In this document: one piece after another, positions 1 to 64,000 of the stretch
How positions within the stretch are numbered: position 1 is the stretch's first letter
How the letters are laid out: every line of letters begins with the position of its first letter
IMG/VR virus record: IMGVR_UViG_3300050120_000152
Location: 1-64,000 of that record
Strand: one strand, 5' to 3'
DNA: 64,000 bases
The notes under the pieces: model-generated
Database searches by the model: none
Told to the model about the DNA's origin: nothing
Seen by the model: the letters and a program-made list of their open reading frames with translations, nothing else
Position numbers and translations under genes: made by a program

Positions 1-265
<265 letters not shown>

Positions 266-294
266 TGATTTTTCATATTAAATAAACCGCACAC

Positions 295-323
295 TTGACA
301 TACAAAACTGTCCAGTATATAAT
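295..323 (+). promoter_or_regulatory. Perfect sigma70 promoter TTGACA-N17-TATAAT for the porin-like gene
   Basis: TTGACA 295-300, TATAAT 318-323, RBS AGGAG 341-345, ATG 352. Confidence 0.9.
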
Positions 324-351
324 TATCGGATAACTTAACTAGGAGATTTAT

Positions 352-1092
352 ATGAATAAGTTTATAACAGTAGTAAGTGGTCTAGCATTGGCAGCTTCTT
401 TAACAGCTTTTGCTCCAATTACCCATGCGCAGTCTTTCGATCTTGGTCAGACCTCGGTAAGCGGTAATGTAGGTGTAGCCTCTCGTGATGATTTCCGTGG
501 TCAGGAATATTCAACTGACGCCAATCTTGATTTAGGATTAAAAGTCAGCAATATTGCTTTTAATGGCTTATATGTTGCCGGTGACTTTGGTAAGAATGGA
601 AATACTTTTCCGGCAAATAGTTTTACTGTGGTTCGCAGTGATGTTGGAGTTGGCTATGTATTGCCTACTTTTGCAGGTATCGGACTTGATGTTAGTGCTA
701 ATCATGTATATAACGCCCAAGAATATTTGGTTGTTAAGAATGGACGTACTACGTATGGCAACTATTCGGAATTGCGCGTACAGGCCACATACAATATTGC
801 ATTCCTTGAAGTAGGTCAAGCATTTGGCCCATTACAGAATACTTATGCAAGAGTTGGTATTAGCGTACCAGTAGGTGATAAACTACATGTTGGTGCAGCT
901 GTTAGTGCATATCATTATAGTGATGCAGCTTCTACTACAGCAGTAAATCGTTATAACAATAGTGAAGTGTTTGCATCTTATAATGTGCTTAAGAACTTAA
1001 ATGTTTACGGCAAGTATTCATTCGGTGGTAAGAACGAATCCAATGCGGTGCTGTCTAACTATGGAATTGTCGGCATTTCGTATAATTTTTAA
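352..1092 (+). CDS. Outer-membrane beta-barrel protein, TorF/putative porin-like
   Basis: Sec signal peptide (..APITHA|Q), alternating amphipathic strands, C-terminal Bam signal GISYNF, N-terminal 'SGNVGVASRDDFRG' resembling the TorF family. Confidence 0.75.
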   Translation: MNKFITVVSGLALAASLTAFAPITHAQSFDLGQTSVSGNVGVASRDDFRGQEYSTDANLDLGLKVSNIAFNGLYVAGDFGKNGNTFPANSFTVVRSDVGVGYVLPTFAGIGLDVSANHVYNAQEYLVVKNGRTTYGNYSELRVQATYNIAFLEVGQAFGPLQNTYARVGISVPVGDKLHVGAAVSAYHYSDAASTTAVNRYNNSEVFASYNVLKNLNVYGKYSFGGKNESNAVLSNYGIVGISYNF

Positions 1093-1111
1093 GAAATAAT
1101 GTAATATGGAT

Positions 1112-1142
1112 AAAACCCCGTAATTTGACTTTCGGGGTTTTA
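1112..1142 (+). terminator. Intrinsic terminator
   Basis: AAAACCCCG-loop-CGGGGTTTT. Confidence 0.8.
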
Positions 1143-1176
1143 TCGTTTAGACTATAACATGAAAGAGGATACAAAT

Positions 1177-1512
1177 ATGAAAACATTAAAAATTATGTTA
1201 ATGTTACTCCTGTCAGTAGTTGCTTTGAATGCAAATGCGTTTCAACACTATGGATATCATGATCACGACCGTAGCCATGAATATCATGACCGTGGTATTC
1301 ATGGGCATCAAGAATTCCATGGATACCGCAATTATAGGAATAATTATATACCTTGGGTAATTGGCGGCGCACTTTTATATGGCGCTACTGTAATAAATTA
1401 TAACCAAAATATGGTTAATGAAAACGGTGTAATGTATCAACGTGTTGATACCTATTGTATTGACCCATATGGTCGTCAATATATATGCGGATATGAATGG
1501 GTTCAACGATAA
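1177..1512 (+). CDS. Secreted His/Tyr/Gly-rich small protein
   Basis: RBS GAGGA then ATG 1177; signal peptide ending ALNANA; His-rich segment; hydrophobic WVIGGALL patch. Confidence 0.7.
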   Translation: MKTLKIMLMLLLSVVALNANAFQHYGYHDHDRSHEYHDRGIHGHQEFHGYRNYRNNYIPWVIGGALLYGATVINYNQNMVNENGVMYQRVDTYCIDPYGRQYICGYEWVQR

Positions 1513-2138
1513 TGGATGACGTAATCCAAAAGTTTATAGATGCTGTTACAACTGATTGTTCTATAAACGAAGTTAGGCTTAAATTACATAAGACTAACTT
1601 TGTTAAATATGGTAATATGAAAGTGAATGGATTTTTTCAATCATATAATGGTAATGCAGTTCTTGCGGTAGCTATGAAAAAAGAAGAATCGAAATGGGTA
1701 AAAACATTGGTTCATGAATATTGTCATATGCAACAGTGGAAAGAAAATTGTCCAGCATGGTCAAATTTAAAACTTTCCAGACAATTGAATGCTGACGATG
1801 TAATGGACTGTTGGTTATCAGGTAAACGATATACTAATGCTACTCTAGATAAAGCATTTGATGTAGTCATGAAAATGGAATTAGATTGCGAAAAACGTGT
1901 TATTGAAACTATTAAAAAATATAATCTAAACATTGATGTTACAGAATATATCCAGCGCGCAAATGCGTATGTATTATTTTATAAAATGGTCAGAAAATAT
2001 AAAAAGTGGTATGTTATAAATAAAGAACCATACAATGACGAATCTATTTGGAGTAAAATGCCGAAAACATTTAATAACATTTACGATAAACCATTATGTC
2101 CTACCCACGAAAACTTACTACTGAAATGCTTTGCTTAA
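1512..2138 (+). CDS. Putative zinc metallopeptidase-like protein (HExxH)
   Basis: LVHEYCHMQQ motif followed by a downstream ELDCE; TAATG coupling to the previous gene. Confidence 0.6.
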   Translation: MDDVIQKFIDAVTTDCSINEVRLKLHKTNFVKYGNMKVNGFFQSYNGNAVLAVAMKKEESKWVKTLVHEYCHMQQWKENCPAWSNLKLSRQLNADDVMDCWLSGKRYTNATLDKAFDVVMKMELDCEKRVIETIKKYNLNIDVTEYIQRANAYVLFYKMVRKYKKWYVINKEPYNDESIWSKMPKTFNNIYDKPLCPTHENLLLKCFA

Positions 2139-2180
2139 TAGGAATATTATGAAATACAATATTATGAGGTTCATACTTCA

Positions 2181-2203
2181 CCGATTGTAAAATTTACAAT
2201 CGG
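2181..2203. promoter_or_regulatory. 11-1-11 perfect inverted repeat overlapping the SD of gene 2213
   Basis: CCGATTGTAAA-A-TTTACAATCGG; GGAG at 2202-2205. Confidence 0.6.
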
Positions 2204-2212
2204 AGAAAGTAA

Positions 2213-2953
2213 ATGTACGAAACTGAAAAATTCAAAATTACCTATAATGCCATCGACAAGCGCGATGGTCATATTATAGGCTGTTATGATGATATTGATA
2301 ATTTAATTGAGGAAGTAGAAACATATTGCGTATCCCATCGTGGATACCGATTTGGTATACTTTATCAAAGTCATAATAAGGCTGATACTGTAGCAATCAA
2401 AAGTTACAGTGATAAACCTATTGATTATAATATCCCAGACCCCAAACCAAGATATTGGTATGCTCCTTATAGTAATTATGAGACGATATATACTAATGTT
2501 GAAGGAGTTTATGTAGTCGATAATCTTGGCAATATAATCCGTGATATTTGGTCAAGGCAAAAGCGTTCAAATTATTGTGGTCGCCGTAGTTGGATGGAAC
2601 GCGAAGCACAAGAGGCCCGCGTTCGTAAAGGTCTTGTTCGCTATAAGAATAATGTGAATAAGATCAAGGACACCTACTCATATTACCTTGATTATGAAAA
2701 TTATTATGGTGAATATAGCTATCATAGTAGCGACTCAATAGGCTGTCATCGCGGTATCCATACCAATTCAACCTTGAAAAAATTAACCGGCTTTGTCAAA
2801 GAAGATGGTGAACCTGAACCAAGAGGAAAGCAACGCTGTTTACCTACGACCTATGATGATGTACAATGCAGCGTATATCACCAGCATAAATCATGGAAAC
2901 ATAACTCTAAACGTCGCAAACAGTGGAAGGATCGTACAAATGCTAACTTATGA
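2213..2953 (+). CDS. Hypothetical protein
   Basis: 246-aa ORF with GGAG RBS. Confidence 0.7.
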   Translation: MYETEKFKITYNAIDKRDGHIIGCYDDIDNLIEEVETYCVSHRGYRFGILYQSHNKADTVAIKSYSDKPIDYNIPDPKPRYWYAPYSNYETIYTNVEGVYVVDNLGNIIRDIWSRQKRSNYCGRRSWMEREAQEARVRKGLVRYKNNVNKIKDTYSYYLDYENYYGEYSYHSSDSIGCHRGIHTNSTLKKLTGFVKEDGEPEPRGKQRCLPTTYDDVQCSVYHQHKSWKHNSKRRKQWKDRTNANL

Positions 2954-3287
2954 AACTCTTGTAGAATTGGTGGGTAAATGTAAATTCAAAGATTGGAATA
3001 TTACCATTGATAAAGATAAAATCAGTGGTAATCGTCCTTATCTACAGGTTAAATTTATTGATATTGATCACATTACTGGATTGGAAGAAATGCAGCATTG
3101 TAGAAAATGGTACCTATCATACAATATGGTAGAATCTGAAGTAGTTCGTACAGCACATAAAGCGGTGCGGACAGCAATGGAACATGAAGTAGATGAAGCG
3201 TTTACCTATGATGGTACTCGTATTTTTAATCCTCATATGGATTTATTATTGTTAGCAAAAGCTGCTAAACATATCGACATAAGGTAA
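2940..3287 (+). CDS. Hypothetical protein (start MLTYETL)
   Basis: Overlaps the previous stop; the longer 2793 start overlaps the upstream gene. Confidence 0.65.
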   Translation: MLTYETLVELVGKCKFKDWNITIDKDKISGNRPYLQVKFIDIDHITGLEEMQHCRKWYLSYNMVESEVVRTAHKAVRTAMEHEVDEAFTYDGTRIFNPHMDLLLLAKAAKHIDIR

Positions 3288-3291
3288 GATC

Positions 3292-3534
3292 ATGAAACCC
3301 ATTACATTATGGACTGTGAAAAGTAAGATAACGGTAAAAGAAAATGATAAAGATGTGACCAAGGTAGTATGGTTGTTTAATCATATCGAAGATGGACACT
3401 GTAATAACGATAAACCAACCATTAAATTTGATACCCAACGTGGTTGGAATAGCAATACATGGACAAAAGAGTTTGCACATTTAGATGATAATTATAAGGT
3501 AATACACAATCATGAAAACGTACACCAAGGCTGA
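3292..3534 (+). CDS. Hypothetical protein
   Basis: Tightly packed ORF. Confidence 0.6.
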   Translation: MKPITLWTVKSKITVKENDKDVTKVVWLFNHIEDGHCNNDKPTIKFDTQRGWNSNTWTKEFAHLDDNYKVIHNHENVHQG

Positions 3535-3745
3535 TATCAAAGATATCGTAAAAGATAGTAAAAAAGTAAATTTTGTAAGATACCGTAAAGGCGAACTTAT
3601 TTACGTAACAGAATGTGGATTAGAATTCCCTGTACCAATTGAAGATGCTGGTGATGGTATATTCTTAGCACAAGATAAAGCACTTATTTTCATGCGCTAT
3701 ATAAGAAAGCATATTGAGAGCATAGTTGAAGCAACTAACTCTTGA
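3512..3745 (+). CDS. Conserved phage hypothetical protein
   Basis: ORF followed directly by a promoter region. Confidence 0.65.
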   Translation: MKTYTKADIKDIVKDSKKVNFVRYRKGELIYVTECGLEFPVPIEDAGDGIFLAQDKALIFMRYIRKHIESIVEATNS

Positions 3746-3779
3746 CAAGATATAAAAATAGTTGTAATATCTATAAATA
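3742..3779 (+). promoter_or_regulatory. Tandem sigma70 (TTGACA-N17-TAATAT) and T4-type late (TATAAATA) promoters for tRNA-Ser
   Basis: TTGACA 3742-3747, TAATAT 3765-3770, TATAAATA 3772-3779. Confidence 0.7.
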
Positions 3780-3786
3780 GAAATAC

Positions 3787-3878
3787 GGAAAGGTGCCAGA
3801 GTTGGTCTATTGGCGCTGCCTGCTAAGCAGTTGGGCCTATAATGGGCCACGAGGGTTCGAATCCCTCTCTTTCCGCCA
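3787..3878 (+). tRNA. tRNA-Ser(GCT)
   Basis: Cloverleaf with long variable arm, loop CT-GCT-AA, GTTCGAATC, G73, encoded CCA. Confidence 0.95.
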
Positions 3879-3881
3879 TTT

Positions 3882-4574
3882 TCAAACTCTAGACTTTTTC
3901 TTAAAGCATTTGTCTCGATAAAATTCTGGCATATGGGTAACAATCCAATCATGAATTTTTTGTGATTTCATATCTAATAAAGATGCCAATTTAGTTGTCC
4001 ATCCAATTTTACTAAAATCTATATCAGATTTATTTACTAATGAAATTCGGTGTTGATGCTTTGCAGTCCGTGCTTCTTTATTTTTGGCAATGATAGATTT
4101 TTTAGTATTGTGACGTTTAGCATTACCACCACAATATGTAGAAGTTTGAGCATGGCAATTTGGGCACAATAACTCAAGATTTGACAATTCATGATTGGTT
4201 GGATTACCATCTTTATGCTCTAATTCTAGAGGTATGGGAACATCGCGCCATTTGTCATTATTGCATCCATTACATTTAGCAGGATAAATATTTTCTGATA
4301 TAAGTCGTTTTCGTAAATCGCCACTAGAATATAATGGATGTAATCCACTAAAAATATCAATTAATGGAATCTTCGTATTTGTTCCATGTCGTGTAAGATT
4401 ATTGTTATAACCAATCATATGAATGCTGCTAATGTTGTAAATATTCAAATAGTAGTTGAGAGTTCTATAACTTATATGTTTCTTATAAAAAATTTTAAGT
4501 TTGTTTATACATTCTCCTTTTGATTTTGAATTTAAGGCATATTCGGTTAATATTACTTTATCTATGATCATCAT
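3882..4574 (-). mobile_element. HNH homing endonuclease gene inserted between tRNA genes, opposite strand
   Basis: CNGC..LELEHKDGNPTNHELSNLELLCPNCHAQT; minus-strand late promoter TATAAATA at 4605-4612. Confidence 0.85.
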
Positions 4575-4662
4575 ATAATTTGAACTCTTTTCTATTGTTG
4601 CAAATATTTATATGGGTTCAAATAAAAATAATTTAAATAGAACAATAATACTAAATAATTGT

Positions 4663-4740
4663 GGACATGTAGCTTAGCTGGCCTAAAGCGTTCGTTTCAT
4701 AAGCGAAAGATCATGAGTTCAAATCTCATCATGTCTACCA
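4663..4740 (+). tRNA. tRNA-Met(CAT), probably elongator (Ile2 not excluded)
   Basis: Acceptor GGACATG/CATGTCT, loop TT-CAT-AA, GTTCAAATC, CCA; no C1:A72 mismatch. Confidence 0.9.
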
Positions 4741-4787
4741 TCTATGACCACCATTTCGTATAAATATCTTCATAACTTGTTAATATT

Positions 4788-5618
4788 ATGAAGATCAATT
4801 CCATTCTAGAGTCTGTGCTTAACGAACGCGCCCAATTCGTTCCTACTGTTACAGCATATCATGCGACTCCCGGTAAAAACCTTCGTTCAATCTTGAAACA
4901 AGGATTAGTACCTAACCATCAAAAAGACGGTTATGCTTCTAATGAAACTTCCAATGCCTTTGGATATTCTTTATCAGCCCTTAAAGGCGTATACTTTACC
5001 TTGGATTACCGAGATGCCGAGAATATTGCAAAAAGTATTGATGCAACACCATTAATTATTATTTGTAAAGTGCAGAAGCGATCAGGCAGTTTAGATGAAG
5101 ATCGCTTAGCTGCTGATATAATTGGTGAAGATGCATTACCCAAGAAAATACGAGTAGCATTTGAAGGATATCGTAGACATTTCGGAAATTCAACAGACAA
5201 ATTAGAACAATTTAAAATTGATTTATCTAAGAGTTTAGTTCATGAAATTATTCAAAATACATTATCAAAATATGATAAACGTTTAGTAGATAATGTAAAG
5301 TCAGATTTATTAAAATATATAAATTTATTAATAACCACACGAACGTCCCAAATGTTTGATGGTGAAGATGATGCATTTAACAAGCAAATTAAACCATTAC
5401 AACTACAACTAACCAAAAAATTAAAAAATCTTATCCATCATGATAATGGTGATAAACATATGACATTCAAGGTTGATGGAACTGTAGGCTATTCTGGTGC
5501 TAATAAAATTGTGGGCATCTATAATTTTAACACTGGTGTAGGCTGGGGTGATCTTGGTAAGTTTGAACGCGATGCTTATCATAAAGTTAAAACTCCGGTT
5601 GAATTAATCAAAACCTGA
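4788..5618 (+). CDS. ADP-ribosyltransferase-fold (ART/Tpt1-like) domain protein, late expressed
   Basis: AYHATPGKNLRSILKQGLVP...GVYFTLD motif pattern; TATAAATA at 4759-4766; N-terminal SILE..LNE motif. Confidence 0.6.
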   Translation: MKINSILESVLNERAQFVPTVTAYHATPGKNLRSILKQGLVPNHQKDGYASNETSNAFGYSLSALKGVYFTLDYRDAENIAKSIDATPLIIICKVQKRSGSLDEDRLAADIIGEDALPKKIRVAFEGYRRHFGNSTDKLEQFKIDLSKSLVHEIIQNTLSKYDKRLVDNVKSDLLKYINLLITTRTSQMFDGEDDAFNKQIKPLQLQLTKKLKNLIHHDNGDKHMTFKVDGTVGYSGANKIVGIYNFNTGVGWGDLGKFERDAYHKVKTPVELIKT

Positions 5619-5620
5619 TA

Positions 5621-5649
5621 TTTACATCTTCCGCATTAAGTGGTATTAT
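5621..5649 (+). promoter_or_regulatory. sigma70 promoter
   Basis: TTTACA-N17-TATTAT. Confidence 0.6.
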
Positions 5650-5674
5650 CGCAATACAACGGAATATTACTATC

Positions 5675-5875
5675 ATGACTGACAAGGCTGAAACATCTTA
5701 CGATGAGCTTTACGCATCATTTCGCGAGCTTAAATGTCGTAGCAAACATACTAAAACCACAATAAAAATAAAGATGCTCTTAGATATGTTTGAGGATTCT
5801 GATGAAGCTGATGATAAACATAAATGTTTGCATGATATTAGATATTTTCTTGAAAGACTAGAGCGAGATATGTAA
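5675..5875 (+). CDS. Hypothetical protein
   Basis: 66-aa ORF downstream of a promoter, coupled to the next gene. Confidence 0.6.
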   Translation: MTDKAETSYDELYASFRELKCRSKHTKTTIKIKMLLDMFEDSDEADDKHKCLHDIRYFLERLERDM

Positions 5876-6234
5876 TGGCAGAAGAAATTAAAGTAAATGG
5901 TAAACATGGCGGTTCGAAATATGATGGTGATAAAGCTCAATATGGATTATTACCACCCGATTCACTAAAAGCAGTAGCCGAAGTTATGACAGCGGGTGCC
6001 AAGAAATATTCAGCTAATAATTGGTGTGGATTAGAAATAAGTCGTGTATTAGATGCTTTGGAACGACATATCAATGCTTTTCGTTCAGGCGAAGATTATG
6101 CTTCAGATTCAGGTCAACATCATTTAGCTCATGCTATGGCAAATTGTATGATGGGATATCACATAATGATGAATAAACCTGAGCAAGATGATAGATTATT
6201 CAAATATATAATAAGTAAACCAGATAATGATTAA
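5875..6234 (+). CDS. dATP/dGTP diphosphohydrolase domain protein (DUF5664-type)
   Basis: GSKYDGDK..LLP..V..V...GAKKY..NNW...RH...GE..D.SG.HHLAHA.AN motifs. Confidence 0.8.
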   Translation: MAEEIKVNGKHGGSKYDGDKAQYGLLPPDSLKAVAEVMTAGAKKYSANNWCGLEISRVLDALERHINAFRSGEDYASDSGQHHLAHAMANCMMGYHIMMNKPEQDDRLFKYIISKPDND

Positions 6235-6430
6235 TTATATGTTTTTTGCAACATTTATGTCACTATCATTAGAATGTTTTATTTTTGCAATAGCAACTTA
6301 TATATATTTAGTTATAGTTGAACGTGGCTATATATCTGCAGCAATGTGTATCATATTAAGCATTTATTTTACCATGTTAGGTTTAGGTGCATTAATATTG
6401 GCTGTACTATCAAGTTATAAAACATATTAA
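6227..6430 (+). CDS. Small two-TM membrane protein
   Basis: Two long hydrophobic segments. Confidence 0.6.
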   Translation: MINYMFFATFMSLSLECFIFAIATYIYLVIVERGYISAAMCIILSIYFTMLGLGALILAVLSSYKTY

Positions 6431-6448
6431 TTAATTTTAGAGAATGTC

Positions 6449-7282
6449 ATGGTAAAGTGGATAATTGACAAATCTATGCGAGACGGATACACTAGAGCAT
6501 CATTAATGGAAGTTATTAATGATTGTGGTTATGAAGTTAAGCTTATGGAATATAAATCTTCTTTGAGAAAGGAAGATTTAGTGTATCCTTATGATATAGA
6601 TGATTGTGTCATTCCATATACTACGATTAATCTTGGTAAACATCTAAAAGGTTATTTTGGCTCATACTTAGATGAAGAAGAATTAAGGTTTCATAACTAT
6701 TATAGTAAATTAAAAATTCATCCCGATAAATGGGTTAATGGAAATTTTGTAATAACAACATTTTTTGATTTTGAATCTAATTTTGATAAATTTGTGAAAC
6801 TGTTTGGAACCGATCAGTTATTCATCCGACCAAATTCTGGAAGTAAATTATTTACTGGTTTACCTATATGTGGATATGAATATTTGTTGAGTGAAGCTAA
6901 TGCATTGCGACAATTATCAGGTGTTATAGATAATAGTTTAATTATAGTATCTACAGTAAAAGAAATCAAAGAAGAATATCGCTTTGTTATTGCTGGTAAT
7001 GATGTATTAACAGGGTCACAATATCAATTAAATGGTAAACATGATGAACAAGGTTTTTATACCAGTGAGGCATTTAACCTAGCTAATGAAGTAGCTAATG
7101 CTGGAGAAAAACCCGTTGGCGTATTCACTTGTGATATAGCTAAAATGTCAGATGGTTCAGTTAAGATTGTAGAAATAAACTCGTTTAATTGCGCTGGATT
7201 ATATTATTGTGATCCATGGAAAACAATAACGGGCGTGAGCGAATATGTTGAAAAGCAGTACGAAGAATTAAATAATTATTGA
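6449..7282 (+). CDS. ATP-grasp protein, R2K clade (DUF4343-like)
   Basis: LFIRPNSGSKLFTG, EEYRFVI, TCDIA..VKIVEINSFNCAGLY. Confidence 0.75.
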   Translation: MVKWIIDKSMRDGYTRASLMEVINDCGYEVKLMEYKSSLRKEDLVYPYDIDDCVIPYTTINLGKHLKGYFGSYLDEEELRFHNYYSKLKIHPDKWVNGNFVITTFFDFESNFDKFVKLFGTDQLFIRPNSGSKLFTGLPICGYEYLLSEANALRQLSGVIDNSLIIVSTVKEIKEEYRFVIAGNDVLTGSQYQLNGKHDEQGFYTSEAFNLANEVANAGEKPVGVFTCDIAKMSDGSVKIVEINSFNCAGLYYCDPWKTITGVSEYVEKQYEELNNY

Positions 7283-7292
7283 GGTATATAAT

Positions 7293-7661
7293 ATGTGTGT
7301 TACCAGCATGATTACGCAGCACTATGGAGATAAATGGGAAAAACAGTGGCCTGATCCAATAAAACCTTGGAATCCGCAGGACTCAAGTATTAGTACACCA
7401 GAATCGTTACCAAAGTATCTTACGCAAGCCCAAATTGATAAACTTATTAATCTTGAACAACCAATTTCAAGAAAAGAATTCGATATCTTGAAGAAAGAAG
7501 TAGAAGAAATGAAGACTTTAATGATTAAAGCTATTCAATATGATAAAGAACATAATGAGCCGCATTGTGAACAAGAAGAAAAGATAGCATTGATTCGTAA
7601 AATGGCAAAGCTAGTTGGTGTAGATATGTCAGAAGTATTAAATGGATTGGAAGGTGGATAA
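7293..7661 (+). CDS. Conserved phage hypothetical protein
   Basis: RBS GAGG; MCVTSMITQHY N-terminus; C-terminal helices. Confidence 0.7.
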   Translation: MCVTSMITQHYGDKWEKQWPDPIKPWNPQDSSISTPESLPKYLTQAQIDKLINLEQPISRKEFDILKKEVEEMKTLMIKAIQYDKEHNEPHCEQEEKIALIRKMAKLVGVDMSEVLNGLEGG

Positions 7662-7923
7662 GTTTTTAACCGAAGATGAGATATTACAGGACTTGATTAA
7701 CAATCAAGATTCGCGTATTATTATTGAGAATAGTAAATCTGATTTAATAATGCTTCATCATTCGTTAGGTAGAACCATCAGAAATGATTACCGATTATGG
7801 CATGAAGATAATCCTATAAATCATAAGGGAAATTATGAATGGGATTCAGAACATCATCCCGATCAAATTTCACAAAGAATTATTGAAAAATTATATGAAT
7901 ATTGGGTAAATAAGAAAGTTTAA
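7642..7923 (+). CDS. DUF6794-like protein
   Basis: HHSLGRTIRNDYRLW...HPDQIS..II. Confidence 0.6.
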   Translation: MDWKVDKFLTEDEILQDLINNQDSRIIIENSKSDLIMLHHSLGRTIRNDYRLWHEDNPINHKGNYEWDSEHHPDQISQRIIEKLYEYWVNKKV

Positions 7924-7989
7924 ATAATTGATTAATACGGTTATTTTATGTATACTTAATATAAATATAATTCATAATCGGAGAATATT

Positions 7990-8250
7990 ATGGGATTACT
8001 ACAAGAATTAAATGAAGCTCTATTGGAATCTAATAATGATCCAAGAATGCTGGTAAAGGCTGCTGTTGATAGAGCATTAGAGTCATTGAGTGAAGATGAA
8101 TTATTTTATACGGCACATTCACAATATCGTGGTGAAGGTGGTCAGAATAATATGATAAATTTTATTGCGTCAGAATATGGGAGGGATTTTGCAGATGCTT
8201 ATTCTACGGTATTACAGGCATTACACAGACTTGAAAATATCTTACAATAA
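7990..8250 (+). CDS. Late small protein, candidate internal head protein
   Basis: TATAAATA at 7960-7967; GGAG RBS; N-terminus MGLLQELNEALLE. Confidence 0.6.
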   Translation: MGLLQELNEALLESNNDPRMLVKAAVDRALESLSEDELFYTAHSQYRGEGGQNNMINFIASEYGRDFADAYSTVLQALHRLENILQ

Positions 8251-8302
8251 AGCTTGACAATCAATTTAGTTTTCTATACACTTTGTATAAATAGTTTTAC
8301 AT

Positions 8303-8379
8303 GTGCAGGTGACAGAGTGGTCTATTGTGTTCGGTTGCAACCCGAAATTTCGTGAGTTTGAATCTCACCCTGCACTCCA
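8303..8379 (+). tRNA. tRNA-Cys(GCA)
   Basis: Acceptor GTGCAGG/CCTGCAC, U73, loop TT-GCA-AC, CCA; promoters TTGACA 8254 and TATAAATA 8286. Confidence 0.9.
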
Positions 8380-8435
8380 ATTGAATAAGTGACCCGCTAC
8401 TTGAAACTGAAAGGCGGAATTGAAATATAATATAT

Positions 8436-8516
8436 GGGGCTAGGGACTGCTATGGGGTGGTCGTCGCACTTGCAATGCGAATAGCAGCCGGGTTCAAATC
8501 CACGGTAGCTCCACCA
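8436..8516 (+). tRNA. tRNA-Ala(TGC) copy 1
   Basis: G3:U70 pair, loop CT-TGC-AA, A73, CCA; atypical D-arm, bulged T-stem. Confidence 0.85.
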
Positions 8517-8529
8517 AATTTGAAAATAT

Positions 8530-8606
8530 GGGGCTTGGGACTGCATGGCGTGGTCACTACACTTGCAATGTGGCTAATCAGTGGGGTTCGATTCCCCAAA
8601 GCTCCA
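8530..8606 (+). tRNA. tRNA-Ala(TGC) copy 2, no encoded CCA
   Basis: GGGGCTT/AAGCTCC with G3:U70, loop CT-TGC-AA, GTTCGATTC; followed by CATA. Confidence 0.8.
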
Positions 8607-8652
8607 CATAAAATTATACACTATAAATACATATACAATTAAGGTTGATAGT

Positions 8653-9273
8653 ATGTACATAGTGTATAAAACCATATGTAAAATTAATAATAAATTTTAT
8701 ATTGGAGTTCATAAAACAAAAAATATAGATGACGGATATTTGGGATCAGGTAATATTATAAAGCGTGCCATAAAAAAGTATGGTGAAGAAAATTTTGAAA
8801 GAATTATTCTTAATATATTAGAAAATGCAGCAGATGCATATGCAATAGAGGCATCCTTAGTAACCCAAGAATTGGTTGAATCAATAGAATGTTATAATTT
8901 AAAACTTGGTGGTCTAGGAGGATATGATTTAATAAATTCTCGTGATCAGACGAATAGAAATAGAAAAATCTCTAAAAATCGTAACTATCAAGATATTTTG
9001 TACATGGAACGGCAAAAACACTCAATGAAAAACTCTAAAGCGTATAGAAAGGCTAGAGAAGAAGGAACAAAGCATTTAACTTATTCATGGAAGAACAAGA
9101 AACATTCTCAAGAAACAATTTTAAAATTTAAAGAAGTTAAAAAAGAACATGGTAAAGGATTATCTAATTCTCAATATGGTACTATTTGGATCACCAATGG
9201 AACTGAGAATAAAAAATTAAATAAAAAGGAAATCATACCAATTGGTTGGTTTCGTGGTAGAGTAAAAATCTGA
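8653..9273 (+). mobile_element. GIY-YIG (Seg-like) homing endonuclease gene
   Basis: MYIVYKT..NNKFYIGVHKT..DDGYLGSG; late promoter TATAAATA 8622-8629; adjacent to tRNAs like T4 segB. Confidence 0.88.
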
Positions 9274-9283
9274 TAGAATGGTC

Positions 9284-9375
9284 TTGACATATGAAGAATT
9301 ATTGATTAAGATACAAGAGTGGGACAATAAGTATAAATAATTTAAGATTTCATCCTTCTATCAATGATATAAATA
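9284..9375 (+). promoter_or_regulatory. sigma70 promoter plus two late promoters
   Basis: TTGACA(9284)-N17-TAAGAT; TATAAATA 9332-9339 and 9368-9375. Confidence 0.6.
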
Positions 9376-9395
9376 TTTGAAAGAAGGATAATGAC

Positions 9396-9608
9396 ATGAT
9401 AGTAGAAGTAAGTTTGCTTAAACCTGCATGGGATGATATCATAGTGGTCAAGGTTGATTGTGGCAAGATGCCACCACATATCAGGTCACAAGTACAGAAA
9501 GAAACATTAGATAGAATGAAAGAAATATTCCCGAATAATAAAATTTTGATTCACGATATACAAATAGTAGTTAAAGTAGAAAAAGAATCTAAGTTTTTAA
9601 ATTTTTGA
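9396..9608 (+). CDS. Small hypothetical protein
   Basis: RBS AAGGA; 70 aa. Confidence 0.65.
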   Translation: MIVEVSLLKPAWDDIIVVKVDCGKMPPHIRSQVQKETLDRMKEIFPNNKILIHDIQIVVKVEKESKFLNF

Positions 9609-9641
9609 AAAAATTTAGGGTTTGGCAATAAATAAAAATAT

Positions 9642-9716
9642 GCGGGATTGAGTCATTGGGTGATTGTTGCCTTGCCAAGGCAAATTAAGTGGGTTCGATT
9701 CCCACATTCCGCTCCA
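9642..9716 (+). tRNA. tRNA-Gly(GCC)
   Basis: Loop TT-GCC-AA, U73, GTTCGATTC, CCA. Confidence 0.93.
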
Positions 9717-9793
9717 AAAATTGTATCTATATGGCTCCATAACACGGTTAAGAGTGTTATCTGAGACCTCCATAGTGATACAAATAGTTTTAT

Positions 9794-9872
9794 AGGTTGG
9801 TATTTTAATTGGTAAATTCCTTGGCTCCAAACCAAGAAGTGATGATGGGTTCGAATCCCTCTCAACCTGCCA
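9794..9872 (+). tRNA. tRNA-Trp(CCA) copy 1
   Basis: AGGTTGG/TCAACCT, G73, loop CT-CCA-AA, GTTCGAATC, CCA. Confidence 0.85.
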
Positions 9873-9883
9873 CAATTTAATAT

Positions 9884-9957
9884 AGGTCGGTCTTCCAAAA
9901 GCAGGAAAATAGTCTCCAAAACTATGAATGAGATTGCGAAATTCTCCCGGCCTGCCA
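9884..9957 (+). tRNA. tRNA-Trp(CCA) copy 2, atypical D- and T-loops
   Basis: AGGTCGG/CCGGCCT, G73, ATAGT-CTCCAAA-ACTAT, T-loop TGCGAAA, CCA. Confidence 0.75.
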
Positions 9958-9960
9958 ATT

Positions 9961-9989
9961 AAAACCTCACATTATTTGTGAGGTTTTTT
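9961..9989 (+). terminator. Intrinsic terminator ending the tRNA transcript
   Basis: AAAACCTCACA-TTATT-TGTGAGGTTTTTT. Confidence 0.85.
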
Positions 9990-10116
9990 CTTTGGTAGAT
10001 TAATATTTAAAATTTTACATCTTTTTCGTATTGCATTATCACTGACACTGAAATATTTTCCTTGTGTTATACTTTATTTGAAGATAATAAAACGCAAACA
10101 CATGCATTTTATCTAC

Positions 10117-10145
10117 TTGCATTAGATAAAATATGATGTTATAAT
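10117..10145 (+). promoter_or_regulatory. sigma70 promoter with extended -10
   Basis: TTGCAT-N17(..TGT)-TATAAT. Confidence 0.7.
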
Positions 10146-10171
10146 GTAAATAATTATTTTAGGAAATTATT

Positions 10172-10663
10172 ATGTCATTAGTAAATCATGCTGAAACTGA
10201 ATTAAAAGCTGCTGGACTTTTCGATAAAGATAGTGATTATGATGGAATGTTGGGTGATACTGTATTAGAATTAATAAAAGTATTTGCCAAACAAGGACAT
10301 TCTGGTTATAGTGCATCATTGTGCACAGAATTATTTTATAAGTTATCAAAATATCAACCACTTTTACCATTGACTGGAGAAGATTCTGAATGGTTTGATA
10401 TATCTGATATGAGCGGTGAACCGATGTTTCAAAACATCAGAAATTCAGCAGTATTCAAGGATAACGATAATGCATATTATCTCGATGGTAAACGATGTGT
10501 AGAACCTGATGGATGTAGCTATAGCAAGAAAACACCTATAAACTTTCCATATGATGCCAAAACTATAACTGTAAAGGTTGATTGGGATGGAAACGAAATA
10601 TCTGACGATCAAAGTGCGGCATTAGCCTTAAGTGGAAGACCATTAGAATTATTAACCGATTAA
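10172..10663 (+). CDS. Conserved phage hypothetical protein
   Basis: AGGA RBS; 'ELIKVFAKQGHSGYSA' motif common in phage proteins. Confidence 0.75.
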   Translation: MSLVNHAETELKAAGLFDKDSDYDGMLGDTVLELIKVFAKQGHSGYSASLCTELFYKLSKYQPLLPLTGEDSEWFDISDMSGEPMFQNIRNSAVFKDNDNAYYLDGKRCVEPDGCSYSKKTPINFPYDAKTITVKVDWDGNEISDDQSAALALSGRPLELLTD

Positions 10664-10669
10664 ATTATT

Positions 10670-11350
10670 ATGAGACATTGGCAAGAATTTGACAAAAATA
10701 TTAACGGTCGGGATTTTGTCACGGGCGACGTTCATGGATATTTTAATTTAGTAAAAATGAAAATGATGGAACTACATTTTGATAAAAATGTGGATAGATT
10801 ATTTTCATGTGGTGATCTTATAGATCGTGGCCCATATTCAGATCAAGCTATCGAATGGATAAAGGAACCATGGTTTTTTGCTATTAAAGGTAATCATGAA
10901 GAAATGCTTTGTCAATATCATTCGGGCAAGAAATGGCAAGGTTCTTATGCTAGTCATGGAGGACAATGGGCTATTGATTTATCTGAAGAAGAACGACAGG
11001 TTCATGTAGATGTTTTAAATAAATTACCCGATGTTTTCGAAATTGATACGATCAACGGTAAAATTGGTATTGTTCATGCTGAAGTTCCTGTACATGATTG
11101 GTTAGAATTTAAATTAAATTATTCAAAATATGAAGAAGAATCAAGATGGTCATTTGATTTATTTAATTATGCCATGCAGCATAATACGGCATATGCAGTA
11201 GATTATATTGATTATGTGATACATGGGCATTCTTCTGTAGTAAAACCTATACAAGTATACAATAAATTCTATATTGATTCAGGATTTTTGAGTGGTAAGC
11301 TATCATTTTTAGAAATAAATCATCCTGATGGTATTAAGGTACATCATTAA
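10670..11350 (+). CDS. Ser/Thr protein phosphatase (NinI/PrpA-like metallophosphoesterase)
   Basis: GDVHG, GDLIDRGP, GNHE, HAE, HGHS motifs. Confidence 0.9.
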   Translation: MRHWQEFDKNINGRDFVTGDVHGYFNLVKMKMMELHFDKNVDRLFSCGDLIDRGPYSDQAIEWIKEPWFFAIKGNHEEMLCQYHSGKKWQGSYASHGGQWAIDLSEEERQVHVDVLNKLPDVFEIDTINGKIGIVHAEVPVHDWLEFKLNYSKYEEESRWSFDLFNYAMQHNTAYAVDYIDYVIHGHSSVVKPIQVYNKFYIDSGFLSGKLSFLEINHPDGIKVHH

Positions 11351-11352
11351 TT

Positions 11353-11757
11353 ATGAATGAAATAATTGAAATTGAAGATGAATATGCTGAACTAGATTAT
11401 ATCGACTATTTAAAAATAATTGAGAATGAATTTATTACAAATAAATTATTCACGTTAGACGTTTGTGAAAGTATAACTAAAATTGTCGAAATCAACACAC
11501 TTACATCAAAACACAAAAACTTAATAAATAGGGCTTTCAGTATTATATTAACTTCCAATGATTATAAATTGATAATTAACTCAGTTACAATGTATATGCA
11601 TAAAAACACTAATCCAGATACCGTCGTGTTTATCAGTGACAGAAAATTTAGTGATTATATACAATTATTTAATGCTATTATGTTTAATATCGAAGATATT
11701 GTTGAAGCCTCTATTGAACAAATTTTTAATGGTAACGTAAATTTCATAGAACCGTAA
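11353..11757 (+). CDS. Hypothetical protein
   Basis: Operon-coupled ORF. Confidence 0.6.
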   Translation: MNEIIEIEDEYAELDYIDYLKIIENEFITNKLFTLDVCESITKIVEINTLTSKHKNLINRAFSIILTSNDYKLIINSVTMYMHKNTNPDTVVFISDRKFSDYIQLFNAIMFNIEDIVEASIEQIFNGNVNFIEP

Positions 11758-11778
11758 ACTAATTTAATAATATTAAAT

Positions 11779-11804
11779 AAACCGCCCCTTTGGGCGGTTT
11801 TTTA
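11779..11804 (+). terminator. Intrinsic terminator
   Basis: AAACCGCCC-CTTT-GGGCGGTTTTTT. Confidence 0.9.
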
Positions 11805-11948
11805 TTGCCAAAAATAAGTTTTCTTAATAATTCAGTAACTTACAAAATTAATTTCAAAATTTTACATATATTTTACTATTTTTTTTCTCTTGTAAATCAA
11901 TAACTTACATCATGAGTCCTAGTGAAATTAATTTATTTTTTTATCTTA

Positions 11949-11956
11949 TATAAATA
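11949..11956 (+). promoter_or_regulatory. T4-type late promoter for the scaffold/capsid operon
   Basis: TATAAATA about 40 nt upstream of ATG 11997. Confidence 0.8.
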
Positions 11957-11996
11957 ATATTGCAATTTTAAATAATTATTTAACGGGAGCAACTTA

Positions 11997-12917
11997 ATGG
12001 ATGAATTATTGAAAACTATTTTGGAATCTGAAGTTTTGACAGATGAATCCAAAAAAGAATTAACCGAAGCTTTCAAAGCTACGATTAGTGAAGCAATTGA
12101 ACAGGCTAAAACAGAAACTGAAGTTAAGGTTCGTGCAGAACTTACTGAACAGTTTATTGTTGAAAAAGATGCCATTGTTGAAGCATTGGATACAAAAGTA
12201 GAAGAATTTCTTGCTAAGCATTTAGAAGAACTTTCTGAAGATATTTCCAACTTCCGTGATCTTGAAGCTGAATTCGCATCACGTTTGGTAGAAGAAAAGT
12301 CAGCAATTGCTGAAACTGTCAAGCGCGATATGGCTGAATTAATTGATCAGTTAGATGCATTTAACACAAAATGCTTAGAAGAAGAGTTTGCTGAATTTGA
12401 AGAATCTATTAACGAAGTTAAGCAGATTCAATTCGGTAAGTCAATCTTTGAAGCTGTTGCAAAAACATTTGAAGCCAATTTTGCCGATTCTAACGATACG
12501 TTGAATCAATTGAAGGAAGCAGAAGCAAAATTAGCACAAACAACAAAGGCTCTTAGCGAATCCACAAAAACTTTGAATGATGTACAACGCGCTCAAAAGC
12601 TTAGTGAAGTCTTGGAACCATTGTCAGGACGCCCTCGTGAAGTTATGGAAGCTATCTTAAAGACTACTCCGGTAGAAAAATTAGATGAAGCTTTTGAAAA
12701 ATTCATTGGACGTGTTCTACATGATGTAAGTAAGTCGGAGAAGGAAAGTGATCAACCACCTGTACTAGCCGAAGGTAAAGAAACAACCATCGCCGAAGAA
12801 ACAGTAATTGCTACGGGTGATACCGAGACAATTATCGAATCTACAAGTGTTGGTAAAACTGGTTTGTCCTTGGAAGCAAAAGCTCGCATCCAAAGATTAG
12901 CTGGCGTGGATTATTAA
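11997..12917 (+). CDS. gp22: Prohead core scaffolding protein (T4 gp22-like)
   Basis: Acidic coiled coil directly upstream of the capsid gene; FGKSIFEA motif. Confidence 0.85.
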   Translation: MDELLKTILESEVLTDESKKELTEAFKATISEAIEQAKTETEVKVRAELTEQFIVEKDAIVEALDTKVEEFLAKHLEELSEDISNFRDLEAEFASRLVEEKSAIAETVKRDMAELIDQLDAFNTKCLEEEFAEFEESINEVKQIQFGKSIFEAVAKTFEANFADSNDTLNQLKEAEAKLAQTTKALSESTKTLNDVQRAQKLSEVLEPLSGRPREVMEAILKTTPVEKLDEAFEKFIGRVLHDVSKSEKESDQPPVLAEGKETTIAEETVIATGDTETIIESTSVGKTGLSLEAKARIQRLAGVDY

Positions 12918-12946
12918 TTTTAAGCTATTAACACAGGAGAATAAAA

Positions 12947-14353
12947 ATGGCTGATGACACAAAACTATTGACTGAAAATTGGACTGAAACTAAGCAAGCT
13001 TTAATGCAAGGTCTTCCAAAGTCAAAAATGGGTATCGTTGAATCCGTATTAGAAAATCAACGTAAATTTATGTTAAACGAAACTGCTTCATCTGGTGCCA
13101 TTGGTGCTGGTGATATTGCAAACTTCCGTAAAACATTGCTTCCACTTATCCGTCGTGTAATTCCGGGTACAATTGCTACTGAAATCGTTGGCGTTCAGCC
13201 AATGTCAGGCCCAGTTGCTCAGATTTTCACAATGCGTTATAAGTTTGAAGAAAATATGACACATGACGACACACGTTCACAATTCGGTGGTTACGACATC
13301 GTAGCTGGTGATGAAATGTTCGGTAATGCTAAGCCTGTTCGTGCTTTCTACTCAGGTAACACTGGCGTAGCACAGCCTGCTGGTGCTTCTGGTTTCTCTG
13401 CTGCTGGTGCTGACGGCACATCTGCTCCGGGTAACGTTACTGGTACAGCTAGTGGCGAAGGTTGGGCATCTGATCCAGACGTAACTCAGTATGATACAGG
13501 TACAACCTTGTATGGTAACCCAGTTGGTGGATCATTGTACGGTGGTAACTCTAGCTTCTTAGAAGGTTCTGGTGGCCGTAAGGTTTCCTTGGAATTGATT
13601 TCTCAAGCTATTGAAGCCAAGTCTCGTAAGTTACAGGCTTCATGGACAATCGAAGCTATGCAAGACTTAAACAGTCAGCATGGATTAGATATCGAAACTG
13701 AAATGACAAAGGGTATCTCTGCCGAAATCGTAAACGAAATCGACGCAGAAGTTATTAATGATCTTTTGGCATTAGCTGGTACAGTTCGTGTGTTCGACTT
13801 AGCTGCAACGTCAGGTACAACCTACGCACCAGCCTTCATCGGTGACCGTTTGGCTAACCTTGGCCCAGTGATTAACGCTGTATGTAATGAAATTGCTCGT
13901 AAGACTCGTCGTGGTGCAGGTAACTTCATCGTTGTTTCTCCGATGATTGTGTCCGCTCTACAATCTGCTGCTAAGGCTGTCTTCGCACCAGCAATTGAAG
14001 GTTCATTCAAGTCTCCAACCAACACCATGTTGGCCGGTACTTTGAATGGTACAATCAAAGTGTATTCCTACTTATGGGATCAGGCTCAACCGGGTCACTC
14101 TGCACCGGCTGGTACTGACAAAATCCTTGTAGGTTATAAGGGTGGTAACGGTGAAACTGATGCGGGTTATTTCTACTCCCCATACGTTCCATTGATGTCA
14201 ACAGGTACAATCATCAACCCAGTCACAATGCAACCAGTTGTGTCCTTGATGACAAGATATGGTAAGGCTATCTTAACAGATACCAAGACCTCCTTGGGTA
14301 ACTCTGCTGATTATTACGGTAAAGTTAACGTTGTAAACTTAGACTTCGTTTAA
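12947..14353 (+). CDS. gp23: Major capsid protein (T4 gp23-like)
   Basis: LIRRVIP..IVGVQPMSGP..IF.MR, KSRKLQASWTIEAMQDL..HGLD, YSPYVPL..MTRYG. Confidence 0.97.
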   Translation: MADDTKLLTENWTETKQALMQGLPKSKMGIVESVLENQRKFMLNETASSGAIGAGDIANFRKTLLPLIRRVIPGTIATEIVGVQPMSGPVAQIFTMRYKFEENMTHDDTRSQFGGYDIVAGDEMFGNAKPVRAFYSGNTGVAQPAGASGFSAAGADGTSAPGNVTGTASGEGWASDPDVTQYDTGTTLYGNPVGGSLYGGNSSFLEGSGGRKVSLELISQAIEAKSRKLQASWTIEAMQDLNSQHGLDIETEMTKGISAEIVNEIDAEVINDLLALAGTVRVFDLAATSGTTYAPAFIGDRLANLGPVINAVCNEIARKTRRGAGNFIVVSPMIVSALQSAAKAVFAPAIEGSFKSPTNTMLAGTLNGTIKVYSYLWDQAQPGHSAPAGTDKILVGYKGGNGETDAGYFYSPYVPLMSTGTIINPVTMQPVVSLMTRYGKAILTDTKTSLGNSADYYGKVNVVNLDFV

Positions 14354-14380
14354 TAGACAAAGTTTAATTGTAATAAACCA

Positions 14381-14410
14381 AAAAACCCTAGAGAAATCTA
14401 GGGTTTTTTA
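14381..14410 (+). terminator. Intrinsic terminator after the capsid gene
   Basis: AAAAACCCTAGA-GAAA-TCTAGGGTTTTTT. Confidence 0.9.
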
Positions 14411-14487
14411 TTTTATAAATAAAAAAATTCAAGTTTGAAATTACACATCTCATAAATAATAGGAAGTCATTATTTAGGAGATTTTCA

Positions 14488-16623
14488 ATGGCAAGTACCT
14501 TAGTATCGCCGGGTGTAACCAGCACAATTATTGATCAAAGTTTTTACGTCAGTAATCAGGCAGCAACAATTCCACTTATTTTTATTGCAACTGCTGATCA
14601 AAAGTTTCAGGCAGATGGTGTTACCCCAGCATTGGGTACGTTTGAAAATAACGTTCTTCGCGAAGTTACATCAGTTCAACAATCATTACAATTATATGGT
14701 ACTCCACGATTCTTAACTGATGCTTCAGGAAACCCATTACATGGCGATTCTCGTAGTGAATTCGGTCTTGATGCTTTAAATAAAGCATTAGGCGTATGTA
14801 GCTTAGCTTACGTAATTAGAGCTAACGTTAACTTAAATGATGATATTAATGCATTACGCACTTTATGGAATAATTTGACTGCCGATGCGGCTGATTATTT
14901 AAGTTCATTAGTACAAGATTATATTACTCAGTATAACTTATCTAATAATTTTATTCCTGCTGATGCCGGTTACAAACAAACTGCCGATGCTGCTGAATTA
15001 AAAATATTATTATCTGAAGCATTGACAGAAGTTTTCGCGTCGTTCTCATTTAGTTCACAAAATTTCCAAAATTCATTTTTATTAGACCATACCGTAGCAC
15101 AGTCCGGTTATCAGGATGTATTGTTCAACACCACTAATGGGTTCTTACAATTATCAGATATTACTGGTCTTGTATCTACTAAATTATATGGTGCTGATGT
15201 TGAAATTGTATCGGCATCAGGCACACATACCTATCCAGTAAGCTTATTGGGATCGCAGGCAGTTACTTTTGGTGATTTAGTTTCTTTCTTGAATACTACG
15301 TTTGGCGTTACAGGTACTGTACAATTGCTTAATGGCAGATTAAGAATTACATCATCATTGACAGGTGTTACATCAGCAGTATCTATTACTACTGATGGTT
15401 TTAGTGGTACATCTCCATTATTTGGTAGCTTAAACTTATATACTGGTTTGGATACTCCAATTGCCGGTACGGGTGTTGGCACATTGAATATTTATGATCC
15501 AACTTATACAACTATCACTGGTGCATATGATGGCTTAGATGAAATGATTAATGCTTGGGTAAGCGGTAGTATCGTTCCCGATGAATTCACATCAGCAGAA
15601 GCAGAAGGATTATTATTAACTGCCAAATCAGATTTTGAAGATACTAAAGAATTCAAAATTTATTCAATTTTGGGAGCTAATGATGCTGCAAGACGCGCAA
15701 TTATCGTCAAACAATTAAATGCTGCGATTGCTAATCCATTAACTGGCGCTACAGCTGATAATATTCAATATGATATTGTGGCTTGTCCGGGTTATTGGGA
15801 AACTACTAATGCATTGACAGTATTATCACAAGCTGTTCGGAGTGAGGTATTCGTAGCAGGTGATACCCCATATAATATTCCGGCATTAGGCCCAAATGGT
15901 ATTGTAACATGGGCTACTACTCCATCGCGAGTAACAAATCATATTGATGGTTATTGGTATGGTGCTGGGTTGACTACAAATATTGATGGATCGACCATTT
16001 TAGCAACAGCAGCTTCAACAGCATTACGAACATTGATTTATTCTGATAGTATTTCAGAAAAATGGTATGCCCCTGCTGGTGCGACCCGTGGTACTTGCCC
16101 ACAATTGTCTAATATTGGTTATGTTAGTGGTACATTGGGCGCAGCTACTACCTTTGTAACAGATTATTTGGATCAAGGTACGAGAGATGCATTATATCAA
16201 TTCCCGGTAAATATCAACCCAATAACTTATATTGCGGGTAGAGGCATTTTGGTATATGGTCAGAAATCATCTAGTCCGGTAACATCCTCATTAGATCGTA
16301 TTAATGTGGTTAGATTAACAATGTATATGCAGCGTCAATTACGTTTAGCGCTATTTGCATTCTTGTTCGAACCAGATGACAAGGTTACATGGGATAATGT
16401 TAAATTCGTGGCAGATACTTTCTGTAATCGTTTAGTTTCTCGTAGAGGATTATATGATTTCGTAACAATATGTGATTCAACTACTAATACACCAGAAACA
16501 ATTGATAATAATGAATTACATTTACAAGTGTATATTCAACCTACTAAGGATGTAGAATTTATTTATATTGATATCACTTTGGTTAATACTGGTACTGATT
16601 TAACGCATGTACAAGGAAGTTAA
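14488..16623 (+). CDS. gp18: Tail sheath protein (T4 gp18-like) with insertion
   Basis: LVSPGV..ID.S; WYAPAG..RG; INPI..G..V.GQK; RINVVRL; FLFEP.D; IQPTK..EFIYI; late promoters at 14414 and 14451. Confidence 0.93.
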   Translation: MASTLVSPGVTSTIIDQSFYVSNQAATIPLIFIATADQKFQADGVTPALGTFENNVLREVTSVQQSLQLYGTPRFLTDASGNPLHGDSRSEFGLDALNKALGVCSLAYVIRANVNLNDDINALRTLWNNLTADAADYLSSLVQDYITQYNLSNNFIPADAGYKQTADAAELKILLSEALTEVFASFSFSSQNFQNSFLLDHTVAQSGYQDVLFNTTNGFLQLSDITGLVSTKLYGADVEIVSASGTHTYPVSLLGSQAVTFGDLVSFLNTTFGVTGTVQLLNGRLRITSSLTGVTSAVSITTDGFSGTSPLFGSLNLYTGLDTPIAGTGVGTLNIYDPTYTTITGAYDGLDEMINAWVSGSIVPDEFTSAEAEGLLLTAKSDFEDTKEFKIYSILGANDAARRAIIVKQLNAAIANPLTGATADNIQYDIVACPGYWETTNALTVLSQAVRSEVFVAGDTPYNIPALGPNGIVTWATTPSRVTNHIDGYWYGAGLTTNIDGSTILATAASTALRTLIYSDSISEKWYAPAGATRGTCPQLSNIGYVSGTLGAATTFVTDYLDQGTRDALYQFPVNINPITYIAGRGILVYGQKSSSPVTSSLDRINVVRLTMYMQRQLRLALFAFLFEPDDKVTWDNVKFVADTFCNRLVSRRGLYDFVTICDSTTNTPETIDNNELHLQVYIQPTKDVEFIYIDITLVNTGTDLTHVQGS

Positions 16624-16647
16624 TATTTTTGGCAATTGATTGACTAG

Positions 16648-16682
16648 AATTAAGGGCGACGTTATAATCGCCCTTAATTTTT
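16648..16682 (+). terminator. Intrinsic terminator
   Basis: AATTAAGGGCGA-loop-TCGCCCTTAATT followed by Ts. Confidence 0.85.
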
Positions 16683-16797
16683 GAATGTTATAAAATGGTA
16701 CAAGATGATATGTAAGAAAATATTATACTGGGATTATGGTGCATTAAAGTTTGCGGCGAGTTTATCACATAAATAATGCATAATAGGTATAGATAAT

Positions 16798-17205
16798 ATG
16801 ACAACAATGTCACGAGGAATTCGTAATAATAATCCGGGTAATATTAGATTGGGTGAACCGTGGCAAGGATTAGCTGCCATCCAAACTGACGATAGTTTTT
16901 GTCAATTTGCATCACCGCAGTATGGTATCAGAGCCATAATGAAAATTATGGAAACTTATAATTCCGAAGGATTTAATACCATTACTGAAATCATTACGAA
17001 ATGGGCACCCCCTAATGAAAATGATACTAATGCTTATGTTGCAGCGGTATCAGCTACATCTGGTATTGCGCCTACCGTAGCATTAAATATAACTGATCCT
17101 ATTATTTGGATAGGCATCATTAAATCAATAATTTTACATGAAAATGGACAAAACCCATATACAGATGCTATAATCGAATCTGGTATAAAAATGGCCCTTA
17201 TTTAA
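16798..17205 (+). CDS. Lysozyme-like virion protein (P5-like, RGIRNNNPGNI family)
   Basis: RGIRNNNPGNIR...F.SP..GIRA...Y...II.KWAPPNENDT..Y; CATAAATA at 16768. Confidence 0.75.
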   Translation: MTTMSRGIRNNNPGNIRLGEPWQGLAAIQTDDSFCQFASPQYGIRAIMKIMETYNSEGFNTITEIITKWAPPNENDTNAYVAAVSATSGIAPTVALNITDPIIWIGIIKSIILHENGQNPYTDAIIESGIKMALI

Positions 17206-18239
17206 TGACAAAATTACAAACATTTCAAGATATTATATTAGCTGGTGCAATTGGTGATGCGTTCGGATATTTTGTAGAATTTGACTCTATTGAATGGATA
17301 CATGCTAAATGGGGCGATGATATAAATTTTTCTGGTATGATTCATCTCAAGCCAAACTGGAAAGTGTCCGACGACACGCAAATGACGTTATTTTGTCTAG
17401 ATGCTATTCAAGAAGATTTAGCTATTCCCACTCGCCCACTTGATGCTACATTGCATGCGATATCATCAAATTATTTTGAATGGTATAAAACACAATTCAT
17501 GTATAAAACTCCATTTATGGCATCACCAGATTCTACCTTACCTGTTGTCCATACAGATATGATCAAATTTAGTTCATTATACACGAGGGAAGCCCCCGGT
17601 ACTACATGTCTTGAATCGTTAGCCAGTGGTGAAGCAGGGCTAATAGGAAATCCAATTAATAATTCTAAAGGATGTGGCGGAATTATGCGTGTAGCTCCCA
17701 TATCTTTCCTTATGTTGCCATATAATCATATATTTAAATTGGGTGCGGATCAAGCTGCTTTGACTCACGGACACCCTCTCGGATATTTAAGTGCTGGTGT
17801 ATTTGCATTAATTTTGAAAATGAGTATTGACGGGATTAAATGGAATACTCCAGAAGTGAAAATGCTTATTCGATCATCTTATAATGGATATCTAGGTGAA
17901 GACGAATTTAATAAATATTTAAATAAAGTATTCGTTGCGCTAGATAATCCTACTATTTTAACTGGTCAGGCTCTAAATGACGCTCTAGGACAAGGTTGGG
18001 TGGGTGAAGAGGCGCTAGGTATAGCGATGTATTGTGCGTGCAAATTTAACACGTTTTCTGAAGTCATAGAGGCATCTGCTAACCACAATGGGGATTCAGA
18101 TTCTACAGCATCTCTAGCGGCACAATTGTTCGTGGCTATGGGTGGCGAATTAGACCCTAGATGTCATAAGATTGCCATTTCGTGTAAAGATGTTATTGAA
18201 TATGAATTTGAAAAAATGTCAAAAAATATTATGTATTGA
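17205..18239 (+). CDS. ADP-ribosylglycohydrolase (ARH/DraG family)
   Basis: AIGDAFG, SDDTQM, NSKGCGGIMRVAP, THGHP, NHNGDSDSTAS. Confidence 0.92.
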   Translation: MTKLQTFQDIILAGAIGDAFGYFVEFDSIEWIHAKWGDDINFSGMIHLKPNWKVSDDTQMTLFCLDAIQEDLAIPTRPLDATLHAISSNYFEWYKTQFMYKTPFMASPDSTLPVVHTDMIKFSSLYTREAPGTTCLESLASGEAGLIGNPINNSKGCGGIMRVAPISFLMLPYNHIFKLGADQAALTHGHPLGYLSAGVFALILKMSIDGIKWNTPEVKMLIRSSYNGYLGEDEFNKYLNKVFVALDNPTILTGQALNDALGQGWVGEEALGIAMYCACKFNTFSEVIEASANHNGDSDSTASLAAQLFVAMGGELDPRCHKIAISCKDVIEYEFEKMSKNIMY

Positions 18240-18274
18240 CCGCGACTAATAAATATTAACAATAGAACTTATAT

Positions 18275-18715
18275 ATGATTACTTTAGAAAGATTTGCCTA
18301 TACCGAGCAAGGAACATTTGGAAAATTGTCGTTTGATAATTTTTCTTGTTATACGATAGAGCGCTCATGGAATAATAATGCCGCGCACATTAGTTGTATA
18401 CCAGAAGGATTATATACTATACAAAAATATACATCGCCCAAATTTGGTAAGGTATATGCGGTATCAGGAAAAACAGTGTCAGTATTTCCCGACGTTAATT
18501 ATCGTAGATCATCTATATTGATTCACCCTGCTAATGTACAATCCGATTTAGAAGGTTGTATTGGGTTGGGCGATTCTCTTGGATATGTCAAAGCCCAGTG
18601 GGCTGTATTAAATAGTATTGCGACAGTTACAAATTTTTATAGAATTATCAATGCCATGGATAATATTCCATTGATAATCAAGTTTAAGACAGTGGATACT
18701 ACAGTTACATTATGA
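18275..18715 (+). CDS. DUF5675 family protein
   Basis: T.GKL..CYTIER..SCIPEG.Y..ILIHPAN...EGCIGLG. Confidence 0.8.
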   Translation: MITLERFAYTEQGTFGKLSFDNFSCYTIERSWNNNAAHISCIPEGLYTIQKYTSPKFGKVYAVSGKTVSVFPDVNYRRSSILIHPANVQSDLEGCIGLGDSLGYVKAQWAVLNSIATVTNFYRIINAMDNIPLIIKFKTVDTTVTL

Positions 18716-19038
18716 AAATTAATTTATCATTTAAAGATTATTTAGAAGCTAAAAACCGTTTAAAGCAAGCTGGCGAAAACTGTCCTCGCATTAAACAGTT
18801 ATACGAAGTACGTAAATATTGTAAAATTCCGTTGCATGATGGCATCAACGAAGAAGAGAAAGTATATGTTTCTCTTAAACCCAAAGATACTATAGAAATA
18901 TTATGGGAATACCAAGCAGTAGATCATCCCATACCATTACAATTATGCTTGACATTTGATGATGATAAAATTATGTATTTTACGTGGTCGAATGCTAAAA
19001 TAAATAAATGGGTAGAGTCATCAATCTATACTTTATAA
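18712..19038 (+). CDS. Hypothetical protein (SFKDYLE N-terminus)
   Basis: ATGA overlap with the previous gene. Confidence 0.65.
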   Translation: MKINLSFKDYLEAKNRLKQAGENCPRIKQLYEVRKYCKIPLHDGINEEEKVYVSLKPKDTIEILWEYQAVDHPIPLQLCLTFDDDKIMYFTWSNAKINKWVESSIYTL

Positions 19039-19102
19039 AAGTTCGGAAACATCTCGTAAATCAATAAATAGTAACATATATTAACGAGGATAAAGTAGGA
19101 AA

Positions 19103-19765
19103 ATGGGATCAATTATTAAATTAGCCTCCGATTATGGAGTACCATTTACGCTACTTATGCTATTTGGATATTGCTTATTTTTGTATGGTAAACATAGATT
19201 ATTGCCCAGATTAGGGAAAGTTGATCCAAATATTAAATTAGATAATACTGCTAATATTTCATATCACAGCTTGTTTGCTAATATAAATCATCGTTTGAAC
19301 AACGAAATTCCTGTTTTAGATTTGCTTCCGCATAAGCCAGTCAAACAACAGATGTTTCGTGATATTCTTTCAATATTTGCAAAAACATTATTTAAGACAT
19401 GTAAAGAAATTACAGAACTAGATATGAATCTGTGGAGTTCCGACAAATGGTGCGATGAAATAATTCGTCGTTTAAATACAAATACTATTACATTTGTTGA
19501 TTTGTGTAAAGATAATGGTGTTCCTGAAATAGTTATGACTAAATTTATTCGATGGTACTTACCTATGCAAGATATTATGTTTGATAATATAATGGCATTA
19601 GGTAATTCGAATATATTCAATAATAATATTTCTAGAACAAATACATTATTTTTTATGCTTAATCTGTTATTAGTAACTACCATTGCTGATGCAGAAAAGA
19701 CCCTCAAAGAGTTGAATGGGGATATTCACGGAAAAATGTATAAGGGACAGATAATAGAGAAATAA
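19103..19765 (+). CDS. Single N-terminal TM protein with soluble domain (holin candidate)
   Basis: TM at residues ~12-30; 220 aa; size and topology like T4 holin T, no sequence match claimed. Confidence 0.4.
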   Translation: MGSIIKLASDYGVPFTLLMLFGYCLFLYGKHRLLPRLGKVDPNIKLDNTANISYHSLFANINHRLNNEIPVLDLLPHKPVKQQMFRDILSIFAKTLFKTCKEITELDMNLWSSDKWCDEIIRRLNTNTITFVDLCKDNGVPEIVMTKFIRWYLPMQDIMFDNIMALGNSNIFNNNISRTNTLFFMLNLLLVTTIADAEKTLKELNGDIHGKMYKGQIIEK

Positions 19766-19766
19766 T

Positions 19767-22718
19767 ATGGCTCAATTTTCAAATTTTGCAGACACACCTG
19801 ACGGTATCATAAAAGAAGGTCAGGAGATAACCATTAAATTCGTCCGAAACGGCGACGGTACGGCTACTGTGTCTTGGAACATCCCACCGCCTGCAAATGG
19901 CTGTACGAGCGATACACAAGCTTACAATGGTATTGTGGTAACTATCGATACTAAAGCTGCTAACTATAGATCAACTTCACCAACGAATGCTACCATGTAT
20001 GTTGGTGATCCTACCGCAGATCGTGATTTATTTGCTGGTGATACGTTGGATACTGCTTTAATTGAAGGAGCTTTCTATAACGATAAAACTACTACATCAT
20101 TAACCATTAATAATATTGACCCAAATACATTTTATTATGTTTCAGGTTATGCTGTAGATAATGTAGGAACCTATCACCGCGAAGGTGTCCATGCCTATTC
20201 GCTTCCTACAGGCGAAGCTGAAACTCCAATAACATTATATAATGCATTTCAAGACATATCATTAATACCTAAAGATAGTTCAAAAATAACATTGAACACT
20301 TTGACTGGTTTATCTGCAACACAGACCTATGTACTACATATCAAGATTGATAATATAGACCATTATATTTCTGTTCCCGGTGTAGATGCACAATCTTATT
20401 TTGATTTGATTAATACACTAAATGAACAATTTAAATTATTGACCGGAACCTCTTACAGTAGCCCATTACCACCTAACGCAAATCAATATTATTTGGATAT
20501 ACCAAATAATAAATTATATTTCTGGGATGGTACACATAACAATCAAACGGGTGTCATATTTTTTGGTCAAGACCCTAATACAAAACCACAAGGAACTTAT
20601 TGGGTTAATCCATCAATCCCAAGTTCCATAATGATGTATGAAACAGGTGGTTGGAGTCTACAACCATTTATAAGTTTAGATCATGATCCTCGCACACCGA
20701 ATTGTGGCGAATTATGGTTCACTGGCACAAATGCGTATGAATTTGATGGTGATCATTGGTGCCAATTATGCTTATATATTCAAACCCGTAATCCATCATT
20801 AGCTCCCATATTAGATTGTAATACATTTTGGTATGACACCACAAATAGTTTACTGATGAAATGGAATTTTGATAATTCCATGTTTAATGAAGTATTGGCT
20901 ATAATTTCAGTTAAAGACCCAAACACGTTAAGCACTGGTGATTTTTGGTTAAATGAAACTGATGGTAAAATTTATCGTTATGTGAGCGGTACATGGTCAT
21001 TATTGACTACCGTTCGCTACGATGCACCTGATATTGATGGTAATCTACCATATCCCGCAGCAGGAACCTATTGGTTAAACCCATTAACACAAATTTTTTA
21101 TAAGAGAAGCAGTGATAATACATCATGGATTGAAACTAATTATACGATGTATCCAACTGATCCATTAGAAAGAAAAAGCTGTGATTTATGGTGGAATCAA
21201 TCTCAATCAGTAGATACACTGTATGTATGGGATATTATAAATCTTGCATGGAAACCAGTTATCAATTTCTTGCAACAAGCTACTGATCCTTCATTACCTC
21301 CTAATTTACCCAACTGTGCAGTGTGGTATAATCCGGCCACTGGCATTCTTCAATATATTTTAAGAAATAGTTGCGCACCAAAAACATTTATAAGTTCTAT
21401 GTTTGATCCGACACACCCCGTAGATGGTACAGTATGGTTCAATAATTTAACTGGTCTTTATTATGTTTGGGATGGAGCAGAATGGGAAGAAATCTACCCA
21501 ATTATATCAATTACTGACCCATTTGTGTTATTTGATGGATATTTTTGGTTTGATCCAATAACCAATGTATTAAGTATGTGGAATGGTACAGAATGGGCTG
21601 TTATGCCTTATTCAACAAAACCGTTGAATTCTCCTATTGATACATTGTGGTTTGATACTGCCAGCGGCGAATTATATGAATGGTCTGGAACTGCTTGGAA
21701 TATATCATTACCGATCATTACCGTTTCATTAAAATATCAAATAAGTAAAGACCCTAATACTAATGGTAGAGCTTACTTATTCTTTTTATTCAATGATGCT
21801 GGATGTGGACATATTATTGATATTATGCCTGATTCAGGCGGTTTATTTGCATCGGTAATCCAATCTGTAATTTATCATGATCCCATGATAGGTGGTAATG
21901 GCCCAGCATCAGGCCCAATGTATAAACAATTGGATGTTGGTACAGATGGTACACCTGATGAAAGACGTACATTACAAGCTACATTAAGAACATTATTAGG
22001 TAGTACAGCTACTACAGTAGAATTATCTAAAGTAAATTTTGATATTGCTATTGATAACGCATTATTGCAATTTAGAAAATATTCAAGTTATTCAGTAACA
22101 CGAAACTTGTTCTTTTTAGATGCCAAGCCTAATCAGCAAACCTATCAAATGGCTAACAAATGTGTTGGTTTTAATAAAATAACTAGCATTAGAGCCATTT
22201 ACAGAATGCAGGCAGGTTGGATTAGAACAGGTCTTGCTGGTAATGAATTATTTGGTGTAGCAGCATTACAACAATTGTATACAGTTGGTACATTTGATAT
22301 GTTAAGTTTTGGTATGATGAGCATGTATATGAAAGAACTTGAACAAATGTTCGCTTCGCGTATCATGCATCAATGGGTAGAGTCAACCAGAGAATTGAGA
22401 TTATTTCAACGAATAGTATTACCAGAAAGATTATTGCTTGATGCTAACATTGAACGTACTGAACAAGATATAATTACAAATAGAGCGTCAGCCCTATGGA
22501 TACAGTCATGGGCATTAATGGAAAGTAAAAGAATGTTGGCACAAATTCGCGGTAAATATTTGAATCTGCCGGGGCCAAATGGAAGCACTTCCTTAAATGC
22601 ACAAGATTTAAATTCTCAGGCAGATAGCGAACGCGAACGATTGATGGAAGAATTACTTGATCCGGCTATGGGTAATTTGGAAGATCAAGGATTAGCTCCC
22701 CATTTTGTAATAGGATAA
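19767..22718 (+). CDS. Extended neck protein: FN3-like domain + Trp/Tyr beta-repeats + C-terminal gp13-like domain
   Basis: C-terminal 'TVELSKVNFDIAIDNALLQF..' to 'AQIRGKY.NLPGPNGSTSLNAQDL..A..E' resembles T4-like gp13; repeated G.[LF]W[FYW][ND]...LY.W motifs. Confidence 0.7.
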   Translation: MAQFSNFADTPDGIIKEGQEITIKFVRNGDGTATVSWNIPPPANGCTSDTQAYNGIVVTIDTKAANYRSTSPTNATMYVGDPTADRDLFAGDTLDTALIEGAFYNDKTTTSLTINNIDPNTFYYVSGYAVDNVGTYHREGVHAYSLPTGEAETPITLYNAFQDISLIPKDSSKITLNTLTGLSATQTYVLHIKIDNIDHYISVPGVDAQSYFDLINTLNEQFKLLTGTSYSSPLPPNANQYYLDIPNNKLYFWDGTHNNQTGVIFFGQDPNTKPQGTYWVNPSIPSSIMMYETGGWSLQPFISLDHDPRTPNCGELWFTGTNAYEFDGDHWCQLCLYIQTRNPSLAPILDCNTFWYDTTNSLLMKWNFDNSMFNEVLAIISVKDPNTLSTGDFWLNETDGKIYRYVSGTWSLLTTVRYDAPDIDGNLPYPAAGTYWLNPLTQIFYKRSSDNTSWIETNYTMYPTDPLERKSCDLWWNQSQSVDTLYVWDIINLAWKPVINFLQQATDPSLPPNLPNCAVWYNPATGILQYILRNSCAPKTFISSMFDPTHPVDGTVWFNNLTGLYYVWDGAEWEEIYPIISITDPFVLFDGYFWFDPITNVLSMWNGTEWAVMPYSTKPLNSPIDTLWFDTASGELYEWSGTAWNISLPIITVSLKYQISKDPNTNGRAYLFFLFNDAGCGHIIDIMPDSGGLFASVIQSVIYHDPMIGGNGPASGPMYKQLDVGTDGTPDERRTLQATLRTLLGSTATTVELSKVNFDIAIDNALLQFRKYSSYSVTRNLFFLDAKPNQQTYQMANKCVGFNKITSIRAIYRMQAGWIRTGLAGNELFGVAALQQLYTVGTFDMLSFGMMSMYMKELEQMFASRIMHQWVESTRELRLFQRIVLPERLLLDANIERTEQDIITNRASALWIQSWALMESKRMLAQIRGKYLNLPGPNGSTSLNAQDLNSQADSERERLMEELLDPAMGNLEDQGLAPHFVIG

Positions 22719-22721
22719 TAA

Positions 22722-25688
22722 ATGTCAACTTGTATACCATGCCAAATGAACCCATCGCCTACTCTTACGGGTACGGCTTGTGGAATTATAAACAATACAG
22801 CAGGCGATTGTTCGCTAAATGCTGATGGTACCCCTATGACTACTCCATCAATTTCTAATAATGGGGCATGCATAGAAACTCCAAATGGTTTGGTGTGTCC
22901 ACAATCTGAGACATGTTCACCATGGCAATTAACACAAAACAGTGATACATGTCAAATTGACGATTATATTGCTGAACAACTTAATATTGCTGGCGCAGAT
23001 TTAAATGTTTACAAATTACTTGGTATCCATGAACAAGGTAAATTGTTAGACTTAGCAAGTAACGGAAATGCTATATCAGCAGGATTTTTACCAAATTTTC
23101 CAGCTTCGAATGCTTTTGATAAATTTATAACAGAATGGCGTTCATCTCAAACTGGCACGGCTGTATTATCATCATCCTATATTGGCTACGATTTTGGCCC
23201 ATTTAAATTAAATAATGGTAGAGATAGATATGGTATTGAAACAGCTGTAAAGCATGATATTGCCATGATTCGAATTAAGCAAGGATGTGACTCTAAAAAT
23301 AGAGCAACAAAAATTCGTGTTGAACGCTCTGATGATGGATTAAAATGGTATGGAGCAGCTATTATTAATATTCCAGATTGTGAGGGTTTAGTTAGTCTAC
23401 AATTTAAGAAAACTATCCCATCAAGATTTTGGAGAATACGTCCATTAGCATTCAATGGTGGGGTTAACGATTATTGGATAGTACAAGCTTTACAATTAAT
23501 AAATTATGAAGCAACCGCAGTTAATAATATTCAAGATAGAATATTATTAGAAAATCGTGACCGTGATTATTTAAGTACACCTATTGCGATGAAGTGTTAT
23601 TATACACCACTTGATGTTCAAGCCAATTCATCAAAATTTGGATGGTTTCAGAATGATGTTTATACGATTCAGGTAAGTTTTGGACAGACTGTAAGTATAT
23701 TAGGCAGACCTTTCGTAGTGGGAGATATTGTTCAATTACCATCTGATAATCAATATTCTCCAACAACAATGCAACCAGTTCTTAAATATCTTGAAATTAC
23801 AGATGTTGCATGGAATGCGGCTAGTTATACTCCAAGCTGGATACCAACTATGCAGAGATTATTAGCAGTTCCAGCATTAGCTTCTCAAGAAACCCAACAA
23901 ATTTTTGGAAAGCTTACTGAAAATATTGACAGTACTGGATTAACAGATAATAATGACGGTAGTGCTACAAAATATCAGGATATTTCTAACATCTCTAAAA
24001 CGGCCAGAGCCAAAGCAAATACAGCTGTGCCCGAACGTGGACAAGATGATTCCGATATTGCACAAATATCAGATGATGGTATTATATCAGCAGCTTCATT
24101 AGGAATTGATATTGCTAAATTAAATGTTGCTAAAACCCCATATTCAAGAGATGGGTTGCCGCCTAATGGTGAGCCATTTACAACAGGTGATGCTTTTCCA
24201 ACCGATCCAAAAAATGGAGATTATCATAGATTGACATATGATGGTATGGGCAATGATATTGCACCAAGATTATATAGATATTTCTTACGCAAAAAAACAT
24301 GGTTATTACAACAAGTTGATCAACGGTTTAAATTGCGTAAAACTAAACCAATATTACAAGAGTTTATTGACCCTGATAATTCAGGATTAGTGTACCCCGA
24401 TAAAGAAAAAGAATACTTTGCCAAATTACAAAATACGCCAACACCTTCTGTTTCTCCACAGCCAGATATTATTGTACCGTCACCAACTCCAACGGTTGTA
24501 ACAACCATGACTGTAACTCCAACACTATCTGTAACTCCAACAATTTTTATTACACCAACAATCACACATACTGTAACTCCAACCCCAAGTATTATGGTGT
24601 CATCATCTATTTCACCATCACCAACACCATCAGTTACACCAACCATTACGGTGTCTACAAGCCTTACAGTAACTCCAACACCAACAATATCGCTTACAAT
24701 GACTCCTACAGTCACACTCACACAAACTCCAATTGCTACAGGAACGCCAGTACCTACCGCAACCAGTACCCCAACAACTACTGCAACATTTACTCCAACT
24801 CCATCGATATCAATTTCTGCATCAATAGTGACTTCATTGACCCCAACACCAACATCTTCATTAACATTAACACCAACGCCAACCCCAAGTATTGCGGTGA
24901 CATCATCCCTAGTCCCATCACCAAACTTACAATTGACTGTACAAAGCGTATCGTCAATATCACAAATTGGTATTACTAATGGTATCGCAACAATTTATTG
25001 GGGTGATGGCACTAATGATATAGTTTCGGCTCCTTCAACCACAATATCTCAGGGCCATACTTATGCAAGTAATGGAAATTATACTATACAAATTTCTGGA
25101 AATGTATCCACAATAGATTTATCTGCTATTTCTAACGCTTCAGATTTAACTTCATGGGGAACTTATAATGTAACAGGTGTCCAGTTACCATCAGGAATCA
25201 TCTCGGTGCCATCATCCATTCCAACAACATTAACAGATATGTCTTATATGTTTGTTAATGCTTCAGCATTTAATCAAGACCTTTCATTATGGGATACTAG
25301 TAATGTAACTACTATGTTTGATATGTTTGATAGTGCGTATGCTTTTAATGGAAATATTGGTTCATGGAATACCAGCAAAGTAACTAATATGTCTTATATG
25401 TTTAATTATGCTACATCATTCAACCAAGATATTGGTTCATGGAATACCAGTAATGTGATCAATATGCAGCAAATGTTTGCTAATGCTAAGGCTTTTAATG
25501 GCAATATTGGTTCATGGAATACTAGTGCTGTAATTAATATGAATACTATGTTTTATGGTGCGCGAGTATTCAATCAAGATTTATCTCATTGGTGTGTTAC
25601 TGACCTTACAACTGTACCGCCTAATTTTAATTCGGGGACATCGGCATGGATTCTTCCGCAACCAGTTTGGGGAACATGTCCACCTTAA
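22722..25688 (+). CDS. Extended neck/head-completion protein: gp14-like + discoidin (F5/8C) insert + Pro/Thr linker + PKD-like + DUF285/BspA repeats
   Basis: '[15 protein letters not shown]' gp14-like start; SNAFD..W..GYDFG..SDDG.KW..RFWRI; TPTP tract 24436-24920; [15 protein letters not shown] repeats. Confidence 0.65.
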
Positions 25689-25706
25689 GTATAATTTTAA
25701 TAAAAC

Positions 25707-25734
25707 TTGACTTTAGCTGAACATCTGGTAAACT
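25707..25734 (+). promoter_or_regulatory. sigma70 promoter for the helicase gene
   Basis: TTGACT-N16-TAAACT. Confidence 0.6.
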
Positions 25735-25756
25735 ATATTCACTAGATGGAACATAC

Positions 25757-27214
25757 ATGAATTTAGCGAAACAGAAGTTAATTTTAGAATATTTACTTGC
25801 ATCAAAAGATTTATATGCGAGATGTTCAGGCATTATAAAAAGTCAATATTTTGATATGGAACTACGCGGTGCAGTACAATATGCTCAAGATTATTATCAG
25901 AAATACGCAGCATTACCAAAGCTTGATCGAATAAAAGCAGAATTCGATCTTGATCTGGAATCAAAGATTATAGGTTTAGATGATATCTCAGCCATCTCTG
26001 ATGATTGTGAGAAATTTGCCAAGAAATCATCTATAAAAAACGCCATCAATGAAGCTATGAAAGATTGGAATGATGATAATTTTGATGCCATATCACAAAA
26101 AATAATGGATGCATCACTCATATCACTTGATCGTGATGTGGGTATTGATCTATATGTCAATACCGAAGAAAATTTGCGTAAAGCCGCAGAAGCCATTGAA
26201 TTAATTTCTACGGGTATTAAAGTCCTAGACGAAAAATTAGGCGGTGGTTGCGCCCGACAAGAGCTTACCTTATTCTCCGCAAACTCTGGTGTTGGTAAAT
26301 CAGTACTCATGTCCAATTTGGGCGATAATTATGCTGCGGCAGGGTATCATGTATGTTATATTTCATTAGAATTATCACAGCATAAAATTCTTTCCCGGTT
26401 GGCATCCATTGCAACTGCGCAAGATACTAAAACGTGGAAAGAAAATATCATTAAGATATCATCACGTATTGCTGAAATTGCAGAGAATGGTGGTTCTTAT
26501 GTCATTAAGCGTATGCCAATGGGGTCTACTGCAAATGATATGCGAGCATACTTAAAACAGTATGAATTAGTCTATAATAGACAACCCGACGTAATCATTG
26601 TCGATTACCAAGATGTTATGGAACCTATTGGTGGTATTGGTAATCTATCTATATCTGAACAAGACAAAGCAAAATCTCAACAATTATATGAAATTGGTGT
26701 TGATTATAATGCAATCATGTTTACCGCTTCACAGCAGAATCGTGATGGTATTAAAAATGCATCACCCGATCAAGCGGTTATTGCCGGTGGCTTTTCCAAG
26801 ATCAACGTGGTGGATAATTATATTTCAATTTATATGACACCCCAAATGCGTATCGAAGGTGTTATGCTATTATATTTCTTAAAGACCAGATCATCATCTG
26901 GTGTTGGCGAAAACGTTCCAGTTAAATTTGATAAAAATACCTTACAAATTACTGATATAGGTGACGAACAAAAGGTTCGTGCAATTATATCTCGATTGAT
27001 TTCCCGAGATGAGCATAAACATCATAATAAGAAAAAAGAAGACCATTCTATTGAATCTGTAGGTTATTCAGTTATTAATCAGGATATTGAAGGGTTGCCT
27101 TCCGATACTGAACATTTCATGGCTAACTCACCCACAGAAAATATAGATGATATAGAAGAATCACCAGATGGCTTACTCGGCCTAATGAGTTTCATACAAA
27201 CTAATAGGAATTAA
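25757..27214 (+). CDS. gp41: Replicative DnaB-like helicase (T4 gp41-like)
   Basis: SANSGVGKS Walker A, YISLEL, IIVDY Walker B, TASQQNR, KTRSS. Confidence 0.92.
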   Translation: MNLAKQKLILEYLLASKDLYARCSGIIKSQYFDMELRGAVQYAQDYYQKYAALPKLDRIKAEFDLDLESKIIGLDDISAISDDCEKFAKKSSIKNAINEAMKDWNDDNFDAISQKIMDASLISLDRDVGIDLYVNTEENLRKAAEAIELISTGIKVLDEKLGGGCARQELTLFSANSGVGKSVLMSNLGDNYAAAGYHVCYISLELSQHKILSRLASIATAQDTKTWKENIIKISSRIAEIAENGGSYVIKRMPMGSTANDMRAYLKQYELVYNRQPDVIIVDYQDVMEPIGGIGNLSISEQDKAKSQQLYEIGVDYNAIMFTASQQNRDGIKNASPDQAVIAGGFSKINVVDNYISIYMTPQMRIEGVMLLYFLKTRSSSGVGENVPVKFDKNTLQITDIGDEQKVRAIISRLISRDEHKHHNKKKEDHSIESVGYSVINQDIEGLPSDTEHFMANSPTENIDDIEESPDGLLGLMSFIQTNRN

Positions 27215-27215
27215 T

Positions 27216-27485
27216 ATGAATATTTCACCCATAGTAGATAAAACAGTTTTTATAAAAACATTAAACAACAAAGATATTGAAGTTGCTACTCTACCAAAGC
27301 AAACTCGGTATGAAGTAGATACTCTTGATAGATTGAACCAACAACGAATGGATGCGGTATGTCATCTAGAAATATTAGAATTAGCTATTCGTGCCCAAAA
27401 AATGAAAATTGGAGAGTTAATCAAGGGACTAACGGTAGAAGCTACTCCCGAACCTTTATTAGAACATGGACACACTCATGAATAA
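27216..27485 (+). CDS. Hypothetical coiled-coil protein
   Basis: Coupled ORF. Confidence 0.6.
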   Translation: MNISPIVDKTVFIKTLNNKDIEVATLPKQTRYEVDTLDRLNQQRMDAVCHLEILELAIRAQKMKIGELIKGLTVEATPEPLLEHGHTHE

Positions 27486-27681
27486 AATTATAGAGAAACA
27501 GGACATATTGAGTGAACAACAATGGGCTGAGTTATCGTTAAGCATATCAGAGTATAATGAATATTTTATGCAACAATTAAATAAAATATTTGAATTTGAT
27601 ATATGGTTTGAGCATTCTAAGTCAAAAGATTTTCCAAAAGAATGGTATTCGATGATACGTGAGTCAAAAGCTCATAAATAA
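27466..27681 (+). CDS. Hypothetical protein
   Basis: Coupled ORF; true start may be 27478. Confidence 0.5.
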   Translation: MDTLMNKIIEKQDILSEQQWAELSLSISEYNEYFMQQLNKIFEFDIWFEHSKSKDFPKEWYSMIRESKAHK

Positions 27682-27700
27682 TGAGATATAGGCCATTATA

Positions 27701-28201
27701 ATGTCTGATGAACCAAACGAAATTGCACTAGAAAAACAAAGTGCTTTAGAAAAATTTTTCGATCTTCCTGCGGCACCTTCAGCTAAACCATCTACTGAAG
27801 TTGCTAAACGTGAAATGAAACCAATACCTGCGGCTATAGCATCATATGATGAGCGAGATAATACTATCGAAGAGTTGTACACAAATATTCATGATACTGC
27901 TCTTGATACTCACGAACGTATTATGGATGATATTGATGATATTGACCCAAAATATGGTGCAAGAAATTATGAGGTTGCAGCAAATTATTTAACCATAGCC
28001 TTGAATGCTGCTGATAGACGTGCTAAACTCAAAGAGCATAAAGATAAATTGGTAAAACAAACTACCAAAGTGTCAACTACTAATATTATGGCTAAAACCA
28101 TTTCCATCAATACAACCGATTTAATAAAGCAATTATCTGCGGAAATTATTGAAGGTGAAATAGTAAGTGATACGAAACCACAGGAAAAAATTAATGAATA
28201 A
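27701..28201 (+). CDS. terS: Terminase small subunit (T4 gp16-like)
   Basis: 'ARNYEVAANYLTIAL.A' helix typical of the gp16 family; CATAAATA at 27673. Confidence 0.6.
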   Translation: MSDEPNEIALEKQSALEKFFDLPAAPSAKPSTEVAKREMKPIPAAIASYDERDNTIEELYTNIHDTALDTHERIMDDIDDIDPKYGARNYEVAANYLTIALNAADRRAKLKEHKDKLVKQTTKVSTTNIMAKTISINTTDLIKQLSAEIIEGEIVSDTKPQEKINE

Positions 28202-29894
28202 ACAAATATTAGCAAATAATACCGAAGACTTTATACTTAAGTATAAAGCAGCATTAAAAGCTAAATTGTCGAAAGAACAATTTTCGAAATATATGGGCTT
28301 GGACATTCGTACTGTAGATCGCAAAAAACAAAAAATCAAGCAATTTGTTGGTATGGATTTACCCGCGCTACCATTAAAAGATGTAGAACTACCAAAGGCA
28401 GTATTAGCCAATTTTGAAAGCCTCATTGCCGTAACGGCTGAATCTGTATTAAAGAGCGAGAAAGTCAATAGTTCAGATGACAAAACTACAATAAACATAC
28501 AGAAAAATAAAAGATATATCATTACTGCCGCACAGAATGCGACACCAGTTCATGTCGGTTTCATGAAATCTCTTAATACCTTTGCTGAACATAATGATGC
28601 GCAATTGTTGGTTATACCATATCGTTATAAGAATCCTACTTCAGTATGGAACACTAATGATAAAGCACAAGATTGGTGGCATGAAGCAGTCAAACCTTAC
28701 TTATTAGATAACGAATTGAAGGTAGGCAAACATATAAAAATTATGGGAAATATTAAAATGCAGCCAACCGCTGTTAGCCCATTATCAGGTTTTGATACGG
28801 TATCCGATTTAGATTCGGCAATATTCGGTCATCCTAATGTAGAGTGGAAAACTATTCCATCTATACCGGGAAAAACACCAAAAGTGCTATTAACCACGGG
28901 AGCAGTCACCGTTCCAAACTACACTGATACTAAAGCAGGGCATAAGGGGGCATTCCACCATATAATATCTGCCATCGTATTAGAAATAGATGAAGATGAA
29001 ATTTTTCACGTTCGTCATGTAACCGCCGATGCCAAAGGATCATTTTATGATCTAGATAAATTATATACTAATTTTGGTAGTGTGGTAACGACTACTACGC
29101 ACGGTGCATTAGCACTTATTGCGGGCGACATACATGCGGAAGTAATAGATGAGCCTACCCGAGATGCATTATTTTTAAATTTGGACTCTGTAGCTTCAGT
29201 ATTAAAACCCAAAGCATTTGTATTACATGATCTTATAGATTCTACAGCAAGAAATCACCATATTAGCCGTGATGGTATCGGTCGTTTTATACGACATTAT
29301 TTTGATAAAAATGATAATGTTGAAGACGGTTTACAAATTGCTGCCGATTTCATTGATAGTATTTCAAGACCAGATGCAACAAATGTCATCATACGGTCAA
29401 ACCACGATGAACATCTTGATAGATGGTTATCAGAAGCTGATCCAAAGACTGATCCAGAAAATGCAAAGTTTTATCATTATTTAAAATATAATCAGTATGA
29501 TGCTATCCAGAATGGAGAAGATTTCTCAGTATTAGAATTTTGGTGTAACAATCCAGATGATAATGCAGGTTTGGTTAATTTGGATAATACAGTATTTTTG
29601 AAGCGCAACGAATCCTATGAAATATCGGGGGTAGAAATATCATTACATGGCGATCAAGGCCCGAATGGTTCAAGAGGAAGCCTTCGTAACCTTTCGAGAA
29701 TGGGTCAGAAGCTTGTAATAGGTCATAGTCATACGCCGGGTATCATAAATGGATCGTATCAGGTGGGTACCACTTCGAAGCTTCAATTGGACTATAATAA
29801 AGGCCCAAGTTCGTGGCTTAATACAGCAGCAATCATTTATCCAAATGGAACAGTCACATTGATAAATGTTATAGATGGAAAATGGAAGTTATAA
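28194..29894 (+). CDS. T5 A1-like protein (HTH + metallophosphoesterase-type nuclease)
   Basis: RYIITAAQNATPV, GDIH, HDL.D, SNHDEHL, HGDQGPNGSRGS, GHSHTPGI, YNKGPSSW. Confidence 0.7.
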   Translation: MNKQILANNTEDFILKYKAALKAKLSKEQFSKYMGLDIRTVDRKKQKIKQFVGMDLPALPLKDVELPKAVLANFESLIAVTAESVLKSEKVNSSDDKTTINIQKNKRYIITAAQNATPVHVGFMKSLNTFAEHNDAQLLVIPYRYKNPTSVWNTNDKAQDWWHEAVKPYLLDNELKVGKHIKIMGNIKMQPTAVSPLSGFDTVSDLDSAIFGHPNVEWKTIPSIPGKTPKVLLTTGAVTVPNYTDTKAGHKGAFHHIISAIVLEIDEDEIFHVRHVTADAKGSFYDLDKLYTNFGSVVTTTTHGALALIAGDIHAEVIDEPTRDALFLNLDSVASVLKPKAFVLHDLIDSTARNHHISRDGIGRFIRHYFDKNDNVEDGLQIAADFIDSISRPDATNVIIRSNHDEHLDRWLSEADPKTDPENAKFYHYLKYNQYDAIQNGEDFSVLEFWCNNPDDNAGLVNLDNTVFLKRNESYEISGVEISLHGDQGPNGSRGSLRNLSRMGQKLVIGHSHTPGIINGSYQVGTTSKLQLDYNKGPSSWLNTAAIIYPNGTVTLINVIDGKWKL

Positions 29895-29920
29895 AAAAAG
29901 CCCCTTTCGGGGCTTTTTTA
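29893..29920. terminator. Bidirectional intrinsic terminator between convergent genes
   Basis: AAAAAAGCCCC-TTTC-GGGGCTTTTTT. Confidence 0.9.
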
Positions 29921-30010
29921 TTTTGACCAATCGTTAAACACGAAGGCACATATGATTATGATTACCAGAATGAGTAATCCTATTCCAAGAATACCAAGCA
30001 CAAGTCCCAT
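29918..30010 (-). CDS. 30-aa single-pass membrane peptide MGLVLGILGIGLLILVIIIICAFVFNDWSK (absent from the ORF track)
   Basis: TAATG coupling to the upstream ORF; stop lies in the terminator tail. Confidence 0.6.
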   Translation of the reverse strand: MGLVLGILGIGLLILVIIIICAFVFNDWSK

Positions 30011-30288
30011 TACTTAGATAAATCTGATTTTAGAGATTCTTCGACAACCTCATCAGCATCAAACTTCTTAGCTTCGCATTTGCCACATTCCCATTTGCCG
30101 GAATCCAAAATTGCTTGGCTAGTAGTGGAAGGTTCATCGCATGCATCACAATGACCTTTTACTAACTTATTTGTACCTTCCAAAATACTTTTGCTTTTTA
30201 ATTCAAAATATTGTGCATAAAATGATCTGGCAGCTACCATATCTTCATTGATGCATGCCTGCACAGTTTGTTTAAGTAAATCTTTCAT
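30010..30288 (-). CDS. Late small protein with CxxC..CxxC (candidate prohead core protein)
   Basis: Minus-strand TATAAATA at 30317-30324; 'KSKSILEG' motif. Confidence 0.6.
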   Translation of the reverse strand: MKDLLKQTVQACINEDMVAARSFYAQYFELKSKSILEGTNKLVKGHCDACDEPSTTSQAILDSGKWECGKCEAKKFDADEVVEESLKSDLSK

Positions 30289-30409
30289 TGTTAAAAATCT
30301 CTGTTATGTTAATCATTATTTATACCGGATACTGATTGTATGTTCGTTTTTTGTCGTGACATGTTTAAAAATGCATTATAAATATTTTTGATCAATATCA
30401 GAGATAATA

Positions 30410-31165
30410 ATGTCACACAACATAAAGTATACTCCAGAACGTATTAAAGAAATATCAAAATGCATGGATGATCCAATATATTTTATCAATACTTATGTAT
30501 ACATCCCTCACCCTAAACATGGTAAAATAAAATTTAAGTTATATGATTTTCAATATGAGTATATAAAACATATTGAAAATCATAAATTTACTATTGGATG
30601 GTGGTCGCGACAAACTGGGAAAACTTTAACCACACTACCATATATTTTATGGAATGTCATTTTTAATAGCAATAAAAATGCTTTCATTATGGCAGCTAGT
30701 TTACCGCAATCCAAGGAAATGATATTCATTTTACAATTTATGTTAAATAATCTTCCTGATTGGTTGAAGCCGAATATTGACAAAAGTAATTGGAACAAAA
30801 CTTCATTAGCTTTTGAAAATGGCAGTTTTATTCATGCTTTGACAAATTTTATTCAAATTAGAGGCAGAACAGTAGACTTAATATATTTTGATGAGTTTGC
30901 TTATTATGTAAATAAAGGTAATTTTGAGGATGTGTTTCCGGCACTTGCAATAAATTCTAAAGTGATTATAGCATCAACTGGAAAAAAAGATTCGCAGTTT
31001 AATAAATTATATTTTTATGTTTTGGATAATCGTTCAAGCCCATTTTCACTATTTTCAGTATCTTGGAATCAAGTTCCCGGTAGAGATTCTACATTTAAGA
31101 CATCTATGATAAATTTAATAGGTGAACATCAATGGAATGATGAATACGAAGTTGGTATAAGATAA
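30410..31165 (+). CDS. Terminase large subunit ATPase-only paralog
   Basis: SRQTGKT Walker A, IYFDEFAY Walker B; colinear with the first ~260 aa of the next gene; TATAAATA 30377-30384. Confidence 0.85.
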   Translation: MSHNIKYTPERIKEISKCMDDPIYFINTYVYIPHPKHGKIKFKLYDFQYEYIKHIENHKFTIGWWSRQTGKTLTTLPYILWNVIFNSNKNAFIMAASLPQSKEMIFILQFMLNNLPDWLKPNIDKSNWNKTSLAFENGSFIHALTNFIQIRGRTVDLIYFDEFAYYVNKGNFEDVFPALAINSKVIIASTGKKDSQFNKLYFYVLDNRSSPFSLFSVSWNQVPGRDSTFKTSMINLIGEHQWNDEYEVGIR

Positions 31166-31166
31166 A

Positions 31167-32033
31167 ATGGCAAGAAATCCTAGAGTCAAAAAACCATTTA
31201 TTCAAATGGAATATACCAAAGAAATGGTTGATGAAATACGTAAATGTATAGTCGATCCAGTATATTTTATCAATACTTATGTATATATTCTTCATCCTAA
31301 GCATGGTAGAATACGATTTAAGTTATATGATTTTCAAGAAGACATTGTTCGCACTTACCAAGCGAATCGTTGGTCTATCTCAAAAATTGCGCGTCAGTCG
31401 GGTAAAACTGAAACGACTTGTGCCTATTTGGCATGGTATGCCCTGTTCCATCCAGAGAAGACTATTCTTGTTGCTGCCAACAAATTGAGTAATGCCAAGG
31501 AAATCATCAGCCGTATTCAAGGCATCTATGAAGAATTGCCAGATTGGATAAAGCCGGGGATTGATGAAAGTGAATGGAACAAAACATCATTAGCTTTTGA
31601 AAATAAATCGAAGATCATGGCGCAAGCAACTTCCCAGAATACGGGACGTGGTTTTGCGATTTCATTATTATATTTGGACGAACTTGCGTTCGTTCCTCCA
31701 CATATTCAACAATTAATGTGGGCATCTATTCAGCCAGTATTGGCCACAGGTGGATCATGTATTATTAGCTCAACCCCAAATGGTTCTATTGACTTATATT
31801 CTCAATTATTCAGAGAAGCAGAAGCAGGATTAAGCGCATTCGCAGCCATTGACGTTAAGTGGTGGCAAGTACCGGGTAGAGATGAAGCATTCAAATTAGA
31901 ACAAATTGGTTTGATTGGTCAACGAAGATGGGATCAAGAATTTGAGTGCTGCGTATATGATTCTGCTATAAATATAATGGTAAATGGTATAATTAAAAGT
32001 ATTACCATTGGGGAATTATATGATTTATTTTGA
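31167..32033 (+). CDS. terL: Terminase large subunit N-fragment (ATPase) + 28-aa split-intein IntN
   Basis: ARQSGKT, LYLDELAF, SSTPNG, WDQEFE|CCVYDSAIN..ITIGELYDLF*. Confidence 0.92.
   Translation: MARNPRVKKPFIQMEYTKEMVDEIRKCIVDPVYFINTYVYILHPKHGRIRFKLYDFQEDIVRTYQANRWSISKIARQSGKTETTCAYLAWYALFHPEKTILVAANKLSNAKEIISRIQGIYEELPDWIKPGIDESEWNKTSLAFENKSKIMAQATSQNTGRGFAISLLYLDELAFVPPHIQQLMWASIQPVLATGGSCIISSTPNGSIDLYSQLFREAEAGLSAFAAIDVKWWQVPGRDEAFKLEQIGLIGQRRWDQEFECCVYDSAINIMVNGIIKSITIGELYDLF
31947..32030 (+). mobile_element. Split intein N-part (IntN, 28 aa)
   Basis: Block A C-x-x-x-D-S-x-I; resembles the short IntN of the AceL-TerL atypical split intein. Confidence 0.85.
31967..31974 (+). promoter_or_regulatory. 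Late promoter inside IntN for the downstream endonuclease-IntC-TerL-C ORF
   Basis: TATAAATA; SD GGGGA 32010-32014; ATG 32020. Confidence 0.65.
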
Positions 32034-34122
32034 AAAAAATAATGTTAAATATGTAATATCCAAAATTGATAATAAAAAATATTGTAAGACAAATGGCACA
32101 TTTACTAGACATTTGAAAACTAATAATTTAACAGAATTAGAATATTTTATAAAATATATAGATAGCCCTCAATATTGTCAATGTGGGGATATATGCAGTT
32201 TTAATAAAAGTGATTGGACGTTTAAAGAAATTTGTGGAATTAAATGTGCAGGATGGCTTAATTCAAAAAAATATCAAATTTCTTCTCCCGAATATAAACA
32301 ACGGTGGAAACGCCGTGCAATAGAAACGTACACAGAATTGCCTAGTGAACAACGTTCTCAAATAATACAAAAAAATAAAATTAAAGCGCCTATGGCGCGA
32401 AAAAAACGTATTGATACGTTAATAAACAAATACGGCAAAGAATGGTATAATAATCAAAAAGCATCAACCACTAAAAAAGCATTTACTAAACAACGATGGA
32501 AGCAAATCATTGATGATCAAAATTTATCAAAATTGAAAATATATGGCACATCTAAAATGTCTGAACCTGCTAGAGATAGGATAGTTCATCATGCTAGACA
32601 CATATTAAATCATCCTGATGTTAAAAGTGGAATGTCTAGATATTCCAAAATGGCAACAAATTTTTTTGCATCACTTAATATACCAGAAGCTTTATTTGGT
32701 GATAATGAATTTGTCATTCAACATATTAATGGATATGCTAGATATGATTTCAAGTATAAAAATAAAATAATAGAATTCAATGGCAATTACTGGCATGCTA
32801 ATCCAAATAAGTATGCGCATGATACAATCATATCATACCCAAGAAATAAAAAAATAAAAGCTTCTAATATATGGCACAAAGATGCTAAAAAAATTGAAAT
32901 AGCAAAAATGGCGGGCTATGAAGTATTGGTAATATGGGAGGATCAATTAAAGGGCGATATTAACAAACTAATAAAAAATATTAGACAGTGGTTAGTTGAC
33001 AGCCATGAATATAAAGAAAATAAAAATGCTGTTAAAATATTAACCCCACAGGGTTATTCTAAATTTAGTGGTATAAACAAACTTATTAAATTAGGTAGCA
33101 TAAAAATATTCTGTGATAATGGAACAGATATTGAATGTAGTTATAGCCATAAAATAAAAACTCAAGATGGGTATAAAATTGCTACAGACATTATATTATT
33201 AGATAGTATAACGACAGTAGATGGTGAACGTAAAGTTATCAATATTGAATGTTATCCTAATAAATTAGTAGATTTATATGATTTAATTGATGTAGAACTT
33301 GGTAATGAATATTATACTAATGGTATTTTAAGTCATAATTGCAAATTCTTAACATCTGAACATACCTTAATAGACCTTGATATGTTGGATCATGCTGAAA
33401 AAATGTTAGCTGGGCCAGCTATATCAGTGAAATCATTATATGATCAAATATTTTGGAAAGTACCAAACAAAATGGCTACATATATTGTAGGTGTCGATCC
33501 ATCTCAAGGTGTTGGAAACGATTTTAGTGTAATTCAGGTTTATGATTTTCCTAGTATGGAACAGGTAGCCGAATATCGCACCAATCAAGAATCTCCTGCC
33601 ATGTTATACTCGTATCTTAAATCATTATTAAAATTTTTAGAAAAGAATGTCAAATATGTTTATTATTCTGTAGAAAATAATGCATTGGGTCAAGCTATTA
33701 TTGCCTTATATGAAGCTGATACTAATCCGTTGGAAAAAGCTATTTTCATGTCAGAAGAAGGTAAAGATACATTGGGGTATAATTCTAATATAAAGAGTAA
33801 AAACAAATCATTAATTGCTTTCAAGGAAATGTTTGAACGTGGTCAATTAAAAGTAAACTCGCCCATTTTAATTAAAGAATTAAAAACTTTGGTAAGAAAA
33901 GAGAATACATTCAAGGCTCAGATAGGTTCTACAGATGACTGCGTATTCGCTTCATTGATCGTTATACGAATGGTAGAAGATATGGCCGATTCTGATATGG
34001 TAGCATATAATAAATTATATTCATTTGAAAATGTTAAGGTAGATAATTGGAAAATAGAATCTAATGACGATTTTAATGAAAACTGGGATAATGATGGATA
34101 CATGCCTTTCAGCATTGGATAA
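32020..34122 (+). CDS. terL: Fusion: Vsr-like homing endonuclease (~32020-33000) + IntC (~33007-33339) + TerL C-fragment (RNase H-like nuclease, 33340-34122)
   Basis: YDFKYKNKIIEFNGNYWHANP..KD..K..GYEVLVIWE; KILTPQGYSKFSGI..SHK..LYDLIDVE..YYTNGILSHN|C; VGVDPSQGVGNDFS, VENN, DDCVFA. Confidence 0.88.
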   Translation: MIYFEKNNVKYVISKIDNKKYCKTNGTFTRHLKTNNLTELEYFIKYIDSPQYCQCGDICSFNKSDWTFKEICGIKCAGWLNSKKYQISSPEYKQRWKRRAIETYTELPSEQRSQIIQKNKIKAPMARKKRIDTLINKYGKEWYNNQKASTTKKAFTKQRWKQIIDDQNLSKLKIYGTSKMSEPARDRIVHHARHILNHPDVKSGMSRYSKMATNFFASLNIPEALFGDNEFVIQHINGYARYDFKYKNKIIEFNGNYWHANPNKYAHDTIISYPRNKKIKASNIWHKDAKKIEIAKMAGYEVLVIWEDQLKGDINKLIKNIRQWLVDSHEYKENKNAVKILTPQGYSKFSGINKLIKLGSIKIFCDNGTDIECSYSHKIKTQDGYKIATDIILLDSITTVDGERKVINIECYPNKLVDLYDLIDVELGNEYYTNGILSHNCKFLTSEHTLIDLDMLDHAEKMLAGPAISVKSLYDQIFWKVPNKMATYIVGVDPSQGVGNDFSVIQVYDFPSMEQVAEYRTNQESPAMLYSYLKSLLKFLEKNVKYVYYSVENNALGQAIIALYEADTNPLEKAIFMSEEGKDTLGYNSNIKSKNKSLIAFKEMFERGQLKVNSPILIKELKTLVRKENTFKAQIGSTDDCVFASLIVIRMVEDMADSDMVAYNKLYSFENVKVDNWKIESNDDFNENWDNDGYMPFSIG

Positions 34123-34675
34123 TGATAAATATATTATCGGAGCTTGCACCTTGAAAGAATATCAGTTATTATTAGAACTCAGCTATTTTGACCTTGAAGG
34201 TAGAACAAATTCTATCATGGGTCACGAAAGAACAGAAAATTCCAATAAAGTAAAATTGGATAATATGACCTTCATTCCAATGGCTAGTAGTGGTAATCTT
34301 AAAATAGGCTCTAATACTACCTCTAATAACGGGCATGATTATTGGAGTACATTATTATTTGATAATATCACCTATCTTTCCGATGAAGATCAAAAAGACC
34401 CGCAAGCATATACATTCACAGGTTCAGATAATACTGAATATCAAATCAAGCGTGTTCCGCGTAATGCTAATGTCAAAGTGAATTGCTCATGTTTAGACTT
34501 TCACTATAGATTTGCTGTATGGGATAATAAATTTAAAGCATTAGACGGTAATCCGCCAGCACCTTACATCAAACGTTCAAACCGCCCATCAGTAAACCCT
34601 ATGCAAACTCCCGGTTTATGTAAACATCTGATAAAATTAATGAATGACCTAAAAGCTCAAAATTTCTTCATTTAA
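34064..34675 (+). CDS. SWIM-type zinc-finger protein (true start uncertain, probably downstream)
   Basis: VNCSCLDF...PGLCKHL. Confidence 0.65.
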   Translation: MTILMKTGIMMDTCLSALDNDKYIIGACTLKEYQLLLELSYFDLEGRTNSIMGHERTENSNKVKLDNMTFIPMASSGNLKIGSNTTSNNGHDYWSTLLFDNITYLSDEDQKDPQAYTFTGSDNTEYQIKRVPRNANVKVNCSCLDFHYRFAVWDNKFKALDGNPPAPYIKRSNRPSVNPMQTPGLCKHLIKLMNDLKAQNFFI

Positions 34676-34677
34676 CA

Positions 34678-34706
34678 TTGACAAACCCTAAAATCCCGTT
34701 TATACT
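34678..34706 (+). promoter_or_regulatory. sigma70 promoter for the SSB gene
   Basis: TTGACA-N17-TATACT. Confidence 0.85.
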
Positions 34707-34831
34707 TCATTCAGATTGAGTAGTTCGATTTTACGACACGAACTCAAGAATCGAATAAATAGATATGTTAGAGAACTATTCTAACACCTAGAAGCGTAAC
34801 ATCAGAAGAATTATAATTAGGAGATTTCAAG

Positions 34832-35815
34832 ATGAAGCCAGCATTAGAAGCGTTAAAGCAGAAGTTTAAAGAACAAGATGAAAAGAAAACTGAACAAGGC
34901 GGCAAAAGTAAATCGTTCGGAGATATGTATCCATTCTGGAACATAGATTACGGCCAAGAAGCCGAAATACGCACGCTACCTTATGCAGGTATGCCGGATG
35001 ACGCAATGCATCCATTTATTGATAAGTTAGAACACGTTCTATCTATCAATGGCGAAGATAAGAAAATACCATGTTTGAAAATGTATGGCGAAGAATGTCC
35101 AATTTGTGCATTGTCTGCCAAATATTACAAAGCTGAAGGAAAAACTTCTACTAAGGGTAAATATTATTGGAGAGATAAGAAGAGTCTTGCCAGCGTTTAC
35201 GTGGCACAAGACCCATTACCGCCTAATGAAGAAACCAAAGAAAACGATCAAGGTAAAATGAAACTTGCTCAACTCGGTAATCAACTTTCTGGAAAATATG
35301 AAAGCAGATTCAAAACTTTATTGGCAAAAGATGATATAGACGATTTGCCGTGGTCATTGGACAATGGATTGAATTTCATTATCATAAAAGAGAAGAAGGG
35401 TGAGTATGACAAGTATGATACGTCAAGCGACTTTGCACGTAAGTCTAGCTCATTACCAAAGTCATTTTTGGAAACCTTTGAGCCCGTTGATTTGAGAAAA
35501 TATTTACCTGTTAATCCGGGCTTAGACAAGGTTCAACGTATGTTGGATGCACATGTTACTGGTAGTGAATACGTTGATGATTCTGAATCATCAACAAAGA
35601 CAGAACCGGAAACCAAAATTGATTCAGGTGTTTCAGAAAAGACAAAACATACTACGAGTGAAGTTAGAAAAGAAACTTCAAAGCCTGAAGATGATGTAGT
35701 TGTAGTTGAAGATGAAAAAACTGTTAATAAGGCAGTGAAATCAGAAGATTCGGATCAATCGACTGAAGAAAATGATTTCTTAGCTAAATTAAGACGCCGA
35801 GCAGGCAAAGAGTAA
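34832..35815 (+). CDS. gp32: Single-stranded DNA-binding protein (T4 gp32-like)
   Basis: CLKMYGEECPIC, G.NF.I.K..K..Y.KYD.S.F, acidic tail; upstream of uvsX. Confidence 0.8.
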   Translation: MKPALEALKQKFKEQDEKKTEQGGKSKSFGDMYPFWNIDYGQEAEIRTLPYAGMPDDAMHPFIDKLEHVLSINGEDKKIPCLKMYGEECPICALSAKYYKAEGKTSTKGKYYWRDKKSLASVYVAQDPLPPNEETKENDQGKMKLAQLGNQLSGKYESRFKTLLAKDDIDDLPWSLDNGLNFIIIKEKKGEYDKYDTSSDFARKSSSLPKSFLETFEPVDLRKYLPVNPGLDKVQRMLDAHVTGSEYVDDSESSTKTEPETKIDSGVSEKTKHTTSEVRKETSKPEDDVVVVEDEKTVNKAVKSEDSDQSTEENDFLAKLRRRAGKE

Positions 35816-35824
35816 GTAACTTAG

Positions 35825-35848
35825 AAAAGAGGGATCGCTCCCTCTTTT
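35825..35848 (+). terminator. Intrinsic terminator
   Basis: AAAAGAGGGA-TCGC-TCCCTCTTTT. Confidence 0.8.
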
Positions 35849-35878
35849 CGGTTTTCATTTAAATAAAGGATAATAATA

Positions 35879-37003
35879 ATGAGTTCGTTTGCAAAATTTA
35901 AAGAACGATTGGACAAAGCTAGTATAAAAGCGGGTATCCCAACCAAAAACGGGCCACCAGAATTTTTTATTGATACCGGCAATTATGTATTAAATAAAAT
36001 TATTTCTGGTAGCTATTTAAAGGGTTGGGCACAAGGTAGATTGGGTGCAATTGGTGGCCCATCAGGTTCAGGTAAATCATTTTTAATTGCAAATGCAATT
36101 AAAGCTGCACAAGAACAAGGTTGTGCAATTTTCTTATTAGACTCTGAAAACGCATTAGATACAGCATATTTGGAAGCAGTTGGTGTAGATACGGAAGCAG
36201 ATAATTTCATGTACCGAAGTGTGGTAACTATTGAGCAAGCTGTAGCCGAATTATCAAGATTCACTAAAGAATATCGTGCAGATGGAATGACTGATAGAGT
36301 GTTCATCGCATTAGATTCATTAGATATGTTAATGACCAATTCGCAGGTTGAAACCTATGCAAAGGGTGAAACTAAAGGTGATCAAGGCCAAGAAGTCAAG
36401 CAGTTGAAGAGTATGCTTAAGACTTGGGTGCAGGATATTAAAACATTACCATTCATCATAGTATGCGCAAAGCAAGTTTATCAAGAACAAGATCGTATTG
36501 CCAAATTGGTAGAACCATATGTGTTCACAGATGGTATTCGCTTCGCATTCTCACAAATTTTCATGATTACTAAATTAATGCTTAAGACCGAAGATGTAGA
36601 TGGTATTAAAAAGAAAGAAAAGCAAGCAGAAAAATATGCTGGTATCACAATGAAGGCCCGTGGGTTCAAAACGCGTCTTACAAAGCCATTTCAACAAGCA
36701 AAGATACAGGTACCGTGGGATTCGGGTATGGATCGTTTCTCTGGATTATTAGAAGTGGCGGAAGCGGTTGGAATAGTTGTTAAGAATGGATCATGGTACT
36801 ATCTCGGGGAAGAAAAATTTCAAAAAGGTACATTTGCAAATTATAGAGAAGAGGTTCTGAAATTATTAATAGAGCGTGAAGGTGATCTTGCTAAGGATGA
36901 CTTTATTGAAGTAGAAATCGAAGAAGAAGAGGCACCACCTGAAGGCTTGAGCATTGATGATCGCATTGCAGAAAAACTTAAGAAATTAGCAACAAAAGTA
37001 TAA
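35879..37003 (+). CDS. uvsX: RecA-like recombinase
   Basis: DTGNYVLNKIISG, GPSGSGKS, LDSENA, DSL, K.R.TKPF. Confidence 0.93.
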   Translation: MSSFAKFKERLDKASIKAGIPTKNGPPEFFIDTGNYVLNKIISGSYLKGWAQGRLGAIGGPSGSGKSFLIANAIKAAQEQGCAIFLLDSENALDTAYLEAVGVDTEADNFMYRSVVTIEQAVAELSRFTKEYRADGMTDRVFIALDSLDMLMTNSQVETYAKGETKGDQGQEVKQLKSMLKTWVQDIKTLPFIIVCAKQVYQEQDRIAKLVEPYVFTDGIRFAFSQIFMITKLMLKTEDVDGIKKKEKQAEKYAGITMKARGFKTRLTKPFQQAKIQVPWDSGMDRFSGLLEVAEAVGIVVKNGSWYYLGEEKFQKGTFANYREEVLKLLIEREGDLAKDDFIEVEIEEEEAPPEGLSIDDRIAEKLKKLATKV

Positions 37004-37006
37004 TTT

Positions 37007-37579
37007 ATGATTCGTGAACTTCTTACACAAAGATTACACGATTATGAAGAAACGACCAAAATGATCATAGGGCTTTATGGGCAAAAACTCATTAAAGCCC
37101 TTCGGTTTTACACTAAAACTGATAGAAATATTAATATTAATTCAGTAGATTTTTGTCCACTTAACCATAATTTCGTACTTAGTACCTTCTCCACCGATCT
37201 TATTATTGGAGATAAAATCAAATTACCCGACAACACTGTAGTAGAAATAGACGATACTAATTTAAATCGCTATACTAGTGATCAAATGAAACTGATTCTG
37301 TCTATAAATGCATTAGAAAATTTAGATGCTTTTCAGTTACATGAGCTATTAAAACGAATTGACAAATTTATCAAACAATATGGGGCAAATTCCTATCAAA
37401 ATGGTTTGGAATCTGGTATCATAGACTTTGATGACTTATTAACTAACCCATCATATATTAAAATATTAGATTCAGTAACTGACCCACTAAATTCTATTAT
37501 AGAAAACATGGATGATTTACAAAAATTCCAATTTTATATATTTTCTAAAGCATCAATAATAAACAAGGTATTGCACTAA
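37007..37579 (+). CDS. Hypothetical protein
   Basis: Operon-coupled 190-aa ORF. Confidence 0.7.
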   Translation: MIRELLTQRLHDYEETTKMIIGLYGQKLIKALRFYTKTDRNININSVDFCPLNHNFVLSTFSTDLIIGDKIKLPDNTVVEIDDTNLNRYTSDQMKLILSINALENLDAFQLHELLKRIDKFIKQYGANSYQNGLESGIIDFDDLLTNPSYIKILDSVTDPLNSIIENMDDLQKFQFYIFSKASIINKVLH

Positions 37580-38052
37580 TGCATTTAATAAGAGATTTAC
37601 GCGATGATGATATTGATGCTATGTATGATGGCATCTTAAGAGAATTTGAATTAAAAATAAAAAATTGGCGCACAGATGTTAAATTAGGCGGCAAAAATAT
37701 CAAGGTTGCCAACGTTCAGCAAGCATCTTTTTTGGCATATTATGATGAAATTCGAGTTGATTTGAAATCATTGTTAAATTATTATGAAATGAGAGTTAAG
37801 CAAGTTCGCGCCGAATCATTACAAGCTATTTACAAAAATTCAAAATATGATTATAGTTCGACAGAAAAAGATAAAATCATTGATACCGATCCAAAGTACA
37901 TAAAATACAAGCGCATATATTTGGAAGTTGATGAAATGTATAATATGCTTTCATCCATTTCAGAACAATTTAAAAACCGTGCATATACTATCAATAATCA
38001 AGTTAAAATTTTGGTTGCAAGCTTAGAAGATATTACATTAACCGATGACTAA
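37579..38052 (+). CDS. uvsY: Recombination mediator
   Basis: Helical protein between uvsX and uvsW; 'KDKIIDTDPKY', 'FKNRAYTINN'. Confidence 0.75.
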   Translation: MHLIRDLRDDDIDAMYDGILREFELKIKNWRTDVKLGGKNIKVANVQQASFLAYYDEIRVDLKSLLNYYEMRVKQVRAESLQAIYKNSKYDYSSTEKDKIIDTDPKYIKYKRIYLEVDEMYNMLSSISEQFKNRAYTINNQVKILVASLEDITLTDD

Positions 38053-39532
38053 TAAAACTGCTATAATAAAAATTCTTGACGAAGTAAATTGCGTTATTAT
38101 CGGATTAGATGATGCAGATAACATTTTCCTGAAAAAAAAATATTCACCATTAGCTGAAGGCTATTTTTTTAGTAAAAAATATAAGCTTGGTATATGGGAT
38201 GGCACAATATCATTTTATTCAAAAGGTGGTAAAACTTTTAATAATCTTATTCCTGAAATATATAAGTTTCTGAAAGACCGTCAATATAAAATTGAATTAA
38301 TAGATAATAGACTGTCTCACAAATTAACTGTACCATACATTGATAAGGATTATTTTAAAGATACTAATATTACTCTCGGTGATCATCAAGTTGATGCTGT
38401 AAATAAAATATTAGATAATAATGGTGGTATAATTTTAGCGGCCACCGGGTCAGGTAAAACTTTCATATGCTCAGCATTGGCTAAAAGTTATAATGATACT
38501 TATGGATATAAGGTTATTATCATAGTACCATCATCAGATTTGGTATTACAGGGTGTAGAAGACCTACAAAATCTTAATATAGATGTAGGTCAGTACGATG
38601 GCGATAAAATAGATTTAGATCATCCTATTATTATAAGTACATGGCAGAAAATCCAAAATAATCCACATATGGTTGGTGCATATAATATTATAATAGTAGA
38701 TGAAGCACACGGTACTCGTGGTGCAGTATTAAAAGATATTCTTAATAATTACGGTGCCCATGCATTGGTACGAATTGGAGTTACTGGAACTTTGCCAGAG
38801 TCTGAAGTAGACAAACTATCAGTTAAAATTACATTAGGTGATCCAGTCTATATTATTACAGCAAAACAATTGATAGATTCGGGATGGTTAGCCGAACTTG
38901 ATATTGATATATTAGAGTTAACCGAAGATAAGAAACCCGAATTTGCACAATGGAAAATAGAGTTTCCTGATGAAGCTGAGGGTGTCACCTATGCTAAATT
39001 CTTAGAAACACTATTTCCAGATTATGATTCAGAAAAAAAATATTTAAATAGTAATGAGTCTAGGTTATCATATATTTCTAATATAGTAGAAATAAACCGA
39101 TCAAAAAATAAAGGGAATAGTCTTATTTTAGTAAACTCTATTGCGGCAGGAAAAAAATTACAAACTATGTTGCCAGAATCACATTTTGTCCATGGTATGG
39201 ATAAAAAAGCATTCAGACGTGCGGTGTATCAATTATTTAAAGATAATGATGATGTAGTAGTTATAGCAACATCACAATTAGCATCAACCGGATTAAATAT
39301 TCCTAGAATATTTTATTTATATTTAATTGATATTGGTAAGAGCTATATTAGAGTTATTCAATCAATTGGTAGAGGATTACGTAAAGCTCATGATAAAAAT
39401 CATGTATTTGTGTTTGACATATCAAGTAATTTAAAGTATAGTAAGCAACATCAAGCTAAACGTATTGTGCATTACAAAAAAGCAGAATATCCTCACAAAA
39501 AAATAAAGATTGATTATAAGAAAACACATTAA
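38045..39532 (+). CDS. uvsW: SF2 DNA helicase
   Basis: WDG.I, ATGSGKT, DEAH, GVTGT, STGLNIP, QSIGRGLR. Confidence 0.92.
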   Translation: MTNKTAIIKILDEVNCVIIGLDDADNIFLKKKYSPLAEGYFFSKKYKLGIWDGTISFYSKGGKTFNNLIPEIYKFLKDRQYKIELIDNRLSHKLTVPYIDKDYFKDTNITLGDHQVDAVNKILDNNGGIILAATGSGKTFICSALAKSYNDTYGYKVIIIVPSSDLVLQGVEDLQNLNIDVGQYDGDKIDLDHPIIISTWQKIQNNPHMVGAYNIIIVDEAHGTRGAVLKDILNNYGAHALVRIGVTGTLPESEVDKLSVKITLGDPVYIITAKQLIDSGWLAELDIDILELTEDKKPEFAQWKIEFPDEAEGVTYAKFLETLFPDYDSEKKYLNSNESRLSYISNIVEINRSKNKGNSLILVNSIAAGKKLQTMLPESHFVHGMDKKAFRRAVYQLFKDNDDVVVIATSQLASTGLNIPRIFYLYLIDIGKSYIRVIQSIGRGLRKAHDKNHVFVFDISSNLKYSKQHQAKRIVHYKKAEYPHKKIKIDYKKTH

Positions 39533-39540
39533 GGATACCT

Positions 39541-40029
39541 ATGGTAATTTCGGACGAAAATTCATTTCCCATTCTAATTGACAATATTTCAACTCCGCTG
39601 AAAATGGATTATTTTTGGGTATTGGATTTGGAACGCAGGGATTTTTCTTTAACAAAAATTGAAGTATTAGAAGAACATCAAACACCATTATTAGTATTAA
39701 AAATATTAGATTATGCTATTGAAGTTCCGGCAAATTGGAATATATTAGTATACTCTAAAGACACATCTCAATTAGATATTATAGAAATATCTGAAGTATC
39801 GCGGGGCAATTTCACTGCTTTTGTATTTGATCACAAAAAAGATGTTAATATTCCGGGTTATATCAGAGTGGTTGATTATCAGCAAAAAGGTATTATTCAG
39901 ACACCAGCGCTAAACAAATATCAAATGCTATGTCATCATTTGGGGGCAAAGTATTGGGTATGCATTTCACCGATTGATAACTATAATAAGTATCTAAAGG
40001 ATGCCACCATTGGTGACATTTTACCATAA
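39541..40029 (+). CDS. Conserved jumbo-phage hypothetical protein
   Basis: 162-aa ORF with AGGA RBS. Confidence 0.7.
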   Translation: MVISDENSFPILIDNISTPLKMDYFWVLDLERRDFSLTKIEVLEEHQTPLLVLKILDYAIEVPANWNILVYSKDTSQLDIIEISEVSRGNFTAFVFDHKKDVNIPGYIRVVDYQQKGIIQTPALNKYQMLCHHLGAKYWVCISPIDNYNKYLKDATIGDILP

Positions 40030-40042
40030 CCAGAGAATTGTA

Positions 40043-40438
40043 ATGATAACTAAAACAAAAAAGAATAGTACCAAAAATGTCACACCTATGAGTGTGCAAG
40101 AATTTAAAATGTGGATTAAAGGATTATCAGATTTCCAAGATGATAGCTGGTCACCTAACAAACCTCAATGGGAACATATAAGATTATTAATTGACAGTCT
40201 TAGTGATACTGTAGTAGTGACAAATAGGCCGCAGTCCCAGCAACCTATTAGACAACCTGTAGCACCCATGGGGGAGACTGCTGTGTTAGCTGACAATTTA
40301 AGTCAGCCTATGACACAACCAGTCCAACAGCGATTTCTCGGAGGGCAATCCGATAAATCAAAATCCACCGGAGAGCATGACGAATTCGGCCACCCAGTCC
40401 TCAAATCAGCCTACAATACAGGATCAGATTTCGCTTAA
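40043..40438 (+). CDS. Hypothetical protein
   Basis: Start inferred at MITKTKK. Confidence 0.6.
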   Translation: MITKTKKNSTKNVTPMSVQEFKMWIKGLSDFQDDSWSPNKPQWEHIRLLIDSLSDTVVVTNRPQSQQPIRQPVAPMGETAVLADNLSQPMTQPVQQRFLGGQSDKSKSTGEHDEFGHPVLKSAYNTGSDFA

Positions 40439-40445
40439 TAAAATT

Positions 40446-41000
40446 ATGAAAAGCATCTTAAAAGATAGAGTATTATGGTATGATGGTGAAATTACCTTCA
40501 CCAGCGATCAATTATTAGATTTTATTGTTGGTGGTGGAGTTATAGAAGATAAAATTCATATAGCCGCATTAGATGAAGAAGTAATTAAATTTAAAAAATT
40601 ACACCCTTCAGTAAAATTGAATGTTAAGCGTGAGTTAGATCATGTAGACCAGACATGGAATATTCCCGATTCATATAAAGACATAAATATCAATAAGTAT
40701 GTACAAGCTAGATTCGTAGATTTGATCAATAAGAGAGAAGAAACGGGTAAAGATTTTTCTGAAAATGAGGTAATGGAACGCCTTAATCGTATAGAAACTG
40801 AATTAGAACTTTATAAAGAATATGATATGGATATTATCATAAAAGCAATAATATATATTATTGATGTATTTAAAAATAATGGGGTAGTTTGGGGTACGGG
40901 TCGAGGTAGTTCATGTAGTTCTTACATATTGTACTTAATAGGATTACATAGTGTTGACAGCGTAAAATATGAATTAGATTTAAACGAATTTTTTAAATAG
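40446..41000 (+). CDS. DNA polymerase III alpha-like fragment A (GRGS motif)
   Basis: RIETEL..Y...GVVWGTGRGSSCSSYILYLIGLHSVDSVKY.L..EF aligns with DnaE 'GPGRGSGAGSLVAY..IT..DP..LLFERF'. Confidence 0.8.
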   Translation: MKSILKDRVLWYDGEITFTSDQLLDFIVGGGVIEDKIHIAALDEEVIKFKKLHPSVKLNVKRELDHVDQTWNIPDSYKDININKYVQARFVDLINKREETGKDFSENEVMERLNRIETELELYKEYDMDIIIKAIIYIIDVFKNNGVVWGTGRGSSCSSYILYLIGLHSVDSVKYELDLNEFFK

Positions 41001-41008
41001 GTAAAAAT

Positions 41009-41359
41009 ATGACAAAACGTAAAAGTATGCGCGGCAAAGATGTTGACGTTGGATTGATTCGCATGAAACAACAGTTAATGGATGGTAAGAAAACAGAGCC
41101 AAACATTAAACGGGAGGATTATGTGAGTGATCGTAGACGTAGATCATCATCTAAGAGAATTGATGAAATGTTTGCCAATGAACAAATCGTAAGACAAAAA
41201 TTAGTTGATCAAAAAAAGGTTGAAGGTCAGTCGCATGAAATTGTTACTGAAGTTATTGGTGTAACCGAAGCCGCTATTCTCGCAGAAATGGTTCCTGACG
41301 AAACATCTGAAAATGCTGCCAGCCCCAAAGGGCGTACCATCCATAAAAAACAGGGATAA
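41009..41359 (+). CDS. Hypothetical basic protein
   Basis: Coupled ORF. Confidence 0.65.
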   Translation: MTKRKSMRGKDVDVGLIRMKQQLMDGKKTEPNIKREDYVSDRRRRSSSKRIDEMFANEQIVRQKLVDQKKVEGQSHEIVTEVIGVTEAAILAEMVPDETSENAASPKGRTIHKKQG

Positions 41360-41361
41360 TT

Positions 41362-41697
41362 ATGATTGAAGTTTTTGACGAAATAACGAACTACAAGCCA
41401 TTACGTAAAGGTATAATTTTTCATTTCTTACAAGACGTAGAAAGTGGTACATTTAGTAATAAGACTGAATGGAATTTTCAAGTAAGAAACCGTAATGAAG
41501 ATATAAAAACACCACGTTGGGCTATTGTTGAACGTGTAGGTTCGGATGTACCGGCTCATGTCACAGAAGGTTCTTTTATTCTTATAGAGCAATTGATGTG
41601 GACAGAGGCATTCAAAGTTAATGAAGTGAAAAAGTGGTCAACCAATTTTGATAAGGTGTTGGCTACATCCACCTTGGAACCGACAGGATTATTTTAA
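41362..41697 (+). CDS. groES: Co-chaperonin GroES-like
   Basis: KPLRKGII...PRWAIVERVGSDV..V.EG..IL. Confidence 0.6.
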   Translation: MIEVFDEITNYKPLRKGIIFHFLQDVESGTFSNKTEWNFQVRNRNEDIKTPRWAIVERVGSDVPAHVTEGSFILIEQLMWTEAFKVNEVKKWSTNFDKVLATSTLEPTGLF

Positions 41698-41700
41698 TAA

Positions 41701-41731
41701 AATGATGCACATAATGTGCATCATTTATTTT
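41701..41731 (+). terminator. Hairpin/terminator
   Basis: AATGATGCAC-ATAAT-GTGCATCATT followed by T-rich tail. Confidence 0.65.
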
Positions 41732-41815
41732 TGCTAATTCAAATAATACACAAAATATATTGACCAAGCTGCCTTTTAATGCCATAATAGACTATCTAAG
41801 ATAGGATAGTTATAC

Positions 41816-42748
41816 ATGGCAAAGCAACCTTGGGATATGAAATATTTACCATCTACCGTTGATGAGTATATTTTTCAAAATGCAGCACAGAAAGAAACAA
41901 TTATTAAAATTTTAGAAGATAAGACATTCCAGCCTCTTATCCTTTCTGGTCATCGTGGTACCGGAAAAACTAGTTTAGCATACTTAATAAAAAGTGAATA
42001 TGGCATTGAAGACAGTGATTGGTTAAAAATCAATGGTGCTGATGAAAATGATATTGGAACCGTTCGTGTAAAGGTTAAAAGTTTCGTTAGCTCTATGGCA
42101 ATGTCATTTGATTTTAAAATAGTATTCATAGATGAAGCAGACCGCCTATCAGCCAGTGCACAAGATGCTCTTAAAGGTATCATGGAAGAATATAAAGAAA
42201 ATGCTCGCTTTATCTTTACCACCAATAAGCCTCATAAGATCATCCCAGAATTAAAATCACGGTGCTTTGAAATTGAATTTCCCAGTTTGGATCGTGAGGA
42301 AATGACTTTTAAATTTGCTACTATACTACAAAAAGAGAAAATCAACGTAACCGATTTAGAAATTTTAGATGAATATGTTAATAATTGTTATCCTGATTTT
42401 AGAAAATTATTAATTACAGCAGAACAATCTGTGCGTAAAGGCACATTACCACCAATGTCAAATGTTGTATCAGATACAACAGAATTCATGGTTACTGCTA
42501 TCGAATTCATTGAAAGTGATAATTGGGAAGCTGCTAGAACGTATTTGGCTGCTAATGTGCCAGATGATCGTTGGGATGAATGCTATAGATTTTTATATGA
42601 TTACTTACATGAACTCGGTAAATTTAAAGATACCAAGAAATGGAAATCCGGTATTGTTATTATTGCCGATCATTTATATCGTCATGGATTCGTTGCCGAT
42701 GCCGAAATGAATTTTGCAGCTTGTTTAATTAGATTATCAGAAGTTTAA
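41816..42748 (+). CDS. gp44: Sliding-clamp loader AAA+ subunit (T4 gp44/RFC-like)
   Basis: W..KY.P, GHRGTGKT, IDEAD, FIFTTN, SRC, YPDFRK. Confidence 0.92.
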   Translation: MAKQPWDMKYLPSTVDEYIFQNAAQKETIIKILEDKTFQPLILSGHRGTGKTSLAYLIKSEYGIEDSDWLKINGADENDIGTVRVKVKSFVSSMAMSFDFKIVFIDEADRLSASAQDALKGIMEEYKENARFIFTTNKPHKIIPELKSRCFEIEFPSLDREEMTFKFATILQKEKINVTDLEILDEYVNNCYPDFRKLLITAEQSVRKGTLPPMSNVVSDTTEFMVTAIEFIESDNWEAARTYLAANVPDDRWDECYRFLYDYLHELGKFKDTKKWKSGIVIIADHLYRHGFVADAEMNFAACLIRLSEV

Positions 42749-42757
42749 GGAATAGAT

Positions 42758-43075
42758 ATGCATTTTACCGAAGAAAAAATTGCCAGCGATATTCATAAAA
42801 TATCAACTAACCGCGATAAAAATGAACGATTATCATGGAAAAGAAAAAAAGATAAAATAGAAACTCTGGTGAAAGAGTTAGAACCTATTGAAGATGAAAT
42901 ATTAAAACTTATTGAAGATAAAAAAGCTCCGATTCTTAATCAAATTATTGCATTACGTGGTGAAATGATTAAAGAATGTGTACATCCCAAAGATATGTTA
43001 GTGCATTATGGTAATTACGTAATGTGTAAATTTTGCGAAGCTAAACTTACCGTATCGAGTAATAGAACGCTATGA
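42758..43075 (+). CDS. Hypothetical protein with CxH..CxxC
   Basis: AGGA RBS; coiled coil plus Zn-binding motif. Confidence 0.65.
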   Translation: MHFTEEKIASDIHKISTNRDKNERLSWKRKKDKIETLVKELEPIEDEILKLIEDKKAPILNQIIALRGEMIKECVHPKDMLVHYGNYVMCKFCEAKLTVSSNRTL

Positions 43076-43527
43076 CTGAGAGAAAATTTGATATATTTGA
43101 ACTTATAGATAAAATTGGTAAGGCTGATATTAAGTATTTTGATAATTTACAAGATCACGAAATTAAACAAATATATCCATTAGTTCTTATGAAATGGTTG
43201 GGTGGTACGAAAAATGCTACTCAATTGAAATTGATTAATGAAATTGCCAATAGTACCGTATTTCCATTATATAAGCATCCAAAGTTAATGTATAAAATAC
43301 TCATGGCAACTACGGTATCCAAAGGTAGAGTATCATGGATAAAGAAAAAATCTAAAGAAAAAGATACTGAAATATTAAAAATAATAAAAGAATATTATGA
43401 ATGCTCTACCGAACGTGCAGTATCTTATTTGAAATTATTGTCTAATGAAGATATCATTGACTGTGCTGAATTGTTAGGTACTGAAAAAGAAACAATGACT
43501 AAATTGAAGAAAGAACTTAATGGATAA
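43072..43527 (+). CDS. gp62: Clamp loader small subunit (T4 gp62-like)
   Basis: 'FDIFELID..YFD..YPLVLMKWL..WIKK..IIKEYYECS.E.A..YL.LL'; position after gp44. Confidence 0.7.
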   Translation: MTERKFDIFELIDKIGKADIKYFDNLQDHEIKQIYPLVLMKWLGGTKNATQLKLINEIANSTVFPLYKHPKLMYKILMATTVSKGRVSWIKKKSKEKDTEILKIIKEYYECSTERAVSYLKLLSNEDIIDCAELLGTEKETMTKLKKELNG

Positions 43528-44197
43528 AAAATTAACATGTGATTTTTGTGACAAGCAATTTGTCAGAGAAGTTAATTTTCTCAAACATAAGTGTGAGAAA
43601 ATGAAACGATATGAATTGTTCAAAAAGCCAATAGGCCATTTGGCATATCTTACATTTAATCAATGGCGAAAAATTTGTGGATATCCATCAGTAACGGTTG
43701 ATACATTTACATCATCGAAATATTTTAATTCATTTGTAAAGTTTGCCGAATTCTCACACACGATGGCTATTCCAGATAAAATAGGTTATATCGAATTAAT
43801 GGTAAAAAAGACATTAATGCCATTTGATTGGTGTGATAATGATGTTTATGATTATTACATTACTAATTTTGATAAAGAATACAGCATTGATGAAAAAGTT
43901 GATTTATCCATAGAAACGATTGTAGATATTTCCGAGAAACAAGGTTGTGAGGTTTCCGAAGTATTCAAGCATGTTACTCCCATACAAGTTATAAAATACA
44001 TTACATCTCGAAAATTATCTCCATGGTTGTTATTACCGAGCAAAAAATTTATGGATTTTATGACATTTGATACAACACCCGAAGAACGTTTGTTATTTGG
44101 GTCATTTATTAATGTTGCAGAATGGAAAAAGTATTTTATAGCTAATCCAGACAAAGTTACAGAAATAAAAAATATCAATCGACAATTAGGAATCTGA
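43520..44197 (+). CDS. Zinc-finger (CxxC..HxC) hypothetical protein
   Basis: CDFCDKQF.RE..FLKHKC. Confidence 0.7.
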   Translation: MDKKLTCDFCDKQFVREVNFLKHKCEKMKRYELFKKPIGHLAYLTFNQWRKICGYPSVTVDTFTSSKYFNSFVKFAEFSHTMAIPDKIGYIELMVKKTLMPFDWCDNDVYDYYITNFDKEYSIDEKVDLSIETIVDISEKQGCEVSEVFKHVTPIQVIKYITSRKLSPWLLLPSKKFMDFMTFDTTPEERLLFGSFINVAEWKKYFIANPDKVTEIKNINRQLGI

Positions 44198-44198
44198 G

Positions 44199-44206
44199 TA
44201 TAAATA
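44199..44206 (+). promoter_or_regulatory. Late promoter for the virion-protein cluster
   Basis: TATAAATA 30 nt upstream of ATG 44236; another at 47743-47750. Confidence 0.75.
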
Positions 44207-44235
44207 CTGGATAAACCAGATATCTTGAGGCTTGG

Positions 44236-46077
44236 ATGGCAAACAATTGTGCAGATGGCGTATATAATATTGATTATACGGACAACACTCTAAATCCTAT
44301 TGTAGTGAATAAACAAACATTGATTCAAAATGTGTTGGATATTACATTATTGGGTCAAGGCAGAAAAGAATATGGTGAAATATTTGATGAAAATATTTTA
44401 CATTTATTAGAAAATTTTTCATGTCCTGAAGACCCTATAAATCTCGGAAACCCCAATCTCACAAAAACTACATCTAATCTATTAGAGCATCCCACTAAAG
44501 GGCAGCTTTGGTATAACTCTACCACACTTAGATTATATGTATATAACGGTAGCAGCTGGTTTGCATTATCTACTTCCTCGGATATTGGAGGTAACAGCGG
44601 AATTATTGCTGACGGAATGCAATTACCTCGGCCAATATCACCAATAACTGGATATGAATTTCAATATTCTGAATGTAGTTGGATCGTTAGCCCATTCAAC
44701 TTTCCATCAGAAGTTGATTACATGGTATGTTATTCTGATACAACCTCATTAACTACATCACAATATCGATTATCATCATCTTCTAGTATAATCAGTGGAT
44801 ATGCATTTTATCAGATTATAGGTATAAAATATAATAATAATACTGGGAGTGATGTGCCTATTGTGCCACCACTGCCATCATCTACACCAAGAATGTCTTC
44901 TACACCAGCACCATCAGTATCACCTACCCCAACACCGATTGTTGGATCATCGGTAACGCCTACACCATCAATAACACCATCGTCTACTGTACCAGTTACA
45001 CCCACGACAACACCTACACCTACACTTAGCCCTACATCCACTCCAGCACCTTCTGCAACGCCTGCAACAAGCGTCCCTATCCTAAGAGGCACCCTATTCA
45101 TATCTCCTTCATTAGGATATCCGCAAGGCACTAATACAGCATTACCGTCCCCATGTTCAACGAACGCTACTACAGATGTTAATTGTCAATATACCATGTC
45201 TTTAATTGTTCAAGGATTATCAGGTGGAAGTCCTCCCTATTCAGTTGATTATTCGCATGTTAATTTCTCAGCATCTATTATCAATACATCAACATCAACA
45301 ACTGTACCATTCGCTTATTATTATGCTTATACAGGGGCATCTGGCGTAACTACATCGCCATTGAGAACAGGCGTAACATCAGCTAGTACATTGACAATGT
45401 CTGCACAATTTAATGAAGTCGGTGCACAAAATCAGGTTGGATGCGGTAATGGTAGCTGGTCGCAAGGAATAGTTGGTGGTAGTTATGTAACGATAACAGA
45501 TTCGGTTGGAAGAACTTTAAATTTGTACACTCCATCAGGTCTGAACGGTAACGTTTACGGAACATCTTATACTACACCACAATCAGCCTATATTGATAAT
45601 TATTTATCGGCCCCAGCATGTGGCGGTGGTGGCGGTGGTGGTGGCGGCTGCGTATCTATTAATTCGGTATTTCCTAACGGAAATATAGCAGAAACTGTAG
45701 AGTTAGATCATATGTTGGCTACATGCGATCCATATGATTTCTTTAATTGTGGCGATAACGCGGTCACATATGCCGCAACTAGATTACAACCTTGCGTGAG
45801 ACTTGTAACAGAATCTGGCGCATCATTAATATGCTCTACAACTGCTCCTATTCCAACATTAGAAAATGGATATATGTTAGCACCTACTTTGGCTAATCAA
45901 AGTGTTCCGGTAATGCGTACAAATATAACCAAGTGGGAAAATGTTGTATCCATTGAAGATGTTGGCGAATGTTTAGTGCGTCATATTACGGTAGGCGATA
46001 GATGCTTTTGGGCTGGTGAGACAACTGATGCCTTTATATTACATCATAACTTAAAAAAACCACCAAGCGACTTATAA
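44236..46077 (+). CDS. Virion (baseplate/fibre-type) protein: shared N-domain + Pro/Thr linker + beta domain + Gly9 + C-terminal Hint domain (45649-46050)
   Basis: YG....EN.LH.LENF..P..GQLWYN N-domain; GGG|CVSINS...FILHHN|LKKPPSDL. Confidence 0.8.
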   Translation: MANNCADGVYNIDYTDNTLNPIVVNKQTLIQNVLDITLLGQGRKEYGEIFDENILHLLENFSCPEDPINLGNPNLTKTTSNLLEHPTKGQLWYNSTTLRLYVYNGSSWFALSTSSDIGGNSGIIADGMQLPRPISPITGYEFQYSECSWIVSPFNFPSEVDYMVCYSDTTSLTTSQYRLSSSSSIISGYAFYQIIGIKYNNNTGSDVPIVPPLPSSTPRMSSTPAPSVSPTPTPIVGSSVTPTPSITPSSTVPVTPTTTPTPTLSPTSTPAPSATPATSVPILRGTLFISPSLGYPQGTNTALPSPCSTNATTDVNCQYTMSLIVQGLSGGSPPYSVDYSHVNFSASIINTSTSTTVPFAYYYAYTGASGVTTSPLRTGVTSASTLTMSAQFNEVGAQNQVGCGNGSWSQGIVGGSYVTITDSVGRTLNLYTPSGLNGNVYGTSYTTPQSAYIDNYLSAPACGGGGGGGGGCVSINSVFPNGNIAETVELDHMLATCDPYDFFNCGDNAVTYAATRLQPCVRLVTESGASLICSTTAPIPTLENGYMLAPTLANQSVPVMRTNITKWENVVSIEDVGECLVRHITVGDRCFWAGETTDAFILHHNLKKPPSDL

Positions 46078-46112
46078 TATTATAACTAATCCAAACTGGA
46101 ATCGAATACAAA

Positions 46113-47474
46113 ATGACTGACTATAGTGTAAAATATACTGACAAAACAAAACCGCCAATAACTATTCCAGAAGGAGTAGTTGATTCTTCATTGGATATCG
46201 TATTGTTTGGTAGAGTAGATTTGGAATACGGCCAACAATTAAACCAAGATATGCTTAATATTTTGGAACGATTTGCCTGCCCTCAAAATGCAGCATCTAC
46301 ACTAAGCAACACCTATCCAGACTATACCATTAATGGGAATGCTTTAACCCAGCCTACTCAAGGTCAATTATGGTTCAATTCTACCACACAAAAGTTGTTT
46401 GTATGGAATGGCACAAAATGGGAAACCATCAGAAACAAAGGAGATGTGGCGGGCAATTGGGGGCAATTATTAGATGGCAGTCAAATTCCCAGACCCGTAA
46501 ATCCTGTCAATGGATATGTTTATCCTTATAGCCAATGTATTTGGGCGGTTTCCCCAGCAGCATTACCCCAAGCGTTTACTTACATGGAATGCACTACTGA
46601 TACAAATGCAGTGGTAAGTATGAAATATAGAGCTTATGGCGATAGTGTACTTTCTTCAGGTATTGCAAACTATTTGATTATTGCTATTGCTGGCAATATT
46701 AATATGGGAACGATTTCAGTAACACCAGAAATACCATCAGTTTCAGGTACACCAACCCCAACCCCACCAACCTCTGTAACGCCATTAGTATCAATAACTC
46801 CTTCCCCTACACCAACCAGCACACCGGGAACATCTGCAGTACCATCACCAACCCCAGCAGCTTCTACGAGTAGTACCCCAGCAGCATCATTAACTGCTAC
46901 CCCAACCCCAACACTTACCCCAGCATCAACATTAACTCCAACTCCATCACCATTCGTGGATGCCTGTTCAAGATGTATCGCTGATGGGTTCCATTGTTGC
47001 GTTGCTGTAAACTCATTTTTGCCAGACGGAAGCATTGCTGGACATGTTCAAGTGGGAACTTCAATGTCTCTTGCTGACCCGGTGACCTTAGAACCATCTA
47101 CTGGAATAGTATCATATTCTGAACCAAGTTTACAAGAAAGTGTTAGGGTAGTTACCCAATCGGGAGCATCACTAAATTGTTCACTTACAGCACCATTACC
47201 GACTACAGAAGGATTATTATTAGCTCCTGATGTATTAGGTAAATTTGTAGCTATTATGATGAACGATATTGCATCTTGGGATGAAGTAATTTCAGTAGAA
47301 CCTATAGGCAAGATATGGGTACAACATATAACAGTTGGTGACAATTGTTTTTGGGCTGGCGACAGCTCTAATGCATTTATATTACATCATAATATCAAAT
47401 GCTGCTATTGCGATGGTCAAACTGACTGTTCTTGGGTTCCACCTAACTGTTGTGATGGAACGGATTGCTCGTAA
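46113..47474 (+). CDS. Paralogous virion protein with Hint domain (46998-47393) and Cys-rich 26-aa tail
   Basis: Same N-domain and PT linker; FHC|CVAVNS...FILHHN|IKCCYC...CCDGTDCS. Confidence 0.8.
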   Translation: MTDYSVKYTDKTKPPITIPEGVVDSSLDIVLFGRVDLEYGQQLNQDMLNILERFACPQNAASTLSNTYPDYTINGNALTQPTQGQLWFNSTTQKLFVWNGTKWETIRNKGDVAGNWGQLLDGSQIPRPVNPVNGYVYPYSQCIWAVSPAALPQAFTYMECTTDTNAVVSMKYRAYGDSVLSSGIANYLIIAIAGNINMGTISVTPEIPSVSGTPTPTPPTSVTPLVSITPSPTPTSTPGTSAVPSPTPAASTSSTPAASLTATPTPTLTPASTLTPTPSPFVDACSRCIADGFHCCVAVNSFLPDGSIAGHVQVGTSMSLADPVTLEPSTGIVSYSEPSLQESVRVVTQSGASLNCSLTAPLPTTEGLLLAPDVLGKFVAIMMNDIASWDEVISVEPIGKIWVQHITVGDNCFWAGDSSNAFILHHNIKCCYCDGQTDCSWVPPNCCDGTDCS

Positions 47475-47479
47475 TAATT

Positions 47480-47671
47480 ATGAAATCTATAAATAAAAAA
47501 AATCCCAAACCTAAAAAGCTTACTTCATTGAATAAGCCAATTCAACGTAAAATACGTGATGTTATATTATGTGAAAGTTGTGAAATACAATGCGCTGGTC
47601 ATGGCGGCGGTACATATACCTATGATGGTAGATGTTTATGTAATGATGGTAGTTTATTGGAATGTATATGA
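47480..47671 (+). CDS. Small basic Cys-rich protein
   Basis: MKSINKK...CESCEIQC...CLC...ECI. Confidence 0.5.
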   Translation: MKSINKKNPKPKKLTSLNKPIQRKIRDVILCESCEIQCAGHGGGTYTYDGRCLCNDGSLLECI

Positions 47672-47686
47672 TATCGGAGAATAGTT

Positions 47687-47860
47687 ATGTTTCTTATTGT
47701 AAAACAAGATGATAGTGTAATCATAGGAAGTGCCATAAAACCTATAAATATTGGTGAGGCATCCAAAAATGGATACATCATCTGTGAAATACCTGATAAA
47801 GAATTTGACCCTAAAATGATAGGATCAAAAATAGAAGATTTTGACTACTGGAATGATTAA
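47687..47860 (+). CDS. 57-aa protein MFLIVKQDDS...DFDYWND (absent from the ORF track)
   Basis: GGAG RBS; TAATG coupling to gene 47860. Confidence 0.7.
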   Translation: MFLIVKQDDSVIIGSAIKPINIGEASKNGYIICEIPDKEFDPKMIGSKIEDFDYWND

Positions 47861-49146
47861 TGTCATATACAATAAATTTTACTGATAAACGTAAAACGCC
47901 AATCATTATTGATGATACGGATATTGACACATCTACTGATATTGCATTATTCGGTAGAAACCGCTTGACTTATGGCGAACAATTACAAGAAAATTTATTA
48001 CATATCTTAGAAAATTTTTCATGTCCAGAAGACCCTCTTTTTCCGGGTAATCCAGATTTATCCAAAGCATCGAATAATGCATTTCAACATATAACTATAG
48101 GGCAAGGTTGGTATAATTCGACCAATTCAACATTATATTATTATGATGGCACATACTGGATGCCATTAGCTGCTGAACAAAGTATCGCAGCAAATTGGGG
48201 AATCATTGCTGATGGACAGTATTTACCGAATCCAGTAAGTGCGATTACCGGACAAATATTTTCTTATGTTCATTGCGTTTATATTGTAAGCCCTCAAACA
48301 TTTCCACAAACTATTGATTATATGATATGTAAAGCAGATGCCAATGGTTTAGTTACTATGAAATATAGAATATCTGGTACTGATAGTATAATTGGTGGAG
48401 TAGCAAATTATTTGATTGTAGGTATTGCTGGCAATATTAATCAACCTGCTCCTACTGTTGCAGTAACACTTACTCCTACCCCTACACCTACGTCATCGTC
48501 GGGAACATCACATACACCAACACCAACTATTACCCCATCTACCACGCCAGTATCAACAACAACCCCAACACCAACACCAACAACATCAGTCGGTACATCG
48601 ATTACTCCTGTACCATCGGTAACACCAACACGTATTCCAATATCATCGGTAACGCCAACACCAACAACATCAGCAGCACCATTATCGCCATTAGCATTCC
48701 AAGGTCAATCTATTCATGCATTTACCGATGTACCGCCAAGATGTCCCGGTGTGGCAGGGGCGGCAACTATCCAATGTATATTCAATGCAGATGGAACATA
48801 TTCTATAAACACAACTTCCAATCAATTTGGACAAGACAGAACACCAAATCAATCTGGTATATGGTTACCTGCTGGATGGTCATCATCGGATACATCAATA
48901 AAATTTACCGATGTAGTTAATTTTATATCGGAAGCTAACCCAGCGTCAGTAACTAATTCTGCACCAGCATATCAACCATTAGCCGCAACACAATTATATA
49001 CATTATCTACTTCCGGTGGTTGTACCGCAGGTACAGGTATGGGATCAAATATTACACTGACAATTTCGCTTAAACGGATATCTACTGGCGTATTTTTTAA
49101 TACTACATGTACCTTAGATTGTGAATCATCTGATGCAGGTTTGTAA
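47860..49146 (+). CDS. Third paralogous virion protein (same N-domain + PT linker, different non-Hint C-domain)
   Basis: YTINFTD..LFGRNR..YGE.L.ENLLH.LENF; TPTP tract. Confidence 0.8.
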   Translation: MSYTINFTDKRKTPIIIDDTDIDTSTDIALFGRNRLTYGEQLQENLLHILENFSCPEDPLFPGNPDLSKASNNAFQHITIGQGWYNSTNSTLYYYDGTYWMPLAAEQSIAANWGIIADGQYLPNPVSAITGQIFSYVHCVYIVSPQTFPQTIDYMICKADANGLVTMKYRISGTDSIIGGVANYLIVGIAGNINQPAPTVAVTLTPTPTPTSSSGTSHTPTPTITPSTTPVSTTTPTPTPTTSVGTSITPVPSVTPTRIPISSVTPTPTTSAAPLSPLAFQGQSIHAFTDVPPRCPGVAGAATIQCIFNADGTYSINTTSNQFGQDRTPNQSGIWLPAGWSSSDTSIKFTDVVNFISEANPASVTNSAPAYQPLAATQLYTLSTSGGCTAGTGMGSNITLTISLKRISTGVFFNTTCTLDCESSDAGL

Positions 49147-49154
49147 TTTTATCT

Positions 49155-49808
49155 ATGATCAAAAAGATCAAAAATTTAAAATTATCTATCACTCCTGAAC
49201 AAGTAAAAAACGAATGGAATGAGGTAAAATCGGTACGAAACCGTTTATTACAAAATAGTGATTGGATATTTACCCCTGATAATAATTTAGAAGAATCTAT
49301 TGTATTGTTGTGGACGGCTTGGCGAAAAAATATTAGACGCGTTGATGAATTTACTGAAATTGATAAAGCATTACAGTTTTTACAAGATTTGCAGGATAAT
49401 TCGCCGCCGATAAAATATAAAAATAATAATTATCATTCATTAGAATCTTATAAACAAGGATTAGTAAAATTGGTTAGCAGTATTATGAAAGATACTCTTG
49501 ATTCTATCCACGTATCCATAGATTGTCGAGAAATAGTAATGGAGAAATTTGAAGAAGCTGAAAAATTTCTCGCTGGTAATATAGAAAATACCATGTTGAT
49601 AGACCTTGAGGCCGCACATTTAAGCAAATCACAACTTGAGGTTGCAGAACAATTTATTAAAGAACGGCACAATTATTTTCTAAAAATAGTAACGATTGAA
49701 ACAGTTAAAAACAAATTTTTAACTCGTATAGAAAATGTTGAAACTATTCAGCAATGTGATACTATACGCGACGACTTACAAGTTTTAGGAACCAAAATAT
49801 GGATATAG
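49155..49808 (+). CDS. Tail fibre assembly chaperone-like protein
   Basis: W..V...RN.LL..SDW....D......W..WR..IR motif; follows the fibre-like genes. Confidence 0.65.
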   Translation: MIKKIKNLKLSITPEQVKNEWNEVKSVRNRLLQNSDWIFTPDNNLEESIVLLWTAWRKNIRRVDEFTEIDKALQFLQDLQDNSPPIKYKNNNYHSLESYKQGLVKLVSSIMKDTLDSIHVSIDCREIVMEKFEEAEKFLAGNIENTMLIDLEAAHLSKSQLEVAEQFIKERHNYFLKIVTIETVKNKFLTRIENVETIQQCDTIRDDLQVLGTKIWI

Positions 49809-50371
49809 ATATTGATGTACCTTCAAAATTCGATGCAATGAAAACCTTTACGGGAAAAGTGGTGCGTGCATCTCGTATAGAAAATGAGACAATACTTAAG
49901 CATAATGTAGGTGTATATTTTCAAAATATACCCACTGATCTAATAACAGGATTAGCTGCTATACCTTATGACAAATCCGAAGAATATGGATATTTCAAGA
50001 TGGATATCATTGCCAATTCAGCAATAGATGATTTTGAATCGAAAGCATGGATGGATGAATATATTGAAATAGAACCTAATTGGAACCTATTGCTTGAACG
50101 TGAGAATGTGGAAAAATTGTTTCACCTATCCAAACAATTTGACGTTGTATATGCGGTAAAACCCAAATCTATATTAGAAATTGCAGACATTCTAGCTCTG
50201 ATTCGTAAAAATAAAATAAAACTATTAGATAAATATTTACAGAATAAAAAAGCTATCCGCAAGGAACTTTATACTCATCGTGAAGGTGCTGATATGAGAA
50301 AACCGCATGCATTAGCATATGCTCTTATTATTGTGCTACAACTACATTTAATAGAAATGGGAAAATTATAA
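49799..50371 (+). CDS. DNA polymerase III alpha-like fragment B (catalytic palm)
   Basis: MDIDID (DnaE PDxDxD), KHNVGVYF (HAAGVVI), YGYFKMDII (GLVKFDFL). Confidence 0.8.
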   Translation: MDIDIDVPSKFDAMKTFTGKVVRASRIENETILKHNVGVYFQNIPTDLITGLAAIPYDKSEEYGYFKMDIIANSAIDDFESKAWMDEYIEIEPNWNLLLERENVEKLFHLSKQFDVVYAVKPKSILEIADILALIRKNKIKLLDKYLQNKKAIRKELYTHREGADMRKPHALAYALIIVLQLHLIEMGKL

Positions 50372-50730
50372 TGACTATGTTACAATCCATATTAGAAGCT
50401 ATGTTACCAAATTTAACAGATAACCAGAAAGGATTGTTGATTTCTATTCATGCTTCAGCAACACCACAACAAGCCTTTGATACGGCCAATGGCACAATGA
50501 TGTCAATATCAGCTAAAGATCAAATGGTAAATATGGGATTAATAAGACAATTGGGAAATCAATTACAGTTGACTGATGCGGGAAACGAATCATTATTATC
50601 TAATAATTTAATAGATAACCTAGGTACGATTACACCGGAAGGCGATATTCAATTGAAACATTTTGAAAATAATAAATCGGAACAAGTCAATACAGAATCA
50701 TTTGACTTGTTCAAATCGTTCTATCAATAA
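50371..50730 (+). CDS. Hypothetical protein (MLQSILE N-terminus)
   Basis: TAATG coupling. Confidence 0.65.
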   Translation: MTMLQSILEAMLPNLTDNQKGLLISIHASATPQQAFDTANGTMMSISAKDQMVNMGLIRQLGNQLQLTDAGNESLLSNNLIDNLGTITPEGDIQLKHFENNKSEQVNTESFDLFKSFYQ

Positions 50731-51145
50731 GCTCTATTCCTTTAGGAATAGATTTCTTCTTTCTGCGCTTGATCTTAGTTGGGCCTTTCATATTATATTT
50801 GTAAATTGGGCCAATGACTCTAACAATAAAATCAGTTGAAAAGCTTCTTACGATTTTTGACATATCATGTGCAACATTTTGTTTAAAGAATTCTATAGAA
50901 ATGGGATAGTTATTTCTATGATTTTCATACCAATGATTTGCTATTTTTATAATGTGTTCTTCATCAATATTCATATTAGGGCAATAATCCAAAACATAAG
51001 CAATGACTCGATCACTTGTGATATTATCAACGATAGTTAAAAAATTCTGGTCATTATATTTAATAAGGGTTATAAACTCATAACCTTTATAATCTTTTGG
51101 ATGTTCTTCAACGATAAGTGGCTGAAAATTTAGATGTTTTTTCAT
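50711..51145 (-). CDS. Conserved hypothetical protein
   Basis: 144-aa ORF with basic C-terminus. Confidence 0.65.
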   Translation of the reverse strand: MKKHLNFQPLIVEEHPKDYKGYEFITLIKYNDQNFLTIVDNITSDRVIAYVLDYCPNMNIDEEHIIKIANHWYENHRNNYPISIEFFKQNVAHDMSKIVRSFSTDFIVRVIGPIYKYNMKGPTKIKRRKKKSIPKGIELIDRTI

Positions 51146-51207
51146 AGGATGCTTTTTTAGGTATTTATATTGTATAAAGTCATCACGAAATTATCCCATA
51201 ATTAAAA

Positions 51208-52521
51208 TCATGCCGGACAGGTTCCCCATACAGGCCGCGATAATACCCACGATGTTGCAGATAAATCAAAGTTACTGGGCACTGACGGGATCAATGTGAC
51301 GCACCAATGAGATAAATCTTGATTAAATGCATAAGCACTATAAAACATATAAGACATATCTGTTACCTTACTAGTATTCCATGAACCAATATCTTGATTA
51401 AATGCCGAAGCACTTTGAAACATTTGACTCATAGCTGTTACATTACTAGTATTCCATGATCCAATATTGCCATTAAAAGAAGAAGCATTAACAAACATAG
51501 CAGACATATCAGTTACATTACTGGTATCCCATGAACCAATATTGCCATTAAATGCTGTAGCATTATTAAACATACTACTCATAGTAGTTACATGACTGGT
51601 ATTCCATGATGATAAATCTTGGTTGAATACTAGAGTATTCTGGAACATAAAACTCATATCAGTTACATTACTGGTATTCCATGAGGATATGTCTCGATTA
51701 AACAATAATGTGCCACCTAACATTATACTCATATTAGTTACATTACTGGTATCCCATGAGGATATATCTTGATTGAATGTTTTAGCATCAGCAAACATAA
51801 AACTCAAATTAGTTAATGTTGTTGGGATAAAATTGGGCACAAAAGTAATATCTTGTGGAAGATTTATATTTGTTATGTTATAAGTCCCCCATGTTGTAAC
51901 AACCGTTGATGATCCACCCAGATCACCAACGGCTAAATAAAAAAATACTCCTGCAGTAATAGTGCCATTATTAATATAATCACCATAAACCTTAATAGTA
52001 TAATCACCAACGGTATCATATTGATGTGTTATTCCATTAACACAAGCATCATCACTTCCATCTGATGCACCATTTGGGATTGGAGTGATAGTTCCGTCAC
52101 CCCAATCAATAGAAGCATTATTGGATGCTCCACATGCATAGAATTCATAACCAAAAGCATTAGTTACATTCAGGGTGAATGGAGTTAGTCCACCTATTGA
52201 TGGTGTTGGAGTTGGCGTAGGAGGAATTGCTCCAACATCAAACAACATCAAAAATACTTCTCCCATTGTAGGATTAGTAAAAGTTATTGTTATTGTATTA
52301 ATATCATTGACCACAATAGAGGCTGGATATATTTTCTGACCGTCAGACACAACTGTTATTACAAATTTGTTAGTGTTTTGTCCATGATTAAGTACCCACA
52401 CATATGACGGAGTTGATTGCACGCAATGAAATTGAGCCATACCATCTTGAATAACTCTATCAGTATAAAATTCCTGACCAGTGACTAGATCAATATAAAT
52501 GGCATTGTAAGATTGTGACAT
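51208..52521 (-). CDS. Virion adhesin-like protein: N-domain + PT linker + PKD-like + DUF285/BspA repeats
   Basis: Start MSQSYN 24 nt after minus-strand TATAAATA (52545-52552); FN.[DN]I.SW[DN]TS.VT.MS.MF repeats; C-terminus WCVT..P..F...W...PVWGTCP shared with 22722. Confidence 0.8.
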   Translation of the reverse strand: MSQSYNAIYIDLVTGQEFYTDRVIQDGMAQFHCVQSTPSYVWVLNHGQNTNKFVITVVSDGQKIYPASIVVNDINTITITFTNPTMGEVFLMLFDVGAIPPTPTPTPSIGGLTPFTLNVTNAFGYEFYACGASNNASIDWGDGTITPIPNGASDGSDDACVNGITHQYDTVGDYTIKVYGDYINNGTITAGVFFYLAVGDLGGSSTVVTTWGTYNITNINLPQDITFVPNFIPTTLTNLSFMFADAKTFNQDISSWDTSNVTNMSIMLGGTLLFNRDISSWNTSNVTDMSFMFQNTLVFNQDLSSWNTSHVTTMSSMFNNATAFNGNIGSWDTSNVTDMSAMFVNASSFNGNIGSWNTSNVTAMSQMFQSASAFNQDIGSWNTSKVTDMSYMFYSAYAFNQDLSHWCVTLIPSVPSNFDLSATSWVLSRPVWGTCPA

Positions 52522-52603
52522 TAGGCAAATCCGATATTCCCTATTATTTATAGTCAGTGATCCAAGGAAGATAAATACAATAAAGTTAACGAGTTTACTA
52601 AGC

Positions 52604-53377
52604 ATGTCTATCAGAATTGTCAATAAGACTAATGGCCGTACCATTATTATCAAGAATCAAAATGATATGAATCATTTAGATTCATCTGTGTCATCCATTG
52701 ATGACGATGATAATGCATTCAGATTGATGCCAAGAAATACTGACACTGACGATGCAGACAAGAATGATCCCTATTCCGAACCATCTTCATACCATACAAT
52801 GGGTCAATCGACCGATCTTATTAATAATATGCGTTACAAGAAAAGTGGGTTTTCAAACGCTATGTTTGATGTTAACTCCTTTGATGATGATAAATCCAAG
52901 CATTATATTAAGACTACTGAATATCCCTTGGCTGATGAGATAAAAAGTTGGTTCAATCCAATGACTGTTGATGCGCCTATCACTCGATTAAAGACTACTG
53001 ACATTCCAGATGATCAAATATCAGATACCCAACAAACTTCAGATTTATTCGGACAGAGTGATGGAGATGATAATAATGAATTATCAGATGATACTAAACA
53101 ATCTGACACAGAGAATACCGATTTTCAAGGATTGATTCGTACCATTCGTGGTGCATGTTTAGTTTTCAAACGTAAATCACAAAATGGTACTTTTGATGAA
53201 TTATGGATTTATAATGTTGGTGATAATCTAAAGCAAGAAACCATTGTCAGAAAAGCTATCTTAGCAGGTACTGATATTGATCCCAACACACAAATGTCAG
53301 ATGATGGTACACAGAAAGCAAAAACTCACACTATTGGAAATATACAATTCTTAAATATTTCTGGCCTTGTTCAATAA
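52604..53377 (+). CDS. Acidic hypothetical protein (probably late/virion)
   Basis: 257-aa ORF; GATAAATA upstream. Confidence 0.65.
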   Translation: MSIRIVNKTNGRTIIIKNQNDMNHLDSSVSSIDDDDNAFRLMPRNTDTDDADKNDPYSEPSSYHTMGQSTDLINNMRYKKSGFSNAMFDVNSFDDDKSKHYIKTTEYPLADEIKSWFNPMTVDAPITRLKTTDIPDDQISDTQQTSDLFGQSDGDDNNELSDDTKQSDTENTDFQGLIRTIRGACLVFKRKSQNGTFDELWIYNVGDNLKQETIVRKAILAGTDIDPNTQMSDDGTQKAKTHTIGNIQFLNISGLVQ

Positions 53378-53381
53378 ACTA

Positions 53382-53410
53382 TTGACTGAACGTATAATGA
53401 ATGATATAAT
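53382..53410 (+). promoter_or_regulatory. sigma70 promoter
   Basis: TTGACT-N17-TATAAT. Confidence 0.8.
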
Positions 53411-53431
53411 TTAATCAAAGAGAATTATACT

Positions 53432-53680
53432 ATGCCCCGCAAAGAAACTTCCGTAAAAGATGTTCTTATCAGTGATTTTAAAGAATTGTCTACACAAGCT
53501 GTCGATCTTAAAACTAAAATTAATGAATCCAAAACTTCATTAAAGAAAGAGTATTTTAATAAAAAATTGAAAAAAATTAATAAAAAAGTTTATTCAGTGA
53601 TGATCGAACTGGCGGTGTTGGAAGCTAAATCAAAACCAAAAATTACTACAATTGAGGAAGCTACTAATGACCAAGTTTAA
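53432..53680 (+). CDS. Hypothetical coiled-coil protein
   Basis: First gene after the promoter. Confidence 0.65.
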   Translation: MPRKETSVKDVLISDFKELSTQAVDLKTKINESKTSLKKEYFNKKLKKINKKVYSVMIELAVLEAKSKPKITTIEEATNDQV

Positions 53681-54239
53681 TAAAGTATTAGCCATTCATT
53701 GTCATACGACGGGTATGGATTATGGCTCAGATGTTACGCTAAATAATCAAGCATTGACAGTAGCATTGGGCGTTGTAGATATGGAATCTATGAAAATGAC
53801 TGATACTAAGGCGGTAAAAATAAAATTCGATGGTTCTAAGTATGTATGGAATTCAAAATTAGAATCTATTCATGGTATATCTAAACAAGAAGCGGTTGAA
53901 GATGGCGAAACGTTATCCGATGCAGCATCCATCTTAGGAGAATTCTTGTATGAGCATTTTGGTATTAAGGATGCCATTCCATTATTAGGATATAATCCTA
54001 CATCGTTCCACTTACCATTTTTAAATAAAATTCTGTTATCCGAAGATTTGGCATTCAAATTTGACAATAGAAGTATAGATTTGTTCTCTCTCATGGCTAT
54101 TTTACAAAAATATACGGTCAAGGAAATGTTTGAAGTATTTGAAGTGGATCAATCTATCCCATTATCATCATTGACCATTATCAAAACTTATTTGAAAATT
54201 TTTAATACAATAAAGCATATCATTAAAGAGGTTATCTAA
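53667..54239 (+). CDS. DEDD (DnaQ/epsilon-like) exonuclease fold with catalytic Asp/Glu replaced by His
   Basis: AIHCHTTG (cf. DxETTG), IHGIS, GYN..FHLPFL (cf. HN..FD..F), IDL. Confidence 0.7.
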   Translation: MTKFNKVLAIHCHTTGMDYGSDVTLNNQALTVALGVVDMESMKMTDTKAVKIKFDGSKYVWNSKLESIHGISKQEAVEDGETLSDAASILGEFLYEHFGIKDAIPLLGYNPTSFHLPFLNKILLSEDLAFKFDNRSIDLFSLMAILQKYTVKEMFEVFEVDQSIPLSSLTIIKTYLKIFNTIKHIIKEVI

Positions 54240-54544
54240 TGGATCAAGATTTACGCAAAGAATTAGATGAGTTCAAAGATAATATGATTCATCATATTAA
54301 CAAATTAAGTAATATAACAAAATCTATGAGTATTAGATTGAATGATATTCTCAAAGAAAATGAAAAAATTAAAAAGCAAAATATCTTTTTAAATAATGAA
54401 ACTAAAAAATTGATAGTAGAAAATAAGAAATTAACTGGAATTTACAACCGATTACAATCAACTAATATAAATACTGAACACAAGCTTCACTCAATTACAG
54501 AAAATTTGAGTCAGATTAACCAGAAGCTTCACACGAAGACATAA
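54239..54544 (+). CDS. Coiled-coil hypothetical protein
   Basis: TAATG coupling. Confidence 0.6.
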   Translation: MDQDLRKELDEFKDNMIHHINKLSNITKSMSIRLNDILKENEKIKKQNIFLNNETKKLIVENKKLTGIYNRLQSTNINTEHKLHSITENLSQINQKLHTKT

Positions 54545-54546
54545 TC

Positions 54547-54924
54547 ATGACCGTAATACAAACCTATCTAATCTATGCGTTAGCTGCACTTTTGGCTATC
54601 TCAATAGGTATTAACATAATTTATCATTTTGATAGAGCATCTTTAATTGCTGCTAATACATCATTGACCACGACGGCTAAACGCCTAACCGAACAGGTAA
54701 AATTGGATACTAAAACTATTCTAAGTCAAAATGATGCAATCAATAAAGCGGCATCAAAATCCAAAGATAATGACAGACGAATAAGTGATTTGGGTACAAA
54801 ATTAGCTGCACAGACAGTTACTAATCAGGCATTGATCGATAAATTAAATAATCAACCAGCCCCAAAAACATGTGATGACGCCGTGATTTATTTGAAAAAT
54901 AATTTGGGTATATTCCAATGGTAA
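54547..54924 (+). CDS. Inner-membrane spanin (Rz-like)
   Basis: N-terminal TM + coiled coil, overlapping a lipoprotein gene. Confidence 0.7.
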   Translation: MTVIQTYLIYALAALLAISIGINIIYHFDRASLIAANTSLTTTAKRLTEQVKLDTKTILSQNDAINKAASKSKDNDRRISDLGTKLAAQTVTNQALIDKLNNQPAPKTCDDAVIYLKNNLGIFQW

Positions 54925-55361
54925 AATATATTTTAGCAGCTCTAATATTCGCCTCGTTGATCGGTTGTGTATCACAGCCCGTAAAAACAGTTTATCAAGA
55001 GAAAGATATTCCGATCTATATTGTTCCTGCGCCGCCTATAGTCAAGCAACCCGTGTTGGCTATTACCTCATTGACCCCAGCACAACAGAACAACATTGGA
55101 GAGCTTACTAAGGCTTATAATATTTCATTGAAGCAGACCATGCAGTATGCGTGCCAGTTAAAGAATATTGTGGATGAATATACAATATTGGCCGCAAGCA
55201 GCCCATCATTGATATCTCCGGTACCATTACCAGTAGCTATGTCATTTTCTCTATCAACCCCAAGCATTTCACAAATATTATCAGTAATTAAACCTAATAC
55301 TCCGTTAACCGCCACCGTTCCAACGATAACACCTAATGTAGCGAAAGATTGTAATAAATGA
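54918..55361 (+). CDS. Outer-membrane lipoprotein spanin (Rz1-like)
   Basis: Lipobox SLIG|C, Pro-rich. Confidence 0.7.
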   Translation: MVKYILAALIFASLIGCVSQPVKTVYQEKDIPIYIVPAPPIVKQPVLAITSLTPAQQNNIGELTKAYNISLKQTMQYACQLKNIVDEYTILAASSPSLISPVPLPVAMSFSLSTPSISQILSVIKPNTPLTATVPTITPNVAKDCNK

Positions 55362-55699
55362 AAAAATTGACTCAAATTCTCTCCGAACAAAAAGAACAAA
55401 AAGAAAAAGAAAAGAAGTTGAGATTTGTTGAAACCAATCCTCAAGAAGCATTTCCCAATGATACAATTTCTTATTTACAAAAAGAAATTAATAAATTAGC
55501 CAAAGATTTAAGTGTAGATTGGAAGAGTCCAATTGAATTAGTCAATGCCGCTTTTTATAATCTTGAAGTTCCTATTCCTAAAGCATTCTTGGCAAAACGC
55601 TGGCAACAATATAACACATTATTTGGTGTAGCCATCAAAAGTTTGTTTGATGCTCGCGGATTTGGTGCAGATTGGTCAAATTCTTCCGCTCACAAATAA
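55358..55699 (+). CDS. Hypothetical protein (KKLTQILSE N-terminus)
   Basis: ATGA overlap. Confidence 0.65.
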   Translation: MKKLTQILSEQKEQKEKEKKLRFVETNPQEAFPNDTISYLQKEINKLAKDLSVDWKSPIELVNAAFYNLEVPIPKAFLAKRWQQYNTLFGVAIKSLFDARGFGADWSNSSAHK

Positions 55700-55722
55700 A
55701 TATAATAAATGGATACAGAATC

Positions 55723-56580
55723 ATGGATTTAAATAGATTAAGAGTATTAGCAGGATTAGACCCAATTGCTGAAAGTATTGAGCTTAATGAAGCGGAAAAC
55801 ATTAAAAAGGGTGCTTTCCATAAATGGTTAGGCAAGCCTGAAGATGAAGCTATTACAGATGCTGATGTTGATCGCGGCTTAAAGTCTGATGATGAACATG
55901 TCAGAAAAATGGCACAATTCGCCAAGAATATGAGAGAATCAGTAAACGAAGTCGAAGAACCTAAAGTACATGAATTATCATTTAAGTGTCCAGAATGCTC
56001 ACATGCATGGTCAATACATGCAAAAGTTGAACGCGACGACGAATGCCCTAAATGTGGTAAAGTATCACTACCTAAAAAGAATGTAAATGAAGTGTCAGCC
56101 GCAAAGCTTGCACATAGAACTCATGGAGATAATCCTGCTTCTGAAGCGGCACACGATTCGGATATCCCAAAAGTAACATTTATGGAAAAGCCACCAGCCA
56201 ATGCATTAATTTTAACTCAGGTTGAATTTGATGATGACACATTGAATTTCAATAAAACTAAAATGGGTGTCGATGTTGAGGAAGAAACCAAGGTCAAAGT
56301 TCCTTCAGATGTTATGAAACATATTAATAAGAGAATTCAAGAGCTTAAAGCTTCTATTGAAACTTATGATGAAAAGGGTTACGATGATAAGAGTGTCAAG
56401 AGTAGAGCTATTGAATGCTTAGAAAAAATTAAAAAACATTTGGAAGCGGGTACTCAAGAACAATATAAGCAGGCTCAAGTATACTATGGTACATTAATGA
56501 GTCCTATATTCGATATGTTCCCTACACAATTAATTAATTTTCTACACTCAACCAGCGCTCACACAAAATCTAAAATTTAA
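55723..56580 (+). CDS. Candidate internal head protein with Zn ribbon
   Basis: MDLNRLRVLAGL..IAESIELNE; CPEC...CPKC. Confidence 0.6.
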   Translation: MDLNRLRVLAGLDPIAESIELNEAENIKKGAFHKWLGKPEDEAITDADVDRGLKSDDEHVRKMAQFAKNMRESVNEVEEPKVHELSFKCPECSHAWSIHAKVERDDECPKCGKVSLPKKNVNEVSAAKLAHRTHGDNPASEAAHDSDIPKVTFMEKPPANALILTQVEFDDDTLNFNKTKMGVDVEEETKVKVPSDVMKHINKRIQELKASIETYDEKGYDDKSVKSRAIECLEKIKKHLEAGTQEQYKQAQVYYGTLMSPIFDMFPTQLINFLHSTSAHTKSKI

Positions 56581-57278
56581 TGAGTGTTCAATTAGCCACC
56601 ATGAAGCAATTACTTGCTTCAATGCAAACTTGTGCCGATGACAAGAAAGTCCTTACGCAAGCGTTAGGACTTTCCAGTTTAGTATATTTTTCAAATGATT
56701 TTATAGCAGCCCAATTAACTGCAATAGGCATGACCTACAAAATTTTTGAACAGGCTGACATGAAGTGCGTTGTAGCCGAAACTTCTGATACTATTTTTAT
56801 ATCATTTCGGGGTACTGTTCCGTCACAATGGGCAAATTGGAAAAGAATAGTTAATATTATTCCAAGATCATTTATGTATAATCTTAAAGTACATGGCGGG
56901 TTTGAGTTATATTATCAAGAATATGCCGCATTTGTTAAATCTTATATTGATACCATCACAACTCATAAATGTGTTATATTTACCGGCCATTCATTGGGTG
57001 CTGCAATAGCATCATTATTTAATATTAGTTATACTAAAAATTCCACTTCTATTACATTTGCTTCACCAGAATATTTATTCAATCATCCGTTTGAATCAAC
57101 GAGTTCAACATCTTATAGAATAATGCAAGATTTTGTAACTTACATCCCATTTAACTTACCTTTATTAAAATGGTATAAATCATCAACCACTATAAAAGTT
57201 AAATCCTTTTATAGATCGGTTAACCCATTATCCTATCACAGCCTCAATAATTATATCAAGTCGATTTTAATCACTTGA
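56580..57278 (+). CDS. Class-3 lipase (alpha/beta hydrolase)
   Basis: ISFRGT, KVHGGF, TGHSLGAA (GxSxG), ITFASP, DFVTYIP, HSLNNY. Confidence 0.85.
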   Translation: MSVQLATMKQLLASMQTCADDKKVLTQALGLSSLVYFSNDFIAAQLTAIGMTYKIFEQADMKCVVAETSDTIFISFRGTVPSQWANWKRIVNIIPRSFMYNLKVHGGFELYYQEYAAFVKSYIDTITTHKCVIFTGHSLGAAIASLFNISYTKNSTSITFASPEYLFNHPFESTSSTSYRIMQDFVTYIPFNLPLLKWYKSSTTIKVKSFYRSVNPLSYHSLNNYIKSILIT

Positions 57279-57303
57279 TAATCATTCTCATTTGATATAT
57301 ACT
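57275..57303 (+). promoter_or_regulatory. sigma70 promoter overlapped by a Fur box (57276-57290)
   Basis: TTGATA-N17-TATACT; TGATAAT-C-ATTCTCA has one mismatch to the 7-1-7 Fur consensus. Confidence 0.75.
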
Positions 57304-57321
57304 TAATAAAATAGGTATTTT

Positions 57322-57522
57322 ATGATAATATGTTTATGTAATGGTGTTACCGATAGAGATATTTTATGTGCTATTGATAGAGGTTTGGATACAGTTGATG
57401 CCTTATCAGATGAACTCAACGTGACGACCATCTGTGGATCATGTCAACATGAAATCGAAAGTTTAATACAGAAATTTGTTAAACCATCTAATCATTATTT
57501 AAAATTTGTTAAGATTGATTAA
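57322..57522 (+). CDS. bfd: Bacterioferritin-associated [2Fe-2S] ferredoxin
   Basis: MIICLCNGVTD..I...I..G......L.......CGSC. Confidence 0.9.
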   Translation: MIICLCNGVTDRDILCAIDRGLDTVDALSDELNVTTICGSCQHEIESLIQKFVKPSNHYLKFVKID

Positions 57523-57568
57523 CGATAAGCTATCTGATATCATGTCGTTAATATGGAACGATATATTT

Positions 57569-58267
57569 ATGAATTTTAAATTAATGGCAGAGCATAACCA
57601 ACGTATGCTTAAGACGTATACTCGCGATAAAGGTTATGTCAATCTTCGCGTAGCACAATTAGATTCAAATGGGAAAATATTGAATGTGTTTAAGAATCGG
57701 TATTCTGCATCACGTTATGTTATTGAAACTAAAATGTCTAATTATTTGAGTCCGAAAGGATTAGGGTTTACTCGCGCAGCCATTGCCGGAACTCTTACGA
57801 ATTGTATGATGAATACTGCATATGCCTATGGATATTATTGGAAGATTCTCTCGCCATACGATTCAAGTTTGGTCGTGACTAAAAAATATAAAAACGATTC
57901 AACTTATAAAAACAATAAAATATCCGATACTAAACGCTGGATCGTGATAGATAAAACTAAAGAAATAGAATTTAACTCATTAAAATCTATTTCTAAAACA
58001 TACAATATTGGTATTCGTACAGTCACACGTATGGCTAAAACTAACGAAACAATAAATGCTCTATCACTTATCAAGAAAAATATATTTCCTACAGAGAAGA
58101 CTTTTGATAGTTTTAGCCATATGCAACGATTCTTTAGAATTAGTAGAGAGACTGCCAAAAAAATTATTGATAATAAATTAATAATCCGTACATATATCCC
58201 AATTATACCTTCCGATAAATTAATAAAAAATTATGAAAAAACTAACTGCTTAAGGAAATTAGCATGA
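57569..58267 (+). CDS. NUMOD1-like DNA-binding repeat protein (homing-endonuclease remnant or regulator; start uncertain)
   Basis: VAQLDSNGKILNVF.N..SASR..AYGYYWK; further F.S...I repeats; no nuclease motif seen. Confidence 0.55.
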   Translation: MNFKLMAEHNQRMLKTYTRDKGYVNLRVAQLDSNGKILNVFKNRYSASRYVIETKMSNYLSPKGLGFTRAAIAGTLTNCMMNTAYAYGYYWKILSPYDSSLVVTKKYKNDSTYKNNKISDTKRWIVIDKTKEIEFNSLKSISKTYNIGIRTVTRMAKTNETINALSLIKKNIFPTEKTFDSFSHMQRFFRISRETAKKIIDNKLIIRTYIPIIPSDKLIKNYEKTNCLRKLA

Positions 58268-58794
58268 CACCAAATCTGTCCCAACACGGCATTACCGTAA
58301 AAAATGGTTTTGGATTTTTTTGGGGTGGTGTGCTATCTAATTGGTACAAATGTAACTTCATTGCTGAATCTGTTAAATATACATCTACCGAGCAGCATAT
58401 GATGTATAATAAAGCAGTATTGTTTAATGATCTACACATTGCTGGAAAGATATTAAAAACATCCAATACCAAAGAAATTAAAGCATTAGGTCGTAAAGTT
58501 AGAAATTTTGATCAGAAAGTTTGGGATCAGATGCATACCTTTATTGTCCTAGAAGGTAATTACGAGAAATTCATTCAAAATGAAAACCTTGCAGATATTT
58601 TGGTTGCTACCGAAGGGCTTGAATTAGTTGAGGCATCTCCATATGATAAAATTTGGGGTGTAGGTCTAGCAGTCGATCATCCAGATATCATTCATAAAGA
58701 TAAATGGCGTGGTACTAACCTATTAGGTAAAGTTTTAACTGATGTTAGAGCAGAAATAATTACTACAAGATCATTTAATGGATTGACAAGATGA
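58264..58794 (+). CDS. NADAR (YbiA/DUF1768) family protein
   Basis: FFWGG.LSNWY, TEQ.MM..KA.LF.D, KALGRKV.NFD, EASPYDKIWG.G, G.NLLG. Confidence 0.93.
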   Translation: MTPNLSQHGITVKNGFGFFWGGVLSNWYKCNFIAESVKYTSTEQHMMYNKAVLFNDLHIAGKILKTSNTKEIKALGRKVRNFDQKVWDQMHTFIVLEGNYEKFIQNENLADILVATEGLELVEASPYDKIWGVGLAVDHPDIIHKDKWRGTNLLGKVLTDVRAEIITTRSFNGLTR

Positions 58795-59000
58795 AAACCT
58801 TTGATGAAGCATGGGATGAATTAGGTTATGATTTTGGCAATGATGCATTAGAAAATGTAAAACTTGGCTGGGAATTATGTATTAAGTCTTTACCTAAAGT
58901 GCATACAATTAATTTAGAAGGGCTAAGTCGAAAAGAACAATATAAAATTATAGAATCTGTAAGAAACGGTACATACATAATGCCCAACTTGGGTGAATAA
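58791..59000 (+). CDS. Hypothetical protein
   Basis: ATGA overlap. Confidence 0.55.
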   Translation: MKTFDEAWDELGYDFGNDALENVKLGWELCIKSLPKVHTINLEGLSRKEQYKIIESVRNGTYIMPNLGE

Positions 59001-59002
59001 TC

Positions 59003-59521
59003 ATGATAATTACATTAGATTCAATAAAATTAGATAATAATTTTATACCATCTGAAACATATGATGGCAGAGTTCTATTGTTTCTTGATTTTGATGGTGT
59101 TCTTCATGCTTATGAACAAGGATATAAGCGAGATAAAGACAAAATTTTTATTCGTAACCATTTCATCGAAGATATTCTTCGAAAAATGCCTAATGTAGAA
59201 GTGGTAATATCCTCCAACTGGTCAAAGACATGTTCGTTAAATATCCTGAAAAATAAATTTTCAGAAGACGTGAGGCATCGCTTTATTGGTCATTTACGTA
59301 AACATACCACAAGTCGCTCCGATGATGTGCGAACCTATATGGAAACTCATGGTGAAGTAGATGTGCCATGGGTTGCTGTAGATGATCTAGCATATTTCCA
59401 TGATACCGATCCAGTAATTCGTACATCGTATAAGACAGGACTGATGGAAGACTCTTGTAAAGCCCTTGAAAATGCGTTATCATCACCTATTGAATATAAA
59501 AAATATAAAGAAACTATATGA
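59003..59521 (+). CDS. HAD-family phosphatase (RNA-repair 'Swiss army knife' type)
   Basis: LFLDFDGVL, VVISSNW, WVAVDD. Confidence 0.8.
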   Translation: MIITLDSIKLDNNFIPSETYDGRVLLFLDFDGVLHAYEQGYKRDKDKIFIRNHFIEDILRKMPNVEVVISSNWSKTCSLNILKNKFSEDVRHRFIGHLRKHTTSRSDDVRTYMETHGEVDVPWVAVDDLAYFHDTDPVIRTSYKTGLMEDSCKALENALSSPIEYKKYKETI

Positions 59522-59790
59522 AAACTCAAGGTAGATGTACAATAGGTGACATATTAAACACCATTGAAGGACTCAAAAAATGTGGATACACTGAGGAACA
59601 AATCAACGAACTTCCTGTTTATATCCAACGTATTGAAGATAGTTATTTTGAATCTGGTGGTTGGCGTACTAATGTCCGTCAATGGGGAGTTTATCAAGAA
59701 GATACTTCCGAATACATTGCAGCCTTTACCTCATTAATCAATAAAGATGAAAATGGTAATTTAGAATTTTGTATTGATGCACATTATTGA
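59518..59790 (+). CDS. Hypothetical protein
   Basis: ATGA overlap. Confidence 0.55.
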   Translation: MKTQGRCTIGDILNTIEGLKKCGYTEEQINELPVYIQRIEDSYFESGGWRTNVRQWGVYQEDTSEYIAAFTSLINKDENGNLEFCIDAHY

Positions 59791-59814
59791 TTTAAAAATA
59801 GCAGGAATATATTA

Positions 59815-60084
59815 ATGTTAAGAGACTGCCCAGAACCAACTGAATATGTATCGAAAACCTATCCAATTTTTGACTGGAAATTTTGTCAGAACTGTCACAA
59901 ACAATTTCGTCGTGAATGGGGCTGGAAATATGTAAAGCGCACATTACCAAAAATTGTAATATACAATTATATTTGTAATAAATGTGGAGAAGATGATAAA
60001 CTATATGTTGGTAAAATGGCATATAGATTTATGACCCGAAAACCTCCCAGACCAAGCCCGCCATCAGCACCACCTAAATATTAA
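59815..60084 (+). CDS. Small Zn-ribbon protein
   Basis: CQNC...CNKC. Confidence 0.55.
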   Translation: MLRDCPEPTEYVSKTYPIFDWKFCQNCHKQFRREWGWKYVKRTLPKIVIYNYICNKCGEDDKLYVGKMAYRFMTRKPPRPSPPSAPPKY

Positions 60085-60095
60085 ATGTTCAAGTA

Positions 60096-60124
60096 TTGAC
60101 TTTGAACATAAATAGTCATACAAT
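60096..60124 (+). promoter_or_regulatory. sigma70 promoter with nested late-type CATAAATA
   Basis: TTGACT-N17-TACAAT; CATAAATA 60107-60114. Confidence 0.65.
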
Positions 60125-60184
60125 GTACAAACTATATACGAATTACATGGGAGTCATGGATTAGTACCTAACCGGAGCTAACAC

Positions 60185-60760
60185 ATGATTAACCAAATAA
60201 TAAAAATTTCTAGTATAGATTATAAAGAATGTCGTTCAAAAATTCATCAGCATAAAACTAGATTAGTTCCATTAAATTTAATGGGTAAACTCAAGAGAAG
60301 TAAAGATGGATATTCAAATAAATGTAAAAAATGTGCGATAATTGAGCAACGTACATCAGACTCTAGAGGAAATAGACAACGATATAAAGAGAAAAGACGC
60401 TACAGAGAAGGCATGGATAAAACCCTCTGGCGTGGTTGTAAAGATAATGCAAAAATAAGAGGTATCGAATTTAATCTTGATCCTGAAGATATAGTTGTAC
60501 CGGATATATGTCCAATATTCAATATACCACTTATTAAAGATGTAAATTATTTAAAATATAATGGTCGTAAAAATCCAATGGGGGTGGATGAATATCCATC
60601 TATTGATAGATTAGACTCCACAAAAGGTTATATTAAAAATAATATAAATATAATTAGCTGGAAGGCAAATAACTTAAAAAGTAATGCTACTCTAGATGAT
60701 TTAGAAAAACTCTTGAAATGGGTCAAGAGTAAATATGAAACACAACACTTAGAAAGGTAA
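60185..60760 (+). mobile_element. HNH-type (endonuclease VII-like) homing endonuclease gene
   Basis: CPIF..PSIDRLDSTKGYIKNN..IISWKANNLKSN. Confidence 0.8.
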
Positions 60761-60765
60761 GTATT

Positions 60766-61887
60766 ATGAATAACAAAACAGAACGATTTCCCTATATTTG
60801 GAGCTTGTTTATCCTAAGAGGTCAAGGTTTTCACCTTGGTCACCTTCATAACATAAATGAAGCATTAAAAATTTCCAAATTTCTTATTATCTTACTCGGA
60901 AGCCATAACAAAGCAATTGACTTTGATGATCCGTGGACGGTTGAACAACGCCGTGAAATGATCGAAGCTTCTTTAACAGAAGACCAAAAAACCCGTATTT
61001 ATTTTCAATACATTGAAGACCGACTTTATTCTAATAGTACATGGATTGCCATGGCTCAAGAAAAAGTTGATTCTATTTTACTTCAATATAGCCGATATCG
61101 TTTAAATGCTATTGATAAAAACAAGCAGGTCAAAATGTGCATTATCGGCCATTCCAAGGATGAATCAAGTTGGTATCTTAAAGCATTTCCACATTTGGAT
61201 TTGGTTGAATTACCAAAATTCAATATTTTTGAATCAGATGGCCCCATAAATGCTACAGACATTCGTCATTACATTTACGAAAATAAATTTGGACATGCTA
61301 AAGCATTAATGCCCTCTGGAACCTATAATTGGATTATTAAAAACTGGATCAACACACCAGATGCCAAATATGTTAAAGATTGGTATGATTTTGAAATGAA
61401 ATACGAAGAACCATATTTAACTCAACCATATGCCGTAAATTTTTATACAGCAGATGCTGTAGTTATTCACAGTGGTCATGTTTTATTAGGACGCCGTAAA
61501 AATTTTCCGGGCAAAGATTATTGGGCAATTATTGGTGGGCATGTTAATGCTAATGAAACAGCACAAGAAGCTTCTGTTCGTGAATTATATGAAGAAACTA
61601 AAATTAGAATTTCTCCATTAGAATTGCAAAAGTGTCTTAAATTTGAAAAACTTTTTGACCATCCAAAGCGTTCAAAACGATGCTGTATGAGAACAAAAAA
61701 AGGTAGAACCATTTCTATGACCTATTGCTATGTTCTAGATAATGAGCTACAATTGCCTTATATTGAAGCTGATGATGATATCGCTGAAGTCAAATGGGTT
61801 CCATTCTCAGATATTAAAAATATGCGAAATGTTCTATTTGAAGATCATGCAGATATTTTGGATTATTGTATCAACCATATTAATTAA
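60766..61887 (+). CDS. nadM: Bifunctional NMN adenylyltransferase / ADP-ribose pyrophosphatase (NadM-Nudix)
   Basis: R.Q.FHLGH, GSHN, INATDIR, Nudix box GGHVNANETAQEASVRELYEET, FEDH. Confidence 0.92.
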   Translation: MNNKTERFPYIWSLFILRGQGFHLGHLHNINEALKISKFLIILLGSHNKAIDFDDPWTVEQRREMIEASLTEDQKTRIYFQYIEDRLYSNSTWIAMAQEKVDSILLQYSRYRLNAIDKNKQVKMCIIGHSKDESSWYLKAFPHLDLVELPKFNIFESDGPINATDIRHYIYENKFGHAKALMPSGTYNWIIKNWINTPDAKYVKDWYDFEMKYEEPYLTQPYAVNFYTADAVVIHSGHVLLGRRKNFPGKDYWAIIGGHVNANETAQEASVRELYEETKIRISPLELQKCLKFEKLFDHPKRSKRCCMRTKKGRTISMTYCYVLDNELQLPYIEADDDIAEVKWVPFSDIKNMRNVLFEDHADILDYCINHIN

Positions 61888-61901
61888 TATAAATTGGGAA
61901 A

Positions 61902-62096
61902 TTGAAGATGACAATGTGGAATTTAAAAAATTTAATAGATTATGTAAATCATGGTGGAGTATCATCCAGTAATGATGGCAAAACTTGGGTACCATGTAGA
62001 CCAGAAAGTGGTACATTTCTCTTCGAAAAGACAAAGGCTGCTTGGGAAGTGTTCCGAGGTCGTGCTGATGCTGTTCGATGGCCGCAAGGGCAATAA
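61902..62096 (+). CDS. Hypothetical protein
   Basis: 64-aa ORF 'WVPCRP..KAAWEVFRGRADAVRWP'. Confidence 0.55.
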   Translation: MKMTMWNLKNLIDYVNHGGVSSSNDGKTWVPCRPESGTFLFEKTKAAWEVFRGRADAVRWPQGQ

Positions 62097-62168
62097 TAAA
62101 GCAGTAAACAACATTGATGTAAGACGGGTTACATAAAACAAATTAATTGTCTAATAGGAGACATAACA

Positions 62169-63593
62169 ATGAACAGTACATTTAAAACAGAATATTTGAA
62201 CAACCTTACCGAGAATATGATTCTCGACGCAGATTCTTACAAGGCAAGCCATTTCGCTTTTCTTGAAGATGGTACTACAGACATTCGTCTATATATCGAG
62301 GCCCGCACTGGTGCAAAGCATCAAGCTGTGGTAATGGCTGGTATCCAAGCCTTCAACAAAAAGTACATGATGAAGCCAATCACTCAATTTATGATTGATC
62401 AGGCTGATTGGTTTCTTACCACTCATGGTGAGCCGTTTAATCGTGCTGGATGGGAATACGTGCTGAATTATCATGCTGGATATATGCCGGTCGTTATTAA
62501 AAGCGCCGAAGAAGGCACCACTATCCCTATTGGTTGCCCGTACATCACCGTAGAGAACACTGACAAGCATCCTTTGGCTGCATGGTGCAGTTCGTACATT
62601 GAAACGAAGATCATGCGTACATGGGCACCCATTGCTGTTGCAACACAGTCGAATCTTGTTCGCAAGCTTATCTTGGAATATCTTGAAAAGACTGGTACAC
62701 CAGAATTGATTGATTATAAGATGGTTGATTTTGGTAGCCGTGGTGTTAGCTCTAAGGAAACTGCCGAAATTCTTGGTGCTGCTCATCTTACTAGTTTTCG
62801 TTCTACAGATAATTTGATGGGCATTGCCCATGCAATGACATATTACAATGCTACTGAAATGTTGGGTGAATCTATCCCTGCCAGCGAGCATTCGGTGACC
62901 TGTGCACGCGGCAAGGAAGGTGAACTTCAGTTCTATCTTGACATTGTTGATCGTTTCCTTGGTGAAGGTAAGATGGTATCGGTTGTTGGTGATACTTATG
63001 ACCTTGATGTTATGCTTGATATGCTAGGAACTATGGTTAAGCCATATTTGCTTGCAAAGGGTGGCACATGGGTAGTTCGTCCAGATAGTGGTGATCCTGT
63101 TCTTCAGGTCATGCAAACTATTCGCAAGTTGGAATTATATTTTGGTACAACTACCAATGATAAGGGCTATAAGGTTCTTCATCCTTCTGTTAGAATCATT
63201 CAAGGAGATGGTGTAGATGCTGCGTCGATCCATCGTATCTTGGTGGCTCTTGAGACGGCACATTATAGTGCGGACAATATCACATTTGGTTCGGGTGGTT
63301 GGTTGCTACAGTCGTTGAATCGTGACACCAATCGTACTGCCATGAAAGCATCGTATGTTGAAGTGGGTGATCGTAAGCTTGAAATCCGTAAGGAAGTCAA
63401 AACTGACCCAAGCAAGGCTTCGAAAGCTGGACGTGTTACTACTGTACTTCGCAACGGTAAGAAAATCTGTGTCAAGGAAGATGATATGATTGAAGGCGAT
63501 ATTGATCTTCTTAATGAAACCTATCGTGATGGTGAAGTCTTGAATTTGATTGACTTTGCGACAGTACGAGAGAACGTAAAAGCTGGGAAGTGA
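62169..63593 (+). CDS. nadV: Nicotinamide phosphoribosyltransferase (NAMPT)
   Basis: DSYKASH, DFGSRG, AAHL.SF.STD, IPASEHS, SVVGDTYD, VVRPDSGDP, IIQGDG, FGSGG, KASK.G. Confidence 0.95.
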   Translation: MNSTFKTEYLNNLTENMILDADSYKASHFAFLEDGTTDIRLYIEARTGAKHQAVVMAGIQAFNKKYMMKPITQFMIDQADWFLTTHGEPFNRAGWEYVLNYHAGYMPVVIKSAEEGTTIPIGCPYITVENTDKHPLAAWCSSYIETKIMRTWAPIAVATQSNLVRKLILEYLEKTGTPELIDYKMVDFGSRGVSSKETAEILGAAHLTSFRSTDNLMGIAHAMTYYNATEMLGESIPASEHSVTCARGKEGELQFYLDIVDRFLGEGKMVSVVGDTYDLDVMLDMLGTMVKPYLLAKGGTWVVRPDSGDPVLQVMQTIRKLELYFGTTTNDKGYKVLHPSVRIIQGDGVDAASIHRILVALETAHYSADNITFGSGGWLLQSLNRDTNRTAMKASYVEVGDRKLEIRKEVKTDPSKASKAGRVTTVLRNGKKICVKEDDMIEGDIDLLNETYRDGEVLNLIDFATVRENVKAGK

Positions 63594-63594
63594 T

Positions 63595-64000
63595 ATGATT
63601 AATGAAATCTTATTAAGGTCATATACCGAAGAAGGTTATGACAAAATACAAGAAATCATGAGTGTCATTATGTCTCACACTGACATGGAAGTTAGTGTGG
63701 TAGATCATTCAAGGGTTTCATATTTAGACTTTGATATTTTAGATGATGAGGTTATTATCAGTATTGACAAGTTCATTTCAGAACAGTTGAACGTGCCATA
63801 TTTCCAAATTTCAAGAGTCTTTAATCTTAATGGTAAACCACTATATCGTCATGTTAGTGGGGATATTGTAAGCACTGGCGCTAATGTTCGTATCATCGAC
63901 ACCGATAAAGTATTTGGCGATAGTATTAAATTAGCATGTGAGATATTTAACACACCTAACTACTCCACGTTATTGACTCTTAACAAAAATCAAGACCTTA
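63595..64000 (+). CDS. Partial ORF, phosphoribosyltransferase-like (degenerate PRPP loop)
   Basis: Open to the window end; 'NVRIIDTDKVFGDSIKLACEIF' resembles PRTase V.hhDD...GGTh. Confidence 0.45.
   Translation, partial: MINEILLRSYTEEGYDKIQEIMSVIMSHTDMEVSVVDHSRVSYLDFDILDDEVIISIDKFISEQLNVPYFQISRVFNLNGKPLYRHVSGDIVSTGANVRIIDTDKVFGDSIKLACEIFNTPNYSTLLTLNKNQDL

What the first reader, a model, noticed from the sequence alone, without database searches (positions are those of the whole stretch)
44236..47474. Two paralogous virion proteins end in non-canonical Hint (intein/hedgehog-like) domains
Seen: after a shared N-domain and Pro/Thr stalk, both carry ~133-aa domains starting with Cys (Gly9|CVSINS at 45649; FHC|CVAVNS at 46998) and ending in HHN. 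The +1 residue is Leu or Ile, not C/S/T. The block-B TxxH His is replaced (CSTTAPI / CSLTAPL) and block F reads V.HITV instead of VYDxxV. A third paralog (47860) has a different tip and no Hint. Known: Hint domains without a +1 nucleophile (BIL/hedgehog type) usually cleave or ligate rather than splice. Inference: a self-processing system for virion appendages, e.g. a cleavable folding chaperone, triggered shedding, or thioester-mediated covalent attachment to a small molecule or host surface.
Basis: partly seen in the sequence, partly recalled or inferred. Interest (0 to 1): 0.75.

Follow-up and report, generated by a model that had tools for sequence, protein, structure and literature searches.

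The report
Self-cleaving Hint caps on phage fibres
Two fibre-like proteins of a 340-kb jumbo phage end in a previously unmodelled, intein-related (Hint) domain that most likely cuts itself off the fibre tip, a known kind of chemistry in an unusual place and with an unusual active site.

Summary
ORFs 44236-46077 (613 aa) and 46113-47474 (453 aa) share an N-domain and a Pro/Thr stalk. Each ends in a 134- or 132-aa domain that runs from Cys to His-His-Asn.

The Hint reading is supported. AlphaFold2 gives pLDDT 92.9, and all top 50 Foldseek PDB hits are inteins, BIL or Hedgehog domains (TM 0.7-0.77). No Pfam or NCBIfam model detects the domain, including 0 of 107 relatives.

The domain defines a large family: 683 cluster representatives, from jumbo phages and from Burkholderiales and Xanthomonadales bacteria. 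Its signature:
- Cys1 is invariant, after a Gly-rich linker.
- Block B reads S-x-T-A, with Ala in place of the catalytic His.
- His replaces the block-F Asp.
- The end is HHN. The +1 residue is hydrophobic and is Cys/Ser/Thr in only 6 of 151.
- Lys sits at +2 in 75%.

Hint-less homologues of the first protein's tip end exactly where the linker and Hint begin. The N-domain is predicted to form a trimer, and its nearest structural neighbours are phage tail-fibre and tailspike proteins.

Best reading: a bacterial-intein-like, single-turnover module that removes itself from the distal end of a trimeric phage fibre. The chemistry and the presence in virions are inferred, not shown. This is a new variant of a known kind.

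The parts
44236..46077 (+). p1: 613-aa fibre-like protein (N-domain, P/T stalk, beta-rich tip, Gly9 linker, Hint, 8-aa tail)
   Evidence: ORF. It matches phrog_15511 at 5.7e-96. Orthologues are P0003 and P0170-P0174.
44236..44850 (+). p1 N-terminal anchor domain (about aa 1-205), shared by the three paralogs
   Evidence: Alignment A4 holds 82 sequences. The p2 N-domain, first row of A4, was modelled by AF2 at pLDDT 86.8. The trimer model scores 0.86 against a best control of 0.00. The nearest Atlas folds are phage fibre and spike proteins.
44851..45105 (+). p1 Pro/Thr/Ser-rich stalk (approximate limits)
   Evidence: Read directly from the translation.
45106..45621 (+). p1 distal beta-rich tip domain (approximate start); it ends ...YLSAPAC
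   Evidence: The alignment with the Hint-less homologues P0221 and P0230 shows that they terminate 2-7 aa after this domain. There is no Pfam hit.
45622..45648 (+). Gly9 linker, which is the N-extein end (-9..-1)
   Evidence: Across the family, positions -5..-1 are each about 50-60% Gly.
45649..46050 (+). p1 Hint domain, Cys472 to Asn605 (134 aa)
   Evidence: AF2 gives pLDDT 92.9 and pTM 0.88. All top 50 Foldseek PDB hits are inteins, BIL or Hedgehog domains.
46051..46077 (+). p1 C-extein LKKPPSDL plus the stop codon; Lys at +2
   Evidence: Lys at +2 in 113 of 151 relatives.
46113..47474 (+). p2: 453-aa fibre-like protein (N-domain, P/T stalk, Cys-rich N-flank, Hint, Cys-rich tail)
   Evidence: ORF. 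It matches phrog_15511 at 2.1e-102. Orthologues P0154-P0165 are 53-65% identical.
46953..46997 (+). p2 N-flank FVDACSRCIADGFHC (C-x2-C-x6-C, with Cys at -1)
   Evidence: The pattern is conserved in the p2 orthologues (12 of the 13 sequences, window included, as parsed; P0155 was mis-parsed). It is also present on a different 1152-aa protein in L019.
46998..47393 (+). p2 Hint domain, Cys296 to Asn427 (132 aa)
   Evidence: It is 47% identical to the p1 Hint. The genome profile hit scores 1.6e-59.
47394..47474 (+). p2 C-extein IKCCYCDGQTDCSWVPPNCCDGTDCS (26 aa, 8 Cys) plus the stop codon
   Evidence: The pattern [IL]KCCYC...C.W..PNCC.C is conserved among the orthologues.
47480..47671 (+). 63-aa ORF: a Lys-rich N-terminus followed by a Cys module (C-x2-C-x3-C..HGG..C-x-C-x-DG-x4-C); possibly an associated tip or adaptor protein
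   Evidence: The module is fused to the p2-type C-extein in P0162 (52% identity over 33 aa, E 6e-9). It also ends the Hint-less paralog P0234 (E 1e-5).
47860..49146 (+). p3: third paralog, with the same N-domain and stalk, a different tip (phrog_11610) and no Hint
49155..49808 (+). 217-aa protein resembling a tail-fibre assembly chaperone
   Evidence: It matches phrog_4912 (tail fiber assembly) at 1.8e-7 and phrog_4697 (tail assembly chaperone) at 2.4e-7.

Best explanation
p1 and p2 are trimeric, fibre-like appendage proteins of a 340-kb jumbo phage that shares this N-domain family with XacN1-type jumbo phages. Each has a conserved N-terminal anchor domain, a Pro/Thr stalk and a variable distal tip. 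After a flexible linker, each carries a divergent Hint domain of the bacterial-intein-like (BIL) kind at the extreme C-terminus.

The domain most likely acts once, on its own chain, in three steps:
1. Cys1 attacks the preceding peptide bond (Gly|Cys in p1, Cys|Cys in p2). This N-to-S acyl shift turns the bond into a thioester.
2. No +1 Cys/Ser/Thr is present, so another nucleophile resolves the thioester. Candidates are water, or an amine such as the conserved Lys at +2 or the freed C-extein amino group.
3. The invariant His-His-Asn end permits Asn cyclisation, which cuts the C-terminal junction.

The net result is that the Hint is removed and the mature fibre ends at, or just after, its linker. 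Functionally this would be a transient C-terminal cap or maturation module. It would be analogous to, but not homologous with, the Peptidase_S74 intramolecular-chaperone domains of other tail fibres and spikes.

Shown here: the fold, the family signature, the architecture and the predicted trimeric N-domain. Inferred: all the chemistry, the timing, and the presence of these proteins in virions.
For: Fold:
- AF2 gives pLDDT 92.9.
- The top 50 Foldseek PDB hits are all inteins, BIL or Hedgehog Hint domains. Examples are DnaB inteins at TM 0.73-0.77, C. thermocellum BIL 2lwy at 0.71, Tetrahymena BIL2 at 0.72 and Hedgehog 1at0 at 0.75.
- The profile search against PDB sequences hits several inteins, best E 3e-4.
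- Language-model neighbours that carry a Pfam name are all Hint, PT-HINT or Vint.

Catalytic signature under selection:
- Cys1 is present in 107 of 107.
- HHN ends 148 of the 158 domain matches; 151 end in some His-Asn.
- The -1 residue is Gly, Ala or Ser in 91 of 107.
- The +1 residue is Cys/Ser/Thr in only 6 of 151.
- Lys sits at +2 in 113 of 151, and within +1..+6 in 135 of 151.

The module is appended and removable:
- The Hint-less homologues P0221 and P0230 end 2-7 aa after the conserved tip domain. That is exactly where a linker of variable length (about 9-50 aa) and the Hint begin in p1 and its orthologues.
- The C-extein is usually tiny: median 15 aa across the family, and 2-3 aa in most of a sister Hint subfamily.

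The theme recurs:
- Other members of the same N-domain family end in other Hint subfamilies. One has canonical CFAxGT / TTxxH / ILAHN motifs and sub-threshold PT-HINT and Hint_2 hits.

Fibre nature:
- There are weak PHROG tail-fibre matches.
- A gene resembling a tail-fibre assembly chaperone lies downstream.
- The trimer model of the N-domain scores 0.86, against a best control of 0.00. That mark was reached by 20 of 30 proteins solved as pairs of one chain and by 1 of 23 solved as single chains. The counts hold only roughly here, because I used my own alignment and three copies.
- The nearest Atlas folds are all phage proteins. They include Collar, Mtd_N, Peptidase_G2 and Peptidase_S74 proteins.
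- Hint-bearing homologues sit in baseplate or tail-fibre modules of PhiXhv-16 and RTH11.
- The RsoM2USA homologue lies beside a virion protein confirmed by mass spectrometry.

Precedents:
- A-type BILs cleave without a +1 nucleophile (PMC7765530).
- Tetrahymena BIL2 forms a Lys isopeptide bond (PMC8616854).
- Inteins that lack the block-B His work through compensating residues (PMC6333167).
Against: - No experimental evidence of cleavage exists for any member.
- The block-B His, the most conserved catalytic residue of inteins, is Ala in all 107 aligned members. It is Thr in the divergent Xanthomonas and Stenotrophomonas phage members.
- The candidate compensating residue, His112 at the block-F Asp position, is only 86% conserved. 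By my reading of the translations, it is absent in the divergent members.
- If only removal mattered, it is unclear why the C-terminal Asn machinery and the +2 Lys are so strictly kept.
- The strictly conserved Cys-rich flanks of the p2 type suggest that the two exteins work together.
- Virion localisation is indirect. The XacN1 paper saw no tail fibres, and its proteome figure could not be read.
- The gene cluster lies among replication genes, not in a structural module.
Confidence: 0.55

Rival explanations
1. Thioester warhead or ligase. The Hint is kept on the assembled fibre. The Gly-linked thioester that it generates is attacked by an amine or hydroxyl of another molecule. This fixes the fibre's distal end covalently to another virion protein, to a small molecule, or to a host-surface component. 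It would work like cholesterol transfer by Hedgehog or Lys conjugation by Tetrahymena BIL2.
For: - A flexible Gly-rich linker precedes Cys1 across the family.
- The domain sits at the distal, variable end of a fibre.
- No internal +1 nucleophile is present.
- Precedent exists for Hint-mediated transfer to a Lys (PMC8616854).
- Bacterial members occur on secreted or surface proteins: a PKD-repeat protein, a pilin-like protein, and a likely substrate of a C39-ABC/HlyD exporter.
Against: - No acceptor is identifiable.
- Hint-less homologues with the same tip exist.
- The invariant terminal Asn and the +2 Lys are not needed for transfer to an outside acceptor.
- A thioester equilibrium exposed on free virions would tend to hydrolyse.
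Confidence: 0.15
2. True extein joining without a +1 nucleophile. The Hint excises itself and ligates the N-extein to the short C-extein. The bond forms either through the freed alpha-amine (the route proposed for A-type BILs) or as an isopeptide to the conserved +2 Lys. In p2-type cassettes this would assemble a single Cys-rich knot of about 40 aa at the fibre tip.
For: - The p2 orthologues conserve Cys patterns on both sides of the Hint: C-x2-C-x6-C|C ... HHN|[IL]KCCYC...C.W..PNCC.C.
- The whole cassette, flanks included, occurs on an unrelated 1152-aa fibre-like protein in another jumbo phage.
- HHN and a Lys at +1 or +2 are conserved family-wide.
- BIL2 forms a Lys isopeptide bond.
Against: - No Hint-less protein with contiguous flanks was found among the 89 N-domain homologues inspected.
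- Most C-exteins are short and unconserved apart from x-K.
- The review says that A-type BILs cleave but cannot ligate their flanks (PMC7765530). My recollection of Dassa et al. 2004 is that some splicing was seen; I did not check this here.
Confidence: 0.15
3. Catalytically dead Hint fold, reused as a structural or receptor-binding knob that stays on the fibre tip.
For: - The block-B His is absent in every member, and the block-F Asp is replaced.
- The domain is compact, confidently folded and distal, like a knob.
Against: - Cys1, Val2 and the terminal HHN are invariant.
- The -1 residue is small in most members (Gly, Ala or Ser in 91 of 107). It is Cys in the p2 group.
- These are exactly the residues needed for junction chemistry, and they lie at the domain's ends rather than on a binding surface.
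- Surface positions vary.
- The domain occurs on unrelated proteins of phages and bacteria, and also in tandem.
Confidence: 0.1
4. Classical mobile intein, or a pretoxin-HINT that releases a C-terminal effector (for p2, the 26-aa Cys-rich peptide).
For: - The Hint fold is confirmed.
- Some family members have long C-terminal parts. One example is P0103, where the Hint lies upstream of DUF6531 and RHS repeats.
- The p2 tail is conserved.
Against: - There is no +1 nucleophile and no homing endonuclease.
- The domain is not inserted in a conserved host site, and Hint-less homologues end at the junction.
- The p1 C-extein is 8 aa, the family median is 15 aa, and no toxin domain follows.
- No PT-HINT model hit was found.
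Confidence: 0.04

Closest known systems
A-type bacterial intein-like (BIL) domains, which I recall as corresponding to Pfam PT-HINT (PF07591)
   Same: - Hint fold.
- N-terminal Cys and C-terminal His-Asn.
- No obligatory +1 Cys/Ser/Thr.
- Found in variable regions of non-conserved secreted or surface proteins.
- Expected to cleave its junctions rather than splice in the canonical way (PMC7765530).
   Different: - No match to PF07591 or to any Hint model, even at E<=10, for the window's domains or for 107 relatives.
- Block B lacks His (S-x-T-A) and block F has His in place of Asp.
- The end motif is HHN-[LIMV]-K.
- It mostly sits at the extreme C-terminus with no payload behind it.
- The hosts here are jumbo-phage fibre-like proteins.
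Tetrahymena BUBL BIL2 (PDB 6Y75 / 6TMM)
   Same: - Structural match at TM 0.70-0.72.
- BIL chemistry that transfers the N-extein C-terminus to a Lys amine (PMC8616854). This gives a precedent for a role of the conserved +2 Lys.
   Different: - BIL2 keeps the catalytic block-B His (H69), and that His is Zn-regulated.
- BIL2 is flanked by ubiquitin-like domains.
- Sequence identity is about 12%.
Hedgehog C-terminal autoprocessing (Hog/Hint) domain
   Same: - A C-terminal Hint follows a Gly|Cys junction.
- The thioester is resolved by an outside nucleophile.
- Structural match at TM 0.71-0.75 (1at0, 6tyy).
   Different: - No TxxH motif.
- No sterol-recognition region, because the tail is only 8-26 aa.
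- The HHN end is strictly conserved, and Hedgehog does not need it.
Peptidase_S74 intramolecular chaperone auto-cleaving domains of phage tail fibres and tailspikes
   Same: - Same position and probably the same logic: a C-terminal module on a trimeric fibre that removes itself.
- Atlas neighbours of the N-domain include proteins that carry Peptidase_S74.
   Different: - Unrelated fold and chemistry. By general knowledge, S74 uses a Ser-Lys dyad; here the fold is Hint with Cys and Asn.
- There is no sequence or Pfam match.
Class 1 mini-inteins (DnaB, gp41-1, DnaE)
   Same: - These are the best structural matches, at TM up to 0.77.
- Blocks A, B, F and G can be aligned.
   Different: - No +1 nucleophile and no block-B His.
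- Not inserted in a conserved protein.
- Canonical ligation is not possible.

Membership tests
HINT (Hedgehog/intein) superfamily | Horseshoe-like all-beta Hint fold | tested here: met
   AF2 gives pLDDT 92.9. All top 50 Foldseek PDB hits are Hint domains, with E down to 1e-6 and TM 0.6-0.77. BFVD hits include proteins annotated as Hint and terminase inteins.
HINT (Hedgehog/intein) superfamily | Nucleophilic Cys/Ser as first residue of the domain | tested here: met
   Cys1 is present in 107 of 107 aligned relatives and in both window copies.
HINT (Hedgehog/intein) superfamily | Autocatalytic N-S acyl shift or cleavage activity | not testable with these tools
   This needs protein expression and mass spectrometry.
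Inteins (class 1) | Cys/Ser/Thr at +1 of the C-extein | tested here: not met
   The +1 residue is Leu in p1 and Ile in p2. It is Cys/Ser/Thr in 6 of 151 relatives.
Inteins (class 1) | Block B T-x-x-H with catalytic His | tested here: not met
   The motif aligns to S63-x-T-A66. Ser is present in 107 of 107 and Ala in 107 of 107.
Inteins (class 1) | Inserted within a conserved host protein whose intein-less alleles are contiguous across the site | tested here: not met
   The Hint-less homologues P0221 and P0230 terminate at the junction. No contiguous-flank homologue was found among the 89 proteins inspected.
Inteins (class 1) | Terminal His-Asn (block G) | tested here: met
   HHN ends both window copies and 148 of 158 domain matches among the listed relatives.
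A-type BIL / PT-HINT (PF07591) | Conserved C-terminal His-Asn with no required +1 nucleophile, in variable regions of surface or secreted proteins | tested here: met
   Contexts include phage fibre tips, PKD-repeat, pilin-like and RHS proteins, and a neighbour of a C39-ABC/HlyD exporter.
A-type BIL / PT-HINT (PF07591) | Match to the family's sequence model | tested here: not met
   There is no Pfam hit at E<=10 for the two domains. None of the 107 relatives hits any Hint model at E<=1. A sister subfamily on the same N-domain does reach PT-HINT at 8e-5 and Hint_2 at 7.5e-5, below the curated cut-offs.
Hedgehog Hog domain | Hint followed by a sterol-recognition region; T-x-x-H present | tested here: not met
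   The tails are 8 and 26 aa. Block B lacks His.
Peptidase_S74 (tail-fibre intramolecular chaperone) | S74 sequence model or fold | tested here: not met
   There is no Pfam hit and the fold is Hint. The resemblance is in position and probable role only.
Phage tail-fibre-like appendage proteins | Trimeric N-terminal anchor, stalk, variable distal tip, adjacent assembly chaperone | tested here: inconclusive
   - The trimer model scores 0.86 against a best control of 0.00.
- Atlas neighbours are phage fibre and spike proteins at TM 0.43-0.50.
- The best PDB hit is the AP22 tail fibre at only E 0.022.
- PHROG tail-fibre hits are at 6.5e-5 to 4e-3.
- The chaperone-like neighbour scores about 2e-7.
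- No virion proteomics is available.

The most novel reading that the evidence does not exclude
The conserved set of features is Cys1, a Gly-rich flexible N-linker, no block-B His, HHN and an obligatory Lys at +1 or +2. It could define a new Hint reaction class that makes an amide (isopeptide) bond instead of hydrolysing. In cis, it would transfer the fibre's C-terminus to the +2 Lys ('isopeptide splicing'). In trans, it would attach the C-terminus to a Lys or other nucleophile on a virion protein or on the host surface. That would give phage fibres an ATP-independent way to attach covalently.
Probability: 0.15. Interest if true: 0.85.

Novelty: new variant of a known kind. Interest (0 to 1): 0.62.

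Why it matters
Self-cleaving C-terminal modules are known on phage fibres only as Peptidase_S74 chaperones. As far as the literature searches here went, a Hint domain in that role has not been described.

If the reading holds, it would show that phages have found a second way to build a removable fibre cap.

The family is large: 683 cluster representatives, spread over phages and Proteobacteria. It is invisible to Pfam and NCBIfam, so a model of it would annotate many 'hypothetical' fibre tips and secreted proteins.

The active site is altered family-wide: no block-B His, His at the block-F Asp position, and HHN-x-K at the end. That makes it a natural test case for how Hint domains activate the N-terminal junction. 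The domain is compact and needs no +1 nucleophile, so it could also yield new cleavage or ligation tools.

For phage biology, processing at the distal tip bears on how receptor-binding fibres mature and on how tip cassettes move between fibres.

Tried and rejected
- Pfam at E<=10 on whole proteins and on the isolated domains gave no Hint hit. Pfam on 107 relatives and NCBIfam also gave none. This is a negative for membership of the modelled families, not for the fold.
- phmmer of the single domain against PDB sequences found nothing useful. Only the profile search reached inteins.
- Megablast of the locus against phage records found no match.
- hhalign of the family (A2) against the canonical-motif sister subfamily (A3) gave probability 5%, with only block A aligned. 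The two C-terminal Hint types on this N-domain family therefore cannot be linked by sequence.
I rebuilt the alignment without them.
- In the XacN1 paper, the virion proteome is in a figure that is not held as text. ORF231-235 could not be checked. An invalid search term cost one call.
- The phiCbK and CBB papers mention Hint only for terminase inteins, which is irrelevant here. The jumbo-phage comparative paper does not mention fibre Hints.
- Foldseek of the N-domain monomer against PDB gave no significant hit (best E 0.022).
- A classical intein and a toxin-releasing PT-HINT were considered and rejected for the window's two proteins (see rivals).
- Not attempted: checking whether Cys62, His112, Cys119 and His132 cluster into a metal or redox site.

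Full report
**1. Observation**

The window holds three tandem + strand ORFs: p1 at 44236-46077 (613 aa), p2 at 46113-47474 (453 aa) and p3 at 47860-49146 (428 aa). All three match PHROG 15511, of unknown function, at E about 1e-95 to 1e-102. They also give weak partial matches to tail-fibre PHROGs.

- p1 and p2 end in domains of 134 and 132 aa. p1's begins at Cys472 (nt 45649, after nine Gly). p2's begins at Cys296 (nt 46998, after FHC). Both end in His-His-Asn.
- The +1 residues are Leu and Ile. The two domains are 47% identical (E 2e-44).
- A profile search of the whole genome finds only these two copies, so p3 lacks the domain. The genome is a 340,344-bp viral record with direct terminal repeats.

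**2. Is it a Hint domain?**

Library HMMs say nothing. Pfam gives no hit even at E<=10 on the isolated domains. None of 107 relatives hits any Hint model at E<=1. NCBIfam gives none.

Three other lines of evidence agree that it is a Hint domain.

- *Sequence profile.* phmmer against 1.84 billion cluster representatives finds 683 relatives at E<=1e-3. A profile built from them hits inteins in the PDB sequence set: PhoCDC21-1 at 3e-4, gp41-1 at 0.01, and the DnaX, NrdJ-1, KlbA and DnaB inteins more weakly.
- *Structure.* AlphaFold2 on a 107-sequence alignment gives pLDDT 92.9 and pTM 0.88. All 50 best Foldseek PDB matches are inteins, BIL domains or Hedgehog autoprocessing domains, at TM 0.6-0.77 and E down to 1e-6. 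In BFVD the best matches are uncharacterised phage proteins (TM 0.86-0.90), followed by terminase and polymerase inteins and proteins annotated as Hint.
- *Language-model neighbours.* Every neighbour that carries a Pfam name is Hint, PT-HINT or Vint.

The Hint fold is established as firmly as computation allows.

**3. Family signature**

- Cys1 and Val2 are invariant.
- Positions -5 to -1 are each 50-60% Gly, and -1 is Gly, Ala or Ser in 91 of 107.
- Block B aligns as C62-S63-x-T-A66-P67. Ser occupies the position of the intein Thr. An invariant Ala occupies the position of the catalytic His (alignments to gp41-1, DnaX and CDC21-1).
- The block-F Asp position is His112 (86%). Cys119 is 79% conserved.
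- The domain ends L-H-H-N. HHN ends 148 of the 158 domain matches, and 151 end in some His-Asn.
- The +1 residue is Leu, Ile, Met, Val, Lys or Ala. It is Cys/Ser/Thr in only 6 of 151.
Another 17 have it at +1, and 135 of 151 have a Lys within +1..+6.
- Divergent members in Xanthomonas and Stenotrophomonas phages read S-x-S-T-P in block B and [TS]HN at the end. Their Lys lies at +3 to +5.

No member seen has a block-B His. Natural inteins without that His exist and use compensating residues (PMC6333167). Its absence is therefore unusual but does not disprove activity.

**4. Where the domain sits**

It is usually at the extreme C-terminus, with a median of 15 residues after the Asn.

In p1 and its orthologues, a conserved beta-rich tip domain ends ...YTDSW.S..NC. 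It is followed by a linker of very variable length (about 9-50 aa, Gly- or Pro/Thr-rich) and then the Hint. Two homologues of the same tip that lack a Hint, P0221 and P0230, simply stop 2-7 residues after the tip domain. The Hint is thus an appended module behind a complete tip, not an insertion inside a domain.

The p2 type is different and intriguing.

- Its orthologues conserve a C-x2-C-x6-C motif immediately before Cys1.
- After the Asn they conserve an [IL]KCCYC...C.W..PNCC.C tail.
- The whole cassette, flanks included, also occurs at the end of an unrelated 1152-aa fibre-like protein in another 350-kb viral contig (L019).
- In one relative (P0162) the tail runs on into a Cys module. In the window that module is a separate 63-aa ORF at 47480-47671. 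The same module ends the Hint-less paralog P0234.

Other proteins with the same N-domain end in other Hint subfamilies. One has fully canonical CFAxGT / TTxxH / FVALDVE..DTLIV / ILAHN motifs, a C-extein of only 2-3 aa in most members, and sub-threshold PT-HINT and Hint_2 hits. C-terminal Hint modules are therefore a recurrent feature of this fibre family.

The family is not confined to phages.

- Genome contigs of Burkholderiales and Xanthomonadales carry it.
- In Albitalea terrae, an 822-aa protein ending in the domain lies directly upstream of a C39-peptidase ABC exporter and a HlyD protein.
- Other members combine the domain with PKD repeats, a pilin-type N-terminus, or downstream RHS repeats.
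- Tandem copies joined by linkers of about 5-7 aa (HHN|KKxGx|C in three of the four, SHN|AIKGPGG|C in P0005) also exist.

**5. Are these fibre proteins?** The evidence is indirect but consistent.

- A gene just downstream (49155-49808) matches the tail-fibre assembly and chaperone PHROGs at about 2e-7.
- The N-domain family occurs in about six copies each in XacN1, Xoo-sp13, CM1 and RAS14. It occurs once in RsoM2USA, next to a virion protein confirmed by mass spectrometry and near the tail sheath and baseplate genes.
- Hint-bearing homologues in PhiXhv-16 and RTH11 lie in baseplate or tail-fibre modules.
- The N-domain model (pLDDT 86.8) has no significant PDB match. The best is the AP22 tail fibre at E 0.022.
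- Its nearest ESM Atlas folds are all phage proteins, including Collar, Mtd_N, Peptidase_G2 and Peptidase_S74 proteins, at TM 0.43-0.50.
- A three-copy complex prediction scored 0.86, against a best control of 0.00. That mark was reached by 20 of 30 proteins solved as pairs of one chain and 1 of 23 solved as single chains. The counts hold only roughly here, because I used my own alignment and three copies.

No virion proteomics could be read for any member. The XacN1 authors saw no tail fibres by electron microscopy. The cluster sits between clamp-loader and DNA-polymerase genes, and the same arrangement is kept in a related contig.

**6. Mechanism**

The residues kept invariant are exactly those at the two junctions. 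They point to a single-turnover reaction: an N-S acyl shift at the (Gly/Cys)|Cys1 bond, and Asn cyclisation at HHN|x.

There is no +1 nucleophile, so canonical splicing is excluded. The thioester must be resolved by water or by an amine. Hint-less homologues end at the junction and the C-extein is mostly a few residues long. The simplest outcome is therefore self-removal of the Hint from the fibre tip. This would be a transient cap or maturation step, analogous to the Peptidase_S74 intramolecular chaperones.

I put about 0.55 on this reading. It leaves two things unexplained:
- why the Asn machinery and the +2 Lys are so strictly kept;
- why the p2 flanks are conserved on both sides.

These features keep three alternatives alive:
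- ligation of the flanks by an amine route, for which Tetrahymena BIL2 forms a Lys isopeptide bond (PMC8616854);
- thioester transfer to an external acceptor;
- less likely, a non-catalytic knob.

**7. Comparison and novelty**

The domain works most like an A-type BIL. It shares the His-Asn end, the lack of a +1 nucleophile and the location in variable surface proteins (PMC7765530). It fails the sequence-model test for PT-HINT and lacks the block-B His, so I do not file it as a member of that family. It is a new subfamily within the HINT superfamily.

Literature searches found no description of Hint domains at phage fibre C-termini. That search covers open-access text only.

Verdict: a real feature and a new variant of a known kind. 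It is of moderate to high interest, and the decisive experiments are simple.

Noticed in passing
window 47480-47671 (+): A 63-aa ORF with a Lys-rich N-terminus and a Cys module (C-x2-C-x3-C..HGG..C-x-C-x-DG-x4-C). In a related contig the same module is fused to the C-extein of the p2 orthologue (P0162). It also forms the C-terminus of Hint-less paralogs (P0234, P0232). It may be a tip or adaptor piece that works with p2.
   Followed up: partly
window 46953-46997 and 47394-47471; L019 19-3477: The Cys-rich sequences on both sides of the p2 Hint are conserved in the orthologues. They move together with the Hint as one cassette onto an unrelated 1152-aa fibre-like protein in another jumbo-phage contig.
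   Followed up: partly
window 49155-49808 (+): A 217-aa protein with matches at about 2e-7 to the tail-fibre assembly and tail assembly chaperone PHROGs. It lies directly after the three paralogs.
   Followed up: partly
window 40377-44197 and 49799-50371: The fibre-gene cluster is embedded among replication genes: DNA-polymerase pieces at 40377-41000 and 49799-50371, and clamp-loader genes at 41816-42748 and 43072-43527. The same order is kept in a related contig (L007).
   Followed up: partly
window 44811-45131 (-) and 46670-47035 (-): Long antisense ORFs rich in Gly, Val and Asp lie opposite the Pro/Thr-rich stalks. They are almost certainly composition artefacts of the repetitive ACN/CCN codons, not genes.
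   Followed up: no
proteins P0005, P0021, P0056, P0089: Some relatives carry two Hint domains in tandem, joined by a linker of only about 5-7 residues (HHN|KKxGx|C in three, SHN|AIKGPGG|C in P0005). Simple self-removal does not explain a tandem arrangement.
   Followed up: no
L014 1955-8128 (Albitalea terrae): A bacterial 822-aa protein ending in this Hint domain lies directly upstream of a C39-peptidase ABC exporter and a HlyD-family protein. This suggests that it is an exported substrate.
   Followed up: partly
L002 177-1655 (Stenotrophomonas phage DLP6, KU682439.2): An open frame of about 490-550 aa ends in a divergent copy of the domain. It is not annotated in the record, and it runs off the start of the record and across its annotated 229-bp repeat region.
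   Followed up: no
L006 1-6312 (Xanthomonas phage XacN1 ORF231-235): XacN1 has the same arrangement: a run of paralogous genes of about 430-530 aa (six N-domain matches in the record). It is followed by a 285-aa protein (ORF231) that ends GGGGGG|C...YTHN|V.
   Followed up: partly
window 51208-52653 (-): A 480-aa protein on the opposite strand with an internally repeated C-terminal unit. Several PHROGs of unknown function each match it in 2-3 stretches.
   Followed up: no
domain positions 62, 112, 119, 132 (p1 aa 533, 583, 590, 603): Cys62, His112, Cys119 and His132 are conserved in the core family. By my reading of the translations, the last three are replaced in the divergent [TS]HN members. 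They could form a metal or redox switch. I could not check their spatial proximity.
   Followed up: no

What the first reader, a model, noticed from the sequence alone, without database searches (positions are those of the whole stretch)
53667..54239. DnaQ-like exonuclease fold with acidic catalytic residues changed to histidine
Seen: ExoI reads AI-H-C-H-TTG (His codons 53697, 53703) for DxETTG; ExoII reads YNPTSF-H-LPFL (54009) for HNxxFD; ExoIII HxAxxD is not recognisable. Scaffold motifs (IHGIS, IDL) remain. Three acidic-to-His changes look selected rather than random decay. Inference: a pseudo-nuclease or a re-metallated (Zn/Fe/Ni His-triad) protein, possibly a nucleotide or oligonucleotide sensor or sponge, or an epsilon mimic acting with the DnaE fragments.
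Basis: partly seen in the sequence, partly recalled or inferred. Interest (0 to 1): 0.6.

Follow-up and report, generated by a model that had tools for sequence, protein, structure and literature searches.

The report
Phage exonuclease fold with histidine triad
A giant phage from peat carries a small protein with the fold of a DNA/RNA-trimming exonuclease. Its three metal-binding acidic residues have all been changed to histidines, and evolution has kept those histidines, so the old active site has been rebuilt, not simply lost.

Summary
Window 53667-54239 (+) encodes a 190-aa protein. Its AlphaFold model (pLDDT 90) matches Orn, Pol III epsilon, ExoI and RNase T.

It sits at the same conserved genome position as the intact stand-alone DEDDh exonuclease ("Pol III epsilon") of the jumbo phages XacN1, Xoo-sp13, RAS14 and RsoM2USA. 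All five catalytic residues are replaced: D→H11, E→H13, D→H115, H→L166, D→I171.

The three His are invariant in 17 cluster representatives, down to about 28% identity. Their codons alternate CAT/CAC, and dN/dS is about 0.05-0.17. A single origin is not rejected (p-AU 0.97). The residues that hold the terminal nucleotide in epsilon are kept.

A second set of 17 relatives lost the catalytic residues differently: (H/S)E(T/A/S/V)xK.

The window's phage, and one related phage with the same three histidines, carry an extra intact Orn-like DEDDh gene. The four cultured phages with an intact enzyme do not.

My best reading is a rebuilt His3 centre, probably binding one transition metal, that still meets a nucleotide phosphate. 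Whether it hydrolyses or only binds is untested.

The "epsilon mimic" idea is not supported: the protein has no C-terminal tail and the genome has no PHP domain. This is a new variant of a known kind, known so far only from metagenomes.

The parts
53667..54239 (+). Gene for the 190-aa DEDDh-fold protein with the His triad (P0001), stop codon included
   Evidence: ORF list and translation. AlphaFold model pLDDT 90.3, pTM 0.87. Foldseek matches to Orn, epsilon 2gui (TMq 0.71, rmsd 2.8), ExoI and RNase T. It is 31-33% identical to the intact DEDDh gene at the same position in XacN1-group phages.
53654..53659 (+). Shine-Dalgarno-like GAGGAA, 7 nt before the ATG
   Evidence: Read directly from the sequence.
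53697..53699 (+). Codon of His11, at the position of the first ExoI Asp (epsilon D12)
   Evidence: H in 17/17 His-triad members and D in 107/107 DEDHD members. CAT/CAC alternate among homologues.
53703..53705 (+). Codon of His13, at the position of the ExoI Glu (epsilon E14)
   Evidence: H in 17/17 against E in 107/107. CAT/CAC alternate.
53706..53714 (+). Thr14-Thr15-Gly16, the retained ExoI scaffold (epsilon T15, G17)
   Evidence: T14 and G16 are shared by the His-triad and DEDHD groups. Epsilon T15 and G17 contact the terminal nucleotide (bioRxiv 10.64898/2026.06.29.735100).
53868..53876 (+). Ile68-His69-Gly70, the retained IHG motif
   Evidence: H69 and G70 are shared by all groups. I take I68 to correspond to epsilon V65, a contact of the terminal nucleotide. 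That mapping rests on motif alignment, not on a structural superposition.
53991..54011 (+). ExoII stretch Tyr109-Asn110-...-Phe114-His115. His115 (54009-54011) replaces the ExoII Asp (epsilon D103).
   Evidence: H115 in 17/17 against D in 107/107. N110 and F114 are shared. Y109 is specific to the His-triad group, where active members have H. CAC/CAT alternate.
54162..54179 (+). Remnant of ExoIII: Leu166 (where the general-base His was) to Ile171 (where the last Asp was), with Ser168 specific to the His-triad group
   Evidence: Position 166 is L/M/I/C/S and position 171 is variable (I/T/N/S/L/F/H). S168 is present in 16/17, against A in active members.
53432..53680 (+). Upstream 82-aa basic helical ORF (pI 9.6), overlapping the start of P0001 by 14 nt. 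It stands where XacN1-group phages have a dNMP kinase.
   Evidence: A short ORF overlaps the gene start in 7 of 8 related loci and ends 1 nt before it in L012. It has a conserved Lys-rich core. A physical link to P0001 is not shown (one search gave no verdict).

Best explanation
P0001 is the descendant, at the same genome position, of a stand-alone phage DEDDh 3'-5' exonuclease. Its two-Mg carboxylate centre has been replaced in place by a conserved three-histidine centre: H11 and H13 on strand beta-1, and H115 at the start of helix alpha-4. The general-base His and the last Asp of ExoIII were given up to hydrophobic residues.

The pocket that holds the 3'-terminal nucleotide in epsilon is kept (T14, G16, I68-H69-G70, N110, F114). 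A set of further polar residues became fixed together with the triad (Y109, D133, S168, Y175, K177).

I infer that the protein still docks a nucleotide or a nucleic-acid 3' end. It would meet the phosphate through a His3 centre that most likely holds one transition-metal ion (Zn-type: three His plus water). Classical two-metal DEDDh chemistry is lost. Ordinary 3'-5' exonuclease or oligoribonuclease work in this phage lineage is probably done by a separately acquired, intact Orn-like DEDDh gene.

Shown:
- fold, same-position descent from the intact enzyme, and all five replacements;
- purifying selection on the three His;
- retention of the pocket residues;
- the extra Orn-like gene.

Inferred:
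- that the three His converge in space, by homology with epsilon D12/E14/D103;
- metal binding and the nature of the ligand;
- whether it hydrolyses (I lean slightly to yes, a one-metal hydrolase) or only binds.
For: **Fold.** AlphaFold pLDDT 90.3. Foldseek against the PDB and against BFVD gives only DEDDh proteins at the top. The ESM Atlas neighbours are viral RNase_T clusters.

**Same-position descent.** Window 44-62 kb is collinear with XacN1, Xoo-sp13 and RAS14. Neighbouring genes are 45-60% identical, P0001 only 31-33%. The same gene order holds in L010, L013-L015 and L019-L021.

**Replacements and their conservation.** Pattern HHH in 17 representatives, DEDHD in 107. The Cys between the two His is not kept in P0015 or P0060, so the signature is HxH...H.

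**Selection.** Synonymous CAT/CAC turnover at all three His. dN/dS is about 0.05-0.17 with dS saturated.

**Single origin.** The constrained tree is better by 63.6 lnL, p-AU 0.969.

**Pocket.** T14, G16, H69, G70, N110 and F114 are as conserved in the His-triad group as in active members. P105, Y109, P117, D133, L139, S168, Y175 and K177 are specific to the His-triad group. The epsilon contacts T13, T15, G17, V65, F102, H98 and H162 are listed in bioRxiv 10.64898/2026.06.29.735100. D12, E14, D103 and D167 coordinate the two Mn ions in epsilon (PMC4408791).

**Displacement.** The window's genome and G001 (the phage of P0011) each carry an intact Orn-like RNase_T gene, 58% identical to each other. 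XacN1, Xoo-sp13, RsoM2USA and RAS14 have only the gene at the conserved position.

**Neighbouring kinase.** A P-loop kinase-like gene still sits just upstream of two early-branching His-triad members, P0017 and P0060. That fits a product that is still a nucleotide.
Against: - No coordinates were available, so the convergence of the three His on one point was not measured.
- No metal or ligand prediction could be run.
- The general-base His and the fourth Asp are lost to hydrophobic, partly variable residues.
- A related set of 17 relatives, (H/S)E(T/A/S/V)xK, cannot hold metals the classical way, yet the one member examined (P0054, L021) lies in the same slot. The job of this gene position may therefore not need catalysis at all, and the His triad could be a plug or a phosphate clamp.
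- The Orn-like co-occurrence rests on 2 genomes with the His triad against 4 without.
- Pfam does not recognise P0001, and a profile built from His-triad members alone finds no solved structure.
Confidence: 0.5

Rival explanations
1. Pure pseudo-nuclease. The protein is a non-catalytic, metal-free binder or scaffold. The three His only fill and stabilise the emptied metal pocket, or clamp a phosphate directly, and the useful property is binding a 3' end, an oligonucleotide or a partner protein. Metazoan MAEL works this way.
For: - The general base and the fourth acid are lost and partly variable.
- The second set of 17 relatives, with an E...K pair, suggests the metal site was filled by a salt bridge. 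The one member examined (P0054, L021) lies in the same slot.
- Precedent: the MAEL domain lost DEDD, is inactive and binds ssRNA (PMC4408791).
- An intact Orn-like enzyme is present in the genome.
Against: - Invariance of all three His down to about 28% identity, with co-fixed Tyr, Asp and Ser, is tighter than the pattern at the other two former catalytic positions and than in the other set of relatives that lost the catalytic residues.
- Three His with no fourth protein ligand is the usual make-up of catalytic, not structural, Zn sites (general knowledge).
Confidence: 0.3
2. Anti-defence sponge or sensor. The retained dinucleotide-sized pocket sequesters, or reports on, cyclic or linear signalling oligonucleotides of host immune systems.
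For: - Pocket residues are retained.
- Orn-type DEDDh pockets fit dinucleotides (PMC11706625 abstract).
- The region also carries NAD-salvage genes: NadM-Nudix, NAMPT and NADAR.
Against: - The same neighbourhood, including the NAD genes, exists in phages whose gene is an intact exonuclease, so the context does not point to a sponge.
- No PADLOC or other defence link was found or tested.
Confidence: 0.1
3. Epsilon mimic. A dead proofreading subunit that docks on the phage's DnaE-like pieces or on the replisome.
For: - Cultured relatives are annotated "Pol III epsilon".
- DnaE-like matches lie in ORF 40377-41000 (PF07733) and ORF 49799-50371 (phrog_11778, weak finger match).
Against: - At 190 aa it is the exonuclease domain only, without an alpha-binding or clamp-binding tail.
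- No PHP domain in the genome.
- The phage has a family-B polymerase, a clamp loader, UvsW and a RecA-like protein, a T4-type set.
- This does not explain why three His are fixed.
Confidence: 0.05
4. Decaying pseudogene, or a chance resemblance of motifs.
For: Pfam finds nothing.
Against: - Intact ORF in every relative.
- dN/dS far below 1.
- 17 conserved representatives.
- Confident DEDDh model.
Confidence: 0.01

Closest known systems
Stand-alone DEDDh exonuclease of XacN1-group jumbo phages (XacN1 ORF223, Xoo-sp13 gp213, RAS14 WAX21735, RsoM2USA gp458; annotated "DNA polymerase III epsilon subunit")
   Same: Same slot in a collinear gene block, same length (about 190-200 aa), same fold, 25-33% identity, and shared scaffold motifs TxG, IHG, GxN..F and xD.
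   Different: Those proteins keep DxE, D and Hx4D and reach the Pfam RNase_T threshold. P0001 has HxH, H and L...I and is invisible to Pfam. In XacN1, Xoo-sp13 and RAS14 the upstream gene is a dNMP kinase (in RsoM2USA a P-loop kinase-like ORF without a DNMK match); here it is an 82-aa basic ORF, and no DNMK match exists in the genome.
E. coli Pol III epsilon (DnaQ), catalytic domain epsilon186 (PDB 1J53, 2GUI)
   Same: Fold (TMq 0.71, rmsd 2.8 A over 188 columns). Equivalents of the terminal-nucleotide contacts T15, G17, V65, N99 and F102 are kept.
   Different: All five catalytic residues are replaced. There is no C-terminal alpha-binding segment, and no PHP-bearing DnaE partner in the genome.
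MAEL domain of metazoan Maelstrom (DnaQ-H fold, "active site switch")
   Same: A DEDDh-fold domain that lost the DEDD residues under selection and gained conserved His/Cys residues. The metazoan protein is inactive and binds ssRNA (PMC2628886; PMC4408791).
   Different: The Zn of MAEL is bound by an ECHC set at a different, structural site, and the old DEDD pocket is filled by an Asn/Arg hydrogen-bond network. Here the new His residues sit exactly on three of the old metal-ligand positions. P0001 has a single Cys and no ECHC motif. No homology beyond the superfamily.
Related phage proteins with the pattern (H/S)E(T/A/S/V)xK in the same family (for example P0054, P0075, P0139)
   Same: Same protein family. 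P0054, the one member whose locus was examined (L021), lies in the same genome slot with a kinase-like gene upstream. The first Asp is also often His. Known only from metagenomes.
   Different: These keep the ExoI Glu, have a small residue at ExoII and a Lys at the last Asp position, which looks like a salt-bridge plug and not a triad. One joint origin with the His-triad group is neither shown nor rejected (p-AU 0.26).
His3-metal nuclease centres such as the HNH motif of colicin E7
   Same: Three His holding one Zn-type ion that contacts a phosphate. ColE7 is mentioned as a His-rich Zn site in PMC2628886; the details are from my general knowledge.
   Different: Unrelated fold (beta-beta-alpha-Me). 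This is a resemblance of chemistry only, untested for P0001.

Membership tests
DEDDh / DnaQ-like 3'-5' exonuclease superfamily (Pfam RNase_T PF00929) | RNase H-like alpha/beta fold with DnaQ topology | tested here: met
   AlphaFold pLDDT 90.3. Top Foldseek hits are Orn, epsilon, ExoI, RNase T and TREX. In BFVD the top hit has TM 0.92.
DEDDh / DnaQ-like 3'-5' exonuclease superfamily (Pfam RNase_T PF00929) | Detectable sequence homology to bona fide members | tested here: met
   tblastn E 3e-23 to the Xoo-sp13 enzyme. In the profile search, 107 of the aligned hits keep DEDHD. PHROG 192, E 5e-6.
DEDDh / DnaQ-like 3'-5' exonuclease superfamily (Pfam RNase_T PF00929) | Score above the Pfam gathering threshold | tested here: not met
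   No Pfam family even at E 10. The genome scan with PF00929 finds only the Orn-like gene.
DEDDh / DnaQ-like 3'-5' exonuclease superfamily (Pfam RNase_T PF00929) | ExoI motif DxE | tested here: not met
   H11-C-H13.
DEDDh / DnaQ-like 3'-5' exonuclease superfamily (Pfam RNase_T PF00929) | ExoII Asp | tested here: not met
   H115.
DEDDh / DnaQ-like 3'-5' exonuclease superfamily (Pfam RNase_T PF00929) | ExoIII Hx4D (general base and fourth acid) | tested here: not met
   L166 and I171.
DEDDh / DnaQ-like 3'-5' exonuclease superfamily (Pfam RNase_T PF00929) | Mg/Mn-dependent 3'-5' exonuclease activity | not testable with these tools
   Needs a biochemical assay.
Pol III epsilon subunit proper (DnaQ) | C-terminal segment that binds the PHP domain of alpha, and a clamp-binding motif | tested here: not met
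   The protein ends at residue 190 with the last helix of the domain (H168-189). There is no extra segment.
Pol III epsilon subunit proper (DnaQ) | A PHP-bearing DnaE/PolC partner in the same genome | tested here: not met
   PF02811 gives no match in the complete 340-kb genome. There are only short DnaE-like pieces and a family-B polymerase.
MAEL-type DEDD-fold domain that lost its catalytic residues | ECHC zinc-binding set | tested here: not met
   P0001 has one Cys and no Pfam MAEL match. This is an analogy only.
HIT (histidine triad) nucleotide hydrolases | HxHxHxx motif on the HIT fold | tested here: not met
   Only HxH is contiguous; the third His is 102 residues away. The fold is DEDDh.

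The most novel reading that the evidence does not exclude
The His triad is a new catalytic centre built in place on a DEDDh scaffold. It could be a mononuclear His3-metal (Zn/Fe/Ni/Co) phosphodiesterase. It could instead be a metal-independent His acid-base ribonuclease that leaves cyclic-phosphate ends. Either way its substrate or product would differ from the ancestral enzyme. This would be the first case of a DEDD exonuclease changing its catalytic chemistry at the very same residue positions.
Probability: 0.3. Interest if true: 0.8.

Novelty: new variant of a known kind. Interest (0 to 1): 0.6.

Why it matters
DEDD exonucleases are among the best-studied two-metal enzymes, and their four acidic residues are treated as defining. 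Known derivatives that lost them either scatter the site (S. cerevisiae Pop2, from memory) or build a zinc site elsewhere (MAEL).

Here a natural group of relatives swaps three of the ligands for histidine at the same positions, keeps them under strong selection and keeps the nucleotide pocket. The active ancestor-type gene survives at the same position in cultured phages (XacN1, Xoo-sp13, RAS14, RsoM2USA).

That gives a clean natural experiment on how a metal centre can be rewritten. It offers a candidate new metal or ligand chemistry on an RNase H-like scaffold. It also gives a direct comparison (DEDHD against HHH against HE..K within one gene position) that can be tested with a handful of recombinant proteins.

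It also warns annotators: "Pol III epsilon subunit" is a poor name for this phage family, and Pfam misses the histidine forms altogether.

Tried and rejected
- **Complex with the upstream ORF.** Complex prediction of P0001 with the overlapping 82-aa upstream ORF gave no verdict (ipSAE 0.01). This is no evidence either way.
- **Joint loss of kinase and catalysis.** I considered that the neighbouring dNMP kinase and the catalytic residues were lost together as one salvage pathway. Rejected: the genome has no DNMK match, but the His-triad members P0017 and P0060, and the HE..K member P0054, still have a P-loop kinase-like gene upstream.
- **The 82-aa ORF as a kinase remnant.** No similarity was found.
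- **First scan of viral contigs.** With P0001 alone it found nothing. The alignment query found two IMG/VR fragments.
- **Sequence searches against solved structures.** P0001 alone, and a profile of His-triad members only, gave only chance-level hits.
- **One origin for all relatives that lost the catalytic residues.** The treekit run did not finish after 1150 s. A faster LG+G4 AU test does not reject one origin (p 0.26), so the number of inactivation events stays open.
- **Sequencing runs.** Only peat-metagenome DNA contigs hold the stretch, one of them the probable source. There is no RNA run, and laying the contigs showed no variants. Expression is untested.
- **Literature.** Searches for a DEDD exonuclease with His at the catalytic positions, or for phage pseudo-exonucleases, found no precedent beyond MAEL.

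Full report
**What is there.** Window 53667-54239 (+) is an ORF of 190 codons (P0001), preceded by GAGGAA at 53654-53659.
- LAI-H11-C-H13-TTG (53697, 53703);
- GYNPTSF-H115-LPF (54009);
- IHGIS and IDL;
- no recognisable Hx4D.

Pfam finds nothing even at E 10. PHROGs gives a weak match to phrog_192, "DNA polymerase exonuclease subunit" (E 5e-6). A sequence search of solved structures finds nothing.

**Origin of the sequence.** The window is the first 64 kb of a complete 340,344-bp virus record with direct terminal repeats. G+C is about 33%. The stretch is held by peat-metagenome runs. It is an uncultured jumbo phage.

**Fold.** An AlphaFold model built on 13 homologues has mean pLDDT 90.3 and pTM 0.87. 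Its strand and helix order is that of a DnaQ-like domain. H11 and H13 lie on strand 6-14, H115 lies at the start of helix 111-124, and the former ExoIII lies at the start of helix 168-189.

Foldseek against the PDB returns only DEDDh enzymes at the top: oligoribonucleases, epsilon (2GUI, TMq 0.71, rmsd 2.8 A), exonuclease I, RNase T and TREX. BFVD and the ESM Atlas agree.

**Same-position descent from an active enzyme.** tblastn against 50,697 phage records finds five hits, all in jumbo phages: Xoo-sp13, XacN1, CM1, RAS14 and RsoM2USA. Identity is 29-33%. Two are annotated "DNA polymerase III epsilon subunit".

These proteins keep IDCETSG, GHNxxSFD and HNALED, and the two scanned (Xoo-sp13, RsoM2USA) pass the Pfam RNase_T threshold. 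Window 44-62 kb is collinear with their loci, gene by gene. The neighbours are 45-60% identical, but P0001 is only 31-33% identical.

P0001 is thus the gene at the same position as an intact exonuclease, and it has evolved faster than its surroundings. The alignment fixes the replacements: D→H11, E→H13, D→H115, general-base H→L166 and last D→I171.

**Conservation of the histidines.** The word-index search gave 12 metagenomic relatives at 41-78% identity, all with HCH and SFH.

The exhaustive profile search gave 182 proteins at E ≤ 0.001. Among 159 aligned representatives:

| Pattern at the five catalytic positions | Representatives |
|---|---|
| DEDHD (intact) | 107 |
| HHH + two non-catalytic residues | 17 |
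| (H/S/A)E(T/S/A/V/G)xK-like | 17 |

- The 17 with HHH include P0014, P0015, P0017 and P0060, at about 28-43% identity to P0001.
- The Cys between the two His is not universal: it is T in P0015 and L in P0060. The signature is therefore HxH...H.
- In nine homologous DNAs each His codon alternates CAT/CAC.
- Nei-Gojobori estimates give pN 0.12-0.25 with pS 0.66-0.94 (saturated), so omega is roughly 0.05-0.17.
- On a quick maximum-likelihood tree 16 of the 17 form one group. The tree with all 17 held together has a higher likelihood than the free tree (by 63.6 lnL, p-AU 0.969).

The changes are selected, and a single origin is not rejected.

**What else is kept or changed.** Positions shared at equal strength by active and His-triad members include T14, G16, Q28, W61, H69, G70, G108, N110, F114, F118 and D138.

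In epsilon the terminal nucleotide contacts T13, T15, G17, V65, F102 and H162. The penultimate nucleotide contacts H98, F102, L145 and H162 (bioRxiv 10.64898/2026.06.29.735100). By motif alignment these correspond to P0001 C12, T14, G16, I68, F114, L166 and Y109. Apart from the lost His, the nucleotide pocket is under the same constraint as in active enzymes.

Residues fixed only in the His-triad group are P105, Y109, P117, D133, L139, S168, Y175 and K177. Several are polar, and S168 and Y175 lie on the helix that used to carry Hx4D. Position 171 is free to vary, and position 166 is merely hydrophobic.

This pattern looks like a rebuilt site, not an abandoned one.

**Genomic setting.**
- In XacN1, Xoo-sp13 and RAS14 the upstream gene is a dNMP kinase (PF21448).
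- In RsoM2USA, and in the loci of P0017, P0060 and P0054, the upstream gene is a P-loop kinase-like ORF; in those three loci it matches AAA_28 weakly.
- In the window's subgroup it is a 62-114-aa Lys-rich helical ORF that overlaps or abuts the start of the gene.
- The window's genome has no DNMK match.
- Loss of the kinase is therefore not tied to the His triad.

The complete genome has a 918-aa family-B polymerase, a clamp-loader subunit, UvsW and a RecA-like protein. It has no family-A polymerase and no PHP domain. The only DnaE-like matches are short ones in small ORFs.

It also has a second, intact RNase_T-family gene resembling oligoribonuclease, at genome position 312,679-313,266. A 58%-identical copy of that gene is present in the IMG/VR fragment that carries P0011. 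XacN1, Xoo-sp13, RsoM2USA and RAS14 have no RNase_T match other than the gene at the conserved position.

The numbers are small (2 against 4). They do fit a displacement scenario, in which an acquired Orn-like enzyme supplies ordinary exonuclease activity and the old gene is free to change function.

**Mechanism.** In epsilon, D12, E14, D103 and D167 coordinate the two metal ions (PMC4408791). His residues at the first three of these positions should, by homology, point at the same spot.

Three His without a fourth fixed protein ligand is the typical make-up of a catalytic Zn-type site with a water (general knowledge). With the nucleotide pocket retained, I consider a His3 centre that meets the phosphate of a nucleotide or a 3' end the best-supported reading (confidence 0.5).

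Whether it hydrolyses or merely binds is open. In favour of catalysis:
- the absolute invariance of the triad;
- the co-fixed Tyr, Asp and Ser;
- the kinase-like neighbour kept by early-branching members.

In favour of mere binding:
- the loss of the general base;
- the related HE..K set of relatives;
- the MAEL precedent.

**Comparison with what is known.** The closest relatives are the XacN1-type enzymes (see the membership table). Under its defining features this is a member of the DEDDh superfamily by fold and descent, but it fails every catalytic-motif criterion. It should not be called an exonuclease or an epsilon subunit.

The closest conceptual precedent is the MAEL domain. It has a DnaQ-H fold, lost DEDD, has a structural Zn bound by ECHC at another place, is inactive and binds ssRNA (PMC2628886, PMC4408791). 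The difference is that here the new residues occupy the old ligand positions themselves.

I found no report of such a variant. No cultured phage in the collection carries either form that lost the catalytic residues.

**Verdict.** This is a new variant of a known kind. Interest is 0.6.

Noticed in passing
window 54547-54924 and 54918-55361 (+): Probable spanin pair shortly downstream of the gene. The first is a 125-aa protein with an N-terminal membrane helix and a weak Rz-like match (phrog_739, E 3e-4). The second is a 147-aa protein that overlaps it by 7 nt and has a lipoprotein signal ending in LIGC.
   Followed up: partly
window 39541-41697 and 49155-50730 (+): DnaE-like matches sit in small ORFs. 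ORF 40377-41000 matches only positions 14-93 of PF07733. ORF 49799-50371 matches phrog_11778 "DNA polymerase" (E 7e-59) and weakly matches the Pol III finger. Strings of small ORFs flank both, and XacN1, Xoo-sp13 and RAS14 have the same small ORFs for the 49155-50730 block. A DnaE-like gene conserved in pieces would be worth its own study.
   Followed up: partly
genome G000 312,679-313,266 (outside the window; L005:1486-2073): Intact oligoribonuclease-like DEDDh gene (RNase_T, 63 bits). It is also present in the related phage fragment G001 (58% identity) but absent from XacN1, Xoo-sp13, RsoM2USA and RAS14.
   Followed up: yes
window 58264-58794, 59003-59521, 60766-61887, 62169-63593 (+): NAD-related gene set: NADAR, an HAD domain of the "Swiss Army Knife" RNA-repair proteins, NadM-type adenylyltransferase fused to Nudix, and NAMPT. 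An adenylyltransferase-Nudix gene is also present at this place in XacN1, Xoo-sp13 and RAS14, and XacN1 has the NADAR (DUF1768) gene too.
   Followed up: partly
window 51208-52653 (-): A 481-aa DUF285-repeat protein on the opposite strand lies in a slot between conserved genes. Relatives hold quite different large proteins there (Laminin_G_3 1243 aa, F5/F8 type C 1229 aa, DUF285 270 aa). It looks like a swappable host-recognition cassette.
   Followed up: no
window 44236-46077, 46113-47474, 47860-49146 (+): Three tandem paralogues, each about 42-52% identical to a single gene of about 530 aa in Xoo-sp13 and RAS14. No Pfam match for the one scanned (44236-46077).
   Followed up: no
metagenome proteins P0038, P0045, P0046, P0051, P0054, P0074, P0075, P0082, P0092-P0095, P0098, P0118, P0131, P0139, P0158 (locus L021 for P0054): A second set of relatives in the same phage exonuclease family that lost the catalytic residues, with the pattern (H/S/A)E(T/S/A/V/G)xK. 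The conserved Glu and Lys suggest a salt bridge filling the old metal site.
   Followed up: partly
window 55672-56580 (+): A 302-aa protein with a CxxC...CxxC zinc-ribbon (weak Pfam Zn_ribbon_8 and HypA matches), conserved at the same position in the XacN1 group.
   Followed up: no

Follow-up and report, generated by a model that had tools for sequence, protein, structure and literature searches.

In the 64-kb window (the whole stretch of 64,000 nucleotides that was analysed), a short stand-alone gene for a BFD-like [2Fe-2S] ferredoxin, here called bfd, is located between a lipase gene and a block of tightly packed small genes, and it is preceded by a promoter of host type whose core is overlapped by a predicted operator. 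The features at the locus, in the coordinates of the window, are as follows:

56580-57278, + strand: upstream gene for a class 3 lipase/esterase (PF01764, E 4.5e-11; phrog_21992, esterase/lipase)
57275-57280, + strand: -35 hexamer TTGATA (read from the sequence and found in the promoter scan)
57275-57294, + strand: 20-nt core TTGATAATCATTCTCATTTG (exact copies in bacterial iron-regulated promoters)
57276-57290, no strand: Fur-type 7-1-7 inverted repeat TGATAATCATTCTCA, predicted operator (one mismatch to the consensus; first rank in the matrix scan)
57298-57303, + strand: -10 hexamer TATACT, 17 nt 3' of the -35 hexamer (sequence and promoter scan)
57313-57315, + strand: weak, putative Shine-Dalgarno-like AGG, 6 nt 5' of the ATG (from the sequence)
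57322-57522, + strand: bfd, stand-alone 66-aa BFD-like [2Fe-2S] ferredoxin (PF04324, Fer2_BFD)
57569-58267, + strand: open reading frame (ORF) with a weak NUMOD1 match, possibly co-transcribed (ORF list and Pfam)
58264-60084, + strand: tightly packed block of NADAR, a small ORF, HAD_SAK_2, and two small ORFs (overlapping starts and stops)
58264-58794, + strand: NADAR, possibly in the same transcription unit as bfd (Pfam)
59003-59521, + strand: HAD_SAK_2, possibly in the same transcription unit as bfd (Pfam)

The box TGATAATCATTCTCA agrees with the Fur consensus TGATAATnATTATCA at 13/14 specified positions, and its single deviation, a C in place of A (ATTCTCA), is the variant seen most often among bacterial bfd boxes. 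It spans positions 2-6 of the -35 hexamer and runs 10 nt into the 17-nt spacer, i.e., it overlaps the core promoter, and its first three bases (TGA, 57276-57278) at the same time form the stop codon of the upstream Lipase_3 gene. The promoter matches TTGACA/TATAAT at 10/12 hexamer positions with a 17-nt spacer and is located, together with the box, 46 nt ahead of the bfd ORF; the distance from the -10 hexamer to the ATG is 18 nt, and transcription of bfd would start near 57310. The original prediction, which had placed this box over the -35 hexamer of a TTGATA-N17-TATACT promoter directly 5' of a [2Fe-2S] Bfd gene, was exact in coordinates and sequence, and the gene behind the promoter was verified as ORF 57322-57522 with a match to PF04324.

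No terminator-like site was found on the + strand from bfd up to 60096-60124, where the next strong promoter-like site is located. Since the genes in this interval also overlap or abut, as does the HAD gene of the uncultured relative G004, whose start is overlapped by the bfd stop, co-regulation of NADAR and HAD is plausible, i.e., the downstream genes may share the control of the bfd promoter. The NUMOD1-like ORF between bfd and NADAR was found in this phage only and is absent at that position in G004 and in a second uncultured relative, G003; it is thus probably a mobile insertion. As no terminator was found between the lipase gene and bfd either, read-through from the lipase gene could bypass the bfd promoter.

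The window is the first part of a single phage contig of 340,344 bp with 34.7% G+C, assembled from a peat metagenome, and it codes for a major head protein, a tail sheath, a head-tail adaptor, and a terminase, which gives bfd its phage context. The same phage was present in three peat DNA sequencing runs with zero variants. The phage promoter shares a 25-nt identity with Legionella promoters, which is a host lead only. The closest named relatives were the jumbo phages XacN1, Xoo-sp13, RAS14, and CM1 (~45% identity of the adaptor protein). A DNA-level search for close relatives gave short NADAR matches only, and a word-based protein search returned the query itself as the sole match. Scans of IMG/VR with single neighbouring proteins yielded relatives, but without bfd nearby, and IMG/VR scans with alignments yielded two close orthologs only, those of G003 (350 kb, 42.5% G+C, median protein identity to the phage 56%) and G004 (a 175-kb fragment). 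Across these phages, bfd is a gene of the clade, as it was identified in XacN1, Xoo-sp13, and RAS14 by HMM searches, in CM1 by tblastn, and in both G003 and G004; in RAS14 the bfd-type gene was left out of the annotation, and the XacN1 paper makes no mention of a bfd gene. Searches of the phage genome revealed neither a FUR-family nor a radical-SAM gene.

The Bfd-like protein and its predicted partner

The match of the bfd product to PF04324 had an E-value of 3.2e-13 and a score of 50.2 bits (cut-off 26). The cluster cysteines Cys4, Cys6, Cys38, and Cys41 are kept (C-x-C ... C-x2-C) in a protein that stands alone, as does a typical Bfd of ~60-75 aa, and residues 1-50 align without gaps to P. 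aeruginosa Bfd (6E6R/4E6K). The four cysteines are invariant across six phage homologs; the homologs of the phage bfd are bacterial, and no PHROG family matches the phage Bfd. Against the NCBIfam Bfd equivalog NF007803, the protein scored 22.8 bits, which is below the cut-off of 75 bits, and it is therefore called Bfd-like here.

The complex of phage Bfd with an E. coli Bfr dimer, including heme and the 2Fe-2S cluster, was modelled along with three controls. The ipSAE was 0.88 for the Bfd-Bfr model vs 0.00 for the best control, a value that may reflect memory, since a like complex has already been solved; the mark set for the modelling tool was reached by 51/78 solved complexes and by 2/108 mismatched pairs. 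At least 97% of the contacts were common to the model runs, and the pLDDT of the partner was 84. Contacts involved residues 1-2, 5-6, 8, 10, and 37-44 of Bfd and residues 68-81, 85, and 89 of Bfr, with Bfd positioned in the groove of the Bfr dimer above the heme, on the known surface that is occupied in the solved BfrB-Bfd complex. Given that such a complex was already available, the model shows likeness, not binding.

The regulation proposed here could also act on a protein with another job, namely a general small [2Fe-2S] carrier that would serve the di-iron site of NrdB or the NAD/ADP-ribose enzymes and would not be a partner of Bfr. Such a carrier would fit the score below the equivalog cut-off, the occurrence of the BFD domain in NirB-type proteins too, and the replacement by Ile of Tyr2, a residue through which P. 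aeruginosa Bfd makes contact. It would also fit the gene content of these phages, as this phage encodes a class I ribonucleotide reductase (NrdB, 219025-219906; NrdA, 220132-221784), and all relatives have NADAR, HAD, NMNAT-Nudix, and NAMPT genes next to bfd. A stand-alone, Bfd-sized protein that aligns without gaps and retains every one of the four cysteines is nevertheless what would be expected of a Bfr partner, as are the confident model on the Bfr dimer groove and a promoter of the type that marks bfd-bfr loci in bacteria. We regard the carrier role as unlikely, though it deserves to be taken seriously, and retain the reading of the protein as a Bfr partner. No bfr adjoins the phage gene, and no ferritin/bacterioferritin-family gene was found anywhere in the phage genome.

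bfd promoters in bacteria and related phages

Metagenomes were scanned with an alignment of phage Bfd, which gave ~80 loci, mostly bacterial bfd, that were chosen for their protein similarity, irrespective of the promoter; no additional close ortholog from a phage was obtained in this way. Most of the sampled bacterial bfd loci had a box of the form TGA[C/T/G]AAT-n-ATT[C/A][T/G]CA at 25-65 nt 5' of the ATG, usually overlapped by a TTGACA -35 hexamer in the same arrangement as in the phage, and one bacterial bfd promoter reads TTGACAATCATTCTCATTTGCATATACT vs TTGATAATCATTCTCATTTGATATATACT in the phage. Additionally, the 20-mer TTGAYAATCATTCTCATTTG was scanned in one genome per prokaryotic species. 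This yielded at least 120 bacterial matches, with about 2 estimated by chance (our own calculation), and those listed were overwhelmingly from Gammaproteobacteria, including Xanthomonadales/Lysobacterales, Steroidobacter, Woeseiaceae, Pseudohongiella, Kangiella, and Legionella. Among the matches listed, the TTGACA form was located 35-79 nt 5' of a Bfd-type ORF in 71/77 cases, and a bfr homolog followed on the same strand in 57/77 of these loci, mostly 340-620 nt downstream. The TTGATA form, which is the exact form of the phage, was ahead of bfd in 0/45 of the matches listed, and eight of the ten ORFs scanned downstream of it were metal-uptake genes (three TonB-dependent receptors, hemP, three FbpA-type solute-binding proteins, and the Nramp gene mntH of one Escherichia genome); the other two, a Legionella membrane protein among them, had no Pfam match. 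Judged by the genes that it precedes, the 20-mer is characteristic of promoters under iron control.

The phage core agrees with the mntH promoter at 19/20 positions in typical E. coli and at 20/20 in one Escherichia genome. The clusters of E. coli Fur sites include mntH (-56) and bfd (-40) (PMC2189734), and the same paper cites Patzer and Hantke 2001 for the repression of mntH by Fur and MntR. With 19/20 positions shared with a promoter that is listed as Fur-regulated, the phage site is at least as close to the consensus as that promoter. The mntH promoter thus resembles the phage promoter in its near-identical core and its placement just 5' of the gene and differs from it in the gene that is regulated and in the MntR box, which the phage lacks. 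The bfd(-bfr) promoters of Gammaproteobacteria share with the phage the 20-nt core, the box over the -35 hexamer, the small [2Fe-2S] gene that comes next, and the spacing to the ATG (35-79 nt in bacterial genomes vs 46 nt in the phage), whereas the phage has NAD/ADP-ribose genes and no bfr behind bfd. Their -35 hexamer is TTGACA instead of TTGATA, i.e., in the phage the Fur half-site is perfect and the -35 hexamer is weaker.

From 31 non-redundant bacterial bfd-upstream boxes, a symmetrised 19-nt matrix was built, under the assumption that the Fur of the phage's host has the same preference, and sites in the related phages were scored with it. The local gene order (113-aa gene, 302-aa gene, lipase, bfd, NADAR and/or HAD) is common to G003 and G004, so the lipase gene adjoins bfd in both. 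G003 retains TTGATA, the 17-nt spacer, TATACT, and a weaker box, TGATAGTCACTCTCA, which differs from the phage box by two changes at the mirror positions 6 and 10, so that the dyad is preserved; each of the two variants was also found singly in bacterial bfd boxes. This site ranks first in the 350-kb G003 genome (16.1 bits; next site 13.7 bits with the same matrix), and a plain consensus count gave no enrichment of boxes in that genome. In G004, the promoter is kept (TTGACA, TATACT) and the box is gone (-3 bits), with a half-site TGATAGT remaining. The bfd spacers of XacN1, RAS14, and Xoo-sp13 hold weak dyads only (10.1, 6.7, and 0.5 bits, respectively) within a TTGACA promoter that is kept, and the dyads of XacN1 and RAS14 are different ones (TAAGAAC-A-ATTCTTA and CAAGAAT-C-ACTCTTG). 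bfd follows a homolog of the window gene 55672-56580 in XacN1 and RAS14, and the upstream gene of Xoo-sp13 was without a match. The XacN1 group has a conserved hairpin (AAGCCCTG...CAGGGCTT) with a U-run between promoter and ATG, immediately 5' of the ATG. No known RNA family was detected in the bfd leaders with Rfam, and the bfd leader of this phage had no significant fold. In sum, XacN1, Xoo-sp13, RAS14, and CM1 resemble the phage in a homologous stand-alone gene with its own sigma-70-type promoter near NAD salvage genes, and the first three of them differ from it in having no good Fur box and a leader hairpin with a U-run instead.

With the box missing or weak in G004, XacN1, RAS14, and Xoo-sp13, control by Fur would not be general to phage bfd genes. 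Conservation of the box 5' of related bfd genes, which had been named as a check on the original prediction, was hence borne out in G003, i.e., in one of the two close orthologs, and not in the other four phages. The site in G003 nevertheless shows that the predicted operator is older than the split of the two phages, and its symmetric change hints at constraint. The bfd spacer is identical at 13/17 positions between the phage and G003, and 14 other orthologous promoter pairs of these genomes range from 1/17 to 15/18, with 3/14 pairs at least as conserved as bfd. Spacer conservation as a proof of selection was downgraded for this reason; selection on the box is suggested but not proven.

These comparisons bear on the possibility that bfd was captured with its native bacterial promoter, in which case the box may bind Fur but would be a decaying passenger that is not kept for the benefit of the phage. 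The near-identity of the phage promoter to bacterial bfd promoters is what such a capture would leave behind; G004 and the XacN1 group have lost the box, yet keep bfd and a sigma-70 promoter, and the conservation of the G003 spacer is within the range of other promoters. A decaying box would, however, not be expected to surpass the majority of bacterial bfd boxes in its match to the consensus, as the phage box does with its left half TGATAAT, nor to be kept in two lineages at 56% protein identity whose bfd leaders have wholly diverged, nor to change symmetrically at two mirror positions as in G003. A recent transfer cannot be shown by the Bfd tree, which was a quick one of 148 short sequences and poorly resolved; it is compatible with a single origin of the phage bfd and equally with several. 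Overall, a mere relic of capture appears rather improbable, and an operator that is kept for use by the phage is the reading that we prefer.

The dyad could also be the operator of another regulator, i.e., of a host Zur, Mur, or PerR-like protein or of a dimeric repressor encoded by the phage. XacN1 and RAS14 have their different dyads in the same spacer, and both half-sites of G003 were changed symmetrically and away from the Fur consensus, which such a regulator would accommodate. The TGA...TCA ends and the full 20-mer, on the other hand, fit the promoters of iron uptake and bfd and not zinc or peroxide regulons, and the regulon of a phage repressor would be expected to contain further sites, whereas the dyad has no second copy in the genome and no FUR-family gene was found there. 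We consider a regulator other than Fur very unlikely.

Rarity of the box in the phage genome

Matches to the Fur consensus with at most one mismatch are expected 0.13 times per 64-kb window and occurred at least once in 12/100 shuffles of the window, and there are four of them in the 340-kb phage genome, of which all but the box at bfd lie within ORFs. The consensus match by itself is thus weak evidence and not significant, and the case for a Fur box is strong because of its context and not because of the bare match. In the matrix scan of the phage genome, the box ranked first of 340,326 positions with 20.8 bits. The second-best site (16.4 bits) was located in coding DNA, and all other intergenic sites scored at most 11 bits. 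Under the base composition of the genome, the score corresponds to a per-position P of 4.4e-8, i.e., to 0.015 sites expected in the genome and to 4e-6 in 100 nt of upstream sequence. A chance AT-rich palindrome in an ordinary promoter, without Fur binding, would be in line with a genome of 35% G+C and with the yield of the shuffles and the three sites within ORFs, but is hardly credible for the top-ranked site of the genome, which fronts the one gene where a Fur box is expected a priori and is identical at 20/20 positions to bacterial iron-gene promoters.

The promoter scan detected ~80 strong sigma-70-type promoters (TTGACA-N16-18-TATAAT) in the phage, many of them with 12/12 hexamer positions, with a fourfold intergenic enrichment, and the phage clearly uses host-type (sigma-70) promoters. 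The initial observation that no comparable box occurs at the other promoters of the window extends to these ~80 promoters and to the entire genome, given the intergenic maximum of 11 bits elsewhere vs 20.8 bits here. Two further candidates were rejected. A second intergenic (double) box at 123169-123192 sits within a small ORF, and the motif AATCACT-TGATAA, which is shared with RAS14 and was considered as a phage-specific promoter motif, consists here of the last bases of the lipase gene and is absent from the other promoters of the phage.

Predicted iron control of the phage gene

Sequence comparison strongly supports an operator for host Fur at the bfd promoter of the phage, and we consider it probable that host Fur represses the iron-mobilising gene bfd of the phage via this predicted operator on a host-type promoter. 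Of the reading put forward originally, in which the phage senses the iron status of the host through Fur and releases stored iron under limitation, the operator is supported by the genome-best match and the 20-nt core shared with bacterial iron promoters, and the physiology is a reasonable inference that is consistent with the evidence. PMC7762939 gives an overview of the Fur box consensus, of how occlusion works, and of how Bfd mobilises iron from bacterioferritin.

In the proposed mechanism, 57275-57303 would serve as a promoter for host RNA polymerase of sigma-70 type, with the Fur operator placed over the -35 hexamer and the spacer in the same arrangement as at the bfd genes of bacteria. 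In an iron-replete host, dimers of Fe2+-Fur would occupy the 7-1-7 repeat and block the polymerase. In an iron-starved host, metal-free Fur would leave the DNA and bfd would be transcribed, probably along with the genes packed behind it. Because the phage encodes no bacterioferritin, the product would most likely dock on that of the host and pass electrons to its heme, whereupon stored Fe2+ would be released and could reach phage enzymes, e.g., the class I ribonucleotide reductase. The binding of Fur, the response to iron, the identity of Bfr as the partner, and the benefit to the phage are parts of this scheme that we infer, and a release of iron for the phage's own enzymes would be consistent with the evidence.

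A wider scenario is possible and is put forward tentatively. A virulent jumbo phage may turn the Bfd "key" only when its host is starved and raid bacterioferritin for iron, which would metallate the ribonucleotide reductase and other iron enzymes of the phage. During replication, hundreds of copies of a near-consensus box could titrate Fur and thereby help to derepress the iron uptake of the host. Sister lineages may have swapped the Fur gate for a leader hairpin, so that the regulation of bfd would be re-tuned host by host.

Phage genes under the control of nutrient sensors of the host have precedents, namely phosphate genes in cyanophages and toxin genes on prophages. Zeng and Chisholm are said to have reported in 2012 that cyanophage pstS and phoA are under the host regulator PhoB. 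Like these genes, bfd would be a host-derived metabolic gene that a virulent phage has put under a host nutrient-stress regulator and that is expressed only upon starvation; in the cyanophages, however, phosphate, an activator, and uptake are involved, and here iron, the repressor Fur, and an internal store. In temperate phages, stx1 is repressed by Fur and tox by DtxR, and these genes resemble the predicted situation at bfd in being phage-borne with an operator for the iron repressor of the host in their promoter; they are prophage toxins that benefit the lysogen, whereas bfd belongs to iron metabolism and is carried by a jumbo phage. The literature searched yielded no paper on phage-encoded bfd or on a metabolic gene that Fur controls in a large phage. 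With a host-derived metabolic gene that carries a predicted host-regulator site in its promoter, the phage has the combination looked for in an auxiliary metabolic gene.

An almost identical Fur site of E. coli has already been characterised, which makes the phage promoter fragment assayable in E. coli, and the cultured phages XacN1 and RAS14, which carry the same gene without the box, offer a natural comparison. If the proposed control holds, infected cells would have their internal iron economy managed by phages, and this only under certain conditions.

Gene neighbourhood of bfd

The phage bfd gene, which encodes a Bfd-like [2Fe-2S] ferredoxin, is adjoined by a cluster of NAD/ADP-ribose genes (window 58264-63593), and the open reading frame lying between bfd and the first gene of this cluster has a weak match to NUMOD1. 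The features are as follows (window coordinates):

57569-58267, open reading frame between bfd and NADAR, weak NUMOD1 match
58264-58794, NADAR
59003-59521, HAD_SAK_2
60766-61887, bifunctional NMNAT-Nudix
62169-63593, NAMPT

Only in this phage does the NUMOD1-like frame occupy this place; in the two closest uncultured phage relatives with bfd, the gene is followed directly by NADAR (G003) or by HAD (G004). The frame looks like a mobile insertion of the homing-endonuclease type. Related NAD/ADP-ribose genes also flank bfd in G003, G004, and the named jumbo phage RAS14. The NMNAT-Nudix and NAMPT genes possibly constitute a NAD+ salvage pair; such pairs are said to serve phages against NAD-depleting defences.

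Leaders of bfd in related phages

Downstream of their bfd promoters, the jumbo phages RAS14, Xoo-sp13, and XacN1 share a conserved hairpin with an 8-bp stem and a U-run, after which the ATG comes without a Shine-Dalgarno sequence. These elements were located at the following positions (local coordinates of the compared loci):

L011 1440-1500, bfd leader hairpin and U-run
L010 and L012 about 1440-1500, reverse strand, bfd leader hairpin and U-run

The leader of RAS14, in which bfd is unannotated, folds at -19.4 kcal/mol (z -4.75), and the hairpin with its U-run could act in all three phages as an attenuator or as a 5' stabiliser. At the G003 locus (L015 2447-2500), a long inverted repeat (-24.2 kcal/mol, z -5.2) takes in the right half-site of the box together with the -10 element and extends into the leader; its structure would be expected only as DNA or in read-through transcripts. 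No long inverted repeat of this type was found at the bfd leader of this phage or of G004.

The closest Bfd outside the clade of this phage (49% identity) is encoded on metagenome contig L023 (Ga0065715_10102040) and was placed as sister to the clade in the quick, poorly resolved tree of 148 short Bfd sequences. Because a TTGACA promoter and a hairpin lie upstream of its bfd, L023 is probably another phage of the same group, without a Fur box.

Other Fur-like boxes, promoters, and contig ends

Two overlapping Fur-like 7-1-7 matches (TGATAATGGTGATCATAATTATCA) at genome 123169-123192, within a small open reading frame starting near 123083, scored low with the matrix built from 31 bacterial bfd-upstream boxes and are probably due to chance. 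The record titled 'Acinetobacter phage MD-2021a' (L002, CAKLQH020000003.1) is, at its bfd locus, a bacterial chromosome contig (spoT, yabJ, bfd, bfr), on which the bfd promoter carries a canonical Fur box.

Both ends of the phage contig (window 1-129, genome 340215-340344) consist of a (TAA)n microsatellite and share 130 identical nt; the 'direct terminal repeats' and the 100% completeness label of the record thus rest on a simple repeat.

Between genome 182700 and 192600, many small genes are preceded by near-identical copies of a consensus promoter (TTGACA-N16/17-TATAAT) with a ACTCCCATCATC-like leader after it, and this family looks like an early-gene promoter array. The bfd promoter itself has 25 consecutive bases (TTGATAATCATTCTCATTTGATATA) in common with promoters of Legionella and related MAGs (L109, L112, L138), downstream of which lies a large membrane-protein gene. 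As a lead only, this identity points to a low-G+C gammaproteobacterial host.
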